Below the pieces are notes generated by a model. The model saw only the letters and a list, made by a program, of their open reading frames with translations, was not told where the DNA came from and ran no database searches. Below are positions 1-47,889 of a stretch of DNA of 47,889 nt, piece by piece. This stretch comes from Thermoplasmatota archaeon. Its GTDB lineage: Archaea > Thermoplasmatota > SW-10-69-26 > JACQPN01 > JAJPHT01. The position numbers and the translations under genes were made by a program. The stretch is from contig DATMKA010000193.1 of NCBI GenBank assembly GCA_035553595.1, positions 1 through 47,889 of the forward strand. Direction: 5' to 3'. Every line of letters starts with the position of its first letter. Position 1 is the first letter of the stretch.

Positions 1-408
1 GGGCGCGGCACGGCCGGTGCCCGCGGCCTCGCGGAGCACCCCCGCGAGCGCGTTGGCCGCCTCGTCCACGCGGCGGAGCCCGAACAGAGCTTTGGCGTAG
101 GCCTCGACGGCCTGCTCCGGGGCCTCGCTGAGGTCCAAGCGGGCCGCAAGCTGGGTGAGGTTCACCGCGTAATACAGGGTTCCCTCGAGCTCGCTCACGC
201 GCCGCTCAACCACCTCGCGGACATCGAGGTCGTCGATGGCGGCCACCTCCTGGGAGAGGGCGCCCGTGAGGTCGGCAAGGAGCCCGTTCAGCACCTCCTC
301 GCGCCGCTCCGAGGCAAGGACCGGGGTGGTGCGGAGCGCCTCCAAGTGGGACCGCAGCAGCAGGCCCACCGCATCGCTGAGGTCGCGCAGGCGCGCGGCA
401 TCGGACAT
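1..408 (-). CDS. hypothetical protein, N-terminal 136 codons only (gene runs off the window start)
   Basis: My own minus-strand translation from the ATG (plus-strand CAT at 406-408) gives MSDAARLRDLSDAVGLLLRSHLEALRTTPVLASERREEVLNGLLADL... It stays open to position 1 and has G/C-rich third positions. It is absent from the ORF track because no stop lies in the window. No family recognised. Confidence 0.4.
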   Translation of the reverse strand, partial: MSDAARLRDLSDAVGLLLRSHLEALRTTPVLASERREEVLNGLLADLTGALSQEVAAIDDLDVREVVERRVSELEGTLYYAVNLTQLAARLDLSEAPEQAVEAYAKALFGLRRVDEAANALAGVLREAAGTGRAAP

Positions 409-483
409 GAGGCCCCGACCCGCCGCGGCGGGCTTGAGGGTTTCGCCCAAAAGCCCTAATCTCCCCCGCTCCATCCCGGCCCC

Positions 484-1290
484 GTGCCCCGCCTTGCCGT
501 GAAGGTCGCGTATGACGGCACCCGCTTCCACGGGTCCCAGCGGCAGCCCGGCCTCCGCACCGTGGAGGGGGACCTGCTCCACGCGCTCACCCGCATCGGG
601 GCCCTCGAGAGCGCCGAGTCGGCGCGCTTTCTCGCCGCCTCCCGCACGGATGCGGGCGTGAGCGCGGCGGGGAACGTGTTCGCCTTCAACACCGGGATCC
701 CCCGGGAGCGCCTCCTGCAGGCCCTGAACCCCCACCTGCGCGACCTCTGGGCGCTCGCCGTGGCGGAGGTCCCCGAGGACTTCCATCCCCGCAAGTCGCA
801 CCGCCGCAAGTACCGGTACCATCTGCGGCGCGGCGGCTTCGATGAGGCACGCTTCCGTGAAGCGCTCGCGCTCTTCCCCGGAACCCACGACTTCACGGGC
901 TTCGCGCGCATCGAGGCGGGGCAGGACCCCGTGCGCCTCCTGGAATCGGTGACCGTGCACGAGCGCGGGCCCTACCTCGACGTGGAGCTCACGGCGCCGA
1001 GCTTCCTCTGGAACCAGGTGCGGCGCATCGTGGGCGCAGGCCTGAGCGTGGCTCGCGGCGGGGCCGCGGTGGAGGACGTGCGGGACGTGCTCGCGCGGCG
1101 CCGCACCCTCGACCTCGGCCTCGCGCCGCCGGAGCCCCTCGTGCTCCTCGACGTCGCCTACGCTTTCCCTCTTGAGCCCGACACCGGGTATGCGGCCCGC
1201 CTGCTGGGGCCAGCGGAGGAGGAGCTCACCCTCCGCCTAGCGCTCCTCCGCGACTTCAAGGACCCCGCTGGGCCGAGGGAACCGGAATGA
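484..1290 (+). CDS. truA: tRNA pseudouridine synthase A (TruA/Pus1-type)
   Basis: 268 aa. N-terminal VKVAYDGTRFHGSQRQ and the catalytic-Asp motif SRTDAGVSAAGNV are typical of TruA. GTG start as in the ORF track. Confidence 0.85.
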   Translation: MPRLAVKVAYDGTRFHGSQRQPGLRTVEGDLLHALTRIGALESAESARFLAASRTDAGVSAAGNVFAFNTGIPRERLLQALNPHLRDLWALAVAEVPEDFHPRKSHRRKYRYHLRRGGFDEARFREALALFPGTHDFTGFARIEAGQDPVRLLESVTVHERGPYLDVELTAPSFLWNQVRRIVGAGLSVARGGAAVEDVRDVLARRRTLDLGLAPPEPLVLLDVAYAFPLEPDTGYAARLLGPAEEELTLRLALLRDFKDPAGPREPE

Positions 1291-1787
1291 AGGTCGGAAT
1301 CCTCAGCGACACCCACGACAACCTCCCGCTCGTCGAGGCTGCCGCCCGATTCTTCCGCGACGAGGGCATCGAGCGCGTCCTCCACCTCGGGGACGTCACG
1401 AAGCCACGGTCGCTCGAGCCGCTCAAGGGCTTCCGGCTCACGACCGTGCAGGGGAACAACGACGGCGCGCTGCCGGAGCTTCCCGTCTCGTGGGCCGGGG
1501 AGGTGGGCGGCGTCCCCGTCGCCGCCACTCATGGTCACCTGTCAGACTTCCTGCAGGAGCTCGTGGCGTCCCGCCGGTACGCCTTCGTGTTCCGCGGCCA
1601 CAGCCACAAGGCGGGCGTGACCCGGGAGGGGGAGACCACCGTGGTCAATCCCGGGGCGCTCCACCGCGCCGCCGTGAAATCGGTATGCGTCCTCGACACC
1701 GCCACACGAGGCCTTGCCTTCTACGCGGTGGAGGCCCACCGGGTGGCGCCTTGGACGCCTCCCGCGGCTGCACCGAAACGCCGATAA
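1287..1787 (+). CDS. MJ0936/YfcE-family metallophosphoesterase
   Basis: Metallophosphoesterase motif series: ILSDTHDN, HLGDV, GNNDG, ATHGH, FRGHSH. 166 aa. The ATG overlaps the truA stop (ATGA at 1287-1290). Confidence 0.8.
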   Translation: MKVGILSDTHDNLPLVEAAARFFRDEGIERVLHLGDVTKPRSLEPLKGFRLTTVQGNNDGALPELPVSWAGEVGGVPVAATHGHLSDFLQELVASRRYAFVFRGHSHKAGVTREGETTVVNPGALHRAAVKSVCVLDTATRGLAFYAVEAHRVAPWTPPAAAPKRR

Positions 1788-1810
1788 CGCCGGCCACGGT
1801 TGCCCGGGGT

Positions 1811-2281
1811 ATGCAGCCGGCCTCCGCGGCCTTCGCCACGGTTCTCGTCGCCGCCCTCTCCTCCTGGTTGGGCGCCATGGTGTTCTGGTCCTTTGTGGCA
1901 ACGCCCCGCCTCTTCGGGCGCCTCGGGCGCGAGCGCGCGGGGGAAGCCACCCGAGTGGTTTTCCCCGGTTACTACGTGCTCGGGCTCGCGCTCAGCGCCG
2001 TGGCCCTTGGCGCGCTCGCCGCTTGGACCCTCGTGGAGGGCGCGTGGCGCCTCCCCCACCGGATCCTCTTTGGTCTCCTCGCGCCCCTCCTGTTTCTCGC
2101 GCTCTACGCGCGCCTCGTCCTCGTCCCCGACATGGAGCGCCACCGCGCAGGCCGCGCGGCCGGGGACGAGAAGGCCGCGAAGGCTTGGGGCCGCGCCCAC
2201 GGCATCAGCGTCCTTCTGAACCTCCTCAGCATGGTGCTGGCGCTTGGCGGCCTCGCCACCGTGGCTTGGGCCCTTGTCTGA
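1811..2281 (+). CDS. small multi-pass membrane protein, tentatively DUF4149/TMEM205-like
   Basis: Internal ATG at 1811 of ORF 1490..2281 gives MQPASAAFATVLVAALSSWLGAMVFWSF..., with four hydrophobic spans and an FPGYY motif. The upstream part of the ORF is R/G/P-rich junk overlapping the previous gene. Confidence 0.5.
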   Translation: MQPASAAFATVLVAALSSWLGAMVFWSFVATPRLFGRLGRERAGEATRVVFPGYYVLGLALSAVALGALAAWTLVEGAWRLPHRILFGLLAPLLFLALYARLVLVPDMERHRAGRAAGDEKAAKAWGRAHGISVLLNLLSMVLALGGLATVAWALV

Positions 2282-2385
2282 CCGGGGGCCTGCGCCGCCC
2301 CAGGGTCACCCTATAAGTCACCCTCGGTGTTGCCACGGCGGCGGAATCCGCGGGAGGGTAAAGAAGGAAGAACGTCGGGCCTCCC

Positions 2386-2685
2386 ATGGACCCCACAACC
2401 CCGTTCTCTGTGAACCGTACAGATGAGGTCCTCCTCATGGCCTACATGGCCGGGACCTACGCTGGATTCAAGGTGCGGCGCCTCCGCACCCGCCTGAAGG
2501 ATCCGGACAAGTGGCGCGCCATGGTGGGCGCCGTCCGCGACCTCCACGCCCACGGCTTCGTGGAGCCCATGACGCGCACCGGCGGCGCCTTCTGGGCCTG
2601 GACCGAGAAGGGACGCAACCGCCTCCGCGAGCTCGGCGTGCTCCCCCACACCACCGGGACAACCGGGCCGGCAGCCAGCCCGTAA
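2386..2685 (+). CDS. small hypothetical protein, possibly winged-helix DNA-binding
   Basis: 99-aa ORF with strong G/C third-position bias. The basic helical core (FKVRRLRTRLKDPDKWRAMVGAVRDLHAHGFVE...TEKGRNRLRELG) resembles a wHTH. No confident family. Confidence 0.45.
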   Translation: MDPTTPFSVNRTDEVLLMAYMAGTYAGFKVRRLRTRLKDPDKWRAMVGAVRDLHAHGFVEPMTRTGGAFWAWTEKGRNRLRELGVLPHTTGTTGPAASP

Positions 2686-2732
2686 AGGAAGTATTTACTT
2701 CCAGCACGGAACCGCTAAGGCCCGCCACCCGC

Positions 2733-3449
2733 ATGCTATCGATCATGCGCGGTCGCTGGGCCTTCCTCCTCTTTCTGGCCATTCTCGTCTCCGGATGCGT
2801 CTCCACGCCTGCGGCCGAGGAGGAGCGCCCCAGCGAGGGAGGCCCCTCCTGCCTCTCCCCCGGAATCTGCCCCGCCATCACCACGGCGCCCACCGCGGAC
2901 ACGAGCTGGCGCAACGTGCCGCTCGACCTTGTCGCCGTGGGCCGCATCACCCTGAACAGCACGGAAAACCCCTTCCGCTTCACGAGCGCGGTGACGACGA
3001 TCCACCCGCAGGACTACGAGGTGGACGAAACCAACCGGACGCTCCGCCTCGCGAAGGGCATCGACATCCCCGAGGAGCGGGCCCGCGCCCTTGAAATCAT
3101 CACGGCGGGAGACGAGGACAGCCGGCGGCTCTACCTCCTACCAGCCAGAGCAAACCTGAGGGCCGGACCGACGCCGTCGGACCTCTCTTGGTTCGGGGAA
3201 GCGCCCTACGAGGTCCTGCTCTCACCCGAACTGCTGCGGTTCGAAACGCGGATCGAGAAGGGGTGCGTCATGGAAATCCTTGAGGGGCACCAGGAGTGGA
3301 GCCCGAAGGGTCCCTTCGAGGGGATGACCGATTTCGGGGCGGGTCCCGGCGCGCCGCAAACGGTGGCCTTCCACGGCGAGCCCGGATCCCTCTGTCCCGA
3401 GGTGGCGCTCCGGCTCGAAGCCCTCGGGGCCTTTAATCGGTCGAAGTGA
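2733..3449 (+). CDS. hypothetical secreted lipoprotein
   Basis: Internal ATG at 2733 of ORF 2511..3449 gives MLSIMRGRWAFLLFLAILVSGC, a signal peptide plus lipobox (LVSGC). The rest has no recognisable family. Confidence 0.55.
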   Translation: MLSIMRGRWAFLLFLAILVSGCVSTPAAEEERPSEGGPSCLSPGICPAITTAPTADTSWRNVPLDLVAVGRITLNSTENPFRFTSAVTTIHPQDYEVDETNRTLRLAKGIDIPEERARALEIITAGDEDSRRLYLLPARANLRAGPTPSDLSWFGEAPYEVLLSPELLRFETRIEKGCVMEILEGHQEWSPKGPFEGMTDFGAGPGAPQTVAFHGEPGSLCPEVALRLEALGAFNRSK

Positions 3450-5493
3450 GGCCCGCGTCCGCATCGCCCCGTAGGGCCACCGCCTTCTCCGCCGCCGCGC
3501 GCTTCGCGGCATCCTCCGCGAGGAGCTTCGCGAGGGCGGCGCGGTTGAACACGTCGGACTCGTCCGCGAGCACCAGGTTCTGGTCCGACTCCTTGCGGAG
3601 CAGGATCTGGATCATGCGCTCATCGATGGTGTTCGGGGTCACGAAGAACTCCACGAACACGGGCCGGTCCTGACCGATGCGGTGGACGCGGTCCATGGCC
3701 TGCATGTGCGTCGCGGGCGTCCACCCGAAGTGGAGGAACAGCACGTGGCGACCGCCCGTGAAGTTGAGGCCGATGCCGCCCGCCTCCATCTGGGAAAGGA
3801 GGACGCGGGGACCACCGTCGCGGCCAAACGTCTTCGAGAGCGCCTGCCGCTCCTTGGGGGGCGTCGCTCCCTCGAGGACGGCGGCAGCTTCACCGAGATC
3901 CTTCTTGAGCGCGTGGAGCGGCTCCAGGTAGTGGCTGTACACCACCACCGCTTCCTCGGCCTCCAAGAGCTCGCGGACGCGCTCGAGGACGGCGGGCACG
4001 CGTGCCTTCGCGAGGTGCTGGCGGAGGGCGCCGATGGCGGCGAACACGGCCACGTCGCTGGAGGACTCGCGCATGATGTCGGCGGCGCGGGCTTCGAGGC
4101 CGCGGTACACGCGCTCCTCCTCGGGCGGCAGGTCGTGCCGCGTGATGCTGATGGTGCGCGGAGGAAGCTCCGCGAGCACCTCGTCCTTGCGGCGGCGAAG
4201 GAGCACGTCGCGGGCTGCCTGCTGGAGGAGCGCCGCCGTCGCGGTGCGCACCTGCGCGTACTTGTTGAAGAGGGAGACGTCGAGGATCCAGGCCTCCTTG
4301 AAGGCCTCGCGGCTTCCCCACCGCTCGGGCTGCACCTGGCGGAGCAGCTCGTAGTAGTCGCCGATGTCGTTCACGAGGGGCGTACCCGTGAGGAGGAGGC
4401 GGCGGCGCTGCGGGAAAGACTTCACGAGGCGCGCGCGGAGGGTCTCGGGGTTGCGGATGTAGTGGGCCTCGTCGAGGATGAGGACGGGGCGGCACGTGAC
4501 GTCGGGGTCGTCCGGGCGGAGGGTGCGGAGCGCGTCGTAGGTCGTGACCATGAACTGCGCCTCGCGGGGGCCCGTGCGCTTCTGCTGGTGGTACACGCGG
4601 GCGGGCTTCCCCGTGAAACGCTCCACCTCGGCGGCCCAGTTGTACAGCACGTTCGCGGGGCCCACCACGAGGGCCTTGTCGTTCGACAGGAGGACGGAGG
4701 AGATGGCCATGATGGTCTTGCCGAGCCCCATCTCGTCCGCGAGGATGCCGTTGAGGTCGCGCGAGAGGATGAAACGGACACCGTCGGCCTGGTAGTGGCG
4801 CAACCGGCCCGCGAAGCCGGGGATCTGTTCGGGCACCTTCACGGTGCGGACGTCCTTGGCCTGGGGCGCGTAGCGCTCGGCGGCGGCCTTCAGGGCCTTC
4901 ACGGCCTCGTGGGCCCGCCACACGTCTTCGGCGGCAACGCCCTGCAGCGCCTGGGAGAGCTCCCGCGCCTCGGCCGCCTCCTGCACCTTCTTCTCGCGCT
5001 CGCGCTCGGCGCGCCACTTGTCGAGCGCCCCGTCGATGGCCCGCAGGTCCGCCTCCGCCTCCGCCTTGAAGGTCGGATTCTCCCTGAGCCACGCGGCGAG
5101 GCGCACGCGGCTCCCGCGCAGAAGCTCCAGTCCCGTGAGGGGGTCGGCGTTCGCCTCCTTCAGGATCTTGTCCACGTCGAAGGGCCGCGCCGACTCGTAG
5201 GCCACGCGCACCTTCGTGGGCGCGCCGAGGGGCGCCTCGCCCTCCTCGGGGAGCAGCTCCGCCTTCAGCATCTGCGCGGACCGCGCGAGCTTCGGGTACG
5301 CGTCCTTGGGGACGTAGCGGTTCCACGATAGCGCCTTGGGGTTGCTATCGACCTGCAGCGGGGCGCCCATCATCTTCAGCATGTTCCAGATGCGGGACTC
5401 GTTGTCCACGTAGTCCTCGATGCGGAGGAAGATGCGATCAGCCTCGACCCGGTAGCGCAGGCGCACACCCCCCGGAGGGCGGACCTCCCGCAT
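3433..5493 (-). CDS. SNF2-family DNA-dependent ATPase/helicase
   Basis: Motifs LRHYQADGVRF, ILADEMGLGKT (I), LILDEAHYIRNP (II, DEAH), LLLTGTPLVND (III), GGIGLNFTGGRHVLF and MDRVHRIGQDRPVFV (VI). Start set at the internal Met (MREVRPPGG, CAT at 5491-5493). The longer ORF to 5901 overlaps the divergent peptidase gene. Confidence 0.85.
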   Translation of the reverse strand: MREVRPPGGVRLRYRVEADRIFLRIEDYVDNESRIWNMLKMMGAPLQVDSNPKALSWNRYVPKDAYPKLARSAQMLKAELLPEEGEAPLGAPTKVRVAYESARPFDVDKILKEANADPLTGLELLRGSRVRLAAWLRENPTFKAEAEADLRAIDGALDKWRAEREREKKVQEAAEARELSQALQGVAAEDVWRAHEAVKALKAAAERYAPQAKDVRTVKVPEQIPGFAGRLRHYQADGVRFILSRDLNGILADEMGLGKTIMAISSVLLSNDKALVVGPANVLYNWAAEVERFTGKPARVYHQQKRTGPREAQFMVTTYDALRTLRPDDPDVTCRPVLILDEAHYIRNPETLRARLVKSFPQRRRLLLTGTPLVNDIGDYYELLRQVQPERWGSREAFKEAWILDVSLFNKYAQVRTATAALLQQAARDVLLRRRKDEVLAELPPRTISITRHDLPPEEERVYRGLEARAADIMRESSSDVAVFAAIGALRQHLAKARVPAVLERVRELLEAEEAVVVYSHYLEPLHALKKDLGEAAAVLEGATPPKERQALSKTFGRDGGPRVLLSQMEAGGIGLNFTGGRHVLFLHFGWTPATHMQAMDRVHRIGQDRPVFVEFFVTPNTIDERMIQILLRKESDQNLVLADESDVFNRAALAKLLAEDAAKRAAAEKAVALRGDADAGLTSTD

Positions 5494-5563
5494 AAAACCG
5501 GGGGCGCGCTCCGCAAAAAGGGTTAAGCCGCCCCTGGATTTGTCCGTGGCGGGAGGCCCCACC

Positions 5564-7801
5564 ATGCTCGCCCGCTCGCGGTTCCTCGCGCTCGCGTTCA
5601 TCCTCGTCACGCCCGTCCTCGCGGGCTGCATCACCGCCGAAGTCACGCCGGAAGCGCCCGTGACGACAGGCCCCTCGACCGAGGCTTGGCTTGGGAACCT
5701 GAGCGCCGCCAAGGTGACGGGGATGGTGAGCACCGTCGTCCACATCACGTCCGCCGACGGCACCAGTCTCTCCCTCACGGTGCACCTCCCCGACCCGCTC
5801 CCCGCGAGCGGAAAGATCCCCACGCTTCTGCAGATCACGCCGTACCAGGCGGGCCGCGCGTACACTCCGGCGACCGGCACCGCGCCCCCGGTGGGCAGCA
5901 TGTGGCAGTCCGTCGTGTTCCGCGGCGCTGCCTACGTGGAGGCCGACGCGCGCGGCACCAACGGCTCCGATGGCTGCCTCGACTTCGGCGGGTCGAAGGA
6001 CCGCGAGGACGCGGCCGCCTTCGTGGCCTGGATCCGCGACCAGCCGTGGAGCAACGGCGTCGTCGTCACGGACGGCATCAGCCACCCCGGCATGGGCAGC
6101 CTCGTCGCGCACGTGGCGGTTCCCGACCTCACGGCGGCCCTCGCCCACGCCCCCGTCGTGAGCTACTACCGGGACGAGTGGTACCAGGGCGCCAAGTTCG
6201 AGGACCAGAACAACGGCCTCGGCTACCAGATCGTGGAATCCGAGGCGGCCCCCATGGTGACCCCTGAGAGCCTGAAGGCCCAGGCGGCACCCTGCACCGG
6301 CCAGACCTATCTCGAGTACAGCTCCGAGCCGGGGACCTTCGGCGAGAAGTGGGCAGACCGCGACCTCTCCCTCCACCTGGAGAACGCGAAGGCTCCCGTG
6401 CTCCTCACGCAGGGCTTCATCGACCAGAACGTCTTCCCCGACCACGTCCAGGCCTACTGGGACGCGCTTCCCGAGAACTTCCCCAAGTACGTCATCTGGG
6501 GCTGGTGGTACCACGGCTGGCCCGACATGACGGGCCACCAGGCGGAGCGCTTCCGCGACCTCCGCATGCGCTGGCTCGACGCCACCCTCTTCGGCGTGGA
6601 CAACAGCGTCCTCAACGACTCCCGCGTCCTTGTCGAGGACAGCACCGGCGTCTGGCACGAGGGCCGCGACTGGCCCCTCGAGCCCTCCGAGCGCGTCACC
6701 CTCTTCCCCTCCGCCGAAGGCAGTCTCGGCAGCGCCGCGCCCTCCAAGGGAAGCGTCGACTACCAGGACCGGCTCGGCGCCGCTCGCGGCGCCTGGACGG
6801 ACGCCCACGTGGCCTTCCGCAGCGAGCCCCTCACGGCCGACCGCCTGGTGAACGGCGCCCCCACCGTGACGCTCGTCGCGTCGAGCACCCACGACAACAC
6901 CAAGTGGGTCGTCTACCTCCTCGACGAGGCCCCCGACGGGTCCTGGGAACGCGTCACCCACGGCTACGCCGACAGCCACACCTGGGGCAAGCCCGACGAG
7001 TGGCTTCCCCTTGAGCCCGGCAAGCCCTACGCCTGGACCGTGAACCTGATGCCCACCGCCGTCGTCGTGGAGAAGGGCCACCGCCTCGTGCTCCTCGTGG
7101 CGAGCCAGGACTCCCGCTACCAGATGGACCCCGCGACGGGCGACTACGTTCCCTTCGCGAGCCCCCGGCATGACTTCTGCTGGGACGACCGCCGCGGCGG
7201 CTGCTACCGCCCCTCCGGCATCCTCCCCGCCGACAGCCGCGGCAAGGCCGTGAACACCGTCCACACCGGCCCCGAGGGGACGCGCCTCCACCTCGCCTGG
7301 GTGGATCCCGCGCTCACCAAGAAGGCCCCGGCGCAGACCGTGGGCGTCCCCATCGGGGGGACCGTGAACGACGAGCCGCGCTCCGGGTTCTGCCGCATGA
7401 TGATGGACGGCGCTTCTCGCCCCGGGGTTGTGGGCGTAAGCGGGTTACACCAGATGGGTGGCAGCTGCGCCTTCGAGAGCGTCGCCGTGGGCAACCTCAG
7501 CAGCTACCGTTCCGCGCTCGTGGAGGTCGCGTGGAAGGCGGACCCCTTCCTCACGGTGACGGCGCGCGGCCAATCCTTCGACTGCTTCGGCGAGTGCTCC
7601 CTCGGGGAAGCGCGGGGCGGCAGCGGACCCCTGCGGTTCGTTGTGGACGGAGCGGTGTATGCTGAGAACGCGGACGCGTCCCCGTACGTGCTGATCCTCG
7701 TGGACGGGGTCGCGCGGCAAGTCCCGGTCACGGTTGCGGTCACCTTCTTCCGGGAGGAGACGCCCCCGGACGGGTTCACGGCGCTCGCAACCGACGCCTG
7801 A
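5564..7801 (+). CDS. CocE/NonD-family (peptidase S15, X-Pro dipeptidyl-peptidase-like) hydrolase, lipoprotein
   Basis: ATG at 5564 gives MLARSRFLALAFILVTPVLAGC (lipobox). The nucleophile elbow GISHPG (GxSxxG) follows GTNGSDGCLDFGG..EDAAAFVAWI. An LLTQGFIDQNV region is typical of the family. About 150 aa of extra C-terminal domain. Confidence 0.75.
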   Translation: MLARSRFLALAFILVTPVLAGCITAEVTPEAPVTTGPSTEAWLGNLSAAKVTGMVSTVVHITSADGTSLSLTVHLPDPLPASGKIPTLLQITPYQAGRAYTPATGTAPPVGSMWQSVVFRGAAYVEADARGTNGSDGCLDFGGSKDREDAAAFVAWIRDQPWSNGVVVTDGISHPGMGSLVAHVAVPDLTAALAHAPVVSYYRDEWYQGAKFEDQNNGLGYQIVESEAAPMVTPESLKAQAAPCTGQTYLEYSSEPGTFGEKWADRDLSLHLENAKAPVLLTQGFIDQNVFPDHVQAYWDALPENFPKYVIWGWWYHGWPDMTGHQAERFRDLRMRWLDATLFGVDNSVLNDSRVLVEDSTGVWHEGRDWPLEPSERVTLFPSAEGSLGSAAPSKGSVDYQDRLGAARGAWTDAHVAFRSEPLTADRLVNGAPTVTLVASSTHDNTKWVVYLLDEAPDGSWERVTHGYADSHTWGKPDEWLPLEPGKPYAWTVNLMPTAVVVEKGHRLVLLVASQDSRYQMDPATGDYVPFASPRHDFCWDDRRGGCYRPSGILPADSRGKAVNTVHTGPEGTRLHLAWVDPALTKKAPAQTVGVPIGGTVNDEPRSGFCRMMMDGASRPGVVGVSGLHQMGGSCAFESVAVGNLSSYRSALVEVAWKADPFLTVTARGQSFDCFGECSLGEARGGSGPLRFVVDGAVYAENADASPYVLILVDGVARQVPVTVAVTFFREETPPDGFTALATDA

Positions 7802-7858
7802 CAAGGGTTGACAAAGGGTTCATGGTCCCCAGCGGGCCTCCCCGCCGGGAGGACCATC

Positions 7859-9331
7859 ATGCGTCTCGTCGGCGTCGTCGCCCTTCTTCTCGCGCTCCCC
7901 GCCCTTGCCGGGTGCCTGAGCCCCGCCGCGGTGGAACCGAACACCGTCCCCGCGCCCGTGGTGCCCACGGCCCCCCTCACAACCTACACCGCCTCCGGCA
8001 CGCTCCTGCCCGTGGCCCAGGGCTGGGAGAGCCTCGCGGTGCGCCTCGCCGTCACCGGCTTCAACACCGGCGAGCCCTCCCTCGGCGTCACGAGCGACGG
8101 CACCATCTTCGCAACCGGCGGCGGCGCGAGCATCATCCGCTCCCGCGACCACGGCAACACGTGGGAGCGCGTCGGCGACGCCCTCCGCGACCCCAAGGCG
8201 AGCCTCGACCCCTGGGTGTACGTGGACCCCGTCACGGACCGCGTGTTCAACGCCCCGCTCTACGTGGCCTGCACCTGGGCGGCGTGGTCGGATGACGGCG
8301 GCGACTCCTGGGACGCGAACCCCTTCACGGGTTGCGGCATCCCCGCCCACGACCACCAGAAGCTCACCGCGGGCCCGCCCGCAGAAGGCGTGAGCACGAG
8401 CGGGTACCCCAACGTCCTGTACTACTCCTACAACTCCTTCCGCGACGAGGGCACCTGGATCAGCGTCTCCTACGACGGCGGCCGCACCTACTCCGTTGGC
8501 GGAAGCGCCCACCCCTCCGACTGCCACGGCGGCATCGCGGGCCCCGTCGCCGTCGCCCCCGACGGCACCGCCTACTCCCCGAAGCCCGCCTGCGACGGCG
8601 TGAACATCGCCGTCTCCCGCGACTCCGGCGCGAGCTGGGAAGTCACCGGGAAGGTCAACAATGCGGGCATCGGCGAGGCCCTTGCCACCATGACGGACGC
8701 CGCCGTGGACTCGGCGGGCAACGCCTACGTCGTTTACCCCGGGAAGGACGCCCGCACCTACCTCACGCGCTCCCTCGATGGCGGCAAGACGTGGACGGAC
8801 GGCGTCCGCGTCTCGCCCCCCGATGTCACGAGCACCGCCTTCCCCGTCGTCATCGCGGGCGAAGCGGGCCGCGTCGCCGTGGGCTACCTCGGCACCACCG
8901 CCGACGCGAGCAAGTGGGACAGCCCCAACCCCCAGGATGCTGACGCGAAGGCCGTGTGGCACCTCTACCTCACGTTCACGGAGAACGCGACCGCCGAGGA
9001 CCCCGTGTTCACGACGCTCCGCGTGACCCCCGAGGACGACCCCGTGCAGGTGGGCTGCATCTGGCAGAGCGGCGGCAGCAACCCCTGCCGCAACCTCCTC
9101 GATTTCTTCGACATGGTGGAGCGCGATGGCCGCGTCTACCTCGTCTTCGCTGACGGGTGCGAGAAGTGCACGAGCGCCGACCAGAGCCGCGGCCGCGCCG
9201 TCGCCCTCGCCATCGTGGAGACGGGGCCCTCCCTCCGGACGGGGCTGCTCGCTCCGCTCGGCGCTGAGACGGAAGCGGTTACCGAAAAGAAGAATGCCCC
9301 CGCCACCCTGGCGGGGGCCGTCTGGAATTAG
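7859..9331 (+). CDS. BNR/Asp-box repeat (sialidase-fold-like) lipoprotein, paralog 1
   Basis: ATG at 7859 gives MRLVGVVALLLALPALAGC (lipobox). Five Asp-boxes (SxDxGxTW-like): SRDHGNTWE, SDDGGDSWD, SYDGGRTYS, SRDSGASWE, SLDGGKTWT. Confidence 0.75.
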   Translation: MRLVGVVALLLALPALAGCLSPAAVEPNTVPAPVVPTAPLTTYTASGTLLPVAQGWESLAVRLAVTGFNTGEPSLGVTSDGTIFATGGGASIIRSRDHGNTWERVGDALRDPKASLDPWVYVDPVTDRVFNAPLYVACTWAAWSDDGGDSWDANPFTGCGIPAHDHQKLTAGPPAEGVSTSGYPNVLYYSYNSFRDEGTWISVSYDGGRTYSVGGSAHPSDCHGGIAGPVAVAPDGTAYSPKPACDGVNIAVSRDSGASWEVTGKVNNAGIGEALATMTDAAVDSAGNAYVVYPGKDARTYLTRSLDGGKTWTDGVRVSPPDVTSTAFPVVIAGEAGRVAVGYLGTTADASKWDSPNPQDADAKAVWHLYLTFTENATAEDPVFTTLRVTPEDDPVQVGCIWQSGGSNPCRNLLDFFDMVERDGRVYLVFADGCEKCTSADQSRGRAVALAIVETGPSLRTGLLAPLGAETEAVTEKKNAPATLAGAVWN

Positions 9332-9828
9332 GCGAAGCCACCACGGGTGCGGCCGACTACGGCGGCCACCATCAGGAGGACCGCCACCACGCCGAGCACC
9401 ATGTTGATGACGGAAGCCATCACGAGGCGCTTCTGGAGGGCGGCCGCGCCCTCCGCGTCCCCTTCCTTGAGCTGGCCCATCTTGCGCATGGCGGGCATGA
9501 GGAGACTGCCCGCCACACCGAGCATGATGACCGCGATCACGAGGGTGGAGCCCATGAGGAGGTTCCAGGTGGAGCCGTGGAACTTCACCTCACCCATGAT
9601 GAGGTACTGGTTCCAGACGCCGAAGAGAATGGTGGCGGCGCCCGCGTAGGAGATGACGCGGAAGCCCGTGGGACCAATCTTCGCCATGGCCTGGCGGCGC
9701 ACCTGGGGGGGTGTCGCCATGAGGCTGCGGGAAACCACGGTGCCGGCGTACAGGATGCCGCCGACCCAGAAGACGCCGGCGAGGATGTGGAGGGAGCGCA
9801 CGATGTACTCGAGCGTGTCGAAGGCCAT
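9328..9828 (-). CDS. hypothetical integral membrane protein (4 predicted TM helices)
   Basis: 166-aa ORF starting MAFDTLEYIVRSLHILAGVFWVGGILYAG, with four long hydrophobic segments and G/C-rich third positions. No family recognised. Confidence 0.6.
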   Translation of the reverse strand: MAFDTLEYIVRSLHILAGVFWVGGILYAGTVVSRSLMATPPQVRRQAMAKIGPTGFRVISYAGAATILFGVWNQYLIMGEVKFHGSTWNLLMGSTLVIAVIMLGVAGSLLMPAMRKMGQLKEGDAEGAAALQKRLVMASVINMVLGVVAVLLMVAAVVGRTRGGFA

Positions 9829-9912
9829 GGACGGCGGAAGGGGAGACTGGGGGAAAAGGATATCGGAGCCATTTCCCGCGCATGACCAACCTTCCCGCCA
9901 AGGCGGCCACTC

Positions 9913-10006
9913 CTCCGCTGCTCCGCTGCATCGCTGCTCCGCGTTGATCGAGGCCTAGGAAGCCCACAGGATCAACGCGGAGCAACGGAGCAGCGAAGCA
10001 GCGGAG
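9913..10006. repeat. 94-bp near-palindromic element (37-bp imperfect inverted arms, 20-nt loop)
   Basis: A perfect 15-bp core, TGCTCCGCGTTGATC (9935-9949), pairs with GATCAACGCGGAGCA (9970-9984). The arms extend to about 33/37 matches. They contain internal direct copies of CGCTGCTCCGC. Confidence 0.65.
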
Positions 10007-10046
10007 ACCCCGACGGATCCAGGTTTGAGGGTAAAGGAGGCGTCCC

Positions 10047-10916
10047 TCAGCCCTTCTCAAGCGGAACCGTGCGGCAGATCTGCCGCAGCCCCTCGTACAC
10101 GGCCTCGGAGAGGTAGAGGTCCTCGGCGTTGTATTCGAGGAGGCGCTCCCGGATGCGCGGGTCCCGGCTGTTCTTGTAACGGCGGTAGAGGTGCACGATG
10201 TGGAGCCCGCTCGTGATGTTCCCCGCGGGCTTCCCGGAGCGACCGAAATACTTCCCCACGGCGTCGAGCTTGAACGAGTTGAGGGGCAGATACATCATCT
10301 GCGCCTCGGGGGAGCCCGTGAAAATGACGCGGTCCTGCATGTCGTACCAGCGGAGGCCCTGCACGAGCTTCTTGGGGATGCGATAGTTCTCGGCGGCCCG
10401 CCGAAGGAAGGGCTCGTCCGAGTTCCGCGACCCATAGGTCACGAGGAGCGGGTTGTCCCGGTAGTAGTGGTCGAAGAACTCGAGGAGGAGGTCCCGCCGC
10501 TCCTCCTTGGTGGCACCGAAGGCCTGGTGCACGTCCCCGCCCCACTTCTTCCAGCCGAACAGGAAAATCTCGGTGCCCTCGGAATCGAACTCGAGGTCGA
10601 AGAACCACACGGGGCCGGGCGGGTCCATTAGGAGGGGGTCCACCCCATACAGGATAGGCCGACCCTCGAGCTGGGCCCGGGCGTAACCGCGCAGGAGGTC
10701 GAGGCGGTTCGCGATGTCCCGCGTCTCCGGCACCCCGTGGAGCTTCTCGTAGAGCACCGAGTAGTCCCACTCAAGCAGCTCCTTGCGGGTGCGGATGCCC
10801 GTGACGGCGGCAATCCTGCCCGCGTTCGTCTGCTTGATGGTGGGAAGCTCCAGCAGGTCCGGCGGCGCCTCGACCGGCTGGAGCGGGGTGGGGGCGGAGG
10901 GGGGCGTGTCGCTCAT
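10047..10916 (-). CDS. RNase H-like (YprB/PolB-exonuclease-like) 3'-5' exonuclease domain protein with an N-terminal HhH-like segment
   Basis: Internal ATG (CAT 10914-10916) gives MSDTPPSAPTP... Acidic motifs are spaced as in DEDD/RNase-H-fold exonucleases: VWFFDLEFD, LVTYGSRNSDEPFL, EYNAEDLY. N-terminal segment IKQTNAGRIAAVTGIRTRKEL. The longer ORF to 11069 overlaps the ALDH 3' end. Confidence 0.6.
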   Translation of the reverse strand: MSDTPPSAPTPLQPVEAPPDLLELPTIKQTNAGRIAAVTGIRTRKELLEWDYSVLYEKLHGVPETRDIANRLDLLRGYARAQLEGRPILYGVDPLLMDPPGPVWFFDLEFDSEGTEIFLFGWKKWGGDVHQAFGATKEERRDLLLEFFDHYYRDNPLLVTYGSRNSDEPFLRRAAENYRIPKKLVQGLRWYDMQDRVIFTGSPEAQMMYLPLNSFKLDAVGKYFGRSGKPAGNITSGLHIVHLYRRYKNSRDPRIRERLLEYNAEDLYLSEAVYEGLRQICRTVPLEKG

Positions 10917-10920
10917 GGGG

Positions 10921-12474
10921 TCACTGCACGTCGAACCGGATGCCCTGAGCCAAGGGGAGTTCCTTGCTGTAGTTGATGGTGCAGGTCTGGCGGCGCATGT
11001 ACTGCTTCCAGGAGTCGCTGCCGGACTCGCGGCCGCCGCCCGTCTCCTTCTCGCCACCGAAGGCGCCACCGATCTCGGCGCCGGAGGTGCCGATGTTCAC
11101 GTTCGCGATGCCGCAGTCGGAGCCGCGGGTGCTCAGGAAGGCCTCGGCCTCGCCGAGGTCCGTGGTGAAGATGGCGCTGCTGAGGCCTTGGGGCACGGCG
11201 TTGTTGATGCGGATGGCCTCCTGCACCTCCCCCTCGTAGGGGATGACGTACAGGATGGGCGCGAAGGTCTCCTGGTGGGTGATCTCCGCCGTTTCACTGA
11301 TCTGGATGAGGGTAGGCTCCACGTAGTTGGGCCCGAGGTCGGAGCGGGCCTTCCCCCCGTAGAGGAGCTTGCCGCCCTGCTTCTGCGCGATGGCGACGGC
11401 CTCCATCATGTCGGTGACCGCCGTGGTGTCGATGAGGGGACCCATGAGCGTGGAGGACTCGAGCGGCGACCCGATCTTCACCTGCCCGTAGCCCTTCACG
11501 AGGCGCTTCGTGAGGTCGTCGGCGACCGCCTGGTGGACGATGACGCGGCGCGTGCTCGTGCAGCGTTGGCCCGCCGTGCCCACGGCGCCGAACAGGATGG
11601 CGCGCGTGGCAAGGTCGAGGTCCGCGTTCTTCGTGACCACGATGGCGTTGTTGCCGCCAAGCTCCAGGATGGTGCGGCCCATGCGCTTCGCGACCGCCTC
11701 GTACACCTTGAAGCCCATGTCGGTGCTGCCGGTGGCGCTGATGAGGGGGATGCGCTTGTCGTCGAGCATGCGCTGGCCCACGGTACGGCCGGGACCGATC
11801 ACGAGCGTCATGACGCCCTCGAAGCCGTGCTTCGCGAGGACGCGGTTCGCAATCTGCTGCGTCGCGATGGCTGTGAGCGGCGTCTTGCTGCTCGGCTTCC
11901 ACACGCACGCGTCACCGCACACGGCGGCGAGGAGCGTGTTCCAGCTCCAGACGGCGGTGGGGAAGTTGAAGGCGGTGATGACGCCCACCACCCCAAGGGG
12001 GTGCCACTGCTCGTACATGCGGTGGCCGGGGCGCTCCGAGTGCATGGTGAGGCCGTAGAGCTGGCGGGAGAGGCCGACGCTGAAGTCGGCGATGTCCACC
12101 ATCTCCTGAACCTCACCGTAGCCTTCCTGCACAATCTTGCCCATCTCAAGGGTCACGAGCTTCCCGAGGGCTTCCTTGTGGGTGCGGAGCTCCTCGCCGA
12201 TCTGGCGCACGATCTCGCCGCGCTTCGGGGCGGGCACCTGGCTCCAGCGCAGGTAGGCCTCGTGGGTGGCCTTGATGACGCGCTCGTAGTCCGCAACGGT
12301 GGCCTGGCGGACGCGGCCGATGACGGAACCGTCAATGGGTGTGCGCACCTCCAGCCACTCCCCCGACCCGAACCAGGACTTGCCGTCCGAGCAGCCTGCG
12401 TGCTCGAAGGGCAGGCCGAGCGCATCGAGAATCTCCCGGTACGGGGGCTTCACGGTCTGAGCAGCAGGGGACAT
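10921..12474 (-). CDS. NAD(P)-dependent aldehyde dehydrogenase, ALDH7 (aminoadipate-semialdehyde/piperideine-6-carboxylate dehydrogenase)-like
   Basis: AFNFPTAVWSWN, ELGGNNA and the catalytic-Cys motif GTAGQRCTSTRR. Overall length is about 517 aa. ATG at 12474 is preferred over the TTG at 12486. The subfamily call is by resemblance only. Confidence 0.85.
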   Translation of the reverse strand: MSPAAQTVKPPYREILDALGLPFEHAGCSDGKSWFGSGEWLEVRTPIDGSVIGRVRQATVADYERVIKATHEAYLRWSQVPAPKRGEIVRQIGEELRTHKEALGKLVTLEMGKIVQEGYGEVQEMVDIADFSVGLSRQLYGLTMHSERPGHRMYEQWHPLGVVGVITAFNFPTAVWSWNTLLAAVCGDACVWKPSSKTPLTAIATQQIANRVLAKHGFEGVMTLVIGPGRTVGQRMLDDKRIPLISATGSTDMGFKVYEAVAKRMGRTILELGGNNAIVVTKNADLDLATRAILFGAVGTAGQRCTSTRRVIVHQAVADDLTKRLVKGYGQVKIGSPLESSTLMGPLIDTTAVTDMMEAVAIAQKQGGKLLYGGKARSDLGPNYVEPTLIQISETAEITHQETFAPILYVIPYEGEVQEAIRINNAVPQGLSSAIFTTDLGEAEAFLSTRGSDCGIANVNIGTSGAEIGGAFGGEKETGGGRESGSDSWKQYMRRQTCTINYSKELPLAQGIRFDVQ

Positions 12475-12578
12475 ATAAAAGCGCAAAAGCTCGCCTCGGG
12501 CTTAATCCCTTTGGGAGCCCCCGTGGGGCCCGGGCAAAACCGCAACCGCCCTATACCGGTCCGCCCCAAGCCGGAAGC

Positions 12579-13424
12579 ATGGCCCCCGGACGGGCCCCCG
12601 CCAGCGGACTAGCCGCCCTCCTTGCCTGCTTTCTCCTGCCCGCCGTTGCAGGCTGCCTGGGCCAGCCCGGCTTCTCCTCCCCTTCCGACCGGTGTCCCCC
12701 GAGCGTGCTGGCCTCCTGGCAGGAGCCGGGCCTGTTCGCCGCGTTTCCCCCAGAGACGTCCTTCGGGAGCGCGGCCATCCCCTTCGACACGAGCGAGCTC
12801 GAGGGCGGTCCCTACCGCCTCCAGAGCGTGAGCTGGTCGCCGCCCAGCGGGAATGGGCACGTCACCCTGGCGGCCACGGAAAAGGCAGGAACCTTCCTGC
12901 TCCAGGTGAGCGTGAACCATGTCCCCGCCGGGGAGCGGGAGCGCCTCGTGGAGCGCTTCCTAGAGGCCCTCGACGTAGGCCCCGAGGAAGCTGACCGCGC
13001 CGTCCCGCGCCTCCTCGCGGGCCAGGAGGGCACGATGGTGAGCACCGAGCTGCCCCTCACAATTGATGCGCAAGGGCTCCGCGACCGGTTGAACGCGACG
13101 CGGCCCCTCTACCGCATGCATCCGCAAGAGGCAAGCGGCTGGACCCTCGCATGGACGGGTCCCGAGGGCACCTACGTGTTCCATTTCGCGCGGGAGGTCC
13201 GCGGCTTCCTGTTCGGGGAAGGGAGCCACCTGTCGGGCATCATGGTGGGGCCGGACGATCGCGTCCACTTCTCCTTCCACCGCAAGCTCGCGCCGGACCT
13301 TGCACGAAGCCACGGCATCAGCGGTCCCGACGCGGCGGCACAGGCCCTCGCGCGGAGCCTCTTCGCAGAGCGCGGGCTCCCTACGCCGCGGTTCGAGGCC
13401 TGGCGGCTCGACGACTCATGCTGA
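12579..13424 (+). CDS. hypothetical secreted lipoprotein
   Basis: Internal ATG at 12579 of ORF 12339..13424 gives MAPGRAPASGLAALLACFLLPAVAGC (lipobox). No family recognised. Confidence 0.55.
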   Translation: MAPGRAPASGLAALLACFLLPAVAGCLGQPGFSSPSDRCPPSVLASWQEPGLFAAFPPETSFGSAAIPFDTSELEGGPYRLQSVSWSPPSGNGHVTLAATEKAGTFLLQVSVNHVPAGERERLVERFLEALDVGPEEADRAVPRLLAGQEGTMVSTELPLTIDAQGLRDRLNATRPLYRMHPQEASGWTLAWTGPEGTYVFHFAREVRGFLFGEGSHLSGIMVGPDDRVHFSFHRKLAPDLARSHGISGPDAAAQALARSLFAERGLPTPRFEAWRLDDSC

Positions 13425-13428
13425 GGCG

Positions 13429-13965
13429 TCACACCACGAAGGAGCGGCACCCGTTGAGGCGGGGCGCGTACACGTGGAGCGTGACGAGCACGTGGCGGCT
13501 CGGGACGGCCACGCGGTGGATGTCCCCGGGGCATTCCTCGAGGATGGCGCCCGTGGGGATGGCTCGAGTGGTCATCACCTGGAGCTCGCCGTTGGCGCGC
13601 TCCCGGAACCGGTCTTCGCGAGCGGTGCCCACGAGGACGCGCACGAGTCCCCACCCGTCCCCGTGGTCGTGGACGGTGGACTCCTGGCCGGGAAGCCAGC
13701 CCATGAGGAGGATTTCGGCCTCGCTCGTGGAGGCGAGAACGCGCCGCGTGTACCCCTGGGGCGCGAAGGCGAACAGGGGAGCGAGCGCTTCCACGTCAAG
13801 GTCCACGAGCAGGCGGCCGAAGGACCCTTCGCAGAGGGCCTCTTCAAGCAGCGACTGCGCGAGGCGTCCCACTTCGGTGCGGGTGGCATCCGGGAGCTGG
13901 ACGGCCCCGGGCACGGGCGCAACGCCCGCCTTCGCGGCCGGCGCGGCCACGGTACGCGAATCCAT
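13429..13965 (-). CDS. cupin-fold protein, cysteine dioxygenase type I-like
   Basis: Internal ATG (CAT 13963-13965). The motif LMGWLPGQESTVHDHGDGWGLVRVLVGTAREDRF matches the CDO-type pattern (W.PGQ....HDH....G...vl.G). Confidence 0.55.
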   Translation of the reverse strand: MDSRTVAAPAAKAGVAPVPGAVQLPDATRTEVGRLAQSLLEEALCEGSFGRLLVDLDVEALAPLFAFAPQGYTRRVLASTSEAEILLMGWLPGQESTVHDHGDGWGLVRVLVGTAREDRFRERANGELQVMTTRAIPTGAILEECPGDIHRVAVPSRHVLVTLHVYAPRLNGCRSFVV

Positions 13966-14024
13966 GCCCCCTGGGCCCTTGGTCCGGGGGGATGGGGGTT
14001 CTGGTACAGTCCTCGGCGCACGCC

Positions 14025-14516
14025 TCAGGAAGCGGCGCCCTCGGCGAGGTCCTTGAGGTTCATGAGCGCCCGGTCCATCCGGGAGCTGAACAGGTGGTGC
14101 ACCTCGGCCTCCGTGAGGAACACGGGCAGCACGAAGGGCAACTCCACCTCCATGCGGAGGCGCAACCGCGTCCCGCCCCCCGGCGTGGGAACCAGAGAGT
14201 AGGCGCCCTCGTGACGAGCGAAATCGCCGGCATGCTGCCGCCACCCGAAGAGGGCGTTCTCGCGGAACGCCACCAGCTCCTGGGCCGACTGCAGGCGCAT
14301 CCCGGCGGCATCCACCACCGTGTGGACGCGGCTGCCCTGATGAAGGGCCTCCACGGCCGCAGGGGGGCCCGCGGCACCGCCGCCGTCCCTGGTGGCCCGG
14401 ACCGTGCCCGGAAGCCAGCGCGGCGACTGGGCAACGCGGGTCAACAGGCTGAAGACGGCCTGGGGCGGAGCCTGGATATCGATGGTCTTATCTAACACGA
14501 CCAGCGGCAACACCAT
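14025..14516 (-). CDS. SRPBCC-superfamily (polyketide cyclase/START-like) protein
   Basis: Internal ATG (CAT 14514-14516) gives MVLPLVVLDKTIDIQAPPQAVFSLLTRVAQSPRWLPG, the typical N-terminus of SRPBCC ligand-binding proteins. 163 aa. Confidence 0.5.
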   Translation of the reverse strand: MVLPLVVLDKTIDIQAPPQAVFSLLTRVAQSPRWLPGTVRATRDGGGAAGPPAAVEALHQGSRVHTVVDAAGMRLQSAQELVAFRENALFGWRQHAGDFARHEGAYSLVPTPGGGTRLRLRMEVELPFVLPVFLTEAEVHHLFSSRMDRALMNLKDLAEGAAS

Positions 14517-14850
14517 CCGGGCCCAAGGCCCCAAGGGCCCCGGGCCGCACACCCCTTTCCTGAGGCGTGGGGGTATTGAAGTTTGCGCTCTACGGCGGGG
14601 GCGCCCATGGTCGCCCCCGCCGTAGGATCGGTACTCGGGCACGCCTCATGGCGTGCCCTGCGCCCGCGCACACTTCCTGGCATGGCCTCCACTTCCTCGC
14701 TCCGCTCGGAACCGTCCGCCATGCCAGTCCGTGTGCCAAGGGGGGCTATCCGCCCCCCTTGTGACCCCCGGACCAGGGGCTACGCCCCTGGACCCCTGCA
14801 GACGTCCCCTGCCCTCTCGAAAGCGATTACGGACGGCAGCGGGGCTGGGA

Positions 14851-16368
14851 TCAAGGCCCAAAGCGCGGCAGGGGAATGGAGCGGTTCCCGCTTTCGGGCC
14901 CCTCCTCAGCGGCGGGCTGGGCGGAAGCCATCGTGAGGCGCCCCTTCGCGGCGTAGAGGCTCGGGCCCTCCTCCAGGATGGCGACGGCGGTGGCGCGGGC
15001 CCGGGAGTCGTCCAGGGTAGCCGCGGGGTTGTTGGCGCAGTCGAACTCGTCGTCGTCCACGCACCCGTCGGTGAAGGCCACCACGGCGCGGCCCTCGGGG
15101 CCCACGTGGAGGTCGATGAAATCGAGGTGGTTGCGGCCGGGGTCGCCGCCGCCGCCCTCCCACATGTACCCGATCTGGATGGGGTCCTCGTCGGGGGTCA
15201 CGCGCTGCGTCACGAAGGTGGGGTTCGCGCTCGCCGCATCGAGGCTGAAGGTCACGAAGAGGTGCCAACGCGTGTTGTCGGGAGCTTCGCCCGCGGTGGC
15301 CGTGGTCATGTTGGTGCCGTAGTAGGCAAAGGCGAGGCGGCCGTCGTCGCCACTCGTGACGACGGAGAAGCGCGCGCTCGTGACCTCGGGCGGGCTCACG
15401 AGGAAGGGGCCCTCGGCGGTGGCGAAGCCGTCGGTGGAGCGCGCCACGTACATGCGGTTGTCCTTCGCGGCGCGCCAGAAATAGTAGGCGGTACCGTCGG
15501 GCGTCACCGTGACGTCGGGGTCGATCTCGGCGTTGCCGAGGCCGCCGTCCTCGATGTAGCGGAGGGTCCAGGTGAGGCCGTTGTCGGTGCTCACTGCCAC
15601 CGCGGGCTTGCCGCAGTTGAGGCCGAGGGGCACGTACACAGTGCCGTCGGGGGCCGCGTGGGGCTGGCCGTTGATGCCGCCGCACTCCTGCGTCACGACG
15701 CGGTCCACGGGGTAGGTGAGGCCGCCGTCGTAGCTCATCGCGCAGTTCGTGGTCACGAGCTTGTTGTAGCAGTAGTACACCAGGTTCTTGTACACGGGGT
15801 TCGGCAGGGCAGGGAGGTCGGGCCCGTAGGCGCCGGTCGCAATCTTCTGGTGGTCCACGACGGGAAGGCCGCAGCTCATGGGCCGGTCGATCCAGGTCTC
15901 GCCGTCGTCGTCGCTGTAGACGGCGCTCGAGCAGGCGAGAACGGGGAACATGAAGGGCGCGAAGACGCGGTCCGTGTCGCGGTCCACCCACAGCATGGGG
16001 TCGGAGTTGCGACCGTAGTCGACGCCCTCGGCGACCTTGCCGAACTCGAACACCTTCTCCCAGGTGAGGCCGTTGTCCTTGCTGCGCATCACGAAATCGC
16101 CCGCGCTCACGAAGATGGCGCCGCTCGACGTGATGCCCACGTTGGGCTCCGCGCCGCGCGTCCCGAGGAGACGGTGGACCACGCGCGTCGTCCCGTTCAG
16201 GAACTCCGGCGGCAGCGGCACGGGGGCGCCCGCGGCATCGTAAGAGAGAAGCGGGACCTCCGGCAGGGAGGGCGTGGGGATGGAGGCAGAAGTGGCGGAC
16301 TCCTCGGCAGGTGTGAGACACCCCGCAAGAAGAAGGCCCGATAGGGCGAGGGCGACGACGGCGCGCAT
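14851..16368 (-). CDS. BNR/Asp-box repeat (sialidase-fold-like) lipoprotein, paralog 2
   Basis: Internal ATG (CAT 16366-16368) gives MRAVVALALSGLLLAGC (lipobox). Asp-boxes: SKDNGLTWE, SDDDGETWI, SYDGGLTYP, STDNGLTWT. Collinear with the 7859..9331 product (for example DPMLWVDRDTDRVF versus DPWVYVDPVTDRVF). Confidence 0.75.
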   Translation of the reverse strand: MRAVVALALSGLLLAGCLTPAEESATSASIPTPSLPEVPLLSYDAAGAPVPLPPEFLNGTTRVVHRLLGTRGAEPNVGITSSGAIFVSAGDFVMRSKDNGLTWEKVFEFGKVAEGVDYGRNSDPMLWVDRDTDRVFAPFMFPVLACSSAVYSDDDGETWIDRPMSCGLPVVDHQKIATGAYGPDLPALPNPVYKNLVYYCYNKLVTTNCAMSYDGGLTYPVDRVVTQECGGINGQPHAAPDGTVYVPLGLNCGKPAVAVSTDNGLTWTLRYIEDGGLGNAEIDPDVTVTPDGTAYYFWRAAKDNRMYVARSTDGFATAEGPFLVSPPEVTSARFSVVTSGDDGRLAFAYYGTNMTTATAGEAPDNTRWHLFVTFSLDAASANPTFVTQRVTPDEDPIQIGYMWEGGGGDPGRNHLDFIDLHVGPEGRAVVAFTDGCVDDDEFDCANNPAATLDDSRARATAVAILEEGPSLYAAKGRLTMASAQPAAEEGPESGNRSIPLPRFGP

Positions 16369-16457
16369 GCGAATCGCTGCCAGACCCCCTGGTCGGTTGA
16401 AAGCCTTTGTGGTGGCGAAGGCCGGCAACTCCACAGCGGGTCGGCAGAATCTATCCA

Positions 16458-17552
16458 CTATGGAAGAATTCCGTCCAAACGTGGAACGCCTGTTTCGTCA
16501 CGGCAACCCTCGGGCCGACCAAGCTTGAGCAACGTGTCGCATCCGCTCACCGCGATCATTCCATTAGCGTGACCAGTCCCAGAGATTGCCACTGGCGGGA
16601 CACATACAAGCGTTCTACACGTGGTTGCAGTCTTAGCATCTCCTGTACCGCTCACCGCAATATCGCCCCCCGACGCATTGCCGGTCGCGGACGCCGCCAA
16701 GGTGGGATCACACACCGTATTACAACCCTCGGAGAAGGCGTCGCCGGTAAGGCTTACTGCCCTGGATCCACGTGCCGTCCCAAACCCGCTCAGGGAAAGG
16801 ACCTGCCCCCATAGGGCATCCCCCGTACCGCTCACTGCGAGGGCGTCCCCTCGGGCCGTGCCGTTGCGGCTGATCCCCACATCCTGCCCCCAGGCGTCGC
16901 CGCCCCCACCGACGGCCACCAAGCCACACCAATACCCTTTCGAATAGTAATAGTGAGGGCAGCGGCTGGCGTTACCGTGGGTACTTACACTCGCCCAGTA
17001 CCCATCGGCCCGCTCAGTGTCATTGATTGCAAAGCACTCTCGGCCATTGCAAGTTCCCGCCCCAAAGGCAATCGGGCCCCTTGAGGCACCGAGGATGGAA
17101 AGCGAGGCATCATCCCCGCTGGCGTTGCCAGTGCCACTCACCGCGACGCAATCCACAATCCCCCTACACCAGTCGACGCCAGTCGCCCGAGCATCCCCCG
17201 ACCCTGAGATCGCGGTTTGGCCTTCACTGTTTCCGGTCCCGCTCACCGAGGCCGTCGTAAGGCAATGGTAAAGGTATAGGACAATGGAAGTCCTACACCC
17301 GTAGGCAGACTTCGCATCACCTGTTCCGCTTATTGCCAGAGCAACGCAGTGACGGCCGGGGAGAGACGGGGAGCAGAACGGTCGGGATGCTTCGGCATCT
17401 CCATACGCGCTGACTGCCAACCAATCACCCTTGGCATCACGGTCAACTGCGATGTCATAAGGGGATGCAGCAGCCCATCCCGAAATGAGACTAGGCAGTA
17501 CGCAGAGGACGAGAAAGACGGATCTCAAATCCAGCCACCCAGACCGACACAT
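16458..17552 (-). CDS. secreted Cys-rich repeat protein with about 13 copies of an [AVI]-S-G-T-G-[DN]-A-type motif; no known family
   Basis: 364-aa ORF with a signal-peptide-like N-terminus (LRSVFLVLCVLPSLISGWAAA). Eight canonical repeats (AISGTGDA, VSGTGNS, AISGSGDA, AVSGTGNA, AVGGGGDA, AVSGTGDA x2, AISGTGHA) plus about 5 degenerate ones. About 18 Cys. The true start may be the TTG at 17528, preceded by GGGTGG. Confidence 0.6.
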   Translation of the reverse strand: MCRSGWLDLRSVFLVLCVLPSLISGWAAASPYDIAVDRDAKGDWLAVSAYGDAEASRPFCSPSLPGRHCVALAISGTGDAKSAYGCRTSIVLYLYHCLTTASVSGTGNSEGQTAISGSGDARATGVDWCRGIVDCVAVSGTGNASGDDASLSILGASRGPIAFGAGTCNGRECFAINDTERADGYWASVSTHGNASRCPHYYYSKGYWCGLVAVGGGGDAWGQDVGISRNGTARGDALAVSGTGDALWGQVLSLSGFGTARGSRAVSLTGDAFSEGCNTVCDPTLAASATGNASGGDIAVSGTGDAKTATTCRTLVCVPPVAISGTGHANGMIAVSGCDTLLKLGRPEGCRDETGVPRLDGILP

Positions 17553-17561
17553 GTCAGAAAC

Positions 17562-17574
17562 GATATATATTTAG
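17562..17574 (-). promoter_or_regulatory. TATA-like box upstream of the repeat-protein gene
   Basis: The minus strand reads CTAAATATATATC, the only AT-rich block in this spacer. It lies only about 10-20 nt from the ATG at 17552 but about 40 nt from the alternative TTG at 17528. Confidence 0.3.
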
Positions 17575-17688
17575 TGGGGGTGGCCTCGCGGACCTGACCT
17601 TCCGTTGATCCCGGGAGCCCCTGCCCCTTTCGATCGAGGCAGGAGCTTAGGAAGACATTCGATTCTTCCTGCGGGCTTGGCAGTGAGC

Positions 17689-18588
17689 TTATCCGATCTG
17701 GGCGATCTGGTCCTGGATGGACTTGGCGGCGGCGCGCATCCAGTCGGCGTCCTCGCCCGTGAGGGGGTACTCGACAATCTTCTCGATGCCGCGCTTGCCG
17801 ATGACCGCGGGGACGCCGAGGGCGACGCCCTTCTGGCCGAACTCGCCGTCGAGGACGCACACGGTGGGCACGATCTGCTTGGGGCCCTGGCCGAGGGCGG
17901 CCTGCACCATCTGGCTGATGGCGATGCCGGGGGCGTAGTAGGTGGCGCCCTTCTTCTCGATGATGGAGGCGGCGCGGCCGCGGACGGTCTCCTTGGCGGC
18001 GTTCCAGTCCACCTTGGCGCCGCCGGTGTTGGCGATGCTCGCGGCGGGGAACATCTGCTCGCCGTGGTTGCCGAGGATCCAGGAGTCGTTCCAGATGGGG
18101 GCCTTCACGTTGTCGCGGAGCACGTCCCAGAGGCGCATGGAGTCGTGGAGGGCGCCCATGCCGTAGATCTGGCTGCGGGGGACGCCCGCGCTCTTCCAGG
18201 CGGCGTACACGAGGGGGTCCACGGGGTTCGTGACGATGTTGATCTGCGCCTTGGGGGAGGCGGCGAGGATCTTGCCCGTGATGTCCTTGATGATGCCGGC
18301 GTTCTTGAGGAGGAGGTCCTCGCGGGTCATGCCGGGCTTGCGGGCAAGACCTGCGGAGACGACGACGACGTCGGCGCCGGAGAGGAGGCCGTAGTCGGAG
18401 CCGCCGACCACGCGGGTCTCGAGGCCGAGGCCCGCGGCGGCGGTGTTGAGGTCCATGGCCTCGCCGACGGCGAGGTTCTCCTGGAGGTCAACGATCGCGA
18501 TCTCCTTGAGACCGTGAACGCGGTGGAGAGTCGAGTAGACAGCATTCGCGCCGATCTTGCCAGCGCCGACGAAGCCGACCTTGGTCAT
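17689..18588 (-). CDS. mdh: malate dehydrogenase (LDH-like MDH)
   Basis: MTKVGFVGAGKIGANA Rossmann motif, ARKPGMTREDLL (the Arg specifying oxaloacetate), IVTNPVD, and a GNHG active-site His region. Start at the internal ATG (CAT 18586-18588). Confidence 0.9.
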   Translation of the reverse strand: MTKVGFVGAGKIGANAVYSTLHRVHGLKEIAIVDLQENLAVGEAMDLNTAAAGLGLETRVVGGSDYGLLSGADVVVVSAGLARKPGMTREDLLLKNAGIIKDITGKILAASPKAQINIVTNPVDPLVYAAWKSAGVPRSQIYGMGALHDSMRLWDVLRDNVKAPIWNDSWILGNHGEQMFPAASIANTGGAKVDWNAAKETVRGRAASIIEKKGATYYAPGIAISQMVQAALGQGPKQIVPTVCVLDGEFGQKGVALGVPAVIGKRGIEKIVEYPLTGEDADWMRAAAKSIQDQIAQIG

Positions 18589-18700
18589 TTGGGCACCTGA
18601 GGCGGGCAATCCCCGGGCGGTTTAAGACGGTTTCGGGCACCCGGGAGCTCTCCGGAGGCGCCGTGACAGATGGGAGAACCTAAGAGACTGGGCCCCCTTC

Positions 18701-19630
18701 GTGGGGGTGTTGTCCCGGCCGCTCTCGGACTCCAACCCCCGCCTCGCGTGCCTCGCGGGGCTCCTCGCCTCCCTCGCCTTCGCCGTGAGCGAAGCGCTCG
18801 GGTACCACCGGAGCAGCTTCACGTTCACGGCCCTCGCGGCGTTCCTCCTGGGGCTTCCCCTCGCGGCGTACTTCGCGGGCATCGCTTTCTTCCCCGAGGC
18901 GACGGGGCGCCTGCTCACCCTCCGCTCCCGATTCAACCCCGACGAGGCGAGCCACGTGGCGGCGGGCGCCCTCGTGGCCTTCGCCCTCACCGTCACCTCG
19001 GCAAGGCCCCTCATCACGCTCGCGTACCGCCTGGAGGGCGGCGTGCCCGCAATCCCCGCCTCAGGGGCCGAGGTGCTCGCGGGCGCCGCCGTTCTCGCGC
19101 TCCTCACGCTCGGCGCCACGGTGCTGTGGATGACGACCGTGGAGCGCGCTGCCACGGTGTCCGACCTGGTGCGGCGGCTCCGCGTCCCCGGCGCAGCGCC
19201 CGGGAAAGCGGCGGCGATCGGTGCGGGCGTCGGCATCGCCTCCGTCATCTTGGCCACGGCCCTCGTGCTCCTGTGGAACCTCGCGGCCTCAGCCTTCGGC
19301 GAGCCCCCGGCGGAGGAGACGGTGGCGCAGGGCCTCGCGCTCGCGCTCGGCCTCGGTGGCATCGTTCTTGCGGCAGCCATCGCCGCTGTCCATGAGGAGG
19401 TGTTCTTCCGCGGTTTCCTGCTGCCCCGGATCGGGCTTGGGTTGCAGGCGGGGCTTTTCGCCGTGGGCCATGCCGCGTATGGGACGGCGCCGCAGGTGGT
19501 CGTGCCGCTCCTGCTCGGTCTCGGGTGGGGGTGGCTGTTCCTCCGTACGCGGTCGCTCCTCGCCCCGGTGGTCGCCCACTTCCTCTTCAACGTGGTGGGC
19601 TTCCTGTCAGCCGGGGGCTGGCTCGGGTGA
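18701..19630 (+). CDS. CPBP-family (CAAX protease/Abi-like) intramembrane metalloprotease
   Basis: Multi-pass membrane protein with the CPBP signature motifs HEEVFFRGF, FAVGHAAY and VVAHFLFN near the C-terminus. GTG start; the exact start is uncertain. Confidence 0.75.
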   Translation: MGVLSRPLSDSNPRLACLAGLLASLAFAVSEALGYHRSSFTFTALAAFLLGLPLAAYFAGIAFFPEATGRLLTLRSRFNPDEASHVAAGALVAFALTVTSARPLITLAYRLEGGVPAIPASGAEVLAGAAVLALLTLGATVLWMTTVERAATVSDLVRRLRVPGAAPGKAAAIGAGVGIASVILATALVLLWNLAASAFGEPPAEETVAQGLALALGLGGIVLAAAIAAVHEEVFFRGFLLPRIGLGLQAGLFAVGHAAYGTAPQVVVPLLLGLGWGWLFLRTRSLLAPVVAHFLFNVVGFLSAGGWLG

Positions 19631-19687
19631 CTCCCCGACCATGTCAGGTTGTAGGGGAATGTATCCCCTAAACGAAACACCGCCTAA

Positions 19688-19695
19688 TTTAAATA
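19688..19695 (+). promoter_or_regulatory. strong TATA-like box (TTTAAATA) upstream of the wHTH regulator gene
   Basis: TTTAAATA in an otherwise GC-rich spacer, about 40 nt upstream of the TTG at 19729 and about 80 nt upstream of the ATG at 19771. Confidence 0.35.
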
Positions 19696-19770
19696 CGGCA
19701 GCCGGATACTAAGGCGTAGCACGGGGCCTTGTCAAAGCCCTTAGCACGGATTCTCCGGAGCGACCCTCCC

Positions 19771-20109
19771 ATGCCCGAAACCGAAGCCGGCCAAGCCGAA
19801 GCCTATCCCGAGAGCAGCCTCACAGGGAAGATTGAGACGGAACTCGACCTCCTGCAGCGCCACGTGGCCATCCTGAAGGCCGTGAAGGACAACGAGCCCA
19901 TCGGCATCATCCGCCTCTCCGAGATCACGGGCCACCCGCAGCACAAGGTGCGGTACAGCCTGCGCATCCTCGAGCAGGAAGGCCTCATCGAGCCCTCGGC
20001 CCAGGGCGCTGTGACGACGGACCGACTCAACGAGTTCATTCCCCACCTCCGCCACATCCTCAACCTGATGACGGACACGGTGACGGAGCTCCGCAAGACG
20101 ATTGGTTGA
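19771..20109 (+). CDS. winged helix-turn-helix transcriptional regulator (archaeal, family not resolved)
   Basis: LLQRHVAILKAVKDNEPIGIIRLSEITGHPQHKVRYSLRILEQEGLIEPS is a classic wHTH. ATG at 19771 follows a GGAG about 10 nt upstream. The TTG at 19729 is an alternative start. Confidence 0.6.
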   Translation: MPETEAGQAEAYPESSLTGKIETELDLLQRHVAILKAVKDNEPIGIIRLSEITGHPQHKVRYSLRILEQEGLIEPSAQGAVTTDRLNEFIPHLRHILNLMTDTVTELRKTIG

Positions 20110-20191
20110 GGGCGCGGGGCCCCTCTGGCCCGGCCCAAAAATACTTAAGCGAATTGCTGTATAGTGGGGTCGCCCCCCTGGGGCGCCAATT

Positions 20192-20264
20192 GCCGCCTTA
20201 GCTCAGTAGGTAGAGCGACGGACTGTTAATCCGTAGGTCAATGGTTCGAACCCGTTAGGCGGCG
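20192..20264 (+). tRNA. tRNA-Asn (anticodon GTT)
   Basis: Manual cloverleaf: acceptor GCCGCCT/AGGCGGC, D-arm GCTC..GAGC, anticodon stem ACGGA/TCCGT with loop CTGTTAA, T-arm AATGG-TTCGAAC-CCGTT, discriminator G. No encoded CCA. A T6 run follows at 20272-20277. Confidence 0.9.
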
Positions 20265-20270
20265 CTGAGC

Positions 20271-20326
20271 CTTTTTTCATAGCCTTTCCCGCGTGAGCGT
20301 AGCGAGCGCGAGGGCTATGAAAAAAG
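20271..20326. terminator. perfect 14-bp hairpin with flanking T6/A6 runs just 3' of the tRNA (possible bidirectional terminator)
   Basis: CTTTTTTCATAGCC (20271-20284) pairs perfectly with GGCTATGAAAAAAG (20313-20326) across a 28-nt loop. The oligo-T is the usual archaeal termination signal. Confidence 0.5.
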
Positions 20327-20463
20327 GCGAAGGAGGCCGAGCGCACGAAGTGCGTTCGGCCGAACCGAGCCGCGCTTCCGAGCGGCACGCGCGCAGCGCG
20401 TGCGGCGAGGAAAGCGGCTCGCAGAACCGATTTTTCTGAGGGTTCAGAACCCCGACGCAACGC

Positions 20464-20661
20464 TCACCTCCCCGTCGGCCCCAAGGCCCAGTCCGACCCG
20501 GCATCGTTCCAGGTGGTGCCCATCCAGATGCCGAGGAGGAGGAGGCCGATGAGGGCGAGGATGACGAGGAACCAGGAGTAGTCGTTGTCGCGGAACCAGG
20601 TGAGGCCTCGGTCGACGGCACGCTCGGTGCGGCCTGACCGGACGGGGCGGAGATCGGCCAT
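20464..20661 (-). CDS. small single-pass membrane protein, hypothetical
   Basis: 65-aa ORF with one clear TM helix (WFLVILALIGLLLLGIWMG) and a consistent G/C third-position bias. Divergent from the histidine kinase gene. Confidence 0.45.
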   Translation of the reverse strand: MADLRPVRSGRTERAVDRGLTWFRDNDYSWFLVILALIGLLLLGIWMGTTWNDAGSDWALGPTGR

Positions 20662-20740
20662 GGTGGTGCTTCTCCCGGTGAGCGTCTTGAGGTTTCTCGT
20701 GGGGTCGTGGGTGGCGCGGGAGGGGTTTGCGCTTCCGAAG

Positions 20741-20747
20741 CTATATT
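20741..20747 (+). promoter_or_regulatory. TATA-like box (CTATATT) about 27 nt upstream of the kinase ATG
   Basis: This is the only AT-rich heptamer in the 113-bp divergent spacer. Its distance to the ATG at 20775 fits a leaderless or short-leader transcript. Confidence 0.3.
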
Positions 20748-20774
20748 GTCGATAGGGACCGAAGGGACACGGTT

Positions 20775-23441
20775 ATGGGTGACCTGCGGTTCGAGTCCTT
20801 CTACGAGCAGGTTGCCGAGTCGGAGGATCGAGCGGCCGAGATTGCGGGCTTGAGCGATGAGGCCGTCATCGCTGCCCTTGCGGCCGCGTCCCTGCGGAGC
20901 GACGCGTACTTGGCGAACGTGCTCGCGAGCGAGGCCTTCAACCGGGTGCGGCGGACGAGAACGATTGTCGAGACGGCGGCAGAAGGCATGTTCGCGCTCG
21001 ACACCTCGGGCCGCGTGGTCTCGCTGAACCCTGCGGCAGAGCGGCTTCTCGGGTGGCCGCGGAGCGCGCTTCTCGGGGAGCGCATGGAGACGTTCACGCA
21101 CCCCTGCTTCCCGGACGGGAGCGCCGGCGCGGAGGGCGGTTGCACGTTCCTGCGGCCCCTGCGAACGGGGGAGAGCGTCCAGGCCCATGAGGATCGTTTT
21201 GTGCGTGCGGACGGCGCGCCCATCCCCGTTGCCTACACGGCCTCTCCCATCCTGCGCGAGGGCACTGTGGAAGGCGTGGTCGTGGTGTTCCGGGACGTGA
21301 CGCCCCGCAAGCGTGCCGAGGCGGAGCGCGCAAACTTCGTGGAGCACCTGAAGGCGGCGCGCGCCGCCGCCGAGGAGGCGGAGGCCCGCGCGCGCTTCCT
21401 CGCGGAGGCGGGGATCGCGCTCGCGGCATGCCTCGACCTCGACAGGACTCTCGCTGTCCTCACGGACCTCGTGGTTCCCCGGCTGAGCGACGGGTGCACC
21501 GTCCATCTGCTCGACCGCACCGGACGGTTGCGGGAGGCCGCGGCTGCCCACGTTGACATGAAGCTCCAGCCCGCAGCGGTGCGCCTCGCGGCGGCTTACG
21601 CGCCGTCAGCTACCCGTGCCGGGCCAGGGGAGCGGGCCGCGCCCACCCTCTTGGAGGTGGTGGGTCCGCAACACTTGGAGGTTGCCGCCGCCGGAAGCGA
21701 TGAAGCCCTTTCCGCCCTTCAAGCCCTCGACCCCCAATCCCTTCTCGTGCTCCCGCTCATCGCAAGGGGCCGGACCCTCGGCACGCTCACGCTCTGCGCC
21801 ACGCAGCTTGGGCGCGGTTTCAAGGAGAGCGATCTCCCCTGGATGCTCGACCTCGCGAATCGTGCGGCCCTCGCCATGGACAACGCGCGGGTCTACCGCG
21901 AGGCCCAGGAGGAGCTTGCGGACCGGCAGCGCATGGAGGAGGCGCTCCGTCGCTCCGAGACGCAGCACCGCGCCCTCTTCACGAGCCTCCTCGACCCCGT
22001 CGTGGTCACGGACGAGCAGCGCCGCATCCAGCGCTTCAACCCCGCTTTCGAGAAGGCCTTCGGGTACCGCCTTGAGGACGTCTTCGGGCAGAGCACCTCC
22101 GTTCTCTATGCCGACCCCACCGAGCACGCCGAAACGGGAAGACGGCTCTCGCGCACCCATGGCGGCGAGGGGTTCATGCGGCGGATAGGGCTGCGGCGCA
22201 AGGACGGAACTTCGTTCCCCGCAGAGGTTTCCATCTCTCCCCTACACACGCACGACGGGCGGGCGGTAGGCTTCATCGGCACGATTCGCGACCTCACGGA
22301 GCACGTGGAGGCGGAGGAGGCCCTCCGACACAGCGAGGAGCAGTACCGCACACTCGTGGAATACTCCCCCGACCCCATCGCGGTGCACCGCCGGGGAACC
22401 CTCGTTTACCTGAACCCCGCCGCCGCCCACCTTCTTGGCGTGGAGGACCCGAGCGAGGTGCTCGGGCGATCGGCGCTCGACTTCGTGCATCCGGAGTCAA
22501 GGCCGCTCGTGGTTGAGCGCATGAACGCCCTCCTCACAGGCCACGAGCCCGCGCCGGCGGCCGAGGAGCGGCTCCTGCGGGCGGACGGCACCTCCATCTG
22601 GGCGGAGGTGGCCGCCATCCCCACGGTGTACGAGGGCGCGCCCGCCGTCCAGCTCGTGCTTCGCGACCTCACCGCCGAGAAAGCCGCGCAGGCCGAGGTG
22701 CTCCGCCTCAACGAGGAGCTTGAGCAGCGGGTCCGCCACCGCACGCGGGAGCTCGCGGCGGCAAACGCCGAGCTCGAAGCCTTCAGCTACACCGTTTCCC
22801 ACGACTTGCGGGCGCCGCTTCGCGGCATCGACTACTTCAGCCAAATCCTCGAGGAGGACCACTCCGAGGCCCTCGGGAAGATCGGGCGGGACGTGCTGCA
22901 ACGCGTCCGGAACGAGGCGCAGCGGGCCTCCACCCTCGTGAAGGACCTGCTTCAACTCTCCCAAGTGGGGCGGGCAGAGATCAGTTGGGAACCCGTGGAC
23001 CTCTCGCGCCTCGCCCGGTCCGTGGCCGAGGGGCTCCAGCGGCTCGACCCCGACCGGCCCGTCGTGTGGGAGATCGATGAGGGCCTCGCCACCACAGGCG
23101 ACCCGGACCTGCTTCGCCAGGTTCTCGAAAACCTCATCTCAAACGCTTGGAAGTACACGGGCAAGCAACCGAGCCCTCGCATCGAGTTCACGGCCACCAC
23201 GCAGGACGGGGAGTGCGTCTTCTCCGTGCGCGACAACGGCGCGGGCTTCGACCCGGACAAGGCGGATCGCCTGTTCGCCCCCTTCCAGCGCCTTCACGGC
23301 CCCCAAGAGTTCGAGGGCACGGGCGTAGGACTTGCGACGGTGCAGCGCATCCTACAGCGCCAGGGGGGCCGCGTTTGGGCCAAGGGAGCCCTCGGGAAGG
23401 GGGCGACGTTCTCCTTCACCGTGGGCAACCCCACCAGGTGA
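20775..23441 (+). CDS. multi-sensor (PAS-GAF-PAS-PAS) signal-transduction histidine kinase
   Basis: H-box FSYTVSHDLRAPLRGI, N-box NLISNAWKYT, G1 VRDNGAGFD, G2 GTGVGLATVQRI. PAS-like segments: FALDTSGRVVSLNPAAERLLGW, VVVTDEQRRIQRFNPAFEKAFGY, IAVHRRGTLVYLNPAAAHLLGV. A GAF-like block lies between them. ATG at 20775. Confidence 0.85.
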   Translation: MGDLRFESFYEQVAESEDRAAEIAGLSDEAVIAALAAASLRSDAYLANVLASEAFNRVRRTRTIVETAAEGMFALDTSGRVVSLNPAAERLLGWPRSALLGERMETFTHPCFPDGSAGAEGGCTFLRPLRTGESVQAHEDRFVRADGAPIPVAYTASPILREGTVEGVVVVFRDVTPRKRAEAERANFVEHLKAARAAAEEAEARARFLAEAGIALAACLDLDRTLAVLTDLVVPRLSDGCTVHLLDRTGRLREAAAAHVDMKLQPAAVRLAAAYAPSATRAGPGERAAPTLLEVVGPQHLEVAAAGSDEALSALQALDPQSLLVLPLIARGRTLGTLTLCATQLGRGFKESDLPWMLDLANRAALAMDNARVYREAQEELADRQRMEEALRRSETQHRALFTSLLDPVVVTDEQRRIQRFNPAFEKAFGYRLEDVFGQSTSVLYADPTEHAETGRRLSRTHGGEGFMRRIGLRRKDGTSFPAEVSISPLHTHDGRAVGFIGTIRDLTEHVEAEEALRHSEEQYRTLVEYSPDPIAVHRRGTLVYLNPAAAHLLGVEDPSEVLGRSALDFVHPESRPLVVERMNALLTGHEPAPAAEERLLRADGTSIWAEVAAIPTVYEGAPAVQLVLRDLTAEKAAQAEVLRLNEELEQRVRHRTRELAAANAELEAFSYTVSHDLRAPLRGIDYFSQILEEDHSEALGKIGRDVLQRVRNEAQRASTLVKDLLQLSQVGRAEISWEPVDLSRLARSVAEGLQRLDPDRPVVWEIDEGLATTGDPDLLRQVLENLISNAWKYTGKQPSPRIEFTATTQDGECVFSVRDNGAGFDPDKADRLFAPFQRLHGPQEFEGTGVGLATVQRILQRQGGRVWAKGALGKGATFSFTVGNPTR

Positions 23442-23484
23442 AGGCCCACAACCCTTATCGCCACGCGCGCCCCATCGGCCGTGA

Positions 23485-24399
23485 GTGACGCTGTCTGACG
23501 AGTCCCCCGGCCCGGTGCTCCCCTTCGGGACACCCATCTTCGAGGAGCGTGCCTTCCTCCTCCCGGAAGGCCCCAGCATCGTCATCGGCGACCTCCACGT
23601 GGGCCTCGAGGGGGAACTGCGCCGCGCGGGCATCCACCTCCCAAGCCAGACGTTCCGGATGAAGCAGCGCATCGAACGCCTCGTGGAGGCCACGGGGGCG
23701 AAGCGCCTCATCATCATCGGCGACCTCAAGCACACCATTCCCACGAGCAGCTTTCAGGAGGCGTTGGAACTCGCCCGCTTCTTCGACGGCTTACCGCTGC
23801 AGGTGGACCTCGTGAAGGGGAACCACGACGTGGACATGGGCTACCTGCCGCCCCACGTGACGGTCCACGACGGGCCCGGCATCCGCGTGGGCCACGTGGG
23901 CCTTCTCCACGGCCACACCTGGCCTGCGCCCGAGGTGATGGCTGCCCCCGTGGTGCTCAGCTGCCACAACCACCCCATGGTGCTCCTCCTCGACGCCTTG
24001 GGACATCGCCACAAGGAACCTGCCTGGGTGCGCGCGAAGTTCAGCGACCGCATCCGGGAGAAGTATCCCGAAGCGAACCCGGAGGCCCGCTTCGTGGTGA
24101 TGCCCGCCTTCAACGACCTGCTGGGCGGTGTCGCGTTCAACGCCGTCGAGGGGAGCGAACTTCTCGGGCCCCTGTTCGGAAACGGCATGGTGGACGTGGG
24201 CTCCGCCCGCCTCTACACCCTCGACGGTGTGGACCTCGGGACCCTCCAGGACCTCAAGAGCTTCGGCGATGCCGTGGAGAAGCCGAAGCGGCGGGGACGC
24301 CGCGGCAAGACCGTCGGGGAGTCCCGCTGGGAGCGCACGCGCGGCCTCCGCAACGGCCGCGGTCGCCGCCCCAAGGGAGGTGCCGGCCCCGATGGCTGA
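23485..24399 (+). CDS. metallophosphoesterase of the Lhr-associated MPE type
   Basis: Motifs VIGDLHVGLE, IIIGDLKH, KGNHD, LHGH, SCHNHP. Basic C-terminal tail. The stop overlaps the start of the downstream Lhr gene. Confidence 0.7.
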   Translation: MTLSDESPGPVLPFGTPIFEERAFLLPEGPSIVIGDLHVGLEGELRRAGIHLPSQTFRMKQRIERLVEATGAKRLIIIGDLKHTIPTSSFQEALELARFFDGLPLQVDLVKGNHDVDMGYLPPHVTVHDGPGIRVGHVGLLHGHTWPAPEVMAAPVVLSCHNHPMVLLLDALGHRHKEPAWVRAKFSDRIREKYPEANPEARFVVMPAFNDLLGGVAFNAVEGSELLGPLFGNGMVDVGSARLYTLDGVDLGTLQDLKSFGDAVEKPKRRGRRGKTVGESRWERTRGLRNGRGRRPKGGAGPDG

Positions 24400-27241
24400 A
24401 GCCCCCAAGCAGGTGGAAGGGGCCTTCCGGCTGCTTCTCCCGCAGCTCCAGCAGTTCCTCGAGGCGGAGGGTTTCACGCGGCCCACGGCAGCGCAGGAGG
24501 CCGCCATCCCCTCGGTGCTCTCGGGAAAGCACACGCTCCTCATCGCGCCCACCGGCATGGGCAAGACGGAGTCCGCCGTGATCCCGCTCTTCAACCGCCT
24601 CCTCGAATGGAAGCACGAGGCCCCCGAGAAGGACCGCAAGGGGATTCACCTCATCTACGTCACGCCGCTTCGTGCCCTGAACCGCGATCTCATGGCGCGC
24701 CTCCACACCTGGGGGAAGGCCTTGGGGCTCGACGTGCGCGTCCGCCACGGCGACACAAGCCAATCCGAGCGGAACCGCCAATCCCGCAACCCGCCGGACG
24801 TCCTCATCACCACGCCCGAGACGGTGCAGGTGCTCCTCACGGGAAGCCGCCTCCGGGAGGCCCTCACGAAGCTGAAGTACGTCGTCATCGACGAGGTGCA
24901 CGAGCTCGCGCAGGATGAGCGCGGCGCCCAGCTCGGGATCGGCCTCGAGCGCCTCTGCGACCTTGCGGGCGAAGTCCAGCGCGTCGGGCTCTCCGCCACC
25001 GTGGGCCGGGACGTGGAGGTGGCCGCCTACGTGGGCGGGCCCTCGCGGCACGTGGAGATTGTGAAGGTGCCCGTCGCGAAGGAGCTCCAGCTCATGGTGG
25101 AGAGCCCCGAGCCCGGCCCCGCAGACATCCGGACCGCCTCGAAGCTCATGTGCAAGCCCGACGCCGCGGCCTACCTCAACCGCGCCTTGGAGCTCGTGGA
25201 GGAATACCGGCAGACGCTCCTCTTCGTGAACACGCGCGAAACGGCGGAAGTGCTCACGGCCCGCGTCCGCATGCTGGACGCGGAGTACCCGCTCGGAGTG
25301 CACCACGGGAGCCTCAGCAAGGACGCTCGTGTTTCCGCCGAGGAGCAGTTCAAGCGCGGCATCCTGCGGGGCCTCATCAGCACGAGCAGCATGGAGCTCG
25401 GGATTGACGTGGGCGCCGTGGACCTCGTGGTGCAGTACGGCTCCCCCCGGCAGGTGACGCGACTTGTGCAGCGCGTGGGCCGCGCCGGCCACCGCCACGA
25501 CCTTACGAGCAACGGCGTCCTCCTTACCACGGAGCCCGACGACACCATCGAGGCGCTCGTGATCGCAAGGCGCACCAAAGGGGAAGCCCTCGAGGTTTTC
25601 TCCGCACCCCGCAAACCCCTGGACGTGCTCGCGAACCAGCTGGTCGCCCTCACGGTGGAGCGGAAACGGATGAGCGCCCGCGAAGCCCACCGCATGGTCA
25701 CGAAGACCCATAGCTTCGCGAACCTCCTCTGGGACGAGTTCGAGGAGACGCTCAAGCAGATCCAGCAGCAGGGCCTCGTGTGGTACGAGAACGGCGAGTT
25801 CGGCAGCCGCAAGCGGAGCCGCGAGTACCTCTATGAAAATATCAGCATGATTCCCGACTCGAAGACCTTCCGCGTTGTGAACATGGTGACGAATCGAGCT
25901 GTCGCCACCCTGGACGAGGCCTTCGTAGCGAGCTTCATCGAGCCCGGCGCCTCCTTCATCGCGCAAGGGCAAGCGTGGCGCGTGGCCGAGATCGTGGAGG
26001 ACAAGGACGAGCTGCGCGTCGAGCCCATCAAGGACCCCCTCGGCGCCATCCCGAGCTGGATCGGCGAAGAGATCCCCGTCCCCTGGGAGGTGGCCCAAGA
26101 GGTGGGCGCCCTCCGTGGAAAGCTGCGGCAGCTCATGCAGGAGGGCGGGGAGGCCGAAGCCGAGCGCTACCTCCTCGTTTACTACCACGCGAGCGAGAGC
26201 GCCGCCCGCAAGGTGGTGGCCTACGTCAAGGAGCAGGGCCACTACGTGCTCCCCACGGACAAGATGCTTACCCTTGACGTGGGAGAAGGCACGGTCGTCA
26301 TCAACTGCTGCTTCGGGAGCAAGGTGAACGAAACCCTCGGCCGCCTCCTGTCGGGGCTCCTCACGGCCCGCCTCGGCACCTCCACGGGCCTGCAGGTGGA
26401 CCCCTACCGCATCATCCTCACCGTGCCGGGCCGCACCTCCCCAACGACGCTGCGGGACATGATTCTCCAGCTCGACCCGGAGACGGTGGAGCCTCTCATG
26501 ATCCGCCTCCTCTCCTCAAGCCACTACCTGCGGCAGCGCATGGTGCACGTGGCCCGCAAGTTCGGCGCCCTCGAACGGGAGGTGGACTACAAGAAAATCA
26601 GCCTCGCCCGCCTCATGGACGCCTTCAAGGGCACCCCGCTCTACCGCGAGGCCATGCGCGAGGTCTTCGAGGACAAGCTCGACGCCGAGAAGACGAAGGA
26701 GGTGCTGAAGAGCCTCCGCGCCGGCGAGATGGAGCTCATCGTCCAAGAGCTCTCCCCCATCGGCGCCGCAGGCATCGACACCCGCATCGAGCTCGTGAGC
26801 CCCGCCCGCGCCGACAAGACCCTGCTCGAGGCCCTGCGCAAGCGCTTGGAGAACGAGCGCGCGATGCTCGCCTGCCTCAACTGCCGCGAGTGGAGCGCCG
26901 AGACCCGCGCCGGGAGAGCCCTCGAACGCAGGCAGTGCCCCGAGTGCAAAGCGCGCATGATCACGATATTCCGCCCCTGGAACGACATGGGGAAGAAGGC
27001 CGCCACCAAGAAGGGCCCCCTCACGCCCGAGGAGAAGGGGGAGCTGAAACGGCTGCAGACCGCCGCCAATCTCATCATGGACCACGGCGCGAAGGCCATC
27101 CTCGCGCTTATGGCGCGCGGCGTGGGCCCCGACGTGGCGGGCCGCATCCTCTACAAGCAGCGCTCCGACGAGGATGCCTTCCTACGGGACTTGCTGGAGG
27201 CGGAAGTGACCTACGCCCGCACCCGTCAATTCTGGGATTAG
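24392..27241 (+). CDS. lhr: Lhr-family ATP-dependent DNA helicase (DEAD/DEAH box plus DEAD-associated domain)
   Basis: LIAPTGMGKTE (I), VVIDEVHEL (II), LSATV (III), VHHGSLSKD, TSSMELGIDVG, QRVGRAGH (VI). A long winged-helix/associated region and a C-terminal CxxC...CxxC zinc ribbon (CLNCREW...CPECKARM). The ATG at 24392 overlaps the MPE stop (ATGGCTGA). Confidence 0.85.
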   Translation: MAEAPKQVEGAFRLLLPQLQQFLEAEGFTRPTAAQEAAIPSVLSGKHTLLIAPTGMGKTESAVIPLFNRLLEWKHEAPEKDRKGIHLIYVTPLRALNRDLMARLHTWGKALGLDVRVRHGDTSQSERNRQSRNPPDVLITTPETVQVLLTGSRLREALTKLKYVVIDEVHELAQDERGAQLGIGLERLCDLAGEVQRVGLSATVGRDVEVAAYVGGPSRHVEIVKVPVAKELQLMVESPEPGPADIRTASKLMCKPDAAAYLNRALELVEEYRQTLLFVNTRETAEVLTARVRMLDAEYPLGVHHGSLSKDARVSAEEQFKRGILRGLISTSSMELGIDVGAVDLVVQYGSPRQVTRLVQRVGRAGHRHDLTSNGVLLTTEPDDTIEALVIARRTKGEALEVFSAPRKPLDVLANQLVALTVERKRMSAREAHRMVTKTHSFANLLWDEFEETLKQIQQQGLVWYENGEFGSRKRSREYLYENISMIPDSKTFRVVNMVTNRAVATLDEAFVASFIEPGASFIAQGQAWRVAEIVEDKDELRVEPIKDPLGAIPSWIGEEIPVPWEVAQEVGALRGKLRQLMQEGGEAEAERYLLVYYHASESAARKVVAYVKEQGHYVLPTDKMLTLDVGEGTVVINCCFGSKVNETLGRLLSGLLTARLGTSTGLQVDPYRIILTVPGRTSPTTLRDMILQLDPETVEPLMIRLLSSSHYLRQRMVHVARKFGALEREVDYKKISLARLMDAFKGTPLYREAMREVFEDKLDAEKTKEVLKSLRAGEMELIVQELSPIGAAGIDTRIELVSPARADKTLLEALRKRLENERAMLACLNCREWSAETRAGRALERRQCPECKARMITIFRPWNDMGKKAATKKGPLTPEEKGELKRLQTAANLIMDHGAKAILALMARGVGPDVAGRILYKQRSDEDAFLRDLLEAEVTYARTRQFWD

Positions 27242-27546
27242 GCAACGGCCCCGCCCACCACCGCCCCACCCACGAACAGGAGCCCGGTGACGACAAGGAT
27301 TGTGAGAAGGATTCCTGCCGCGATGCTGCCCCAGAAGGGGTAGTAGAAGGCGAGCACGACGAGCCCGATCGTGAGGACCGTTCCCGCAAGAAGGGCCGTG
27401 GCGAGGCCGCGGGTGGCCGTTCCCGCGCGCTTGCCCCCCGCGTACCCCGCGATGAAGGGGCCAAGGAGGGGGAGCCAGGAGAGGAGCACGAACAGGAGGG
27501 AAGCAACGACGGTCCCGAGAAGGACACTGCCGCGGCGGCGAGCCAT
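27238..27546 (-). CDS. small hypothetical membrane protein (3 TM)
   Basis: 102 aa, MARRRGSVLLGTVVASLLFVLLSWLPLLGPFIAGYAGG..., almost entirely hydrophobic and Gly-rich. G/C-rich third positions. Confidence 0.5.
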   Translation of the reverse strand: MARRRGSVLLGTVVASLLFVLLSWLPLLGPFIAGYAGGKRAGTATRGLATALLAGTVLTIGLVVLAFYYPFWGSIAAGILLTILVVTGLLFVGGAVVGGAVA

Positions 27547-27859
27547 GAAGGAGGCAGCCGAGGGCCGGGGCTTAAGGCTATGGAAAGCCGCGGTGCGCGG
27601 ACTGATGGCATTTCCCGCGGGAGTTGTCCTCCAAGATGCATTCCGGCGAGCCTAAATACCCCTTTTTTCAACCCGTTTTCGCCGTCTCCTCCCCGCTCGG
27701 GATGCACGCGGGGACTGAACCCTAGCGTCGAGGCTGGGGCTGCGCGCGCCGCGCCGGCAAGCTCACCAAGGAGGAATCCGCCTGTACTCGCACGAAGAGC
27801 CCACGCTCCCCACCGCCACGACCAGCGCCGCCTCACGCCCCACCTCAGAAGCCCACCGC

Positions 27860-28309
27860 ATGCACCGAGCGCTCCGCACCCTCGCCGCGCTCGCGGATGC
27901 GCCGCACTTCACGCCCATGGAGCGCCTCCACCACCTCCTCACGATCGGGTGCGTCCAGTTCCGGATGCCTCTTGGCGCGGTGTTCCGGACGGGCGTGAGC
28001 GAATGCGCCCTCGTGGCGGGGCTCCATGATGGCGTCCCCCTCGCGGAAGGAAACCTCCTCCCGGCCTGCACCGCGGACGGGCGCCTCACGGCTCTCGTGG
28101 AGGTGGAGGGCCGCACCTACGGGGCCCTCGTGTTCACGAGCCTCGACACGGACCCCGAGACGGTGACGCCCAGGGAACGGCAGTTCCTGAACCTCCTCGC
28201 GGAGTACGCCGGCATCGTGGTCGAGATGATGCTGAAGGAGGCCAGCGCCGCGCCCGCGCGGGAGGAAGAGTCCGTCCACGCGAGCGCGCCGGCCGCCGCG
28301 ACCACCTGA
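27860..28309 (+). CDS. stand-alone GAF-like domain protein
   Basis: 149 aa. The pattern ...LLTIGCVQFRMPLGAVF...LVEVEGRTYGALVFTSLD...RERQFLNLLAEYAGIVVE resembles a GAF sensor fold with no output domain. Confidence 0.5.
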   Translation: MHRALRTLAALADAPHFTPMERLHHLLTIGCVQFRMPLGAVFRTGVSECALVAGLHDGVPLAEGNLLPACTADGRLTALVEVEGRTYGALVFTSLDTDPETVTPRERQFLNLLAEYAGIVVEMMLKEASAAPAREEESVHASAPAAATT

Positions 28310-30886
28310 TCAGCGGGCCGCGGGCGCGGCCTTCCCGGGAGCGGCGGCCGCGGCCGCCGCGGCCCGCTCGCCGCCAAGGGGGCGCCAGCCGCGCAGGAGG
28401 GCGCTGTTCGTCACGACGCTCACCGAGCTCAGGCTCATGGCGGCCGCAGCCAGGATGGGGTCGAGGGTCCAGTTGAGGCCCACGAGCAGGGGGAGGCCCG
28501 CCGCGAGCGGGATCAGGATGATGTTGTACCCGAAGGCCCACCCGAGGTTCTGCTTGATCTTGCGGAGCGTCTTGCGGCTGAGGTCGAGGGCCGCGGGGAC
28601 GTCCCGGAGGTCGGAGCGGACGAGGATGATGCCGCCCGTTTCCATGGCGACGTCGGTGCCGGCGCCCATGGCGATGCCGAGGTCGGCCTGCGCGAGGGCG
28701 GGCGCGTCGTTGATGCCGTCGCCCACCATGGCCACGCGGCGGCCCTGCTGCTGAAGGCGCTTCACCTCCGCGGCCTTGTCGCCAGGGAGGACGCCGGCGA
28801 GGACGCGGTCCACGCCGACCTCTTGCGCGATGCGCTCGGCGGTCGCCGGGTGATCGCCCGTGATCATGACCACCTCGAGGCCCATGCGCTTCATTTGGGC
28901 GATGGCCGCGCGGCTGCCCTCCTTGACCGTATCGGCCACGGCGAGGAGGCCGAGGGCGCTCCCGGGCTTGGGGCCGTTCGCGCGCGGCGCGAGGCCCATG
29001 CCGAGAACCACCTTGGGCTTCGCGAGGGCGACCGCCACCACCGTTTTGCCTTCCGCCTGGAGGCGGGCCATGGGGTCGCGCAGAGAGGCGACCTCGATCC
29101 CCTCGGCCTCAAGATAGCTGAGGTTCCCGATGAGGAGCTGCGCGCCCTCCACAGTGGCCCGCAGGCCCTTGCCGGGCACGGCCTCGAAGTCCTGGGCCGC
29201 GGGGACGGCGAGGCTGCGGGCTTTCGCGCCCGCGACGATGGCGCGGCCGATGGGGTGCTCGCTTCCGGCTTCGGCCGCAGCGGCAGCGCGGAGCATCATC
29301 TCCTCGGTGATGCCTGGGGCCACGACGACGACGTTCGTGAGCTCGGGCTTCCCCTTGGTGATGGTGCCCGTCTTGTCGAGAAGCACCGTGTCGACGGCCT
29401 TCGCGCGTTCCAGGCTCTCCCCGCTCTTGATGAGGAGACCGTGCTCCGCGCCCTTCGCCGTGCCCACCATGATGGCCGTGGGCGTCGCAAGGCCCATGGC
29501 GCACGGGCAGGCGATGATGAGGACGGCAATGCTCGAGAGGAGCGCGAAACTCGTGGGCTCGTACCCGTAGGAGCGGACGAGGTCGGCGCCTACGGTCATC
29601 CACGCAATGCCGGACAGGAGCGAGAGGACGATGACCGCGGGCACGAACACGGCGCTCACACGGTCGGCAAGGGCCTGGATGGGGGCCTTGCGCACCTGCG
29701 CTTCCTCCACGAGCTTGATGATCTGGCTGAGCAGGGTTTCCTCGCCGACCCGAGTGATCTCCACAGTGAGGGCGCCGGACTGATTCATGGAGGCGCCCAC
29801 CACCTCGTCGCCGGGCGTCTTCGTGACCGGGAGGGATTCGCCCGTGACCATGCTCTCGTCCACGGCGCTGCGGCCCGCGACAACGCGGCCATCCAGGGGA
29901 ACCTTCTCGCCGGGGCGCACGACGACGCGGTCCCCCACCTGCAGGGTGTCCACGTCCACCTCGACCTCTTCGCCGTCGCGCAGCAGGCGCGCGCGCTTCG
30001 GTTGGAGCGCGAGGAGGCGCGCGAGGGCCGCGGAGGCGCGGGACTTGCTCTTCGACTCCAGGTACTTCCCGAGGAGGATGAGGGTGATGATGACGGCGGC
30101 CGTCTCGTAGTACATCTGGTGTCCCGGCAGGATGGCGGGGAACAGCGTCTCCGTGAGGGAGGCGGCGTAGGCCGCGCTCGTGCCCACCGCGACGAGGGTG
30201 TCCATGTTGGCCGTGCGGTTCCGCAGGGCCTTCCACGCACCGCGGAAGAAGGGCCAGCCCGAGTAGGCCATCACGGGGGTCGCGAGGGCGAACTCCACGT
30301 AGGGCTGCCACAGCCAGTGGACGCCGAGGACCATCGCGCCCATGCTGAGCGCGAAGAGGGGAACCGTGAAAAGCGCGGCGAACACGAAGCGGCGCCAGCG
30401 GGCCCGCATGTCGGCGGCGTAGGCTTCGGCGGCCTCCGCCTCGCCCGTTCCCTTCCGTTCCTCCACGACGCCGTACCCTGCGCGCTCAACGGCTGCGACG
30501 AGCGCCTCCCGGGGGGCGGTGCCGCGAACGGCCGCCTTCTCGGTGGCGAGGTTCACCGTCGCCTCGGTCACGCCCGGCACGCCCCGAAGCGCGGTTTCGA
30601 TGGCGCGGACGCAGTTTGCGCACGTCATGCCCGTGAGGCGGAGCGTGACCGCCCCCTTGGGCGAGGGGGGCGCGATCACTTGGTAGCCGGCGCGCTCGAC
30701 GCCCTCCGCCACGGCCTCAGGGGCGGCGGGCGGGTCGGCGAGGGTCACGGTGAGCTTTTCGAGCGGGAGGTTCACGGAGGCGGCGGCCACGCCAGGCACC
30801 TTGCCGACCACGCGCTCGATGGTGCGGGCGCAGTTGGCGCAGGTCATGCCGCCGATTTTCAGGGAGAGGGTTTCAGGGTCCGTCAT
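28310..30886 (-). CDS. copA: copper-translocating P1B-type ATPase
   Basis: Two N-terminal HMA domains (GMTCANC twice), TM CPC motif ([11 protein letters not shown]), DKTGTIT phosphorylation site, [13 protein letters not shown]. Start at the internal ATG (CAT 30884-30886). Confidence 0.9.
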
Positions 30887-30962
30887 GATGGGGTCCGGGA
30901 GGGTTGGGTTCTGGTAGGGAGCGAGAGGGGATGAGGGCTTGCTTCGGGGGATGGGAGCGTGC

Positions 30963-31181
30963 TCACGCGCCGCGGACCTCGTAGCCGGCCGCGGCCACGG
31001 CCTTCGCCACGGCGTCGCGGGAGGCAGCGCCGGCGGCGGATACCGTGAGGGTGGCATCGTTCAGGTTCACGCGGGCGCTCGTGACGCCGGGCACGCGGCT
31101 GGCGGCGCGCTCCACGGTGCGGGCGCACCCGCCGCAGGTCATGCCGTCCACCGTCAAGACAAGGGGTTCGTTCTCGGTCAT
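30963..31181 (-). CDS. copZ: copper chaperone, HMA domain (CopZ-like)
   Basis: 72 aa from the internal ATG (CAT 31179-31181): [26 protein letters not shown]... with the GMTCxxC metal-binding motif. Directly upstream of copA. Confidence 0.8.
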
Positions 31182-31313
31182 GGGTTCTCCGCGCCCCACA
31201 AGGGGCAAGCAGAGTAGAGAAGGAGGTAATTAAGGGACCTTCGCTTAACGAATGGAAAGCCGGTGGGAGGGCCAAGAAAAATAAGAGTCTGGCGGACCCG
31301 TGTTGGGTTCCGC

Positions 31314-31691
31314 TCAAGTGGGGGTCACGGGGTTGTGGCTCGTCGCGTTCACGGGGAACAGCTGGTAGTCCCGCTGCCCCATCGTGCCCTTGACGGCCTG
31401 CGCCGCCTTCCCCACGAGCCCGGAGCCGATGACGAACCCCGTGATTGCCGCGTACCGGGCGGGGCGGCTCTGCATGAGCGTGAGCGCGGTGGCGGCAAGG
31501 CCGAAGCCTGCCGCGAGCGCCGCGGCCTTCTCCTTCTTGCCCCAGGATTCGGTGACGGCGTGCCAGGGGCGGCGGCCCGCCACCCACTCGGTCGCCCAGG
31601 TTCGGCCGGCGGCGTAGGCCGCGCACGCGGCGGCCGCGCTATGGAGGGTTTTCGTGACGGGAGGCATCCCTCCCGCCTCGATCCGATCCAC
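31314..31691 (-). CDS. hypothetical small protein with two hydrophobic segments
   Basis: 125-aa ORF with strong G/C third-position bias. Hydrophobic stretches AALAAGFGLAATALTLM and AAITGFVIGSGLVG. An alternative ATG lies at 31667. No family recognised. Confidence 0.45.
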   Translation of the reverse strand: MDRIEAGGMPPVTKTLHSAAAACAAYAAGRTWATEWVAGRRPWHAVTESWGKKEKAAALAAGFGLAATALTLMQSRPARYAAITGFVIGSGLVGKAAQAVKGTMGQRDYQLFPVNATSHNPVTPT

Positions 31692-31719
31692 GGAAAGGAG
31701 TTCCGGCCGCTTCCCCGCT

Positions 31720-32961
31720 TCAGGGAAGGATCACGGACTCGCCCGTGACCGGCAAGTGCACCTTCGCGAACTCGCCGAGGGCCTCCGCGAGGGGGCCACG
31801 GTTGTCGCTGTGGAAGAGCACGATGTCCTGGGCGCGGCAGGCGCGCGCGAAGGCCACAATCTCGTCGTGGCCCGCGTGGGCGCTGAAGTCGAAGCGGCGG
31901 ACCTCGCAGGCCACCTTCTCCGTGACGCCGGCCACGTTGAGCGTGCCCGTCTCGAGGAGGTTGCGGCCACCGGACCCGGGCACCTGGAAGCCCGTGAAGA
32001 AGACGGCGGACTTGGGGTCCTTGTGCATCTGCTCCACGTAGTGCACCGAGGGACCGCCCTCGAGCATGCCCGAGGTGGCGACGATGACATCACCCTGGAG
32101 GGCGCGCTCACGCATGTGGCGGCTCTTCACGAGGTGCGTCCGCTGGAAGGCCTCGTTGAGGTCGCGGGGGCTCTTGAGGTAGCGGGACTCCGCGAGCATG
32201 ATCTGCGTCACGGTCTTCCCCATGCCGTCAAGCCACACCTCGTACCCGGCCTTCGCGAGAAGCAGCAGGATCTCCTGCGTGCGCCCCGTGGCGAAGCTCG
32301 GGACGAGGACGCGGCCGCCCTGGCTCACGATGCCGTCCACGGCGTCGAGGAAGGCCTCCTCGGTCTGCTTGCGGTCGGGGTGGTTGCGGCCACTGTAGGT
32401 GGCTTCGATGATGAGCGTGTCGCAGGGGACGGGCTTCGCGGGCTTCTGCAGGCGCGTCTCCACGAGGTTGATGTCGCCCGTGAAGAGCGTGGTCTTCCCC
32501 GCCTGCGGGTCCCGGACCTCGAACATGGTGCTGCCGGGGATGTGGCCTGCGCTGTGGAAGCGCATCTCCACACCGCGGCCCGCATCGAAGGTCTCCCCGT
32601 GGTGGATGTGCTCGAAGGCCGCGTTCATGGCCTCCACGTCCTCCATGGTGTAGGGGTAGGGGTAGCCTTCGGCCTTGCAGATCTTCAGGGAGTCCCTCGC
32701 GAGCAGGTCCGCGATGGGCGAGCTCACGGGAGTCGTGTAGATGGGGGCCCGCCGGTGGCCGGCAAACCAGGGGAGGTAGCCGGAGTGGTCGAGGTGGGCA
32801 TGGCTGAGGAAGGCCATGTCCACGTCGGGCGCAGGGTCAGGGTACTGGGGCGGGTCGGAGGGCGCGATACCATAGTCGAAGAGGTAGCTGTTGCCAGCCA
32901 CCTCCATGACCATGCCGAGCCGACCGACTTCGTTGACGCCGCCGAGGAACTTCAGCCGCAC
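31720..32961 (-). CDS. beta-CASP metallo-beta-lactamase-fold ribonuclease without KH domains (aCPSF2-like)
   Basis: MBL motif LSHAHLDHSGYLP, then HSAGHIPGS, the beta-CASP region (IIEATYSG, VLVPSFATGRTQE) and C-terminal FSAHAGHDE. 413 aa. GTG start 7 nt after the stop of the upstream giant gene. Confidence 0.8.
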   Translation of the reverse strand: MRLKFLGGVNEVGRLGMVMEVAGNSYLFDYGIAPSDPPQYPDPAPDVDMAFLSHAHLDHSGYLPWFAGHRRAPIYTTPVSSPIADLLARDSLKICKAEGYPYPYTMEDVEAMNAAFEHIHHGETFDAGRGVEMRFHSAGHIPGSTMFEVRDPQAGKTTLFTGDINLVETRLQKPAKPVPCDTLIIEATYSGRNHPDRKQTEEAFLDAVDGIVSQGGRVLVPSFATGRTQEILLLLAKAGYEVWLDGMGKTVTQIMLAESRYLKSPRDLNEAFQRTHLVKSRHMRERALQGDVIVATSGMLEGGPSVHYVEQMHKDPKSAVFFTGFQVPGSGGRNLLETGTLNVAGVTEKVACEVRRFDFSAHAGHDEIVAFARACRAQDIVLFHSDNRGPLAEALGEFAKVHLPVTGESVILP

Positions 32962-32968
32962 CGGGCCT

Positions 32969-35900
32969 TCACTCCTCTCGGCCGCCGCGGGAGCGCTTCA
33001 CGACAACCACGGCCGCCACGACGACCACGAGCACGAAGCCGGCGATGAAGTACCAGTAGTCGCGCAGGAAGTCGTTGACTCCCTTGTTGGTCGCGTCCTG
33101 GACCGTCTCGGCCTTCGTGTCGAAGTAGTGCGTGTATTCCGCCTTCTTGGGGTCGGTGCGGATACCGTAGAGCGTGCTGCTGCGGGAGTCGGGGGCCTGG
33201 GCCACCTCGGTCACCACATCGTCGGCGAAGCTCGACTCGTCGTCGCCTGCGTTGAAGTACAGGACGGGAACGAGGTCGTCCTCGACATCGTAGATGAGGA
33301 ACTCGCGGCCGTCCGTGCGGACGATGCTGACCTCGCGGGCCTTGCGGATGGCGAACTCGGGGTCCTCACCCGTGAAGAAGGCCGAGTCGACCTCCTCCTC
33401 GCCACCCTCAGGACCCGTGCGGTCGAAGAGGTAGACGGGGCGGCCGTTGCCGGAGTCGAACACGAACTGGACCGCGCTCAGGATACCGAGGGAGGGGTTC
33501 CAGTAGGTGTCGCCCTCGCCCTCGCCGGAGGAGCGGCGGTTCGTGTCGAGGATGAAGGTGGTCTTCCCGTCACCCTCGGCGAAGAACGTCTCCACCACGC
33601 GGCTGCGCGTCGAGGCGGGGTTCCACTCGCGGAACACCTCGAAGCCGTTCGCGGGGTTGCGGTCGAGGTCGATGGCGAGCTCCTCGATGTCGTCGCCGTC
33701 CACGTCGTCGTGCTTGAAGTTGTACACGGCCACGTCGAAGTTGCCGCGCTGGCTCACGTTGAGCACGCGCTGCGTGCGGAGGGCGTCGAGGCTCCAGCCG
33801 TACACGGTGACCGTGCGGTCGCCAGGCTGGACCCACTCGCCACCGCGTTCGGTGGTGGGCGGCACGAAGCTGATGGTGACTTCCTTCTCCTCACCGGGCT
33901 TGAGGGTGAGGGGACGGTTGTCGAGCTCCACGCGGCGCTCCCAGGTGCGGTTGTCCCGGTTGGGAAGCGCGGCGATGAAGGTCAGGTTGTCCCAACCGTT
34001 GCCTTCGTTCTTCACGCGGAACTTGATGCTGCCGGACCCGCCGGGCTCGATCCAGAGCTTGTCCTTCGGCATCTGGAGGCTGAAGGCGTACTCGTGGATT
34101 TCCGCCGTGACCGAGCGCTCGGCGCGGCCCACGGCCGTCTTCGCGGCGGTGTAGGCGATGAGGGTGGCCGTGACGGAGGCGGCGCGCTCGGCATCCGCGG
34201 GAGCGGACACGTTGAGGAACACCTTCTTCGCGGCACCGGGGCCCACCTTAACGAGGGTGATGCCCTGGCGGCCCTGCTCGTCCTCGAGGGTGGCGCGCCA
34301 GCCCGTGGGGAGGTTGGACTGGGGCACTTCGAGGGGGAACTCGCCTTCGAGGCTGCCCACGTTCTTCACGAAGATGGGGAAGCGCACGAAGCCGGCCCGG
34401 TCCACGCTCTTCACGGGCTCGAGGGTGTCGAGGCTCGGCACCGCGGACCCTTCGAGGGTCGTGGTGGTGAAGGTGAGCAGGTTCACGGGGCGGTTGTTGC
34501 CGGTGATGCTGAGGCCGGACTGGCCCTTCGCGAAGGCCCGCACCGTGAAGGGGTAGCTGGACCCGCTCGTGGCACCGAGGGCCTGCACGACGAACTGCAC
34601 CTCGGCCTCCTCCTGGGGTTTGAGGGAGGTGAGCGTGGAGGGGACCACGCTGAGGGTGAAGTTCTTGTTGATGGTGGGGTCGGACGCGTTGGGGAACACG
34701 TCGAAGCTCACCGTCAGGCGCTCGTTGTACAGGTTCTTCACCTTGAAGGTGAAGTTCTGGGGCTCCGAGCGGCCGTTCTGGATGGCGATGGGCTTCACGA
34801 GCACGGAGGCATCCATGGGGAGGCGGCTCGCGATGTCGCGGTCGAGGATGAGGTGGCGGATGCTCGCCGAGGCGAGGTCCTTCTTCTCATCCGTCTGGCA
34901 CTTGTCCTGGCCGGTGAAGGCGCAGACGCGGTACCGGATGGAGCCGTCGCCCGTCTCCGTCTGGGGAATGTCCACGGTGGCCGTGACGACGCGGCGGTCG
35001 CCGGGGCCGATCGTGAGAATCGCCTGGGGAAGGGTGACGGACCAGGGGAGCGTCGCCGGGACCACGGGCTGGATGAGCACCGTGGCGGACTTCGCGCCCG
35101 TGTTCTCGATGGTGAGCGGGTAGCTCGAGGGCGTGCCCGCGCGCACCGTCACTTCCTTGGGCGCCGTGAAGGCCACGCCTTCGTTGCTGCGGACGTCCAC
35201 CTTGAGGTAGTAGTACTGGGGCTCGCCGAGCTTCTCAAGAGCCTTGACGACGAGGGTGGGCGCGATGCTGTCCACGTTCACCTTGGCGTTGGCGGGAGCC
35301 GTCACGCGGATGCGGATCTGGTGCTCCCAGTTGGTCACCATGGGCACGTAGGGCGTGTTGCGCGCCCCGCGGACCTGGAAGCTCGGAGGAATCAGGTTCA
35401 TGGCCGTCTTCCAGTCGAACTTCGCCGAGTCGGTGGTGTTCTGCGTCTCGTTACGCATCTCCACCTTCCAGCCCTCGGGGAACTGGCCGATCAGGGTGAG
35501 GTTCAGGCTGCGGTTGTTGAACTCCTGGCGGACGACATTATTGCTGGTGGTCCAGTTGTACCAACCGGTCACCCAGTTGTGGAGGTTGCTCACACGGTAG
35601 CTGAACTCGACAGACTGGCCGGGGAGGACGGTCTTCTGGTTGGTCTCGTCCGTCGCAATCTTGCGGGCCTCATCGTAGTTCGCGAGGGGGCGCAGGGGCT
35701 CAGCGTGGAACTCGAACGTGCGGACCTGAGGGTCGCTCTCCTTGTCGGATCCCTTCGCCTGATAGACCCCCTTGAGGGACACCTGTACCGCGTTCTTCAC
35801 GGTGGTGTTGCTCTTGTCGATGGCTTCCACCGCCATGGAGAGGGTGCGGCCGAGGAAGTACACGGAGTCCGTCTGGCGGACCTTCACGTACACCTCCGCG

Positions 35901-38374
35901 CGCTCGCCGGGGGCGAGGTCCTTGACCTCGTAGCCGCTCACGCCGCCCACGGTGGTGGTCGTGAGGGACTTCCACTGGTAGGAGATCCCGCTCGGGCTCA
36001 CGACGGGGCGGTAGTGGCCGAAGTCGGCGCGCTCGTTGCTGGGCTCGCGGGTGTCGGGGAAGGGAGAGGCCTGAGGACGGAAGAAGGTCGGGGGGAACAC
36101 ATCCGTAATCTCGGGGCTTCCAGACTCCTGGAAGCTCGCGATGCGGAGCAGGTAGTCCGTCTTGAGGGTGCCCGTGTTGGTGACCCAGAGGCGGAACTGG
36201 ACCCAGTCCGGCGCGCGCTGGTCGAGCTCGTAGTCGCCGCTCACTCCAGGCGGCTTACCGCCGGAGCCCTGGTAGAGGGCGGCGGTGTCCGCCGTTCCCG
36301 TACCGCAGGTGACGTTCCACCAGTCGTTCTTGTTGTTGTCCTTCGTGCTGTACGAAGCGTACGTGCTGCCAGGCAGAGCCTCGTTGTCGGGGAAGCACCC
36401 GCGCAGCACCGTGGCGGAGGCCGTGGTCTGCATCTTCTCGGACGAGGGGTCGAAGACCTGGAGGTCGAACTTGCTCACGCCGCGAAGGACGGTGTCGAGG
36501 AGCTTCGTGGGGGAGCGCACGTCCGCGAGACCGCCGAGGCTCGTCGCGATGGCGGTGAGGCGGAAGGTGCGGTCGGTGCGCTCCGCGGTGGGGGGCGTGG
36601 TCACGCTCACCGTGACGACCGCCACCTGGCCGGGGGGAACGTCCGTGACGCGCACGTCGCCCTTTGGCGTGTAGTCGAAGCCCGTGGCGCCGCCCGCCGT
36701 CAGGTTCAGGATGAAGGAGTCGTGGTCGTTGCCCTTGTTCCACACGAGCACGTCGTAGCTCGTCCCACCGATGGTGGTGAGCACCTCACGGGTCTTGTCC
36801 GTGATGAGCTCCACGCCGCGCTGCTGGTTCGCCACGAGGGTCGTGGCGAGGGTGACCGTCTGCTCCGTGGGGTCGAGGAGGCTGCGGGCGGTGATGGTGA
36901 GGGAGGACACGTCGCCCACCTTGCCGTCGCCAGGAGCGGTGACGGTGACGGGGATGCGGCGGGTCTCACCGGGGCGGAGGCTGAACTGCACGTTCTGCTG
37001 GGCGAGCTCGCCGCTCACGTCCCAGGCGCGCGTGTTCCACTTCGTGGAGAGGGTGAACGCGTCGGCCGTGGCGCCGCCATTCTTGAGGGAGAGGAGGTAG
37101 GTGGTGGACTTCACGCCGGTGGTGCCGTTGAAGATGGCGTGGCCAGCGGAGTCGCCGCTGACGAGCCCGAAGGTGAAGGCAGTGGAGGAGATGCTGAAGG
37201 TGGTGGAGACGGGGAGGACGAGGTTGTCTCCGCCGCGCTTGAGCTTCACCGAGTAGTCCCACTTGTACGTGCCCACGGAGAGGTGCTCGTACTTGAAGAC
37301 GGGGAGCTGCCACACGCTGAGGCCCTGAGCCTCGGCGTTCGTGTTGGTGGGCTTGAGGGGGACGGCCGAGGGGTGGTTGGGGTCCGAGATGTTCATGTCC
37401 ACCGCGTTGCCCTTCGGGTCCTTGGCAGTGGCGAGGATCTCGAAGTTGTTCGTGGTGCGGTCCTCGCCGCCACGGGCCGTGGGCGTGGTGCCGAAGGCGC
37501 TCTTCACGGCAATCCAGGCCGAGAGGCGGTTCTCGGCGTTGTTGTCCTTCCTCGCGAAGGTGTTGTCGGAGGGGAGCTTGTTGGCGGAGTCGAGGAACCA
37601 GGGGGCCGCGTAAACGAAGTCCTTGGCCGTGAACTGGAGGTTGCTCGGGGCCTGCTGGCTCTCGTAGAAGAGCGTCCAGGTGGGGGCCTGGGCTGCGCCG
37701 CCGATCACCGAGTCGGTTCCGTAGCGGGCCGTGAGGTGGACGCGGATGCGGTAGTCCACGGGCACGACGACTTCCGCCTTGGGGAGGGGGAGCTTCGCGT
37801 GGAGGAGGCTGCGGCTGAGGGAGCCCGCGACGTTGGTCGCGTTGGCCGCCTGGATACGGTAGTCCTTGACGATCTCGAGCATCGAGGGGTCGCCGTCCTT
37901 CTGGGCGTCGATGTCGACCTCCCAGTAGAGGCCCGACTCGATGTCGGTCGGGGCCGGGCGCCCCACATAGAAGCTGATCTCGGGGAGCGTGCTCTTCACG
38001 AGGGTGATCTCGTGGGTGAGCGCGGGGGAGACGAAGAGCGCTTCAGGGCGGTCGGTGCCACCGTAGGTTTCCATCTTGTGGCCGGGGTTCGCCGGGTTCG
38101 CGGCTTCGTCCACCGTGGGCCGGCCAAGACCGAGGTAGTGGACGTCGATGGGGAACTGGTCGGCAGGGTCCGAGTCGGTGTCGAGACCCTTGAAGTAAAC
38201 CTTGTGGGTGCCGAAGAGCGCCTCCCAGGGACCCTTCACGTCAGCCGTGGGGCCTGTGGGCGGGAGGACGACGGCCGCGGCGGCCGGCGTGGCCAGGAAG
38301 GAGAAGGCCGGAAGCAGGAAGGCAAAGGCGAGGGCCACGGCCTTGAAGCGGGTTGCGCGGGAGGACTGGTTCAT
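32969..38374 (-). CDS. giant (1801 aa) cell-surface protein: signal peptide, 10 or more Ig-like CARDB/NEW3-type modules, acidic C-terminal region, C-terminal TM anchor
   Basis: Internal ATG (CAT 38372-38374, preceded by GAGGTGA) gives MNQSSRATRFKAVALAFAFLLPAFSFLATPAAAA. Recurrent module signatures: LKNGGATAD, VWNKGNDHD, VTNTGTLKT, IENTGAKSA, VKNVGSLEG, VKNEGNGWD, each followed by PGE/PGQ...V.V.V strands. At least 15 N-x-S/T sequons. The tail YWYFIAGFVLVVVVAAVVVVKRSRGGREE is a TM helix plus basic stop-transfer. Confidence 0.8.
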   Translation of the reverse strand: MNQSSRATRFKAVALAFAFLLPAFSFLATPAAAAVVLPPTGPTADVKGPWEALFGTHKVYFKGLDTDSDPADQFPIDVHYLGLGRPTVDEAANPANPGHKMETYGGTDRPEALFVSPALTHEITLVKSTLPEISFYVGRPAPTDIESGLYWEVDIDAQKDGDPSMLEIVKDYRIQAANATNVAGSLSRSLLHAKLPLPKAEVVVPVDYRIRVHLTARYGTDSVIGGAAQAPTWTLFYESQQAPSNLQFTAKDFVYAAPWFLDSANKLPSDNTFARKDNNAENRLSAWIAVKSAFGTTPTARGGEDRTTNNFEILATAKDPKGNAVDMNISDPNHPSAVPLKPTNTNAEAQGLSVWQLPVFKYEHLSVGTYKWDYSVKLKRGGDNLVLPVSTTFSISSTAFTFGLVSGDSAGHAIFNGTTGVKSTTYLLSLKNGGATADAFTLSTKWNTRAWDVSGELAQQNVQFSLRPGETRRIPVTVTAPGDGKVGDVSSLTITARSLLDPTEQTVTLATTLVANQQRGVELITDKTREVLTTIGGTSYDVLVWNKGNDHDSFILNLTAGGATGFDYTPKGDVRVTDVPPGQVAVVTVSVTTPPTAERTDRTFRLTAIATSLGGLADVRSPTKLLDTVLRGVSKFDLQVFDPSSEKMQTTASATVLRGCFPDNEALPGSTYASYSTKDNNKNDWWNVTCGTGTADTAALYQGSGGKPPGVSGDYELDQRAPDWVQFRLWVTNTGTLKTDYLLRIASFQESGSPEITDVFPPTFFRPQASPFPDTREPSNERADFGHYRPVVSPSGISYQWKSLTTTTVGGVSGYEVKDLAPGERAEVYVKVRQTDSVYFLGRTLSMAVEAIDKSNTTVKNAVQVSLKGVYQAKGSDKESDPQVRTFEFHAEPLRPLANYDEARKIATDETNQKTVLPGQSVEFSYRVSNLHNWVTGWYNWTTSNNVVRQEFNNRSLNLTLIGQFPEGWKVEMRNETQNTTDSAKFDWKTAMNLIPPSFQVRGARNTPYVPMVTNWEHQIRIRVTAPANAKVNVDSIAPTLVVKALEKLGEPQYYYLKVDVRSNEGVAFTAPKEVTVRAGTPSSYPLTIENTGAKSATVLIQPVVPATLPWSVTLPQAILTIGPGDRRVVTATVDIPQTETGDGSIRYRVCAFTGQDKCQTDEKKDLASASIRHLILDRDIASRLPMDASVLVKPIAIQNGRSEPQNFTFKVKNLYNERLTVSFDVFPNASDPTINKNFTLSVVPSTLTSLKPQEEAEVQFVVQALGATSGSSYPFTVRAFAKGQSGLSITGNNRPVNLLTFTTTTLEGSAVPSLDTLEPVKSVDRAGFVRFPIFVKNVGSLEGEFPLEVPQSNLPTGWRATLEDEQGRQGITLVKVGPGAAKKVFLNVSAPADAERAASVTATLIAYTAAKTAVGRAERSVTAEIHEYAFSLQMPKDKLWIEPGGSGSIKFRVKNEGNGWDNLTFIAALPNRDNRTWERRVELDNRPLTLKPGEEKEVTISFVPPTTERGGEWVQPGDRTVTVYGWSLDALRTQRVLNVSQRGNFDVAVYNFKHDDVDGDDIEELAIDLDRNPANGFEVFREWNPASTRSRVVETFFAEGDGKTTFILDTNRRSSGEGEGDTYWNPSLGILSAVQFVFDSGNGRPVYLFDRTGPEGGEEEVDSAFFTGEDPEFAIRKAREVSIVRTDGREFLIYDVEDDLVPVLYFNAGDDESSFADDVVTEVAQAPDSRSSTLYGIRTDPKKAEYTHYFDTKAETVQDATNKGVNDFLRDYWYFIAGFVLVVVVAAVVVVKRSRGGREE

Positions 38375-38460
38375 ACGGTCACCTCGAAGAGGTCGGGGTT
38401 GGGATGGCCGGGCCGCCGAAGCGGATCGACCAGCGACAGGGACAGAGGAGGAGGCGCGCG

Positions 38461-40881
38461 TCACTGGCGGCGCACCCCCTGGCGGCGCGCGGCGAAGGCC
38501 GCAAGCGCAAGGAGCAGGCCCGCGAGGCCGAAGCCGGGGGCCGGCACGTTGTTCTGCTGGTTGACGGTGGGAGGCTTGGGCGTGGGCTCCTTCACCTTCA
38601 CGACAAGCGTGTGGTTCTTCCACTCGAGGGGCTTGTCGGCGAGGCTCAGGTTCACGACGGAGCGCAGGGTCTCGCCGATGACGTCCTTCGCGCCAGGCTC
38701 GCGCCCACCGGGAACGGTCACGGTGACGTTCAGCTTGTACGTCTTGCCCTTCGGCACGACGAAGCTGTACTCGTCGACGTTGACGTTCCAGCCGCGGAGG
38801 TCGGTCGGGCCGTCCTCGATGAGGGTGCCGACGCGGATGACCGCGTCCGTGGTGCCGGTGTTCCGCACGTTGATGACGTACTTCGCGGCCTTGCCGGGCT
38901 CCACGAGGCGGGAGGCACCGTCAAGGCTCGACTCGAAGCTCGTCACGGGGTTCACAAGGTAGGAGATGGTCTCGGAGAAGCGGGTCTGGCCGCTCACCGC
39001 GCTCACCGTCACGTTCATGCGCGCCCCGTCGGGAGCGTCGCTCGGCACGAGGATGCGGAGCCTGGTGGTCGTGGTGGACTTCGCAGGCACCTGGAGGACA
39101 CCGCTCGCATCCGCCCCGGAGAGCGTGTACTCCCAGGTGGCGGAGGGAGTGCCCCGCTGGCGCACCCCGAGGGTCACCGTGGCGGGAACGTTGCCGGTGT
39201 TGGCAAGAAGGAGCGCCACCTCATCGGTGTCCCCCTGCTTCACCTGGCGAGAGAGGTCGCCAAGGAGTTGGACGGCAAAGGCACGGATGGGCTCCACGTT
39301 GAGGGCCAGCGTCGCGTTCTTCGGGATGGCGCCGGGCGCGGTCGCGCTCACGACGGCCTGAAGGGTGCCCGTGCCCGCGTTCCGCGCGACGAGGGTGAGG
39401 TTCGCCTCGATGCTCTCACCGGGGCGGAGCGTGAAGAGGGTGGGCTCGAGGAGGGTGGCGATGCCGCCGCTCGCGTTCACGCCGAGCTGGAAGGTCTGGG
39501 CGATGCTGCCGTCGTTGCGCACCTTCACGGGGATGCTCAGGGGAACATCGTTGCGGATCGTGTAGTTCGCGGCGAGGTCCTCGCGGCCGGGGGAGGTGAC
39601 GAGGCCGAAGCCGAAGGCGCGGGTGGCATCGTAGGCGTACACGCGGGACCCGTCGGCGAGGGCAACGCGGGCGCCGTCGGCGCTAAGGGCGATGCCGCGC
39701 ACGTCGTTGAGGCCGGCAATCGTCCAGATGGGGACGGGCTCAGCGGCGTGGAAGGCGAAGCCCTTCCCGTTGGCGGCCGCGAGGTAGGTGCCGTCGGCGG
39801 AGAGGGAAAGGGCCCGCACGGGCTGGCTCGCGCCGAGGCCGTAGCTCCAGCGCTGGGCGATATCGCCGTTCGCATTGAGGGCGAAGAGCACGATGGCCGT
39901 GCCGTTTCCGACCGCGAAGGCGCGCCCGTCGTGGGACATGGCGGTGGCGGTCACGAGGCTGCGACCGAGGCCGACGCTGCCGCGGAGGGCGGTGCTCTCG
40001 GCCTGGTTGGGGTAGACGAGGATGCCGCCCGCCTGGGTGACGGCCGTGAAGAGGGTCCCGTCGCGGCTCATGCGGACGTGGTGGACGATGCTGTCGTCCA
40101 CGCCGGGGAGCGTCGCGTTCCAGACGCGGCTGACGCCGAGACCGCTGTAGTGGTAGAGGGAGAGGGCACCGTAGGAGAGGCCGCCAACGACCTCGCGGCC
40201 GCCGGCCACGATCCACTGGCCATCGCCGCTCATGGCGACGGACGTGAGGACGCCCGGGTGGCCCCCGGCGAAGACCTGGCTGCCGGTGCCGCCCGTGGTG
40301 AAGAGGTAGAGTTTGCCGGTGGTGCCGTCGCCGGCGCTCACGGCGAGGACGCCGCCGTTCGCGCTCAGGGCAAGACCCGTCACGGGCTCCGCGATCCGCT
40401 TGGACCAGTTGGCGCCGGTGCGGGCGTTCATCACGAACACGTTCTCGGTGTCCGTGTAGGTGGCGCCGCCGGCGATCATGCGCCCGTCGGCGGAGGCGGC
40501 GACGACGCGCGTGGCCTCGGAGTTGATGCGGGCGAGGCGCTGGGAGGTCTGGGTCGGGTTGCCCCCGAGGCCGCCCGCGCCTTCCGGCACGTCGTCGAAG
40601 GCGTAGGCGAAGCCGCGCGTGAAGTTGTAGGCGAAGAAGTCGTCGTCGAACTGGTCGTCCTGGCCGCTGGTCGCGAGGGTGCGGGTGTCAGTGCCCACGG
40701 CCATACTATCGACCGTGTCGGAGGCGGCGAAGGCAAGGACGGGGCCCCCTGGGGGCACCTGGGTGGTTGTGGCCCAGGTCTGCGCCTTGGGGGGCGCGGC
40801 GAGGACGGTAGGGGATCCGACGAGGAGGGCCGGCAGCAGAAGCACGCCGACCATGAACAAGACTTGCTTTACGCTGCCCAT
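38461..40881 (-). CDS. surface protein: signal peptide, multi-blade beta-propeller, three Ig-like CARDB/NEW3-type modules, PGF-CTERM-like anchor
   Basis: Internal ATG (CAT 40879-40881) gives MGSVKQVLFMVGVLLLPALLVGSPTVLAAP. Blade motifs: LALSANGGVLAV, VAMSGDGQWIVA, VRMSRDGTLFTA, TAMSHDGRAFAV, LSLSADGTYLAA, IALSADGARVAL. Modules VRNDGSIAQ, LANTGNVPA, VRNTGTTDA. C-terminus EPTPKPPTVNQQNNVPAPGFGLAGLLLALAAFAARRQGVRRQ. Confidence 0.8.
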   Translation of the reverse strand: MGSVKQVLFMVGVLLLPALLVGSPTVLAAPPKAQTWATTTQVPPGGPVLAFAASDTVDSMAVGTDTRTLATSGQDDQFDDDFFAYNFTRGFAYAFDDVPEGAGGLGGNPTQTSQRLARINSEATRVVAASADGRMIAGGATYTDTENVFVMNARTGANWSKRIAEPVTGLALSANGGVLAVSAGDGTTGKLYLFTTGGTGSQVFAGGHPGVLTSVAMSGDGQWIVAGGREVVGGLSYGALSLYHYSGLGVSRVWNATLPGVDDSIVHHVRMSRDGTLFTAVTQAGGILVYPNQAESTALRGSVGLGRSLVTATAMSHDGRAFAVGNGTAIVLFALNANGDIAQRWSYGLGASQPVRALSLSADGTYLAAANGKGFAFHAAEPVPIWTIAGLNDVRGIALSADGARVALADGSRVYAYDATRAFGFGLVTSPGREDLAANYTIRNDVPLSIPVKVRNDGSIAQTFQLGVNASGGIATLLEPTLFTLRPGESIEANLTLVARNAGTGTLQAVVSATAPGAIPKNATLALNVEPIRAFAVQLLGDLSRQVKQGDTDEVALLLANTGNVPATVTLGVRQRGTPSATWEYTLSGADASGVLQVPAKSTTTTRLRILVPSDAPDGARMNVTVSAVSGQTRFSETISYLVNPVTSFESSLDGASRLVEPGKAAKYVINVRNTGTTDAVIRVGTLIEDGPTDLRGWNVNVDEYSFVVPKGKTYKLNVTVTVPGGREPGAKDVIGETLRSVVNLSLADKPLEWKNHTLVVKVKEPTPKPPTVNQQNNVPAPGFGLAGLLLALAAFAARRQGVRRQ

Positions 40882-40972
40882 GACATCACCCGCGGTGCCG
40901 TGTCCATCATGATCTTGGTATCTAAGGGTTTCTTCCGGGTCGCTCTGACGGCCGGTTTCGTCCCTTGCAACG

Positions 40973-43369
40973 TCAGGAGCGCTGCCTCCGGTTAGCGAGG
41001 AGAGCGGCGCCGAGGGCGGCGGCGGAGACCACAAGGAGGTCGCCGGGGCCGGGGACCGTGTACCAGGTCTCCTCCGGCTCCTTCTGGACCTCGACCACCT
41101 TGCGTTCCACCGTGAAGTTGAGGGCGCGCTTCTGGCCGGTGCTCTTCGAGACCGCCTCCACCTTCACCGTCACGGTGCCGCTCTTTTCGAGGGCTGGGGA
41201 GAGGCTGAGGGTGAGCTGGCGGCGCTCGTTGGGCTTGAGCTCGATGGGATCCTCCGTGATGCGGAGGGTCCACTGGGCCGCGCGGCTCGCAGGGGTCACG
41301 TTCGCGTACACCTGGTAGGTGTCCAGGATGTTGCCGGCGTTCTCGAGGCTGAGGCCCACGCGCTTCACTTCACCGGGAGCCACCTCGACGACGTCGTCGT
41401 CCACGGGGGAGGTGAGGGCGAAGCGGTAGTCCGCGTTCACGGTGGCCTCGAGCTTGAGGGCGGGGGAGCGGTACTCCTCGCCGCCGCGGGCCACCACGGA
41501 GATCACGTTGAGGTCGCCGCTCGCGGAGGTGCGGGAGGGCGTGACCTTCACCGCGACCTTCTCAGTCTGGCCCTTCGTGAGGCGGAGCTCGCTCGGTTCG
41601 AAGGTGACGGTCCAGGTGCCGGTCTTCCCGTTCACGCGCTGGATGGCGTCGAAGGTGACGGTCTCGTCCACGTTGCCGCGGTTCTCCACGATCATCGAGA
41701 AGGCCTTCGTGGGGCCGCCCTGCTGGAGGTTGAGGCGGGTCTGGTTGTTCTCCGCCTTGAGGAGGAGGTTGTGGAGGCTCTTCACGCGGATGTAGAGCTG
41801 CGCCGTGGCGGGGGCGGAGCCGTCGCCGGGCGTCGCGGTGAAGGAGACGGGGTAGACGCCGGGGGCCGCGAAGGCGGGCGGCACGAAGGTGGCGTTCACG
41901 AGGGCAGAGCCGCCGGGACCGAGCTGGAGGCTGCTCTTTTCGAGGCTCGTGGTCCACCCGGTGGGGCCGGAGCCCGTGAGAAGGTAGGCGCCGTGAAGGC
42001 TGCCGCGGTTCTCCACGCGGAGCTTGAAGGTGCTGCCGGCGGCATCCGTGAGCTCCTGCTCGCTGAGGCCGTCGACGGTGACGCCGGCGGCGCTGAACTG
42101 GCGGTAGAGGTAGGCGCCGCGGGCCGTCGTCGAGGCGCCGACCACGCCGAAGGTCTTCCCGTCGCGGGAGGCCGCGATGCCGCTGAGGGGCACACCCACG
42201 GGGGTGCGCCAGAGGGGGCTGCCGAGGGCGGTGACGCCGGGGCCCGTGTGGAAGGAGACGACATCGCTGCCGGCGGTGGCGAGGAGGATGGTGCCGTCCT
42301 TGCTCATGGCCAGGCTCTTCACCTCGCCGCCGACGTTCGCGTCCGCCCCGAGGGGGTAGAGTTCACGGGCGCCAGGGGAAGCAGCGAGGGGCCGGTTTTC
42401 GAAGAGGGAGATGCGGCCGTTGCTCTTGCCCACCGCGAGGTACTTGCCCTGGGCGTCCATCGCAAGGGACTGGGGGGTGCCGTCGAGCACGGCCGAAGCG
42501 GGGCTGCTCGCCTTCGGGAAGTCGAGGCCCACCTTGGTGAAGTTGAAAAGGTAGACGGCGGCGGCGCCGTTGTTGGGGTTCGTCGTGATGGCCGCGCCGA
42601 GGTTCCCGTCGTCGCTCATGGCGACGCGGAGGGCCTGCCCGCCGCTGAGGGCGCTGAAGTCCACGAGGGGCTTGTCCGCCGTGGCGTCCATGAGGTACAC
42701 GGACTTCTCGGTGCCCAGCATGTAGCGGGTGCCCTTGGAGAAGCCCATACTGAGGACCTTGCCGCCGAGGTTCACGGAGAAGGAGGGCTCCTGGTTGGAG
42801 GAGCCGAAGGGGTTGGAGTAGATGTTCACCTTGTTCACGGCGTTGGGGCCGGTGCCGCCCACGGCGAGAACCACGCGGCCGCCGTTGGCGGTGACGCCGA
42901 CAAGGCCCGCCACCTCGCCGCTCAGGAGAGTGTCGCTCCACTTGGCGGAGCCGAGGTTGTTGATGTCGTACCAGTACACGGCCTCGCCGTAACCGGAGAC
43001 CGCGAAGCCGGTGGCGGGGCCTTCGTCGGAGGCAATGGCCACGGCGATGCGGCCCTGCTTCTCGAGGGCGCCGCCGCTCGGGATGGGCACGCGCCGGGCG
43101 GTGGGGTCGGCGGAGGTGTCCTGGAGCGTGTACACGAAGACGTCCTGGTAGCCGGTGAGGGCGGGGCCCGTGGAGGGGCCCGCGGTGACGGCGATGAAAG
43201 TCTTTCCGAGCGCATCCATCGCAAGACCCGTGGGGTTTGCGGGGAGGCTGTTGCCGCCGTCGACGGTGACCGTCTTGGGCGTGGCGGCGAAGGCGGTGGC
43301 GCCGCTCGCGAGGACACTGACAACGAAGAGTGTGAGCACGAGATTGGCTCGGAGGGCAACGGCACGCAT
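40973..43369 (-). CDS. surface protein paralogous to 38461..40881: signal peptide, beta-propeller, three Ig-like modules, C-terminal PGx-TM-basic anchor
   Basis: MRAVALRANLVLTLFVVSVLASGATAFAATP signal peptide. Blades VAMSDDGNLGAA, LAMDAQGKYLAV, LAMSKDGTILLA, IAASRDGKTFGV. Modules VENRGSLHG, VENRGNVDE, LENAGNILD. Tail TVPGPGDLLVVSAAALGAALLANRRQRS. AGGTGA about 8 nt upstream of the ATG. Confidence 0.8.
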   Translation of the reverse strand: MRAVALRANLVLTLFVVSVLASGATAFAATPKTVTVDGGNSLPANPTGLAMDALGKTFIAVTAGPSTGPALTGYQDVFVYTLQDTSADPTARRVPIPSGGALEKQGRIAVAIASDEGPATGFAVSGYGEAVYWYDINNLGSAKWSDTLLSGEVAGLVGVTANGGRVVLAVGGTGPNAVNKVNIYSNPFGSSNQEPSFSVNLGGKVLSMGFSKGTRYMLGTEKSVYLMDATADKPLVDFSALSGGQALRVAMSDDGNLGAAITTNPNNGAAAVYLFNFTKVGLDFPKASSPASAVLDGTPQSLAMDAQGKYLAVGKSNGRISLFENRPLAASPGARELYPLGADANVGGEVKSLAMSKDGTILLATAGSDVVSFHTGPGVTALGSPLWRTPVGVPLSGIAASRDGKTFGVVGASTTARGAYLYRQFSAAGVTVDGLSEQELTDAAGSTFKLRVENRGSLHGAYLLTGSGPTGWTTSLEKSSLQLGPGGSALVNATFVPPAFAAPGVYPVSFTATPGDGSAPATAQLYIRVKSLHNLLLKAENNQTRLNLQQGGPTKAFSMIVENRGNVDETVTFDAIQRVNGKTGTWTVTFEPSELRLTKGQTEKVAVKVTPSRTSASGDLNVISVVARGGEEYRSPALKLEATVNADYRFALTSPVDDDVVEVAPGEVKRVGLSLENAGNILDTYQVYANVTPASRAAQWTLRITEDPIELKPNERRQLTLSLSPALEKSGTVTVKVEAVSKSTGQKRALNFTVERKVVEVQKEPEETWYTVPGPGDLLVVSAAALGAALLANRRQRS

Positions 43370-43424
43370 CCTGGATTCACCTGGTCCGTGGCGATACGGT
43401 TTCCGCGATGAATCGGGATTGACC

Positions 43425-43444
43425 TATATAAAATCTATTTAATT
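43425..43444 (-). promoter_or_regulatory. AT-rich TATA-like block upstream of the surface-protein gene string
   Basis: The minus strand reads AATTAAATAGATTTTATATA, the only AT-rich segment in the 184-bp spacer. It lies about 56 nt upstream of the ATG at 43369. Confidence 0.4.
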
Positions 43445-43501
43445 GTCGTGCAAAGGTCCGCGTCGCGGATTTGCCTGATATGGGAACGCCGGGACCACAG
43501 G

Positions 43502-43516
43502 AAAAACCGGGCCCGG
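43502..43516 (-). terminator. possible terminator of the rpl37ae-pfdB operon (short GC palindrome followed by T5 on the minus strand)
   Basis: The minus-strand RNA would read ...CCGGGCCCGGUUUUUC, about 40 nt after the prefoldin stop. The stem is short, so the call rests mainly on the oligo-T. Confidence 0.3.
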
Positions 43517-43553
43517 CTCGGGAACCGCTTGCTAGGCTCTGCGGGGAGGGGGC

Positions 43554-43904
43554 TCACGCGCCGCCAAGGGCGGCCTGGAGCTCCTTCTGGAGGCTCGTCA
43601 TGCGCTCCCGGAGGCGCTCTTCCTGGCGCTTCACGGTCTGCAGGCGCACGTCCGTGGTCTCCTTCTGCTCGCGGAGGTCCGCAAGGAGGGTGTCGCGGTC
43701 CTTGGCGCGGATGAGGAGGCCGCCGATGCTGCGGTAGATGACGGCGTCCGGGGCCGCTTTCTCGAGCTCCTCGAGGGTGCGGTCGAGGTCCCGGGCGGAG
43801 ACCTCCATCTGCTGGCGCTGCTGGACGACGACCTGGGCCTGGGACTGGAGCTGCTGAAGCTGCTGGAGCTGGTTCTGGAGTTGAGGGGGAAGGTCGGCGG
43901 CCAT
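43554..43904 (-). CDS. pfdB: prefoldin beta subunit
   Basis: MAADLPPQLQNQLQQLQQLQSQAQVVVQQRQQMEVSARDLDRTLEELEK...IYRSIGGLLIR...: two coiled-coil arms around a beta-hairpin core, the typical size and pattern. Start set at the internal ATG in the frame of ORF 43554..43925. Confidence 0.85.
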   Translation of the reverse strand: MAADLPPQLQNQLQQLQQLQSQAQVVVQQRQQMEVSARDLDRTLEELEKAAPDAVIYRSIGGLLIRAKDRDTLLADLREQKETTDVRLQTVKRQEERLRERMTSLQKELQAALGGA

Positions 43905-43921
43905 GAGGGGTGCCTCCGGGG

Positions 43922-44173
43922 TCAATCGGTTGCGGGCAGCGCCGAGGCCACGTCAAGGGCCGTCGCGCACCACCGCAGGTAGGAATTCACGGCCGCGCGT
44001 AAAGAGGCAACGTCTTCCGCCTCGACGAGGAGGAGGAGCCGGTCGCCGTCCTGGCGCAGGGCCACGGTGCTTCGGGGGAGATCCACCTCCGCCTCGGGAC
44101 CGAGGGCGCCCGCGAGGATGCGGACGGCCTCAGGGGAGTCGAGACGGAGGGTCAGGGTCGCGGAGAGGACCAT
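43922..44173 (-). CDS. pcc1: Pcc1-like KEOPS subunit (tentative)
   Basis: 83 aa. A LRAAVNSYLRW-type motif, small size, and the conserved archaeal position between rpoP and prefoldin beta. Confidence 0.55.
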   Translation of the reverse strand: MVLSATLTLRLDSPEAVRILAGALGPEAEVDLPRSTVALRQDGDRLLLLVEAEDVASLRAAVNSYLRWCATALDVASALPATD

Positions 44174-44176
44174 GCC

Positions 44177-44314
44177 TCAGAAGGCGCGGACCTTCTTCGC
44201 GACGGTGGGGCGCTCCTTGTAGAACACCTTGGAGCCGCAGTAGGGGCAGCGCATGCCGATGTTGTTCGTGTCGAACTCGATGTTGCGCTTGCACTTGCCG
44301 CAGCGGTAATCCAT
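44177..44314 (-). CDS. rpoP: DNA-directed RNA polymerase subunit P (Rpo12)
   Basis: Not in the ORF track because it is under 60 aa. My own translation is MDYRCGKCKRNIEFDTNNIGMRCPYCGSKVFYKERPTVAKKVRAF, a CxxC...CxxC zinc ribbon of the right size, sited 5 nt downstream of rpl37ae. Confidence 0.8.
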   Translation of the reverse strand: MDYRCGKCKRNIEFDTNNIGMRCPYCGSKVFYKERPTVAKKVRAF

Positions 44315-44319
44315 GGGGT

Positions 44320-44607
44320 TCACTCCGAGGGCTTGGCCATCTTCTCAACGGCGTCGCGGATGGCGCGCATGTTCGTGCGGAAGTTCGGGGTCTCGGGCGT
44401 GTAGGCCCCGCCGGCGAACTTGTAGTTGCACTTGCTGCACTGCCAGATGCCAGTGGAGACGCGGGCGACGCGAAGGGCACCGCAGCCGGGACAGGCGTGC
44501 TCGGCCTTCTGGCGGACCTCGACTTCGCGAATGCGGCGGCGGATGGACACACCGTAGCGGGTGCCGAAACGCCCGACCGACTTCACCTTCTTGGTGCGCA
44601 TGGACAT
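44320..44607 (-). CDS. rpl37ae: 50S ribosomal protein L37Ae (eL43)
   Basis: [30 protein letters not shown]...CPGCG...[15 protein letters not shown]: the characteristic N-terminus and C4 zinc ribbon. Internal ATG (CAT 44605-44607) with a GGAGGT about 10 nt upstream. Confidence 0.9.
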
Positions 44608-44830
44608 AGGATAGGGAACCTCCTTTTGGGCAAGCCCGCCATCGGGGCAGCGAGAGGGTCTCGGGTAACCCAGCACGCGCCGGAGGGGGGCGAAGCGCAG
44701 CGTAGAAGCCGATAACCCTACTTAAGGGTTCCCGATCCGGGTCGCGCTCTTCCCGACCCCGCGTGAAGCCGGAGTCACGAGAACGGCCTTAAGCCCTGCC
44801 AAGGCTTCCCCCGGCACGGAGGCTTCTCTC

Positions 44831-45817
44831 TTGCTCGCCCGTTCCGCCCTTGCGGCCCTCGCCGTGGCCCTGCTCGCTGCTCCCCTCGCCACAAGCGCCG
44901 TCTCCCCCGCGCTTGCCCCCTCGGTCCCGCTCGTGGACCTCGCTTGCGACCAGTTGCAGATGGTCGGCGGCCTGCCCGGCACGGGCGTGGCGTCCCACGA
45001 CAACGTGCTGAACCCCTGCCCCGGCATCCGCCCCGGCGGCGGCCTCATCCTCCGCGCGGGTCCCCTCGAGATCGTCTACTGCACGATGGCTTTCGTGCTC
45101 ACGGACGGCCAGGACCTCTACGTGGCCACCGCCGGCCACTGCGTGGAGCCGAGCCTCGGCGCCCCCGGCCTCGGCGAGCGCGTGGCCGCCATCGGCGTCC
45201 CCGGCACCTTCGGCACCGTCGTGTACCAGTGGTGCGAGGATGAGGCCCTCAACGGGGGCTGCGGCGCGGGCAAGGACTTCGGCCTCATCAAGGTCGACGC
45301 GAACAAGCGCGGGTACGTCACGAACGCGATGTGCCACTGGGGCGCCCCCACGGGCGGAATGTTCACCGCCTTCGACGACCCCGTGGACTACGATCCCGCC
45401 GCCGCCCTCGAGGATCCAACCCCCGAGGCGCCTCCTGCTGAGTGGATCGCGCCCACGCCCAAGATGAGCATCCAACACTACGGGTGGGGCATGGTCCTCG
45501 GGAACCCCTCTGGCGGCCTCCACTCCACGCCCAACCCCGCCACCCAGGCCCGCGAGGGCCTCCTGCTTCAGTACAGCAACGAGACCTACGTCCTCGTGGA
45601 GACGGCCGCCATCAGCGGCGACTCCGGCTCCGGCGTCCTCGTGATGGACCTTCCCGGCCTCCACCGCCTCCCCATGATGCCTGCGGCAGCGCCCAAGGCC
45701 CTCGGTGTGTTGACCCACATCAGCGTGGGTGGCGTCGGGTTCGTGCAGCGGCTCGACGTGAGCCTCGCGAAGGTCCAGGCCGACAAGGGCTGGACCCTCA
45801 CGCTCTACACGGCCTGA
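44831..45817 (+). CDS. secreted chymotrypsin-fold (S1 family) serine protease
   Basis: Signal peptide MLARSALAALAVALLAAPLATSA. Catalytic triad in S1 order: TAGHC (His), DFGLIKV (Asp), GDSGSGV (Ser). TTG start as in the ORF track. Confidence 0.7.
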   Translation: MLARSALAALAVALLAAPLATSAVSPALAPSVPLVDLACDQLQMVGGLPGTGVASHDNVLNPCPGIRPGGGLILRAGPLEIVYCTMAFVLTDGQDLYVATAGHCVEPSLGAPGLGERVAAIGVPGTFGTVVYQWCEDEALNGGCGAGKDFGLIKVDANKRGYVTNAMCHWGAPTGGMFTAFDDPVDYDPAAALEDPTPEAPPAEWIAPTPKMSIQHYGWGMVLGNPSGGLHSTPNPATQAREGLLLQYSNETYVLVETAAISGDSGSGVLVMDLPGLHRLPMMPAAAPKALGVLTHISVGGVGFVQRLDVSLAKVQADKGWTLTLYTA

Positions 45818-45822
45818 GCCCG

Positions 45823-47067
45823 TTACTTGGCCCGCGCCTTGTCCCCGGGCATCTGGGGCGTGAGGGTGCGGGCCTTGTAGCCGCGCTCGGCCAGCGTTGC
45901 GAGAATCTGGGCGACGTGGTCGTGGCCGCGGGTGTCGAGCTTGAGGCGGACCTCCGCCTGGCCGACACCGATGTCGAGCCCGGTGCGGTCGTGCTCGATG
46001 GCCTCGACGTTCGCCTGCAGCTCCGCAAGGAGCGCGAGCAGGTCGCGGAGGCTGCCGGGCTTGTCCTCGAGGATCGTGTGGAGCATGAGGCTGCGGCCCG
46101 TCTGCACGAGACCGCGCTGGATGATGTGGTCCACGAGGCGCACGTCGATGTTGCCGCCCGAGAGGACGGTGCACACCTTCTTGCCCTCGATGCCCTTCAC
46201 CTTGCCGCTGATGACCGCGGCGAGAGAGGCGGCGCCGCCGCCCTCCACCACCGTCTTCGCGCGCTCGAGGAGGAGCAGGATGGCGGAGGCGATCTCGTCG
46301 TCCCCCACCTGCACCACGTCGTCCACCCGCTTCTGGATGACCTCCAGGTTGTAAGTGCCCACGCGGCGTGTCGCGAGACCGTCCGCGATGGTGTTGACGC
46401 TCGTGAGGGGAACCACGGTGCCCTTCCTCAGAGACTCGGGGAGCTTCGAGGCGCCCGTGGGTTCCACGCCCACGATGCGCACGTCGGGCTTCACGGCCTT
46501 CACGGCCGTGGCCACACCGGAGATGAGGCCGCCGCCGCCCACGGGGCACACGATGACCTCCACGTCGGGGATGGCCTCGATGATCTCGAGGCCCAGCGTG
46601 CCCTGACCGGCCATGATGGCGGGGTCGTTGAAGGCGTGGACGAAGGTGGCGCCCGTCTGCTTCTGCACCTCGAAGGCCTTCTCCTCGGCCTCGCCGTAGT
46701 CCTTGCCGTGCAGGATGAGGTTCGCGCCGTAGCCCTTCACGGCCATCACCTTCTGCAGCGAGGCGAAGCGCGGCATCACGATGGTGGCCTGGATGCCCGC
46801 GAGGCGCGCAGCAAGGGCCACGCCCTGGGCGTGGTTGCCGGCGGAGGCCGCCACGACACCGGCGGCGCGCTCCTCGGGCGTGAGGAGGCTGATCTTGTTG
46901 TAGGCGCCGCGGATCTTGAAGGACCCGGTGCGCTGCAGGTTCTCGAGCTTGAGGTAGACGTCGGCGCCGCTCAATTCGCTGAAGGTTGCCGACTGCTGCA
47001 GGGGAGTGTTGTGGACCACGCCGCGCAGGGCAAGGCGCGCCCGCTGCACGTCCTCGAGGCCGATCAT
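45823..47067 (-). CDS. ilvA: threonine ammonia-lyase (threonine dehydratase) with one C-terminal ACT-like domain
   Basis: PLP-lysine motif QRTGSFKIRGAYN, the glycine loop CPVGGGGLISG, NHAQGVA, and a C-terminal regulatory domain of about 80 aa. Start at the internal ATG (CAT 47065-47067). Confidence 0.85.
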   Translation of the reverse strand: MIGLEDVQRARLALRGVVHNTPLQQSATFSELSGADVYLKLENLQRTGSFKIRGAYNKISLLTPEERAAGVVAASAGNHAQGVALAARLAGIQATIVMPRFASLQKVMAVKGYGANLILHGKDYGEAEEKAFEVQKQTGATFVHAFNDPAIMAGQGTLGLEIIEAIPDVEVIVCPVGGGGLISGVATAVKAVKPDVRIVGVEPTGASKLPESLRKGTVVPLTSVNTIADGLATRRVGTYNLEVIQKRVDDVVQVGDDEIASAILLLLERAKTVVEGGGAASLAAVISGKVKGIEGKKVCTVLSGGNIDVRLVDHIIQRGLVQTGRSLMLHTILEDKPGSLRDLLALLAELQANVEAIEHDRTGLDIGVGQAEVRLKLDTRGHDHVAQILATLAERGYKARTLTPQMPGDKARAK

Positions 47068-47213
47068 GGCCACGGCAAAGGGACCCCTCCTCAAAAAGCC
47101 ATTGGTGAAGCGCCTCCTGCGCGAGCGCGTGCCACCTGGTGGGGGACGGTGCGGGGATGGGCACCGAACGGTTATGAGCACATGGAGATATCACGGGGTC
47201 GGAGGCCTCCGCC

Positions 47214-47804
47214 TTGACCCGCAGCCCCCTGCTCCTCAGCCTGACCCTCGCCCTCGTCGCCACCGCCTTCCTTCCGGCGGCCGCCGCCGCCCCTCCCGCG
47301 GACCTCCCGTGCACTGTCGTCGTGGACCCCCGGCCGGGCCCCGGCTACGTCGGGTGCGAAGGCGAGCGCGGCCTCGAAATCTACCTCTTCCCGGGCGCTG
47401 AGCCCGGCGACCGCTGGGTGGCCTGCACCGTGGAAGCGGACCCCCGCACGAGCGAGTGCCGCGTCGGTCCCGGGTGGATGGACAGCGGCGAGTGCCGCGA
47501 CGCCGAGGACGAAGTCCCCGTCAACCAGCCCTTCGTGCACGCCCGCCACTGCCCCCGCAGCCTCTGGTACCCCGTGGAGTGCTACGCCACCGCCTACGCC
47601 GTCTTCTGCAGCTACGGCGACAACGAGGTGGGCGTGAATGCCTGCGTTGGCAGCTGCGTGCCGCCCTTCGTGGCCCACTGCTACTTCGACGGCACCCTCC
47701 GCCTCATGCCCCACGCCAGCGACCTCCCCGACTGCAGCCTCCTCATCGCCCCCTGGCTCCGGGACATCCTCACGCGCACCCTAGACGTGCCCCCGCTCCC
47801 CTGA
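47214..47804 (+). CDS. hypothetical secreted Cys-rich protein
   Basis: TTG start. Signal peptide MTRSPLLLSLTLALVATAFLPAAAAA. 12 Cys in about 170 mature residues. No family recognised. Confidence 0.5.
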   Translation: MTRSPLLLSLTLALVATAFLPAAAAAPPADLPCTVVVDPRPGPGYVGCEGERGLEIYLFPGAEPGDRWVACTVEADPRTSECRVGPGWMDSGECRDAEDEVPVNQPFVHARHCPRSLWYPVECYATAYAVFCSYGDNEVGVNACVGSCVPPFVAHCYFDGTLRLMPHASDLPDCSLLIAPWLRDILTRTLDVPPLP

Positions 47805-47889
47805 GGCGGCACCGAGAACCGGGCGGCAGGGTTCACCCGCCACAGCGAAGGAGCAAGGGTCATGCCCCCGCTCCCCACTGGTGAAGCCG

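Follow-up and report, generated by a model that had tools for sequence, protein, structure and literature searches.

A repeat protein with two-cysteine loops represents an undescribed, probably extracellular family of Thermoplasmatota archaea

Introduction

Antifreeze proteins of the Tenebrio molitor type form a β-helix of 12-residue TCTxSxxCxxAx coils, in which the two cysteines of every coil bridge the core. The RTX β-roll (Pfam HemolysinCabind) is made of GGxGxDxUx repeats of 9 aa, two turns of which complete an 18-aa coil. In right-handed parallel β-helices, a coil spans 22-25 residues and three strands, and the YadA-like head or Hep_Hag repeats of trimeric autotransporter adhesins adopt a left-handed β-roll with a period of 14 residues and an 'NSVAIG..A.A' pattern.

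Here, we analysed a stretch of 47,889 nt from a Thermoplasmatota archaeon (contig DATMKA010000193.1; hereafter the window), in which an initial annotation had pointed out a low-G+C islet encoding a secreted, Cys-rich repeat protein. Judged by its sequence, this gene encodes a repeat module that stands alone and belongs to an extracellular family not described so far, which occurs mainly in uncultured Thermoplasmatota archaea.

Results

The gene and its likely start codon

As initially described, the islet holds a single ORF of 364 aa on the minus strand (16458..17552), which runs from an ATG at 17552 to a stop codon at 16458-16460 and is called identically on public contigs. The initial annotation had also suspected that translation starts at the TTG at 17528. 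This start is favoured over the ATG because the TATA-like box (TAAATATATAT, 17563..17573, minus strand), one of only six A/T runs of at least 8 nt in the window, sits too near the ATG when compared with boxes elsewhere on the contig. Indeed, its centre lies 15 nt from the ATG and 39 nt from the TTG, and such boxes are found at -24 to -36 in other genes of the contig. The TTG is further supported by a GGGTGG sequence (17535..17540, minus strand), a possible Shine-Dalgarno-like element that ends 6 nt upstream of it, and by the co-linearity of the resulting N-terminus with those of the homologues P0010 and P0007, all three having exactly 40 residues before the first 'LAVS'. TTG 17528 is thus the likely start codon, and the most likely CDS (16458..17528, minus strand) encodes 356 aa, its product beginning MRSVFLVLCVLPSLISGWAAA... 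(residue numbers below are counted from the ATG). Scans for bacterial-type promoters and terminators and for Rfam families gave nothing informative around the gene, and no second family member was found in any frame of the 48-kb window.

The product opens with a predicted signal peptide (17466..17528, minus strand; residues 9-29), a hydrophobic stretch that AF2 models as a helix over residues 9-24 and that is followed by small residues, with cleavage probably after GWA or AAA. The same type of segment opens all homologues, in agreement with the proposal that this Cys-rich repeat protein is secreted. A lipoprotein reading was dropped, 'LVLC' being a poor lipobox.

Repeats, cysteine loops and caps

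In the repeat region (16545..17462, minus strand; residues 31-336), an N-terminal cap is combined with about 16 units that are 12-13 aa long and of the type 'AVSGTG[DN]A', and two-Cys loops are inserted at seven places. Seven copies match the strict pattern [SG]G[TS]G[DNH][AS], and a PSSM built from family seeds places these and about seven more, 14 units in all, above a threshold set at 0.1% by shuffling; the Ser of their motifs is residue 48, 75, 104, 116, 139, 190, 215, 228, 241, 255, 267, 288, 301 or 324. Two weaker units (152 and 177) and one in the C-terminal cap come on top of these, so that the earlier figure of about 13 copies was a fair one. Their spacing, which had been read as irregular (12-30 residues), actually follows a base period of 12-13 aa into which two-Cys loops are inserted. 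The gene holds no tandem repeats at the DNA level; the repetition is ancient and visible in the protein alone.

We counted 18 cysteines (positions 2, 17, 60, 69, 86, 97, 129, 135, 168, 173, 198, 209, 277, 281, 312, 317, 338 and 350), as had been estimated, and the four pairs previously named are all correct. Beyond the signal peptide, 16 of 16 cysteines form eight sequence-adjacent pairs, and in the mature protein a long spacer or the C-terminal cap harbours each of the eight pairs. Since the pairs are local (4-12 residues apart) and confined to long inter-coil spacers, they probably close inserted loops and do not staple coils together, and the term 'disulfide-stapled' used at first is misleading. 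The protein is also acidic, with 25 Asp.

Both ends resemble those of the family. The N-terminus SPYDIAVDRDAKGDWLAVSAYGDA aligns to the family N-terminal cap in A1 and A3. The C-terminal cap (16461..16589, minus strand; residues 322-364), which reads AISGTGHANGMIAVSGCDTLLKLGRPEGC...ILP and comprises the Cys338-Cys350 loop and a terminal LP, fits through its AISGTGHANGMIAVSGCDTLLKLGRPEGCRDETGVPRLDGILP segment the family consensus 'SGTGHAxGxxAVSGC(D/E)T...C' ending in LP. Archaeosortase substrates carry a tripartite C-terminal signal made of a motif, a transmembrane helix and a basic tail. A search for such signals (PGF-CTERM and relatives) was negative: the C-terminus ...CRDETGVPRLDGILP has no hydrophobic helix and no NCBIfam match.

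A large family outside curated databases

Scans of the protein against Pfam and NCBIfam returned no match, even at E<=1. When PDB sequences were searched, the single protein gave one chance match (E=0.48) and a 45-sequence profile none at E<=10. A word-indexed search retrieved 14 homologues, the independent members reaching E=1e-10 to 1e-7 by phmmer, and similarity extends over the full length of the query (E=1e-74 against a 9-sequence profile, the query included). An exhaustive profile search then recovered at least 403 cluster representatives at E<=1e-3, of which 196 at E<=1e-10, and the 45-sequence profile recovered 210 at E<=1e-5. The initial statement that no family could be assigned therefore holds for curated databases but not beyond them, since at least 400 uncharacterised representatives form a family. 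The few named members are proteins of Candidatus Thermoplasmatota MAGs, annotated as hypothetical or 'CARDB domain-containing'. A locus search with four sequences found only three loci among GTDB species representatives, so that the range of the family among isolate-grade genomes is only thinly sampled. Full-text literature searches for the motif strings gave nothing or unrelated S. aureus peptides, and a general search on Thermoplasmatota surface β-helix repeats gave nothing relevant.

Members have in common a signal peptide, an N-terminal cap '(P)VxVxxxGDAxxxxxAVSxxGxA', units of 12-13 aa, two-Cys loops between units and a C-terminal Cys-loop cap; a terminal LP is present in 61 of 193 members. 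The cysteines obey a simple grammar. Where consecutive units are 12 or 13 aa apart (770 cases), 96-97% of the units are free of Cys, and where the distance grows to 16-23 or 27-33 aa, two Cys, no more and no fewer, are present in 70-92% of cases. Of 193 proteins, 177 have an even number of Cys.

The turn position is also constrained. Among strict SGTG[DN]A units, 37% have Asn in place of Asp, and S/T comes after G-N-[AS] in 76% of cases vs 35% for G-D-[AS] (odds ratio 6.1). Family members hold 689 N-x-S/T sequons where shuffled sequences hold 357±14, statistics that treat related repeats as independent. In the query, five of the nine Asn lie within sequons. As the turn carries either Asp or an Asn set in a sequon, this surface is probably an acidic, N-glycosylated ridge.

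Predicted structure

AF2, run with a 45-sequence alignment, gave a model with a pLDDT of 75.5 and a pTM of 0.63, the canonical repeats reaching 80-94. Each 12-13 aa follow a regular pattern of a 4-residue strand, a 4-residue turn and a 3-residue strand, and these predicted units are consistent with a narrow solenoid, as the initial annotation had suggested. The middle third (16863..17057, minus strand; residues 166-230), which combines the family motif 'GTCNGxxC...(D)GYW' with degenerate units, is poorly modelled. Foldseek searches with both AF2 models against the PDB, and with the better one against BFVD, returned nothing below E=0.02 and no TM above 0.18; the neighbours retrieved, all non-significant, are β-helix proteins only (best E=0.28, TM 0.10-0.18).

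Fusion partners and neighbouring genes

Fusion domains were tallied among 65 long family members. They comprise Peptidase_S8 (4), trypsin-type proteases (3, others being visible by motif), NosD/Beta_helix (4; P0035, P0051, P0052 and P0086), CARDB (4; P0015, P0031, P0038 and P0047), fn3 (2), and VWA, FG-GAP, PQQ and RCC1 (1 each). The module is found at either end of its partner. Proteases also appear next to family members: one is followed 430 nt downstream by an S8 gene (L011), another has an S8+PKD gene two genes downstream (L001), and a gene with trypsin-type His/Asp/Ser motifs precedes two tandem paralogues of the family (L006). The copy in the window has no protease neighbour and adjoins mdh (17689-18588, minus strand) and a lipoprotein-like BNR/sialidase-like gene (14851-16368, minus strand).

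Composition and probable lateral acquisition

The gene has a G+C content of 60.6% (68.9% for the window) and is the lowest of all 1095-nt windows in the stretch (z = -3.6), which bears out the dip first noticed from three 60-nt samples, themselves exact (55.0% and 51.7% in the islet, 68.3% in the flank). The low-G+C segment extends over the gene and both intergenic spacers (16369..17688; spacers 57% and 62% G+C), from mdh to the BNR/sialidase-like gene. Codon usage deviates more strongly, with a GC3 of 0.611 vs 0.919±0.022 in 15 neighbouring genes (z = -14). All codon families are shifted, for example GAT (0.60 vs 0.10 in neighbours) and CGC (0.10 vs 0.69).

The neighbouring mdh shares 78-85% identity with its counterparts in Thermoplasmatota MAGs, in line with a Thermoplasmatota host. 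In the closest relative (L017), mdh is followed by two small membrane ORFs and a polyketide cyclase gene with no family member between, and family members are likewise absent beside mdh in four other relatives (L012, L014, L015 and L018). No clean empty site could be obtained in relatives, because those found are only ~80% identical and all are rearranged downstream of mdh. The foreign codon usage and the absence of the gene from the mdh-polyketide cyclase interval of the closest relative support the horizontal acquisition proposed at first. Searches for a donor or a close orthologue gave nothing nearer than homologues with 34-46% local identity.

It could be argued instead that the gene is native, its low GC3 reflecting gene-specific mutation or selection (very low expression, a relaxed family bias), or that the contig is a metagenome assembly chimera. 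Homologues on other contigs have a GC3 of 0.73-0.95, near host values, and in three of seven other family genes it is somewhat below that of the flanks (by 0.09-0.13), so part of the low GC3 could be a family trait. Hallmarks of mobility are also lacking around the gene: there is no integrase among the neighbours, direct repeats are short and at chance level, inverted repeats are uninformative, and the nearest tRNA gene (tRNA-Asn) is 2.6 kb off with housekeeping genes between. However, the 31-point GC3 deficit goes far beyond the differences seen elsewhere and affects all codon families, the bias reaches into both spacers, and the equivalent interval of the closest relative lacks the gene. The same junctions are moreover found again in two further public assemblies, the first matching at 99.98% identity over 21 kb and the second being contained letter for letter in the window, although the three copies may stem from the same or related samples. 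Altogether, we regard a native or chimeric origin as unlikely. A diversity-generating retroelement or hypermutation was also considered as the cause of the composition and rejected, as no reverse transcriptase lies nearby and the bias spans both gene and spacers.

Discussion

We propose that the gene, which would have entered a variable slot downstream of mdh by recent lateral transfer, encodes an extracellular module that stands on its own, is probably N-glycosylated and serves as a scaffold or for attachment; we give this reading an even chance. After Sec-type export and removal of the signal peptide, a mature protein of ~330 residues would fold as a narrow stack of coils, 12-13 residues each, resembling a β-solenoid. 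Within each coil, a short strand 'xAVS' is predicted to lead through a tight 'GTG[DN]' turn into a second short strand, 'Axx', followed by a link of two residues. Eight short inter-coil loops, each bracketed by two Cys, would probably be closed by disulfides, and the ends of the stack would be capped by the conserved N-terminal motif and by the C-terminal Cys loop ending in LP. From the domain fusions and gene neighbourhoods, we infer that the module may provide a rigid scaffold or attachment point outside the cell, by which exo-enzymes, serine proteases above all, are presented or retained at the cell surface or on a substrate, standalone copies supplying the same surface structure without the enzyme. 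The copy in the window, with its own promoter, would have been gained recently by lateral transfer from a donor of lower G+C content, landing in the variable slot between mdh and the polyketide-cyclase-like gene.

A more ambitious version of this proposal has a smaller, though not negligible, chance of being right. The family could represent both an undescribed fold, a narrow 12-13-residue solenoid with an Asp/N-glycan ladder and disulfide-closed loops, and a cell-surface display system of Thermoplasmatota, in which the free '-LP' cap would be a signal for attachment or co-assembly and standalone copies would build a structure incorporating the protease-, β-helix- and CARDB-bearing versions.

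Other functions have to be weighed against the scaffold. The fusions to S8 and S1-type proteases and the protease genes adjoining three members would suit a partner dedicated to secreted serine proteases, be it an inhibitor, a pro-domain-like chaperone or a substrate-recognition module. Yet fusions to non-protease domains (NosD β-helix, CARDB, VWA, FG-GAP, PQQ, fn3) are equally frequent, the module is attached at either end of its partner, and no protease gene adjoins the window copy; we find this role improbable. A Ca2+-binding β-roll like that of RTX proteins, in which the G-T-G-D turns would coordinate Ca2+ between coils and extracellular calcium would trigger folding, is slightly less probable still. 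The once-per-coil Gly-x-Gly-Asp turn does resemble the GGxGxD turn of RTX nonapeptides, in a protein that is acidic and predicted to be secreted, but the period is neither 9 nor 18 aa, neither HemolysinCabind (PF00353) nor any other Pfam model matches at E<=1, and the frequent replacement of Asp by Asn, with S/T at +2 in 76% of loosely defined units, points to an exposed side chain and not to a coordinating one. That AF2 folds the repeats confidently without ions is weak evidence in the same direction.

The ice-binding analogy drawn in the initial annotation fares worst. It supposes that a flat repeat face of the solenoid binds ice, as in insect and bacterial ice-binding proteins, and the short coils rich in small residues and Cys, the one conserved Thr per coil and the solenoid-like AF2 pattern do recall the Tenebrio antifreeze β-helix. 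However, there are no TxT or TxN arrays, the cysteines sit in inserted loops and not in every coil, and what is conserved at the exposed position is an Asp or a probable site of glycosylation, which is unsuited to a flat ice face. Pfam, including its ice-binding families, and structural searches gave no match, and the groundwater, farmland or sand labels of some related contigs suggest no obviously cold habitat. Nothing thus supports ice binding, which we consider highly improbable.

Uncultured Thermoplasmatota are widespread, and some lineages have been inferred to degrade extracellular protein (PMC9239135). A module that recurs on secreted proteases and adhesion-type domains and is absent from curated databases could be what displays or retains the exo-enzymes of these archaea, and is also a candidate for a new Pfam-type family. 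From a structural point of view, the predicted short-coil β-solenoid, interrupted in a rule-like manner by two-Cys loops and bearing glycosylation sequons, could serve as a test case for repeat-protein prediction and design. For the genome itself, the analysis proposes a corrected start codon and flags the lateral acquisition of a single gene.

How does the module compare with the systems known to date? Like Tenebrio-type antifreeze proteins, it would be secreted and Cys-rich, in coils of ~12 aa that have small side chains and each conserve one Thr. It differs from them in that its canonical coils are almost always free of Cys, the Cys pairs bracketing inserted loops, and in having neither a TxT ladder nor a sequence or Foldseek match to them. 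As in the RTX β-roll, short β-strands alternate with Gly-rich turns that hold a conserved Asp, and secretion and a two-sheet stack are predicted, but a coil here has 12-13 aa and one conserved turn, Asp and the Asn sequon are interchangeable, and no Pfam model matches. Right-handed parallel β-helices (pectate lyase/NosD/CASH), which are extracellular and often carbohydrate-binding, are the sole, weak Foldseek retrievals. In contrast to them, the repeat region never matches Beta_helix or NosD, even in fusion proteins, and the structural scores (TM 0.10-0.18, E>=0.28) are accompanied by no Pfam match of the query. The YadA/Hep_Hag repeats also have short coils of small hydrophobic, Ser, Ala and Gly residues ('SVAIG..A', to be compared with 'AVSG...A') and form an adhesin-type extracellular stalk; unlike them, the present protein has Cys loops and an archaeal host, with neither a Hep_Hag or YadA_head Pfam match nor an autotransporter anchor. 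Finally, while the CARDB, PKD and PPC accessory modules of archaeal exo-enzymes are Ig-like β-sandwiches with curated Pfam models and the present module is a predicted repeat stack without a Pfam or NCBIfam model, both are promiscuous and are fused to subtilases and other secreted proteins.

A family of secreted repeat proteins

The minus-strand ORF 16458..17552 codes for a 364-aa product with 18 Cys that is rich in Gly (15%), Ala (13%) and Ser (10%). With this protein as query, sequence searches of Pfam, NCBIfam and the PDB gave no matches. A word-indexed search detected 14 weak homologues sharing the same motif (E = 1e-10 to 7e-4), and an exhaustive profile search covering 1.84 billion cluster representatives found 403 representatives at E<=1e-3, 196 at E<=1e-10 and 23 at E<=1e-30. 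The 210 matches to a 45-sequence profile (E<=1e-5) are almost all singletons from raw metagenome assemblies, the named ones being Candidatus Thermoplasmatota proteins annotated as hypothetical or 'CARDB domain-containing'. Among GTDB species representatives, two peptide patterns located only three loci, in two Thermoplasmatota MAGs and one MAG labelled Acidobacteria. Judged by sequence, the query belongs to a real, uncurated repeat family.

In the alignments, family members start with a signal peptide and a cap, '(P)VxVxxxGDAxxxxxAVSxxGxA', continue with a variable number of 'xAVSGTG[DN]AxGxx' units, often with a central '(S)VLGTCNGxxC...(D)GYW' motif, and end with a second cap, 'AVSGTGHAxGxxAVSGC(D/E)T...C...P..LP'. 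The free C-terminus is exactly 'LP' in 61/193 collected members, the runner-up terminal dipeptide occurring five times; in the query it is encoded at 16461-16466. This dipeptide lies at a variable distance past the last Cys loop, without a transmembrane helix, and may be a recognition or docking signal. A subtype of great regularity, each unit of which carries a Cys loop ('CIAVSGTGDASN...C'), is encoded in a groundwater 'Acidobacteria bacterium' MAG (contig L009, 5770-6660) and also in the Thermoplasmatota contig L011; the L009 copy is either a bacterial family member or lies on a mis-binned contig.

Repeat grammar and predicted fold

The strict pattern [SG]G[TS]G[DNH][AS] occurs seven times in the query, and a position-specific matrix derived from 406 strict seeds taken from homologues detects 14 units above the 0.1% shuffled-control threshold, plus two lower-scoring ones and the unit of the C-terminal cap. 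No tandem repeats were found in the gene at the DNA level, and the repeats are old and diverged. Family-wide, units are spaced by 12 or 13 residues in 770 cases, with 96-97% of spacers Cys-free, while longer spacers, of 16-23 or 27-33 residues, hold exactly two Cys in 70-92% of cases; 177 of the 193 proteins have an even number of Cys. Past its signal peptide the query has 16 Cys, arranged as eight pairs of neighbours (60/69, 86/97, 129/135, 168/173, 198/209, 277/281, 312/317 and 338/350, ATG numbering), each within one long spacer or the C-terminal cap. The spacing that the initial annotation called irregular is thus a regular 12-13-residue period broken by two-Cys loops. Pairing, even Cys counts and extracellular location suggest that these loops are disulfide-closed.

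AlphaFold2 predictions reached a pLDDT of 66 with 9 sequences and of 75.5 (pTM 0.63) with 45; in the latter model, residues 31-165 and 231-350 mostly score 80-94 and residues 166-230 poorly. DSSP assigned short strands only, in a strand 4 / turn 4 / strand 3 / link 2 residue pattern with two strands per 12-13-residue unit. In one dimension, such a pattern in the predicted model is how a narrow two-sheet solenoid or β-roll shows itself. Foldseek comparison with the PDB and BFVD gave no significant match (best E 0.28 and 0.02, respectively; TM 0.10-0.18), the non-significant matches being nearly all β-helix proteins (tailspikes, pectate lyases, AlgE4).

An atypical gene in a variable interval

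The low G+C content first noticed in 60-nt samples was reproduced exactly on recount, and the gene is indeed the minimum of all 1095-nt windows, but at 60.6% (z = -3.6; window overall 68.9%) the dip is shallower than those samples implied. Codon usage is the stronger anomaly signal: GC3 is 0.611 in the repeat gene vs 0.919±0.022 in 15 other window genes (z = -14), and the shift affects every codon family (GAT 0.60 vs 0.10, CGC 0.10 vs 0.69, GGC 0.27 vs 0.69 and CTC 0.26 vs 0.71). As the intergenic spacers on both sides are likewise G+C-poor (57% and 62%), the atypical segment spans about 16369-17688. The surrounding genes have normal GC3 (0.86-0.96). Elsewhere in the window, the first 100 codons (38324-38623) of an ORF for an 1884-aa Ig-like surface protein (32969-38623, minus strand) have a GC3 of 0.56 against ~0.92 elsewhere; either the start of this ORF is called too far upstream or this is a second patch of atypical composition.

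The repeat gene and identical junctions also occur on two public contigs, one from ENA with 99.98% identity across 21 kb and one from Logan whose whole sequence is contained unchanged in the window. Upstream lies a malate dehydrogenase gene (mdh; 17689-18588, minus strand), which shares 78-85% identity with its counterparts in several 'Candidatus Thermoplasmatota archaeon' MAGs, and downstream a gene for a BNR/sialidase-like protein whose N-terminus is lipoprotein-like (14851-16368, minus strand). In the closest relative found, L017, whose mdh shares 80% DNA identity, mdh and the gene for the polyketide cyclase keep the synteny seen in the window, but two small membrane-protein ORFs lie between them instead of the repeat and BNR genes. 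Four further relatives carry other genes downstream of mdh, with no family member there. The interval downstream of mdh is thus a variable region in this lineage. The GC3 of homologues is near that of their hosts (L001 0.90, L004 0.95, L006 0.75, L009 0.84, L011 0.86); family genes lie 0.09-0.13 below their flanks in L020, L021 and L011, and the window copy 0.31 below. Taken with the relatives' loci, this GC3 gap points to import into a variable slot, and the repeat gene looks recently imported, with its own promoter. As to the mechanism, neither an integrase nor a tRNA junction nor any credible repeat on its flanks was found, and no donor was identified.

Several other features of these loci can be mentioned. 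The window contains two BNR_2 (sialidase-like β-propeller) paralogues (7808-9331, plus strand; 14851-16368), and relatives likewise have such genes close to mdh (L014 7273-8637, L018 8755-10110). An intein (Intein_splicing + LAGLIDADG) is present in the L018 SNF2-family helicase (11421-12900), and no intein domains were seen in that of the window (3433-5901, 822 aa). In L020, a 230-aa ORF (1238-1930, minus strand) with a GC3 of 0.57 is another compositionally foreign gene, directly beside the family member P0007 (GC3 0.85); a third gene there has 0.95.

Promoter and start codon

Only six A/T runs of at least 8 nt occur in the 48-kb window, all intergenic (12473, 17563, 19685, 31277, 43425 and 43436), and these sit mostly 24-40 nt upstream of start codons; for called genes of the contig the distance from box to start codon is 24-36 nt. 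This fits TATA-type promoters of archaea, whose transcripts have a short leader or none. The TATA-like box of the repeat gene, TAAATATATAT (17573-17563), is centred 15 nt upstream of the ATG at 17552; as archaeal transcription usually starts ~25 nt downstream of the TATA box, the usual transcript start would fall inside the ORF. Counted from the box centre, the in-frame TTG at 17528, already suggested as a possible true start, is 39 nt away. A GGGTGG stops 6 nt before this codon, and a protein begun there (MRSVFLVLCVLPSLISGWAAASPYDIAVDRDAKGDWLAVS) counts exactly 40 residues up to the first 'LAVS', as do P0010 and P0007. Box spacing, GGGTGG and N-terminal count therefore favour this TTG, giving a 356-aa product.

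Clues to function

At the D/N position, loosely defined units carry Asp in 68% (890) and Asn in 32% (416), and strict SGTG[DN]A units in 63% and 37%. Ser/Thr follows at +2 in 76% after Asn vs 35% after Asp (odds ratio 6.1), and N-x-S/T sequons are 1.9-fold more frequent than in shuffles (689 vs 357±14), statistics that ignore relatedness among repeats. Five of the nine Asn of the query are in sequons (143, 177, 194, 230 and 292; about 16677-17126). From this covariation, the Asn variant looks like a selected N-glycosylation sequon, which suggests an exposed turn that would be either acidic or N-glycosylated; such surfaces are typical of archaeal surface proteins.

The repeat module is promiscuous, being fused at either end to varied extracellular domains. 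Among 65 members of at least 420 aa, partners were Peptidase_S8 (4/65), NosD/Beta_helix (4/65), CARDB (4/65), Trypsin/Trypsin_2 (3/65), fn3 (2/65), and VWA, FG-GAP, PQQ and RCC1 (1/65 each); in addition to the trypsin count, P0002 and P0009 are homologous by eye to the protease domain of P0018. In L011, a subtilase (S8) gene lies 430 nt downstream of a 543-aa member (685-2316 / 2754-4562 pair), and in L001 (8001-13216) an S8+PKD gene lies two genes downstream of a member. In L006 (348-4582), a gene for 802 aa, with trypsin-type His/Asp/Ser motifs in co-linear order and weak similarity to P0018 (E = 0.014-0.03), precedes two tandem family paralogues, and in L004 a gene for a 2139-aa CLIPPER-domain surface protein precedes a member. 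The link to secreted serine proteases thus appears recurrent, not exclusive. Altogether, fusions, gene neighbourhoods and sequons support a reading of the module as a putative extracellular scaffold or attachment element.

Comparison with known systems

Nothing supports the ice-binding role initially considered. The query resembles the insect antifreeze β-helix, the RTX β-roll and YadA-type head repeats, all short-coil solenoids, but lacks their testable defining features (Cys placement, period, motif and Pfam models), and its model does not superpose on pectate-lyase-type helices. We regard the structural and evolutionary observations as solid, and we infer the function. The query is of an ordinary kind, though undescribed, and some of its regularities are neat: loops that follow a two-Cys rule, alternation of Asp with a sequon, and an LP terminus. 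It is best placed in a new repeat family, as yet uncurated, that falls into the general and already known class of secreted β-solenoid modules.

Follow-up and report, generated by a model that had tools for sequence, protein, structure and literature searches.

A, B and C, three large genes of an uncultured, high-GC clade of Thermoplasmatota, appear to encode a conserved and undescribed tripartite surface module. Judging from their sequences, the three proteins are members of none of the named S-layer or integrin families, and they most likely form an S-layer-like coat or an adhesion complex. More specifically, it can be proposed, with about an even chance of being right, that they are one conserved, co-expressed and membrane-anchored surface complex, most likely the main protein coat of the cell (S-layer-like or glycocalyx-like). 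To our knowledge, most uncultured archaea have uncharacterized cell envelopes, and the Thermoplasmatota include both wall-less and S-layer-bearing members. The syntenic three-gene module provides a concrete surface candidate for one uncultured soil/sediment lineage, and its products are defined targets for cryo-ET, metaproteomics and heterologous expression.

Organization of the Locus and Transcription Signals

The window, that is, the whole stretch of DNA analysed (47,889 nucleotides, 69% GC), carries the module on its minus strand. Its features, in the direction of transcription, are the following.

43502-43526, minus strand: terminator-like hairpin and T5 run ending the upstream L37ae-RpoP-Pcc1-prefoldin-beta unit; upstream boundary of the module
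43424-43446, minus strand: promoter-like AT-rich block, 55-77 nt 5' of the ATG of A, holding TTTATATA
43432-43425, minus strand: TTTATATA, perfect match to the archaeal TATA consensus, inside the AT-rich block
43377-43382, minus strand: AGGTGA, Shine-Dalgarno-like, 7 nt 5' of the ATG of A (direct reading)
40973-43369, minus strand: gene A, ATG start, 798 aa
N-terminus of A, minus strand: signal peptide, modelled as a helix at aa 2-21 (AlphaFold)
42050-43267, minus strand: WD40-type beta-propeller of A, aa ~35-440 (model and profile)
41102-42037, minus strand: three Ig-like beta-sandwich domains of A, aa ~445-756 (AlphaFold model)
aa 759-776 of A, minus strand: disordered linker, then a PGPG motif
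40985-41038, minus strand: transmembrane (TM) helix of A, aa 778-795 (AlphaFold model), followed by an RRQRS tail
38461-40881, minus strand: gene B, ATG at 40881, 806 aa; signal peptide, WD40-like propeller, three Ig-like domains, Pro/Thr-rich linker, PAPGFG, TM segment and basic tail, in this order
32969-38374, minus strand: gene C, ATG start, 1801 aa
aa ~40-400 of C, minus strand: family-specific all-beta N-terminal module, after the signal peptide
aa ~410-1520 of C, minus strand: array of NEW3/FixG_C/CARDB-type Ig-like domains (Pfam, NCBIfam)
aa ~1525-1770 of C, minus strand: conserved acidic juxtamembrane module, then YWYF, a TM segment and a KRSRGGREE tail
31720-32961, minus strand: aCPSF2-type beta-CASP ribonuclease gene, GTG start, 413 aa
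31314-31667, minus strand: orf117, predicted membrane protein of small size with two helices, 52 nt 3' of the nuclease gene
31274-31299, minus strand: terminator-like hairpin, then TTATTTTTCT; predicted 3' end of the unit

The initial annotation had described A, B, C and the nuclease gene in this order, with spacers of 91 nt (A/B), 86 nt (B/C) and 7 nt (C/nuclease), and had attributed about 21% of the window to the three large genes. Coordinates and sizes were reproduced, and the 3405 codons of A, B and C correspond to 21.3% of the window. In two other assemblies of the locus, an independent gene caller gave the identical four genes. The locus is surrounded by housekeeping genes, as is expected of a core rather than an accessory trait.

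The block at 43424-43446 is the longest among only 21 AT-rich blocks in the window, and the archaeal TATA consensus TTTAWATA has two matches in the 47.9 kb and none in 100 shuffles, which agrees with the TATA-like block annotated earlier 5' of A. The AGGTGA ribosome-binding site claimed for A was likewise recovered (43382-43377). Both the A/B and the B/C spacers had been said to be devoid of oligo-T, and a T5 scan found none in either. On the minus strand from 28 kb to 44.7 kb, T5 runs occur at two places only, 43502-43506, just 3' of the prefoldin gene, and 31277-31281, just 3' of orf117; each is preceded by a small hairpin, and the first T5 run after the promoter of A is the one 3' of orf117. 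About one T5 run per 12 kb is expected by chance, so that the absence of such runs is, by itself, weak evidence. Judging from the sequence signals and their conservation, A, B and C would be transcribed from one strong TATA promoter 5' of A, and the predicted transcription unit reaches one gene beyond the nuclease, to orf117. The signals fit an A-B-C-CASP-orf117 operon, of which the A-B-C portion recurs, with overlapping genes, in the relatives.

Conservation of the Gene Order

The initial annotation had proposed a gene-neighbourhood check in related genomes. The A-B order is kept in all eight related Thermoplasmatota loci that cover this junction and the B-C order in all ten that cover the next one (L003, L004, L028, L029, L030, L033, L034, L035, L037 and the window), at protein identities of only 22-40%. 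In the relatives, the junctions of the triad are mostly 4-nt start/stop overlaps (-4 nt). One TATA-like box precedes each A-like gene, 55-70 nt 5' of it in L027, L028, L029, L030, L033 and L034, and AT-rich blocks are absent from within the triad in L030 and L033 and from the gene junctions in L034. The upstream flank varies (prefoldin or tRNA-splicing endonuclease), as does the downstream flank (beta-CASP, DsbA or deaminase-like gene), and the triad is intact where the flanks have changed. These comparisons support the idea that A-B-C form a real unit, as a multi-subunit surface assembly would predict. Part of the conservation within one clade must nevertheless be ascribed to shared ancestry, because L037 keeps L37ae-Pcc1-A-B-C-CASP-CopA as in the window, down to the unrelated copper ATPase. 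Word-index searches found almost no relatives, so that the sampled diversity amounts to about a dozen loci.

Domain Architecture of A, B, and C

An AlphaFold2 model of A (49 sequences) was obtained with high confidence (pLDDT 87.6, pTM 0.74) and displays a WD40 propeller and a leg of three Ig domains, with an anchor resembling a sorting signal. Residues 35-440 comprise 33 strands, corresponding to about eight four-stranded blades (blade count read from the strand list). Searched against the PDB, the A-family profile recovered the WD40 structure 2ymu_A at E 7.7e-57, with 458 sequences at E<=1e-3, and against a protein database it also led to WD40 proteins; with A as query, Ig-array proteins were recovered by the hundred. 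Pfam matches of B comprise WD40-type propellers, FixG_C, NEW3 and CARDB. NEW3 (NPCBM_assoc) is matched by A (34.9 bits), by B just at the cut-off (24.4 for 24.4 bits) and by C (41.7 bits), and FixG_C (cut-off 25.6) by B (31.3 bits) and C (53.8 bits). The blades of A and B carry a recurring S-x-D-G motif, similar to the YVTN/PD40 type. By these profile and sequence matches, the heads of A and B can be assigned to the WD40-superfamily beta-propellers. Neither protein has a Dx[DN]x[DN]G calcium motif or a Pfam match to FG-GAP or VCBS, and no VWA-type domain was found in B, C or the flanking genes, where the only match of this kind is to the Ig-like Ig_VWA7, below its cut-off.

A and B are themselves related (BLASTP, 24% identity over 474 aa, E 4e-12). 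In the related loci, A is always the better match of the first gene and B that of the second, which indicates that the duplication is old and that both copies were retained. A and B thus appear to be ancient, non-redundant paralogs with a shared layout.

C aligns end to end with six relatives. Outside its Ig array, Pfam matched no family (residues ~1-420 and ~1525-1775), and the PDB sequence search with C gave no relative. Residues 1-520 were modelled with AlphaFold2 as an all-beta structure (pLDDT 64), for which Foldseek returned tandem beta-sandwich proteins. In the relatives, the acidic juxtamembrane module is rich in calcium motifs. The claim that the three proteins are built only from propeller blades and Ig-like modules therefore stands for A and B; for C it holds only in the sense of an all-beta protein, in which no propeller is detectable.

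Export and Anchoring

Each of the three sequences starts with what looks like a Sec-type signal peptide and ends in a hydrophobic segment followed by a basic tail. The signal peptide and C-terminal anchor initially attributed to each protein are visible in the sequences, and both are helices in the model of A. The tail consensus of the family is PGPxxxxxLxxLAxAALxxRRR, with P773 invariant. The P-G-x motif, hydrophobic helix and C-terminal basic cluster of PGF-CTERM tails are present; however, with the corresponding model (TIGR04126, cut-off 24.5 bits), the A and B tails of the window gave no match at E<=10, and the B-like tail of L003 reached 21.1 bits, under the cut-off. Among the scanned proteins of the 48-kb window, there was no exosortase/archaeosortase Pfam match.

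N-glycosylation sequons occur at 0.63 (A), 1.49 (B) and 1.05 (C) per 100 aa, as compared with 0-0.56 for the 13 further proteins of the window that were examined, orf117 left aside; the value for A is only marginally above the others, and that of orf117 (0.85) comes from a single sequon in 117 aa. Cysteines number 0 in A, 0 in B and 4 in C. The raised sequon density and the near absence of cysteine would fit exported archaeal glycoproteins.

No Pfam or NCBIfam model of the named archaeal S-layer families (halobacterial surf_glcprot, HVO_2072, MEMAR and others) was matched above cut-off by A, B or C, and the halobacterial S-layer models of NCBIfam gave tail-level noise matches only. It had been noted earlier that no enzyme, transporter or named S-layer family could be recognized in the three proteins, and none was matched here. 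The choice-of-anchor T model (NF041740), which needs 70 bits, was reached at 44.2 bits by A, 25.0 by B and 62.5 by C; they contain a related domain pair and are not members.

Comparison With Known Surface Proteins

Haloferax volcanii csg is an S-layer glycoprotein of ~800 aa anchored through ArtA/PGF-CTERM, with Ig-like domains and a Pro/Thr-rich linker; its C-terminus comprises a P-G-x motif, a hydrophobic segment and a basic tail. A and B are like csg in size and in tail layout. However, csg is a single gene product without a propeller, and the A and B tails miss the PGF_CTERM model. Jing et al., in 2002, reportedly described surface-layer-related proteins of Methanosarcina that combine a YVTN seven-bladed beta-propeller with PKD domains. 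By this description, they are like A and B in being exported and in having a propeller and Ig-like (PKD) domains; we know of no conserved three-gene operon, paralogous pair or giant partner for them.

In Sulfolobales, SlaA and SlaB are encoded by two adjacent, co-transcribed genes and build the S-layer according to a canopy-plus-stalk logic, with a membrane-anchored stalk. This system belongs to a different phylum and has no sequence or domain similarity to A-B-C, and only SlaB is anchored in it, whereas A, B and C all are (for the S-layer context, see PMC12207459). The S-layer protein of Nitrosopumilus maritimus (8c8o, 8c8r, 8c8l) has, like C, a long Ig-like array, and it was found among the Foldseek matches of C 1-520 (ranks 26, 39 and 45, E ~5e-7 to 2e-6). 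This match is a generic one among tandem beta-sandwiches and is based on a model of low confidence (pLDDT 64), without sequence similarity.

Possible Function of the A-B-C Module

By its domain composition, the module might work as follows. A and B, each with a WD40-type propeller head above a leg of three Ig-like domains and tethered through a flexible linker and a PGF-CTERM-like anchor, could pair as a heteromer through the propellers or the legs. C, all-beta and much longer, consists of an Ig array, a head of its own and an acidic juxtamembrane module. It would associate with A and B, and together the three proteins would cover the membrane and provide the contact with the surroundings. The cultivated Thermoplasmatales examined in PMC12448462 have no S-layer, so that a lattice cannot be taken for granted in this phylum. 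Two features speak against a coat: propeller heads are typical ligand-binding modules, which suit an adhesin or a receptor equally, and each of the three proteins has its own anchor, unlike in SlaA/SlaB.

Alternatively, the module could be an integrin-like adhesion or receptor complex of moderate copy number, in which A/B would form a heterodimeric ligand-binding head and C a co-receptor or spacer, binding substrates, cells or surfaces. This reading is rather unlikely, though it has a structural basis. With the A model, the top 24 Foldseek matches in the PDB are full-length integrin alpha ectodomains (alphaM, alphaV, alpha5, alphaIIb; E 5e-20 to 2.5e-15, probability 1.0, ~800-1050 aligned columns), with TM-scores of only ~0.3 and a sequence identity of ~11%. 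The model has the integrin-type thigh/calf-1/calf-2 layout followed by a TM segment and a short tail, and A is alike in order to the alpha ectodomain (7usl_A, 3ije_A, 7nxd_A): propeller, three beta-sandwiches, one TM segment and a short basic tail. Moreover, the two paralogous subunits are invariably kept as neighbours, and propellers are classic ligand-binding platforms. However, the integrin alpha head is a seven-bladed FG-GAP propeller of the VCBS supercluster with Dx[DN]xDG calcium loops (PMC3192720, PMC8023676), whereas the propeller of A is of the WD40 type and has no such loops. The module also differs from integrins in encoding no VWA/betaI beta subunit and in having no GFFKR-type or other cytoplasmic signalling tail. 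Given the WD40 propeller, the missing calcium motif and partner and the low TM-scores, A was rejected as a member of the integrin alpha family. Since integrin alpha would be hit by any propeller with Ig domains behind it, the likeness amounts to an architectural analogy, and A, as modelled, resembles integrin alpha in domain layout only. The module is a further case of an extracellular WD40 propeller in an arrangement like that of an integrin alpha subunit. It could also be argued that A, B and C are functionally unrelated surface proteins, adjacent only through inherited gene order. Synteny is generally high in the clade, L037 matching the window through CopA, and proteins secreted by archaea often contain domains of these types. 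Yet changes in both flanks have left the triad intact, and the 4-nt overlaps, the single promoter box and the fixed A-then-B orthology at 22-28% identity are hallmarks of a selected operon, which makes mere inheritance of the order very improbable.

The Downstream Nuclease and orf117

The nuclease matches Lactamase_B, Beta-Casp and RMMBL, each above the Pfam cut-off, and its sequence shows HAHLDH along with the remaining catalytic motifs. The aCPSF1 model is matched at positions 176-602 of 631 with 229 bits, below its cut-off of 580, which corresponds to the aCPSF1 core without the KH extension. aCPSF2 (COG1236) is described as a metallo-beta-lactamase/beta-CASP/RMMBL core of ~420 aa that has no KH-domain N-terminal extension of the aCPSF1 type (PMC3553952), and the predicted product of the downstream gene agrees with this description.

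The initial annotation had the nuclease apparently co-transcribed with A-B-C. A functional role, in which aCPSF2 would process or tune the ~12-kb polycistronic mRNA or couple surface-protein expression to RNA turnover, seems improbable to us. In its favour, the C/nuclease gap is 7-8 nt in the window and in L003, with a Shine-Dalgarno site inside the last codons of C (GAGGAG, the putative site of the nuclease gene in the window); this arrangement, shared by the window and its closest relative, fits co-transcription. The nuclease gene is directly 3' of C in five of eight loci, with nuclease identities down to 47%, and in Poseidoniia a different membrane protein of ~900 aa with an Ig array ends 4 nt before aCPSF2. 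That protein, tried as a relative of C, was rejected: it shares only Ig domains with it (N-domain hhalign probability 0.6%). In other relatives, the nuclease gene is found 110-250 nt off, preceded by terminator-like or hairpin elements and by TATA-like boxes of its own. L004 has a 664-aa gene and two T-runs between C and the nuclease gene, which carries separate AT boxes. L036 and L037 show a TATA-like box ~25 nt before its ATG, which suggests an independent leaderless transcript, and a long hairpin follows C in L037. In L033 and L035, an intact triad is followed by a DsbA or deaminase-like gene in place of the nuclease. Finally, aCPSF2 is present in most archaea without such neighbours (PMC3553952 and the present searches). 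Co-transcription thus fits in the window, whereas the view of the nuclease as a part of the system is not supported, given its replacement or separation elsewhere. Its link to the surface complex, like that of orf117, is probably genomic and not mechanistic, that of a frequent but incidental neighbour, and the case cautions against inferring function from an adjoining RNase gene. A far-reaching version, in which an integrin-alpha-shaped A/B heterodimer and C would form a new surface lattice or adhesion receptor and the position of aCPSF2 behind Ig-array genes, here and in Poseidoniia, would reflect a real regulatory coupling of envelope synthesis to 5'-3' RNA decay, is a long shot.

In the source genome, one long transcript probably spans A-B-C, the nuclease gene and orf117. 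Pfam matched no family with orf117. A 116-aa ORF is located 3' of the nuclease gene in L029 and is similar to orf117 in size and hydrophobic pattern, as judged from size, position and visual comparison.

Gene organization and transcription signals

In the window (47.9 kb, 69% GC), three large genes, A, B and C, are read from the minus strand and are followed by a nuclease gene and by a small fifth gene, orf117:

40973-43369, minus: gene A, 798 aa
38461-40881, minus: gene B, 806 aa
32969-38374, minus: gene C, 1801 aa
31720-32961, minus: beta-CASP nuclease gene, 413 aa, GTG start
31314-31667, minus: orf117, 52 nt past the nuclease gene

Coordinates, sizes and spacers of A-B-C-nuclease are recovered exactly as initially annotated (91, 86 and 7 nt for A/B, B/C and C/nuclease), and an independent gene caller found the same genes in two other assemblies of this locus. 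The promoter-like block proposed ahead of A is also borne out when AT-block lengths and TATA-consensus matches are counted. The block at 43424-43446, including TTTATATA, is the longest among only 21 such blocks in the window, and the archaeal consensus TTTAWATA has two matches in the window and none in 100 shuffles. The AGGTGA ribosome-binding site of A is confirmed, 7 nt 5' of the ATG. The other perfect TATA consensus of the window (TTTAAATA, 19688-19695, plus strand) precedes, by about 35 nt, the gene of a small winged-helix regulator (CggR_N/HTH_24; 19729-20109).

From 28 to 44.7 kb, the minus strand has only two T5 runs, one after the prefoldin gene and the other after orf117, each preceded by a small hairpin. 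Since these sites bracket the genes from A to orf117, a transcription unit A-B-C-nuclease-orf117 of about 12.1 kb is predicted. About one T5 run per ~12.1 kb is expected by chance, so that missing T5 runs alone are weak evidence. A scan for bacterial-type promoters and terminators was informative only for the two hairpin-plus-T sites. In the spacers, no Rfam match was found and no unusual RNA structure was seen (folding z-scores -1.5 to +0.9).

Upstream of A, on the same strand, the genes for L37ae, a 47-aa protein (an RpoP-type zinc ribbon in its counterpart at locus L033), Pcc1 and prefoldin beta (43555-44676, minus) form the tail of an archaeal exosome-type superoperon. At the other end, orf117 (about 117 aa), with which the unit ends ahead of the terminator-like site, encodes a predicted two-helix membrane protein matching no Pfam family; a copper-type P-ATPase gene lies downstream.

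Conservation of the three-gene order

A dozen related loci were assembled from the database hit P0003, representative-search hits, a nuclease genome scan and a scan of metagenomes that used the C alignment and yielded L035-L037.

Gene order at the related loci
L003: B, C, nuclease
L004: B, C, 664-aa secreted protein, nuclease, copper ATPase
L027: prefoldin, A (contig ends)
L028: A, B, C
L029: tRNA endonuclease, A, B, C, nuclease, orf116
L030-L032: A, B, C
L033: L37ae, RpoP, Pcc1, prefoldin, A, B, C, DsbA
L034: PurSLQ, tRNA endonuclease, A, B, C
L035: L37ae, Pcc1, A, B, C, deaminase-like gene
L036: C, nuclease
L037: L37ae, Pcc1, A, B, C, nuclease, copper ATPase

A and B are adjacent at all eight loci spanning that junction, and B and C at all ten spanning theirs; in the relatives, the junctions are mostly 4-nt overlaps. 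Sequence comparison makes B a distant paralog of A (E 4e-12, with 24% identity across 474 aa). At the related loci, the first gene always scores higher against A and the second against B; therefore, the duplication is older than the divergence, with a fixed gene order. In L033, L035 and L037, the triad comes after the L37ae/Pcc1 cluster, and in L029 and L034 after PurSLQ plus a tRNA-splicing endonuclease. Such varied flanks around an invariant triad have the signature of a selected operon, the products of which would interact. A TATA-like box is found 55-70 nt 5' of the A-like genes of L027, L028, L029, L030, L033 and L034. No further AT-rich block occurs within the triad in L030 or L033, nor at any other gene start in L034. 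Altogether, the comparison shows a conserved three-gene set, predicted to form an operon with a single promoter and encoding candidate membrane-anchored surface glycoproteins, that is confined to one clade of uncultured Thermoplasmatota.

B of L029 is a 740-aa B-like ORF at 12387-14609 missed by the gene caller. The public call of GCA_964505085.1 places two opposite-strand ORFs over it, which looks like a high-GC mis-annotation.

Architecture of the three proteins

A word-index search with A returned A itself as sole match, and searches with C or the family profile gave only the query, bacterial WD40 proteins or a single relative, P0003. The A family, missed in this way, was recovered by an exhaustive HMMER search: phmmer with A against 1.84 billion representatives gave 475 hits, including several dozen full-length proteins of 760-830 aa with 25-28% identity.

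In Pfam, NEW3, CARDB and FixG_C-type Ig-like domains are found in A and B, and WD40-type propeller models match B. The A-family profile matches WD40 structures (E 7.7e-57) and, in the big protein database, its results are swamped by WD40 repeat proteins. These matches identify the head as a WD40-superfamily propeller. The confident AlphaFold2 model of A (pLDDT 87.6, pTM 0.74, 49-sequence alignment) contains:

N-terminal helix: signal peptide
residues 35-440: 33 strands, about eight blades by manual count
residues ~445-530, 545-645 and 650-756: three beta-sandwich domains
residues 759-776: disordered linker
residues 778-795: TM helix

The C-terminal consensus of the family, PGPxxxxxLxxLAxAALxxRRR with one invariant proline, resembles a PGF-CTERM sorting signal in layout. 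TIGR04126 does not match the tails of the window proteins; the tail of a relative reaches 21.1 bits (cut-off 24.5). No archaeosortase gene was found in the window.

C aligns over its full length with relatives of 1674-1814 aa (22-39% identity); P0068, P0094 and P0150 are more distant (18-19%). It carries many N-x-G-type Ig domains. No Pfam family matched its first ~420 and last ~275 residues, and no sequence relative was found in the PDB. Residues 1-520 were modeled as all-beta (pLDDT 64, shallow 5-sequence alignment), resembling proteins built of tandem beta-sandwiches, among them pilins, RbmA and the Nitrosopumilus S-layer protein; given the low-confidence model, these fold matches are indicative only. 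The juxtamembrane module of C (residues 1525-1801; 32972-33802, minus) no longer has any Dx[DN]x[DN]G calcium-type motif; relatives carry one to eight (eight in P0094). This suggests that calcium dependence is relaxed or altered in the window lineage.

N-glycosylation sequons are enriched in the three proteins, only marginally so in A: per 100 aa, A has 0.63, B 1.49 and C 1.05, and the range for the remaining proteins examined in the window, the tiny orf117 aside, is 0-0.56. A and B have no cysteine and C has four.

The adjacent nuclease

The 413-aa nuclease, with a metallo-beta-lactamase, beta-CASP and RMMBL core devoid of KH domains, fits by its domains the aCPSF2 group (PMC3553952). It is directly 3' of C in five of the eight loci with a known downstream region. 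Only 7-8 nt separate the two genes in the window and L003, and the ribosome-binding site lies within the last codons of C. The gap reaches 112 nt in L029, where the nuclease is 47% identical to that of the window and is followed, 62 nt further, by orf116, the putative orf117 counterpart (21688-22038). In L036 and L037, the gap is about 145-170 nt, with a TATA-like box about 25 nt before the ATG (TTTAAGAA in L037, after a ~60-nt near-perfect inverted repeat, gatgcaacccgaaccaacgaacc...ggttcgctggttcgggttgcatc, that would form a long hairpin, at ~14340-14480 between the C-like gene and aCPSF2), which suggests a separate, leaderless transcript. In L004, T-runs plus another gene separate C from the nuclease; this gene (JBFILE010000017, 7762-9756), flanked on both sides by T6-T7 runs, encodes a 664-aa signal-peptide protein matching no Pfam family. 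Finally, another gene takes the place of the nuclease in L033 and L035.

It was considered that the nuclease is native to the L37ae-Pcc1-prefoldin neighbourhood and that A-B-C were inserted there. This was rejected; L37ae, Pcc1 or prefoldin occurred within 10 kb at none of 21 other Thermoplasmatota aCPSF2 loci. In MAGs of Poseidoniia (Marine Group II/III; loci L016, L019, L020, L021, L023 and L025), the gene ahead of aCPSF2 stops 4 nt short of the nuclease start codon (L021:7342-9984, aCPSF2 at ~9989). Its ~890-925-aa product combines a signal peptide and NEW3/FixG_C Ig domains with a TM segment and an acidic tail, DDWDDWE. The proposal that this protein is a short C ortholog was also rejected, Ig domains alone being in common: hhalign gives 96.8% probability with an Ig domain and 0.6% (E 0.1) with the N-domains alone.

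The 11.7-kb minus-strand arrangement described in the initial annotation is confirmed, and its interpretation is supported in part: the triad stands as a conserved surface module for which no earlier description was found. Inclusion of the nuclease in the system is not borne out: it is replaced in L033 and L035, and none of A, B or C was found at other Thermoplasmatota aCPSF2 loci. Because its context next to C is variable, aCPSF2 loci without the triad exist and the Poseidoniia likeness is confined to Ig domains, the nuclease is treated as lying outside the triad machine. It is a frequent neighbour, probably co-transcribed in the window genome.

Comparison with known surface systems

The chief alternative reading of the triad, a role in adhesion or as a receptor, seems rather unlikely. 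In Foldseek searches with the A model, whole integrin alpha ectodomains rank top (E down to 5e-20, ~1000 aligned columns), and a propeller, three beta-sandwich legs, a TM helix and a short tail follow in the same order. However, the propeller of A and B is of the WD40 type and that of integrin alpha of the FG-GAP type, calcium loops and a betaI partner are lacking, and TM-scores of A to integrin alpha structures are about 0.3. These defining features fail; the likeness is an architectural analogy. The preferred reading, an S-layer-like coat or envelope complex in which A and B would form heteromeric propeller heads, has about an even chance of being correct. The tails and sizes of A and B resemble those of haloarchaeal ArtA-dependent S-layer glycoproteins; no S-layer family model matched the triad proteins.

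Propeller-plus-Ig surface proteins are present in Methanosarcina. On computational evidence, the triad belongs to a known kind of system, archaeal Ig-array or propeller surface proteins. The cultivated Thermoplasmatales studied are reported to lack an S-layer (PMC12448462). Searches of the literature on S-layer or integrin-like systems in Thermoplasmatota yielded no account of the triad.

Among the matches of the A search, P0004, P0005, P0011, P0042 and P0054 represent a separate family of 2000-2600-aa NEW3-type Ig arrays. Past the Ig domains come a TM segment and a charged cytoplasmic stretch, and the C-terminus is a CxxC...CxxC zinc-ribbon (e.g. CPRCKT...CKQCDALLRLSK), an unusual architecture for a surface protein. 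In the window, two acidic proteins (pI ~4.6, 9-10 Cys) encoded at 7808-9331 (plus) and 14851-16458 (minus) carry BNR/Asp-box sialidase-like propeller repeats and may likewise be secreted.
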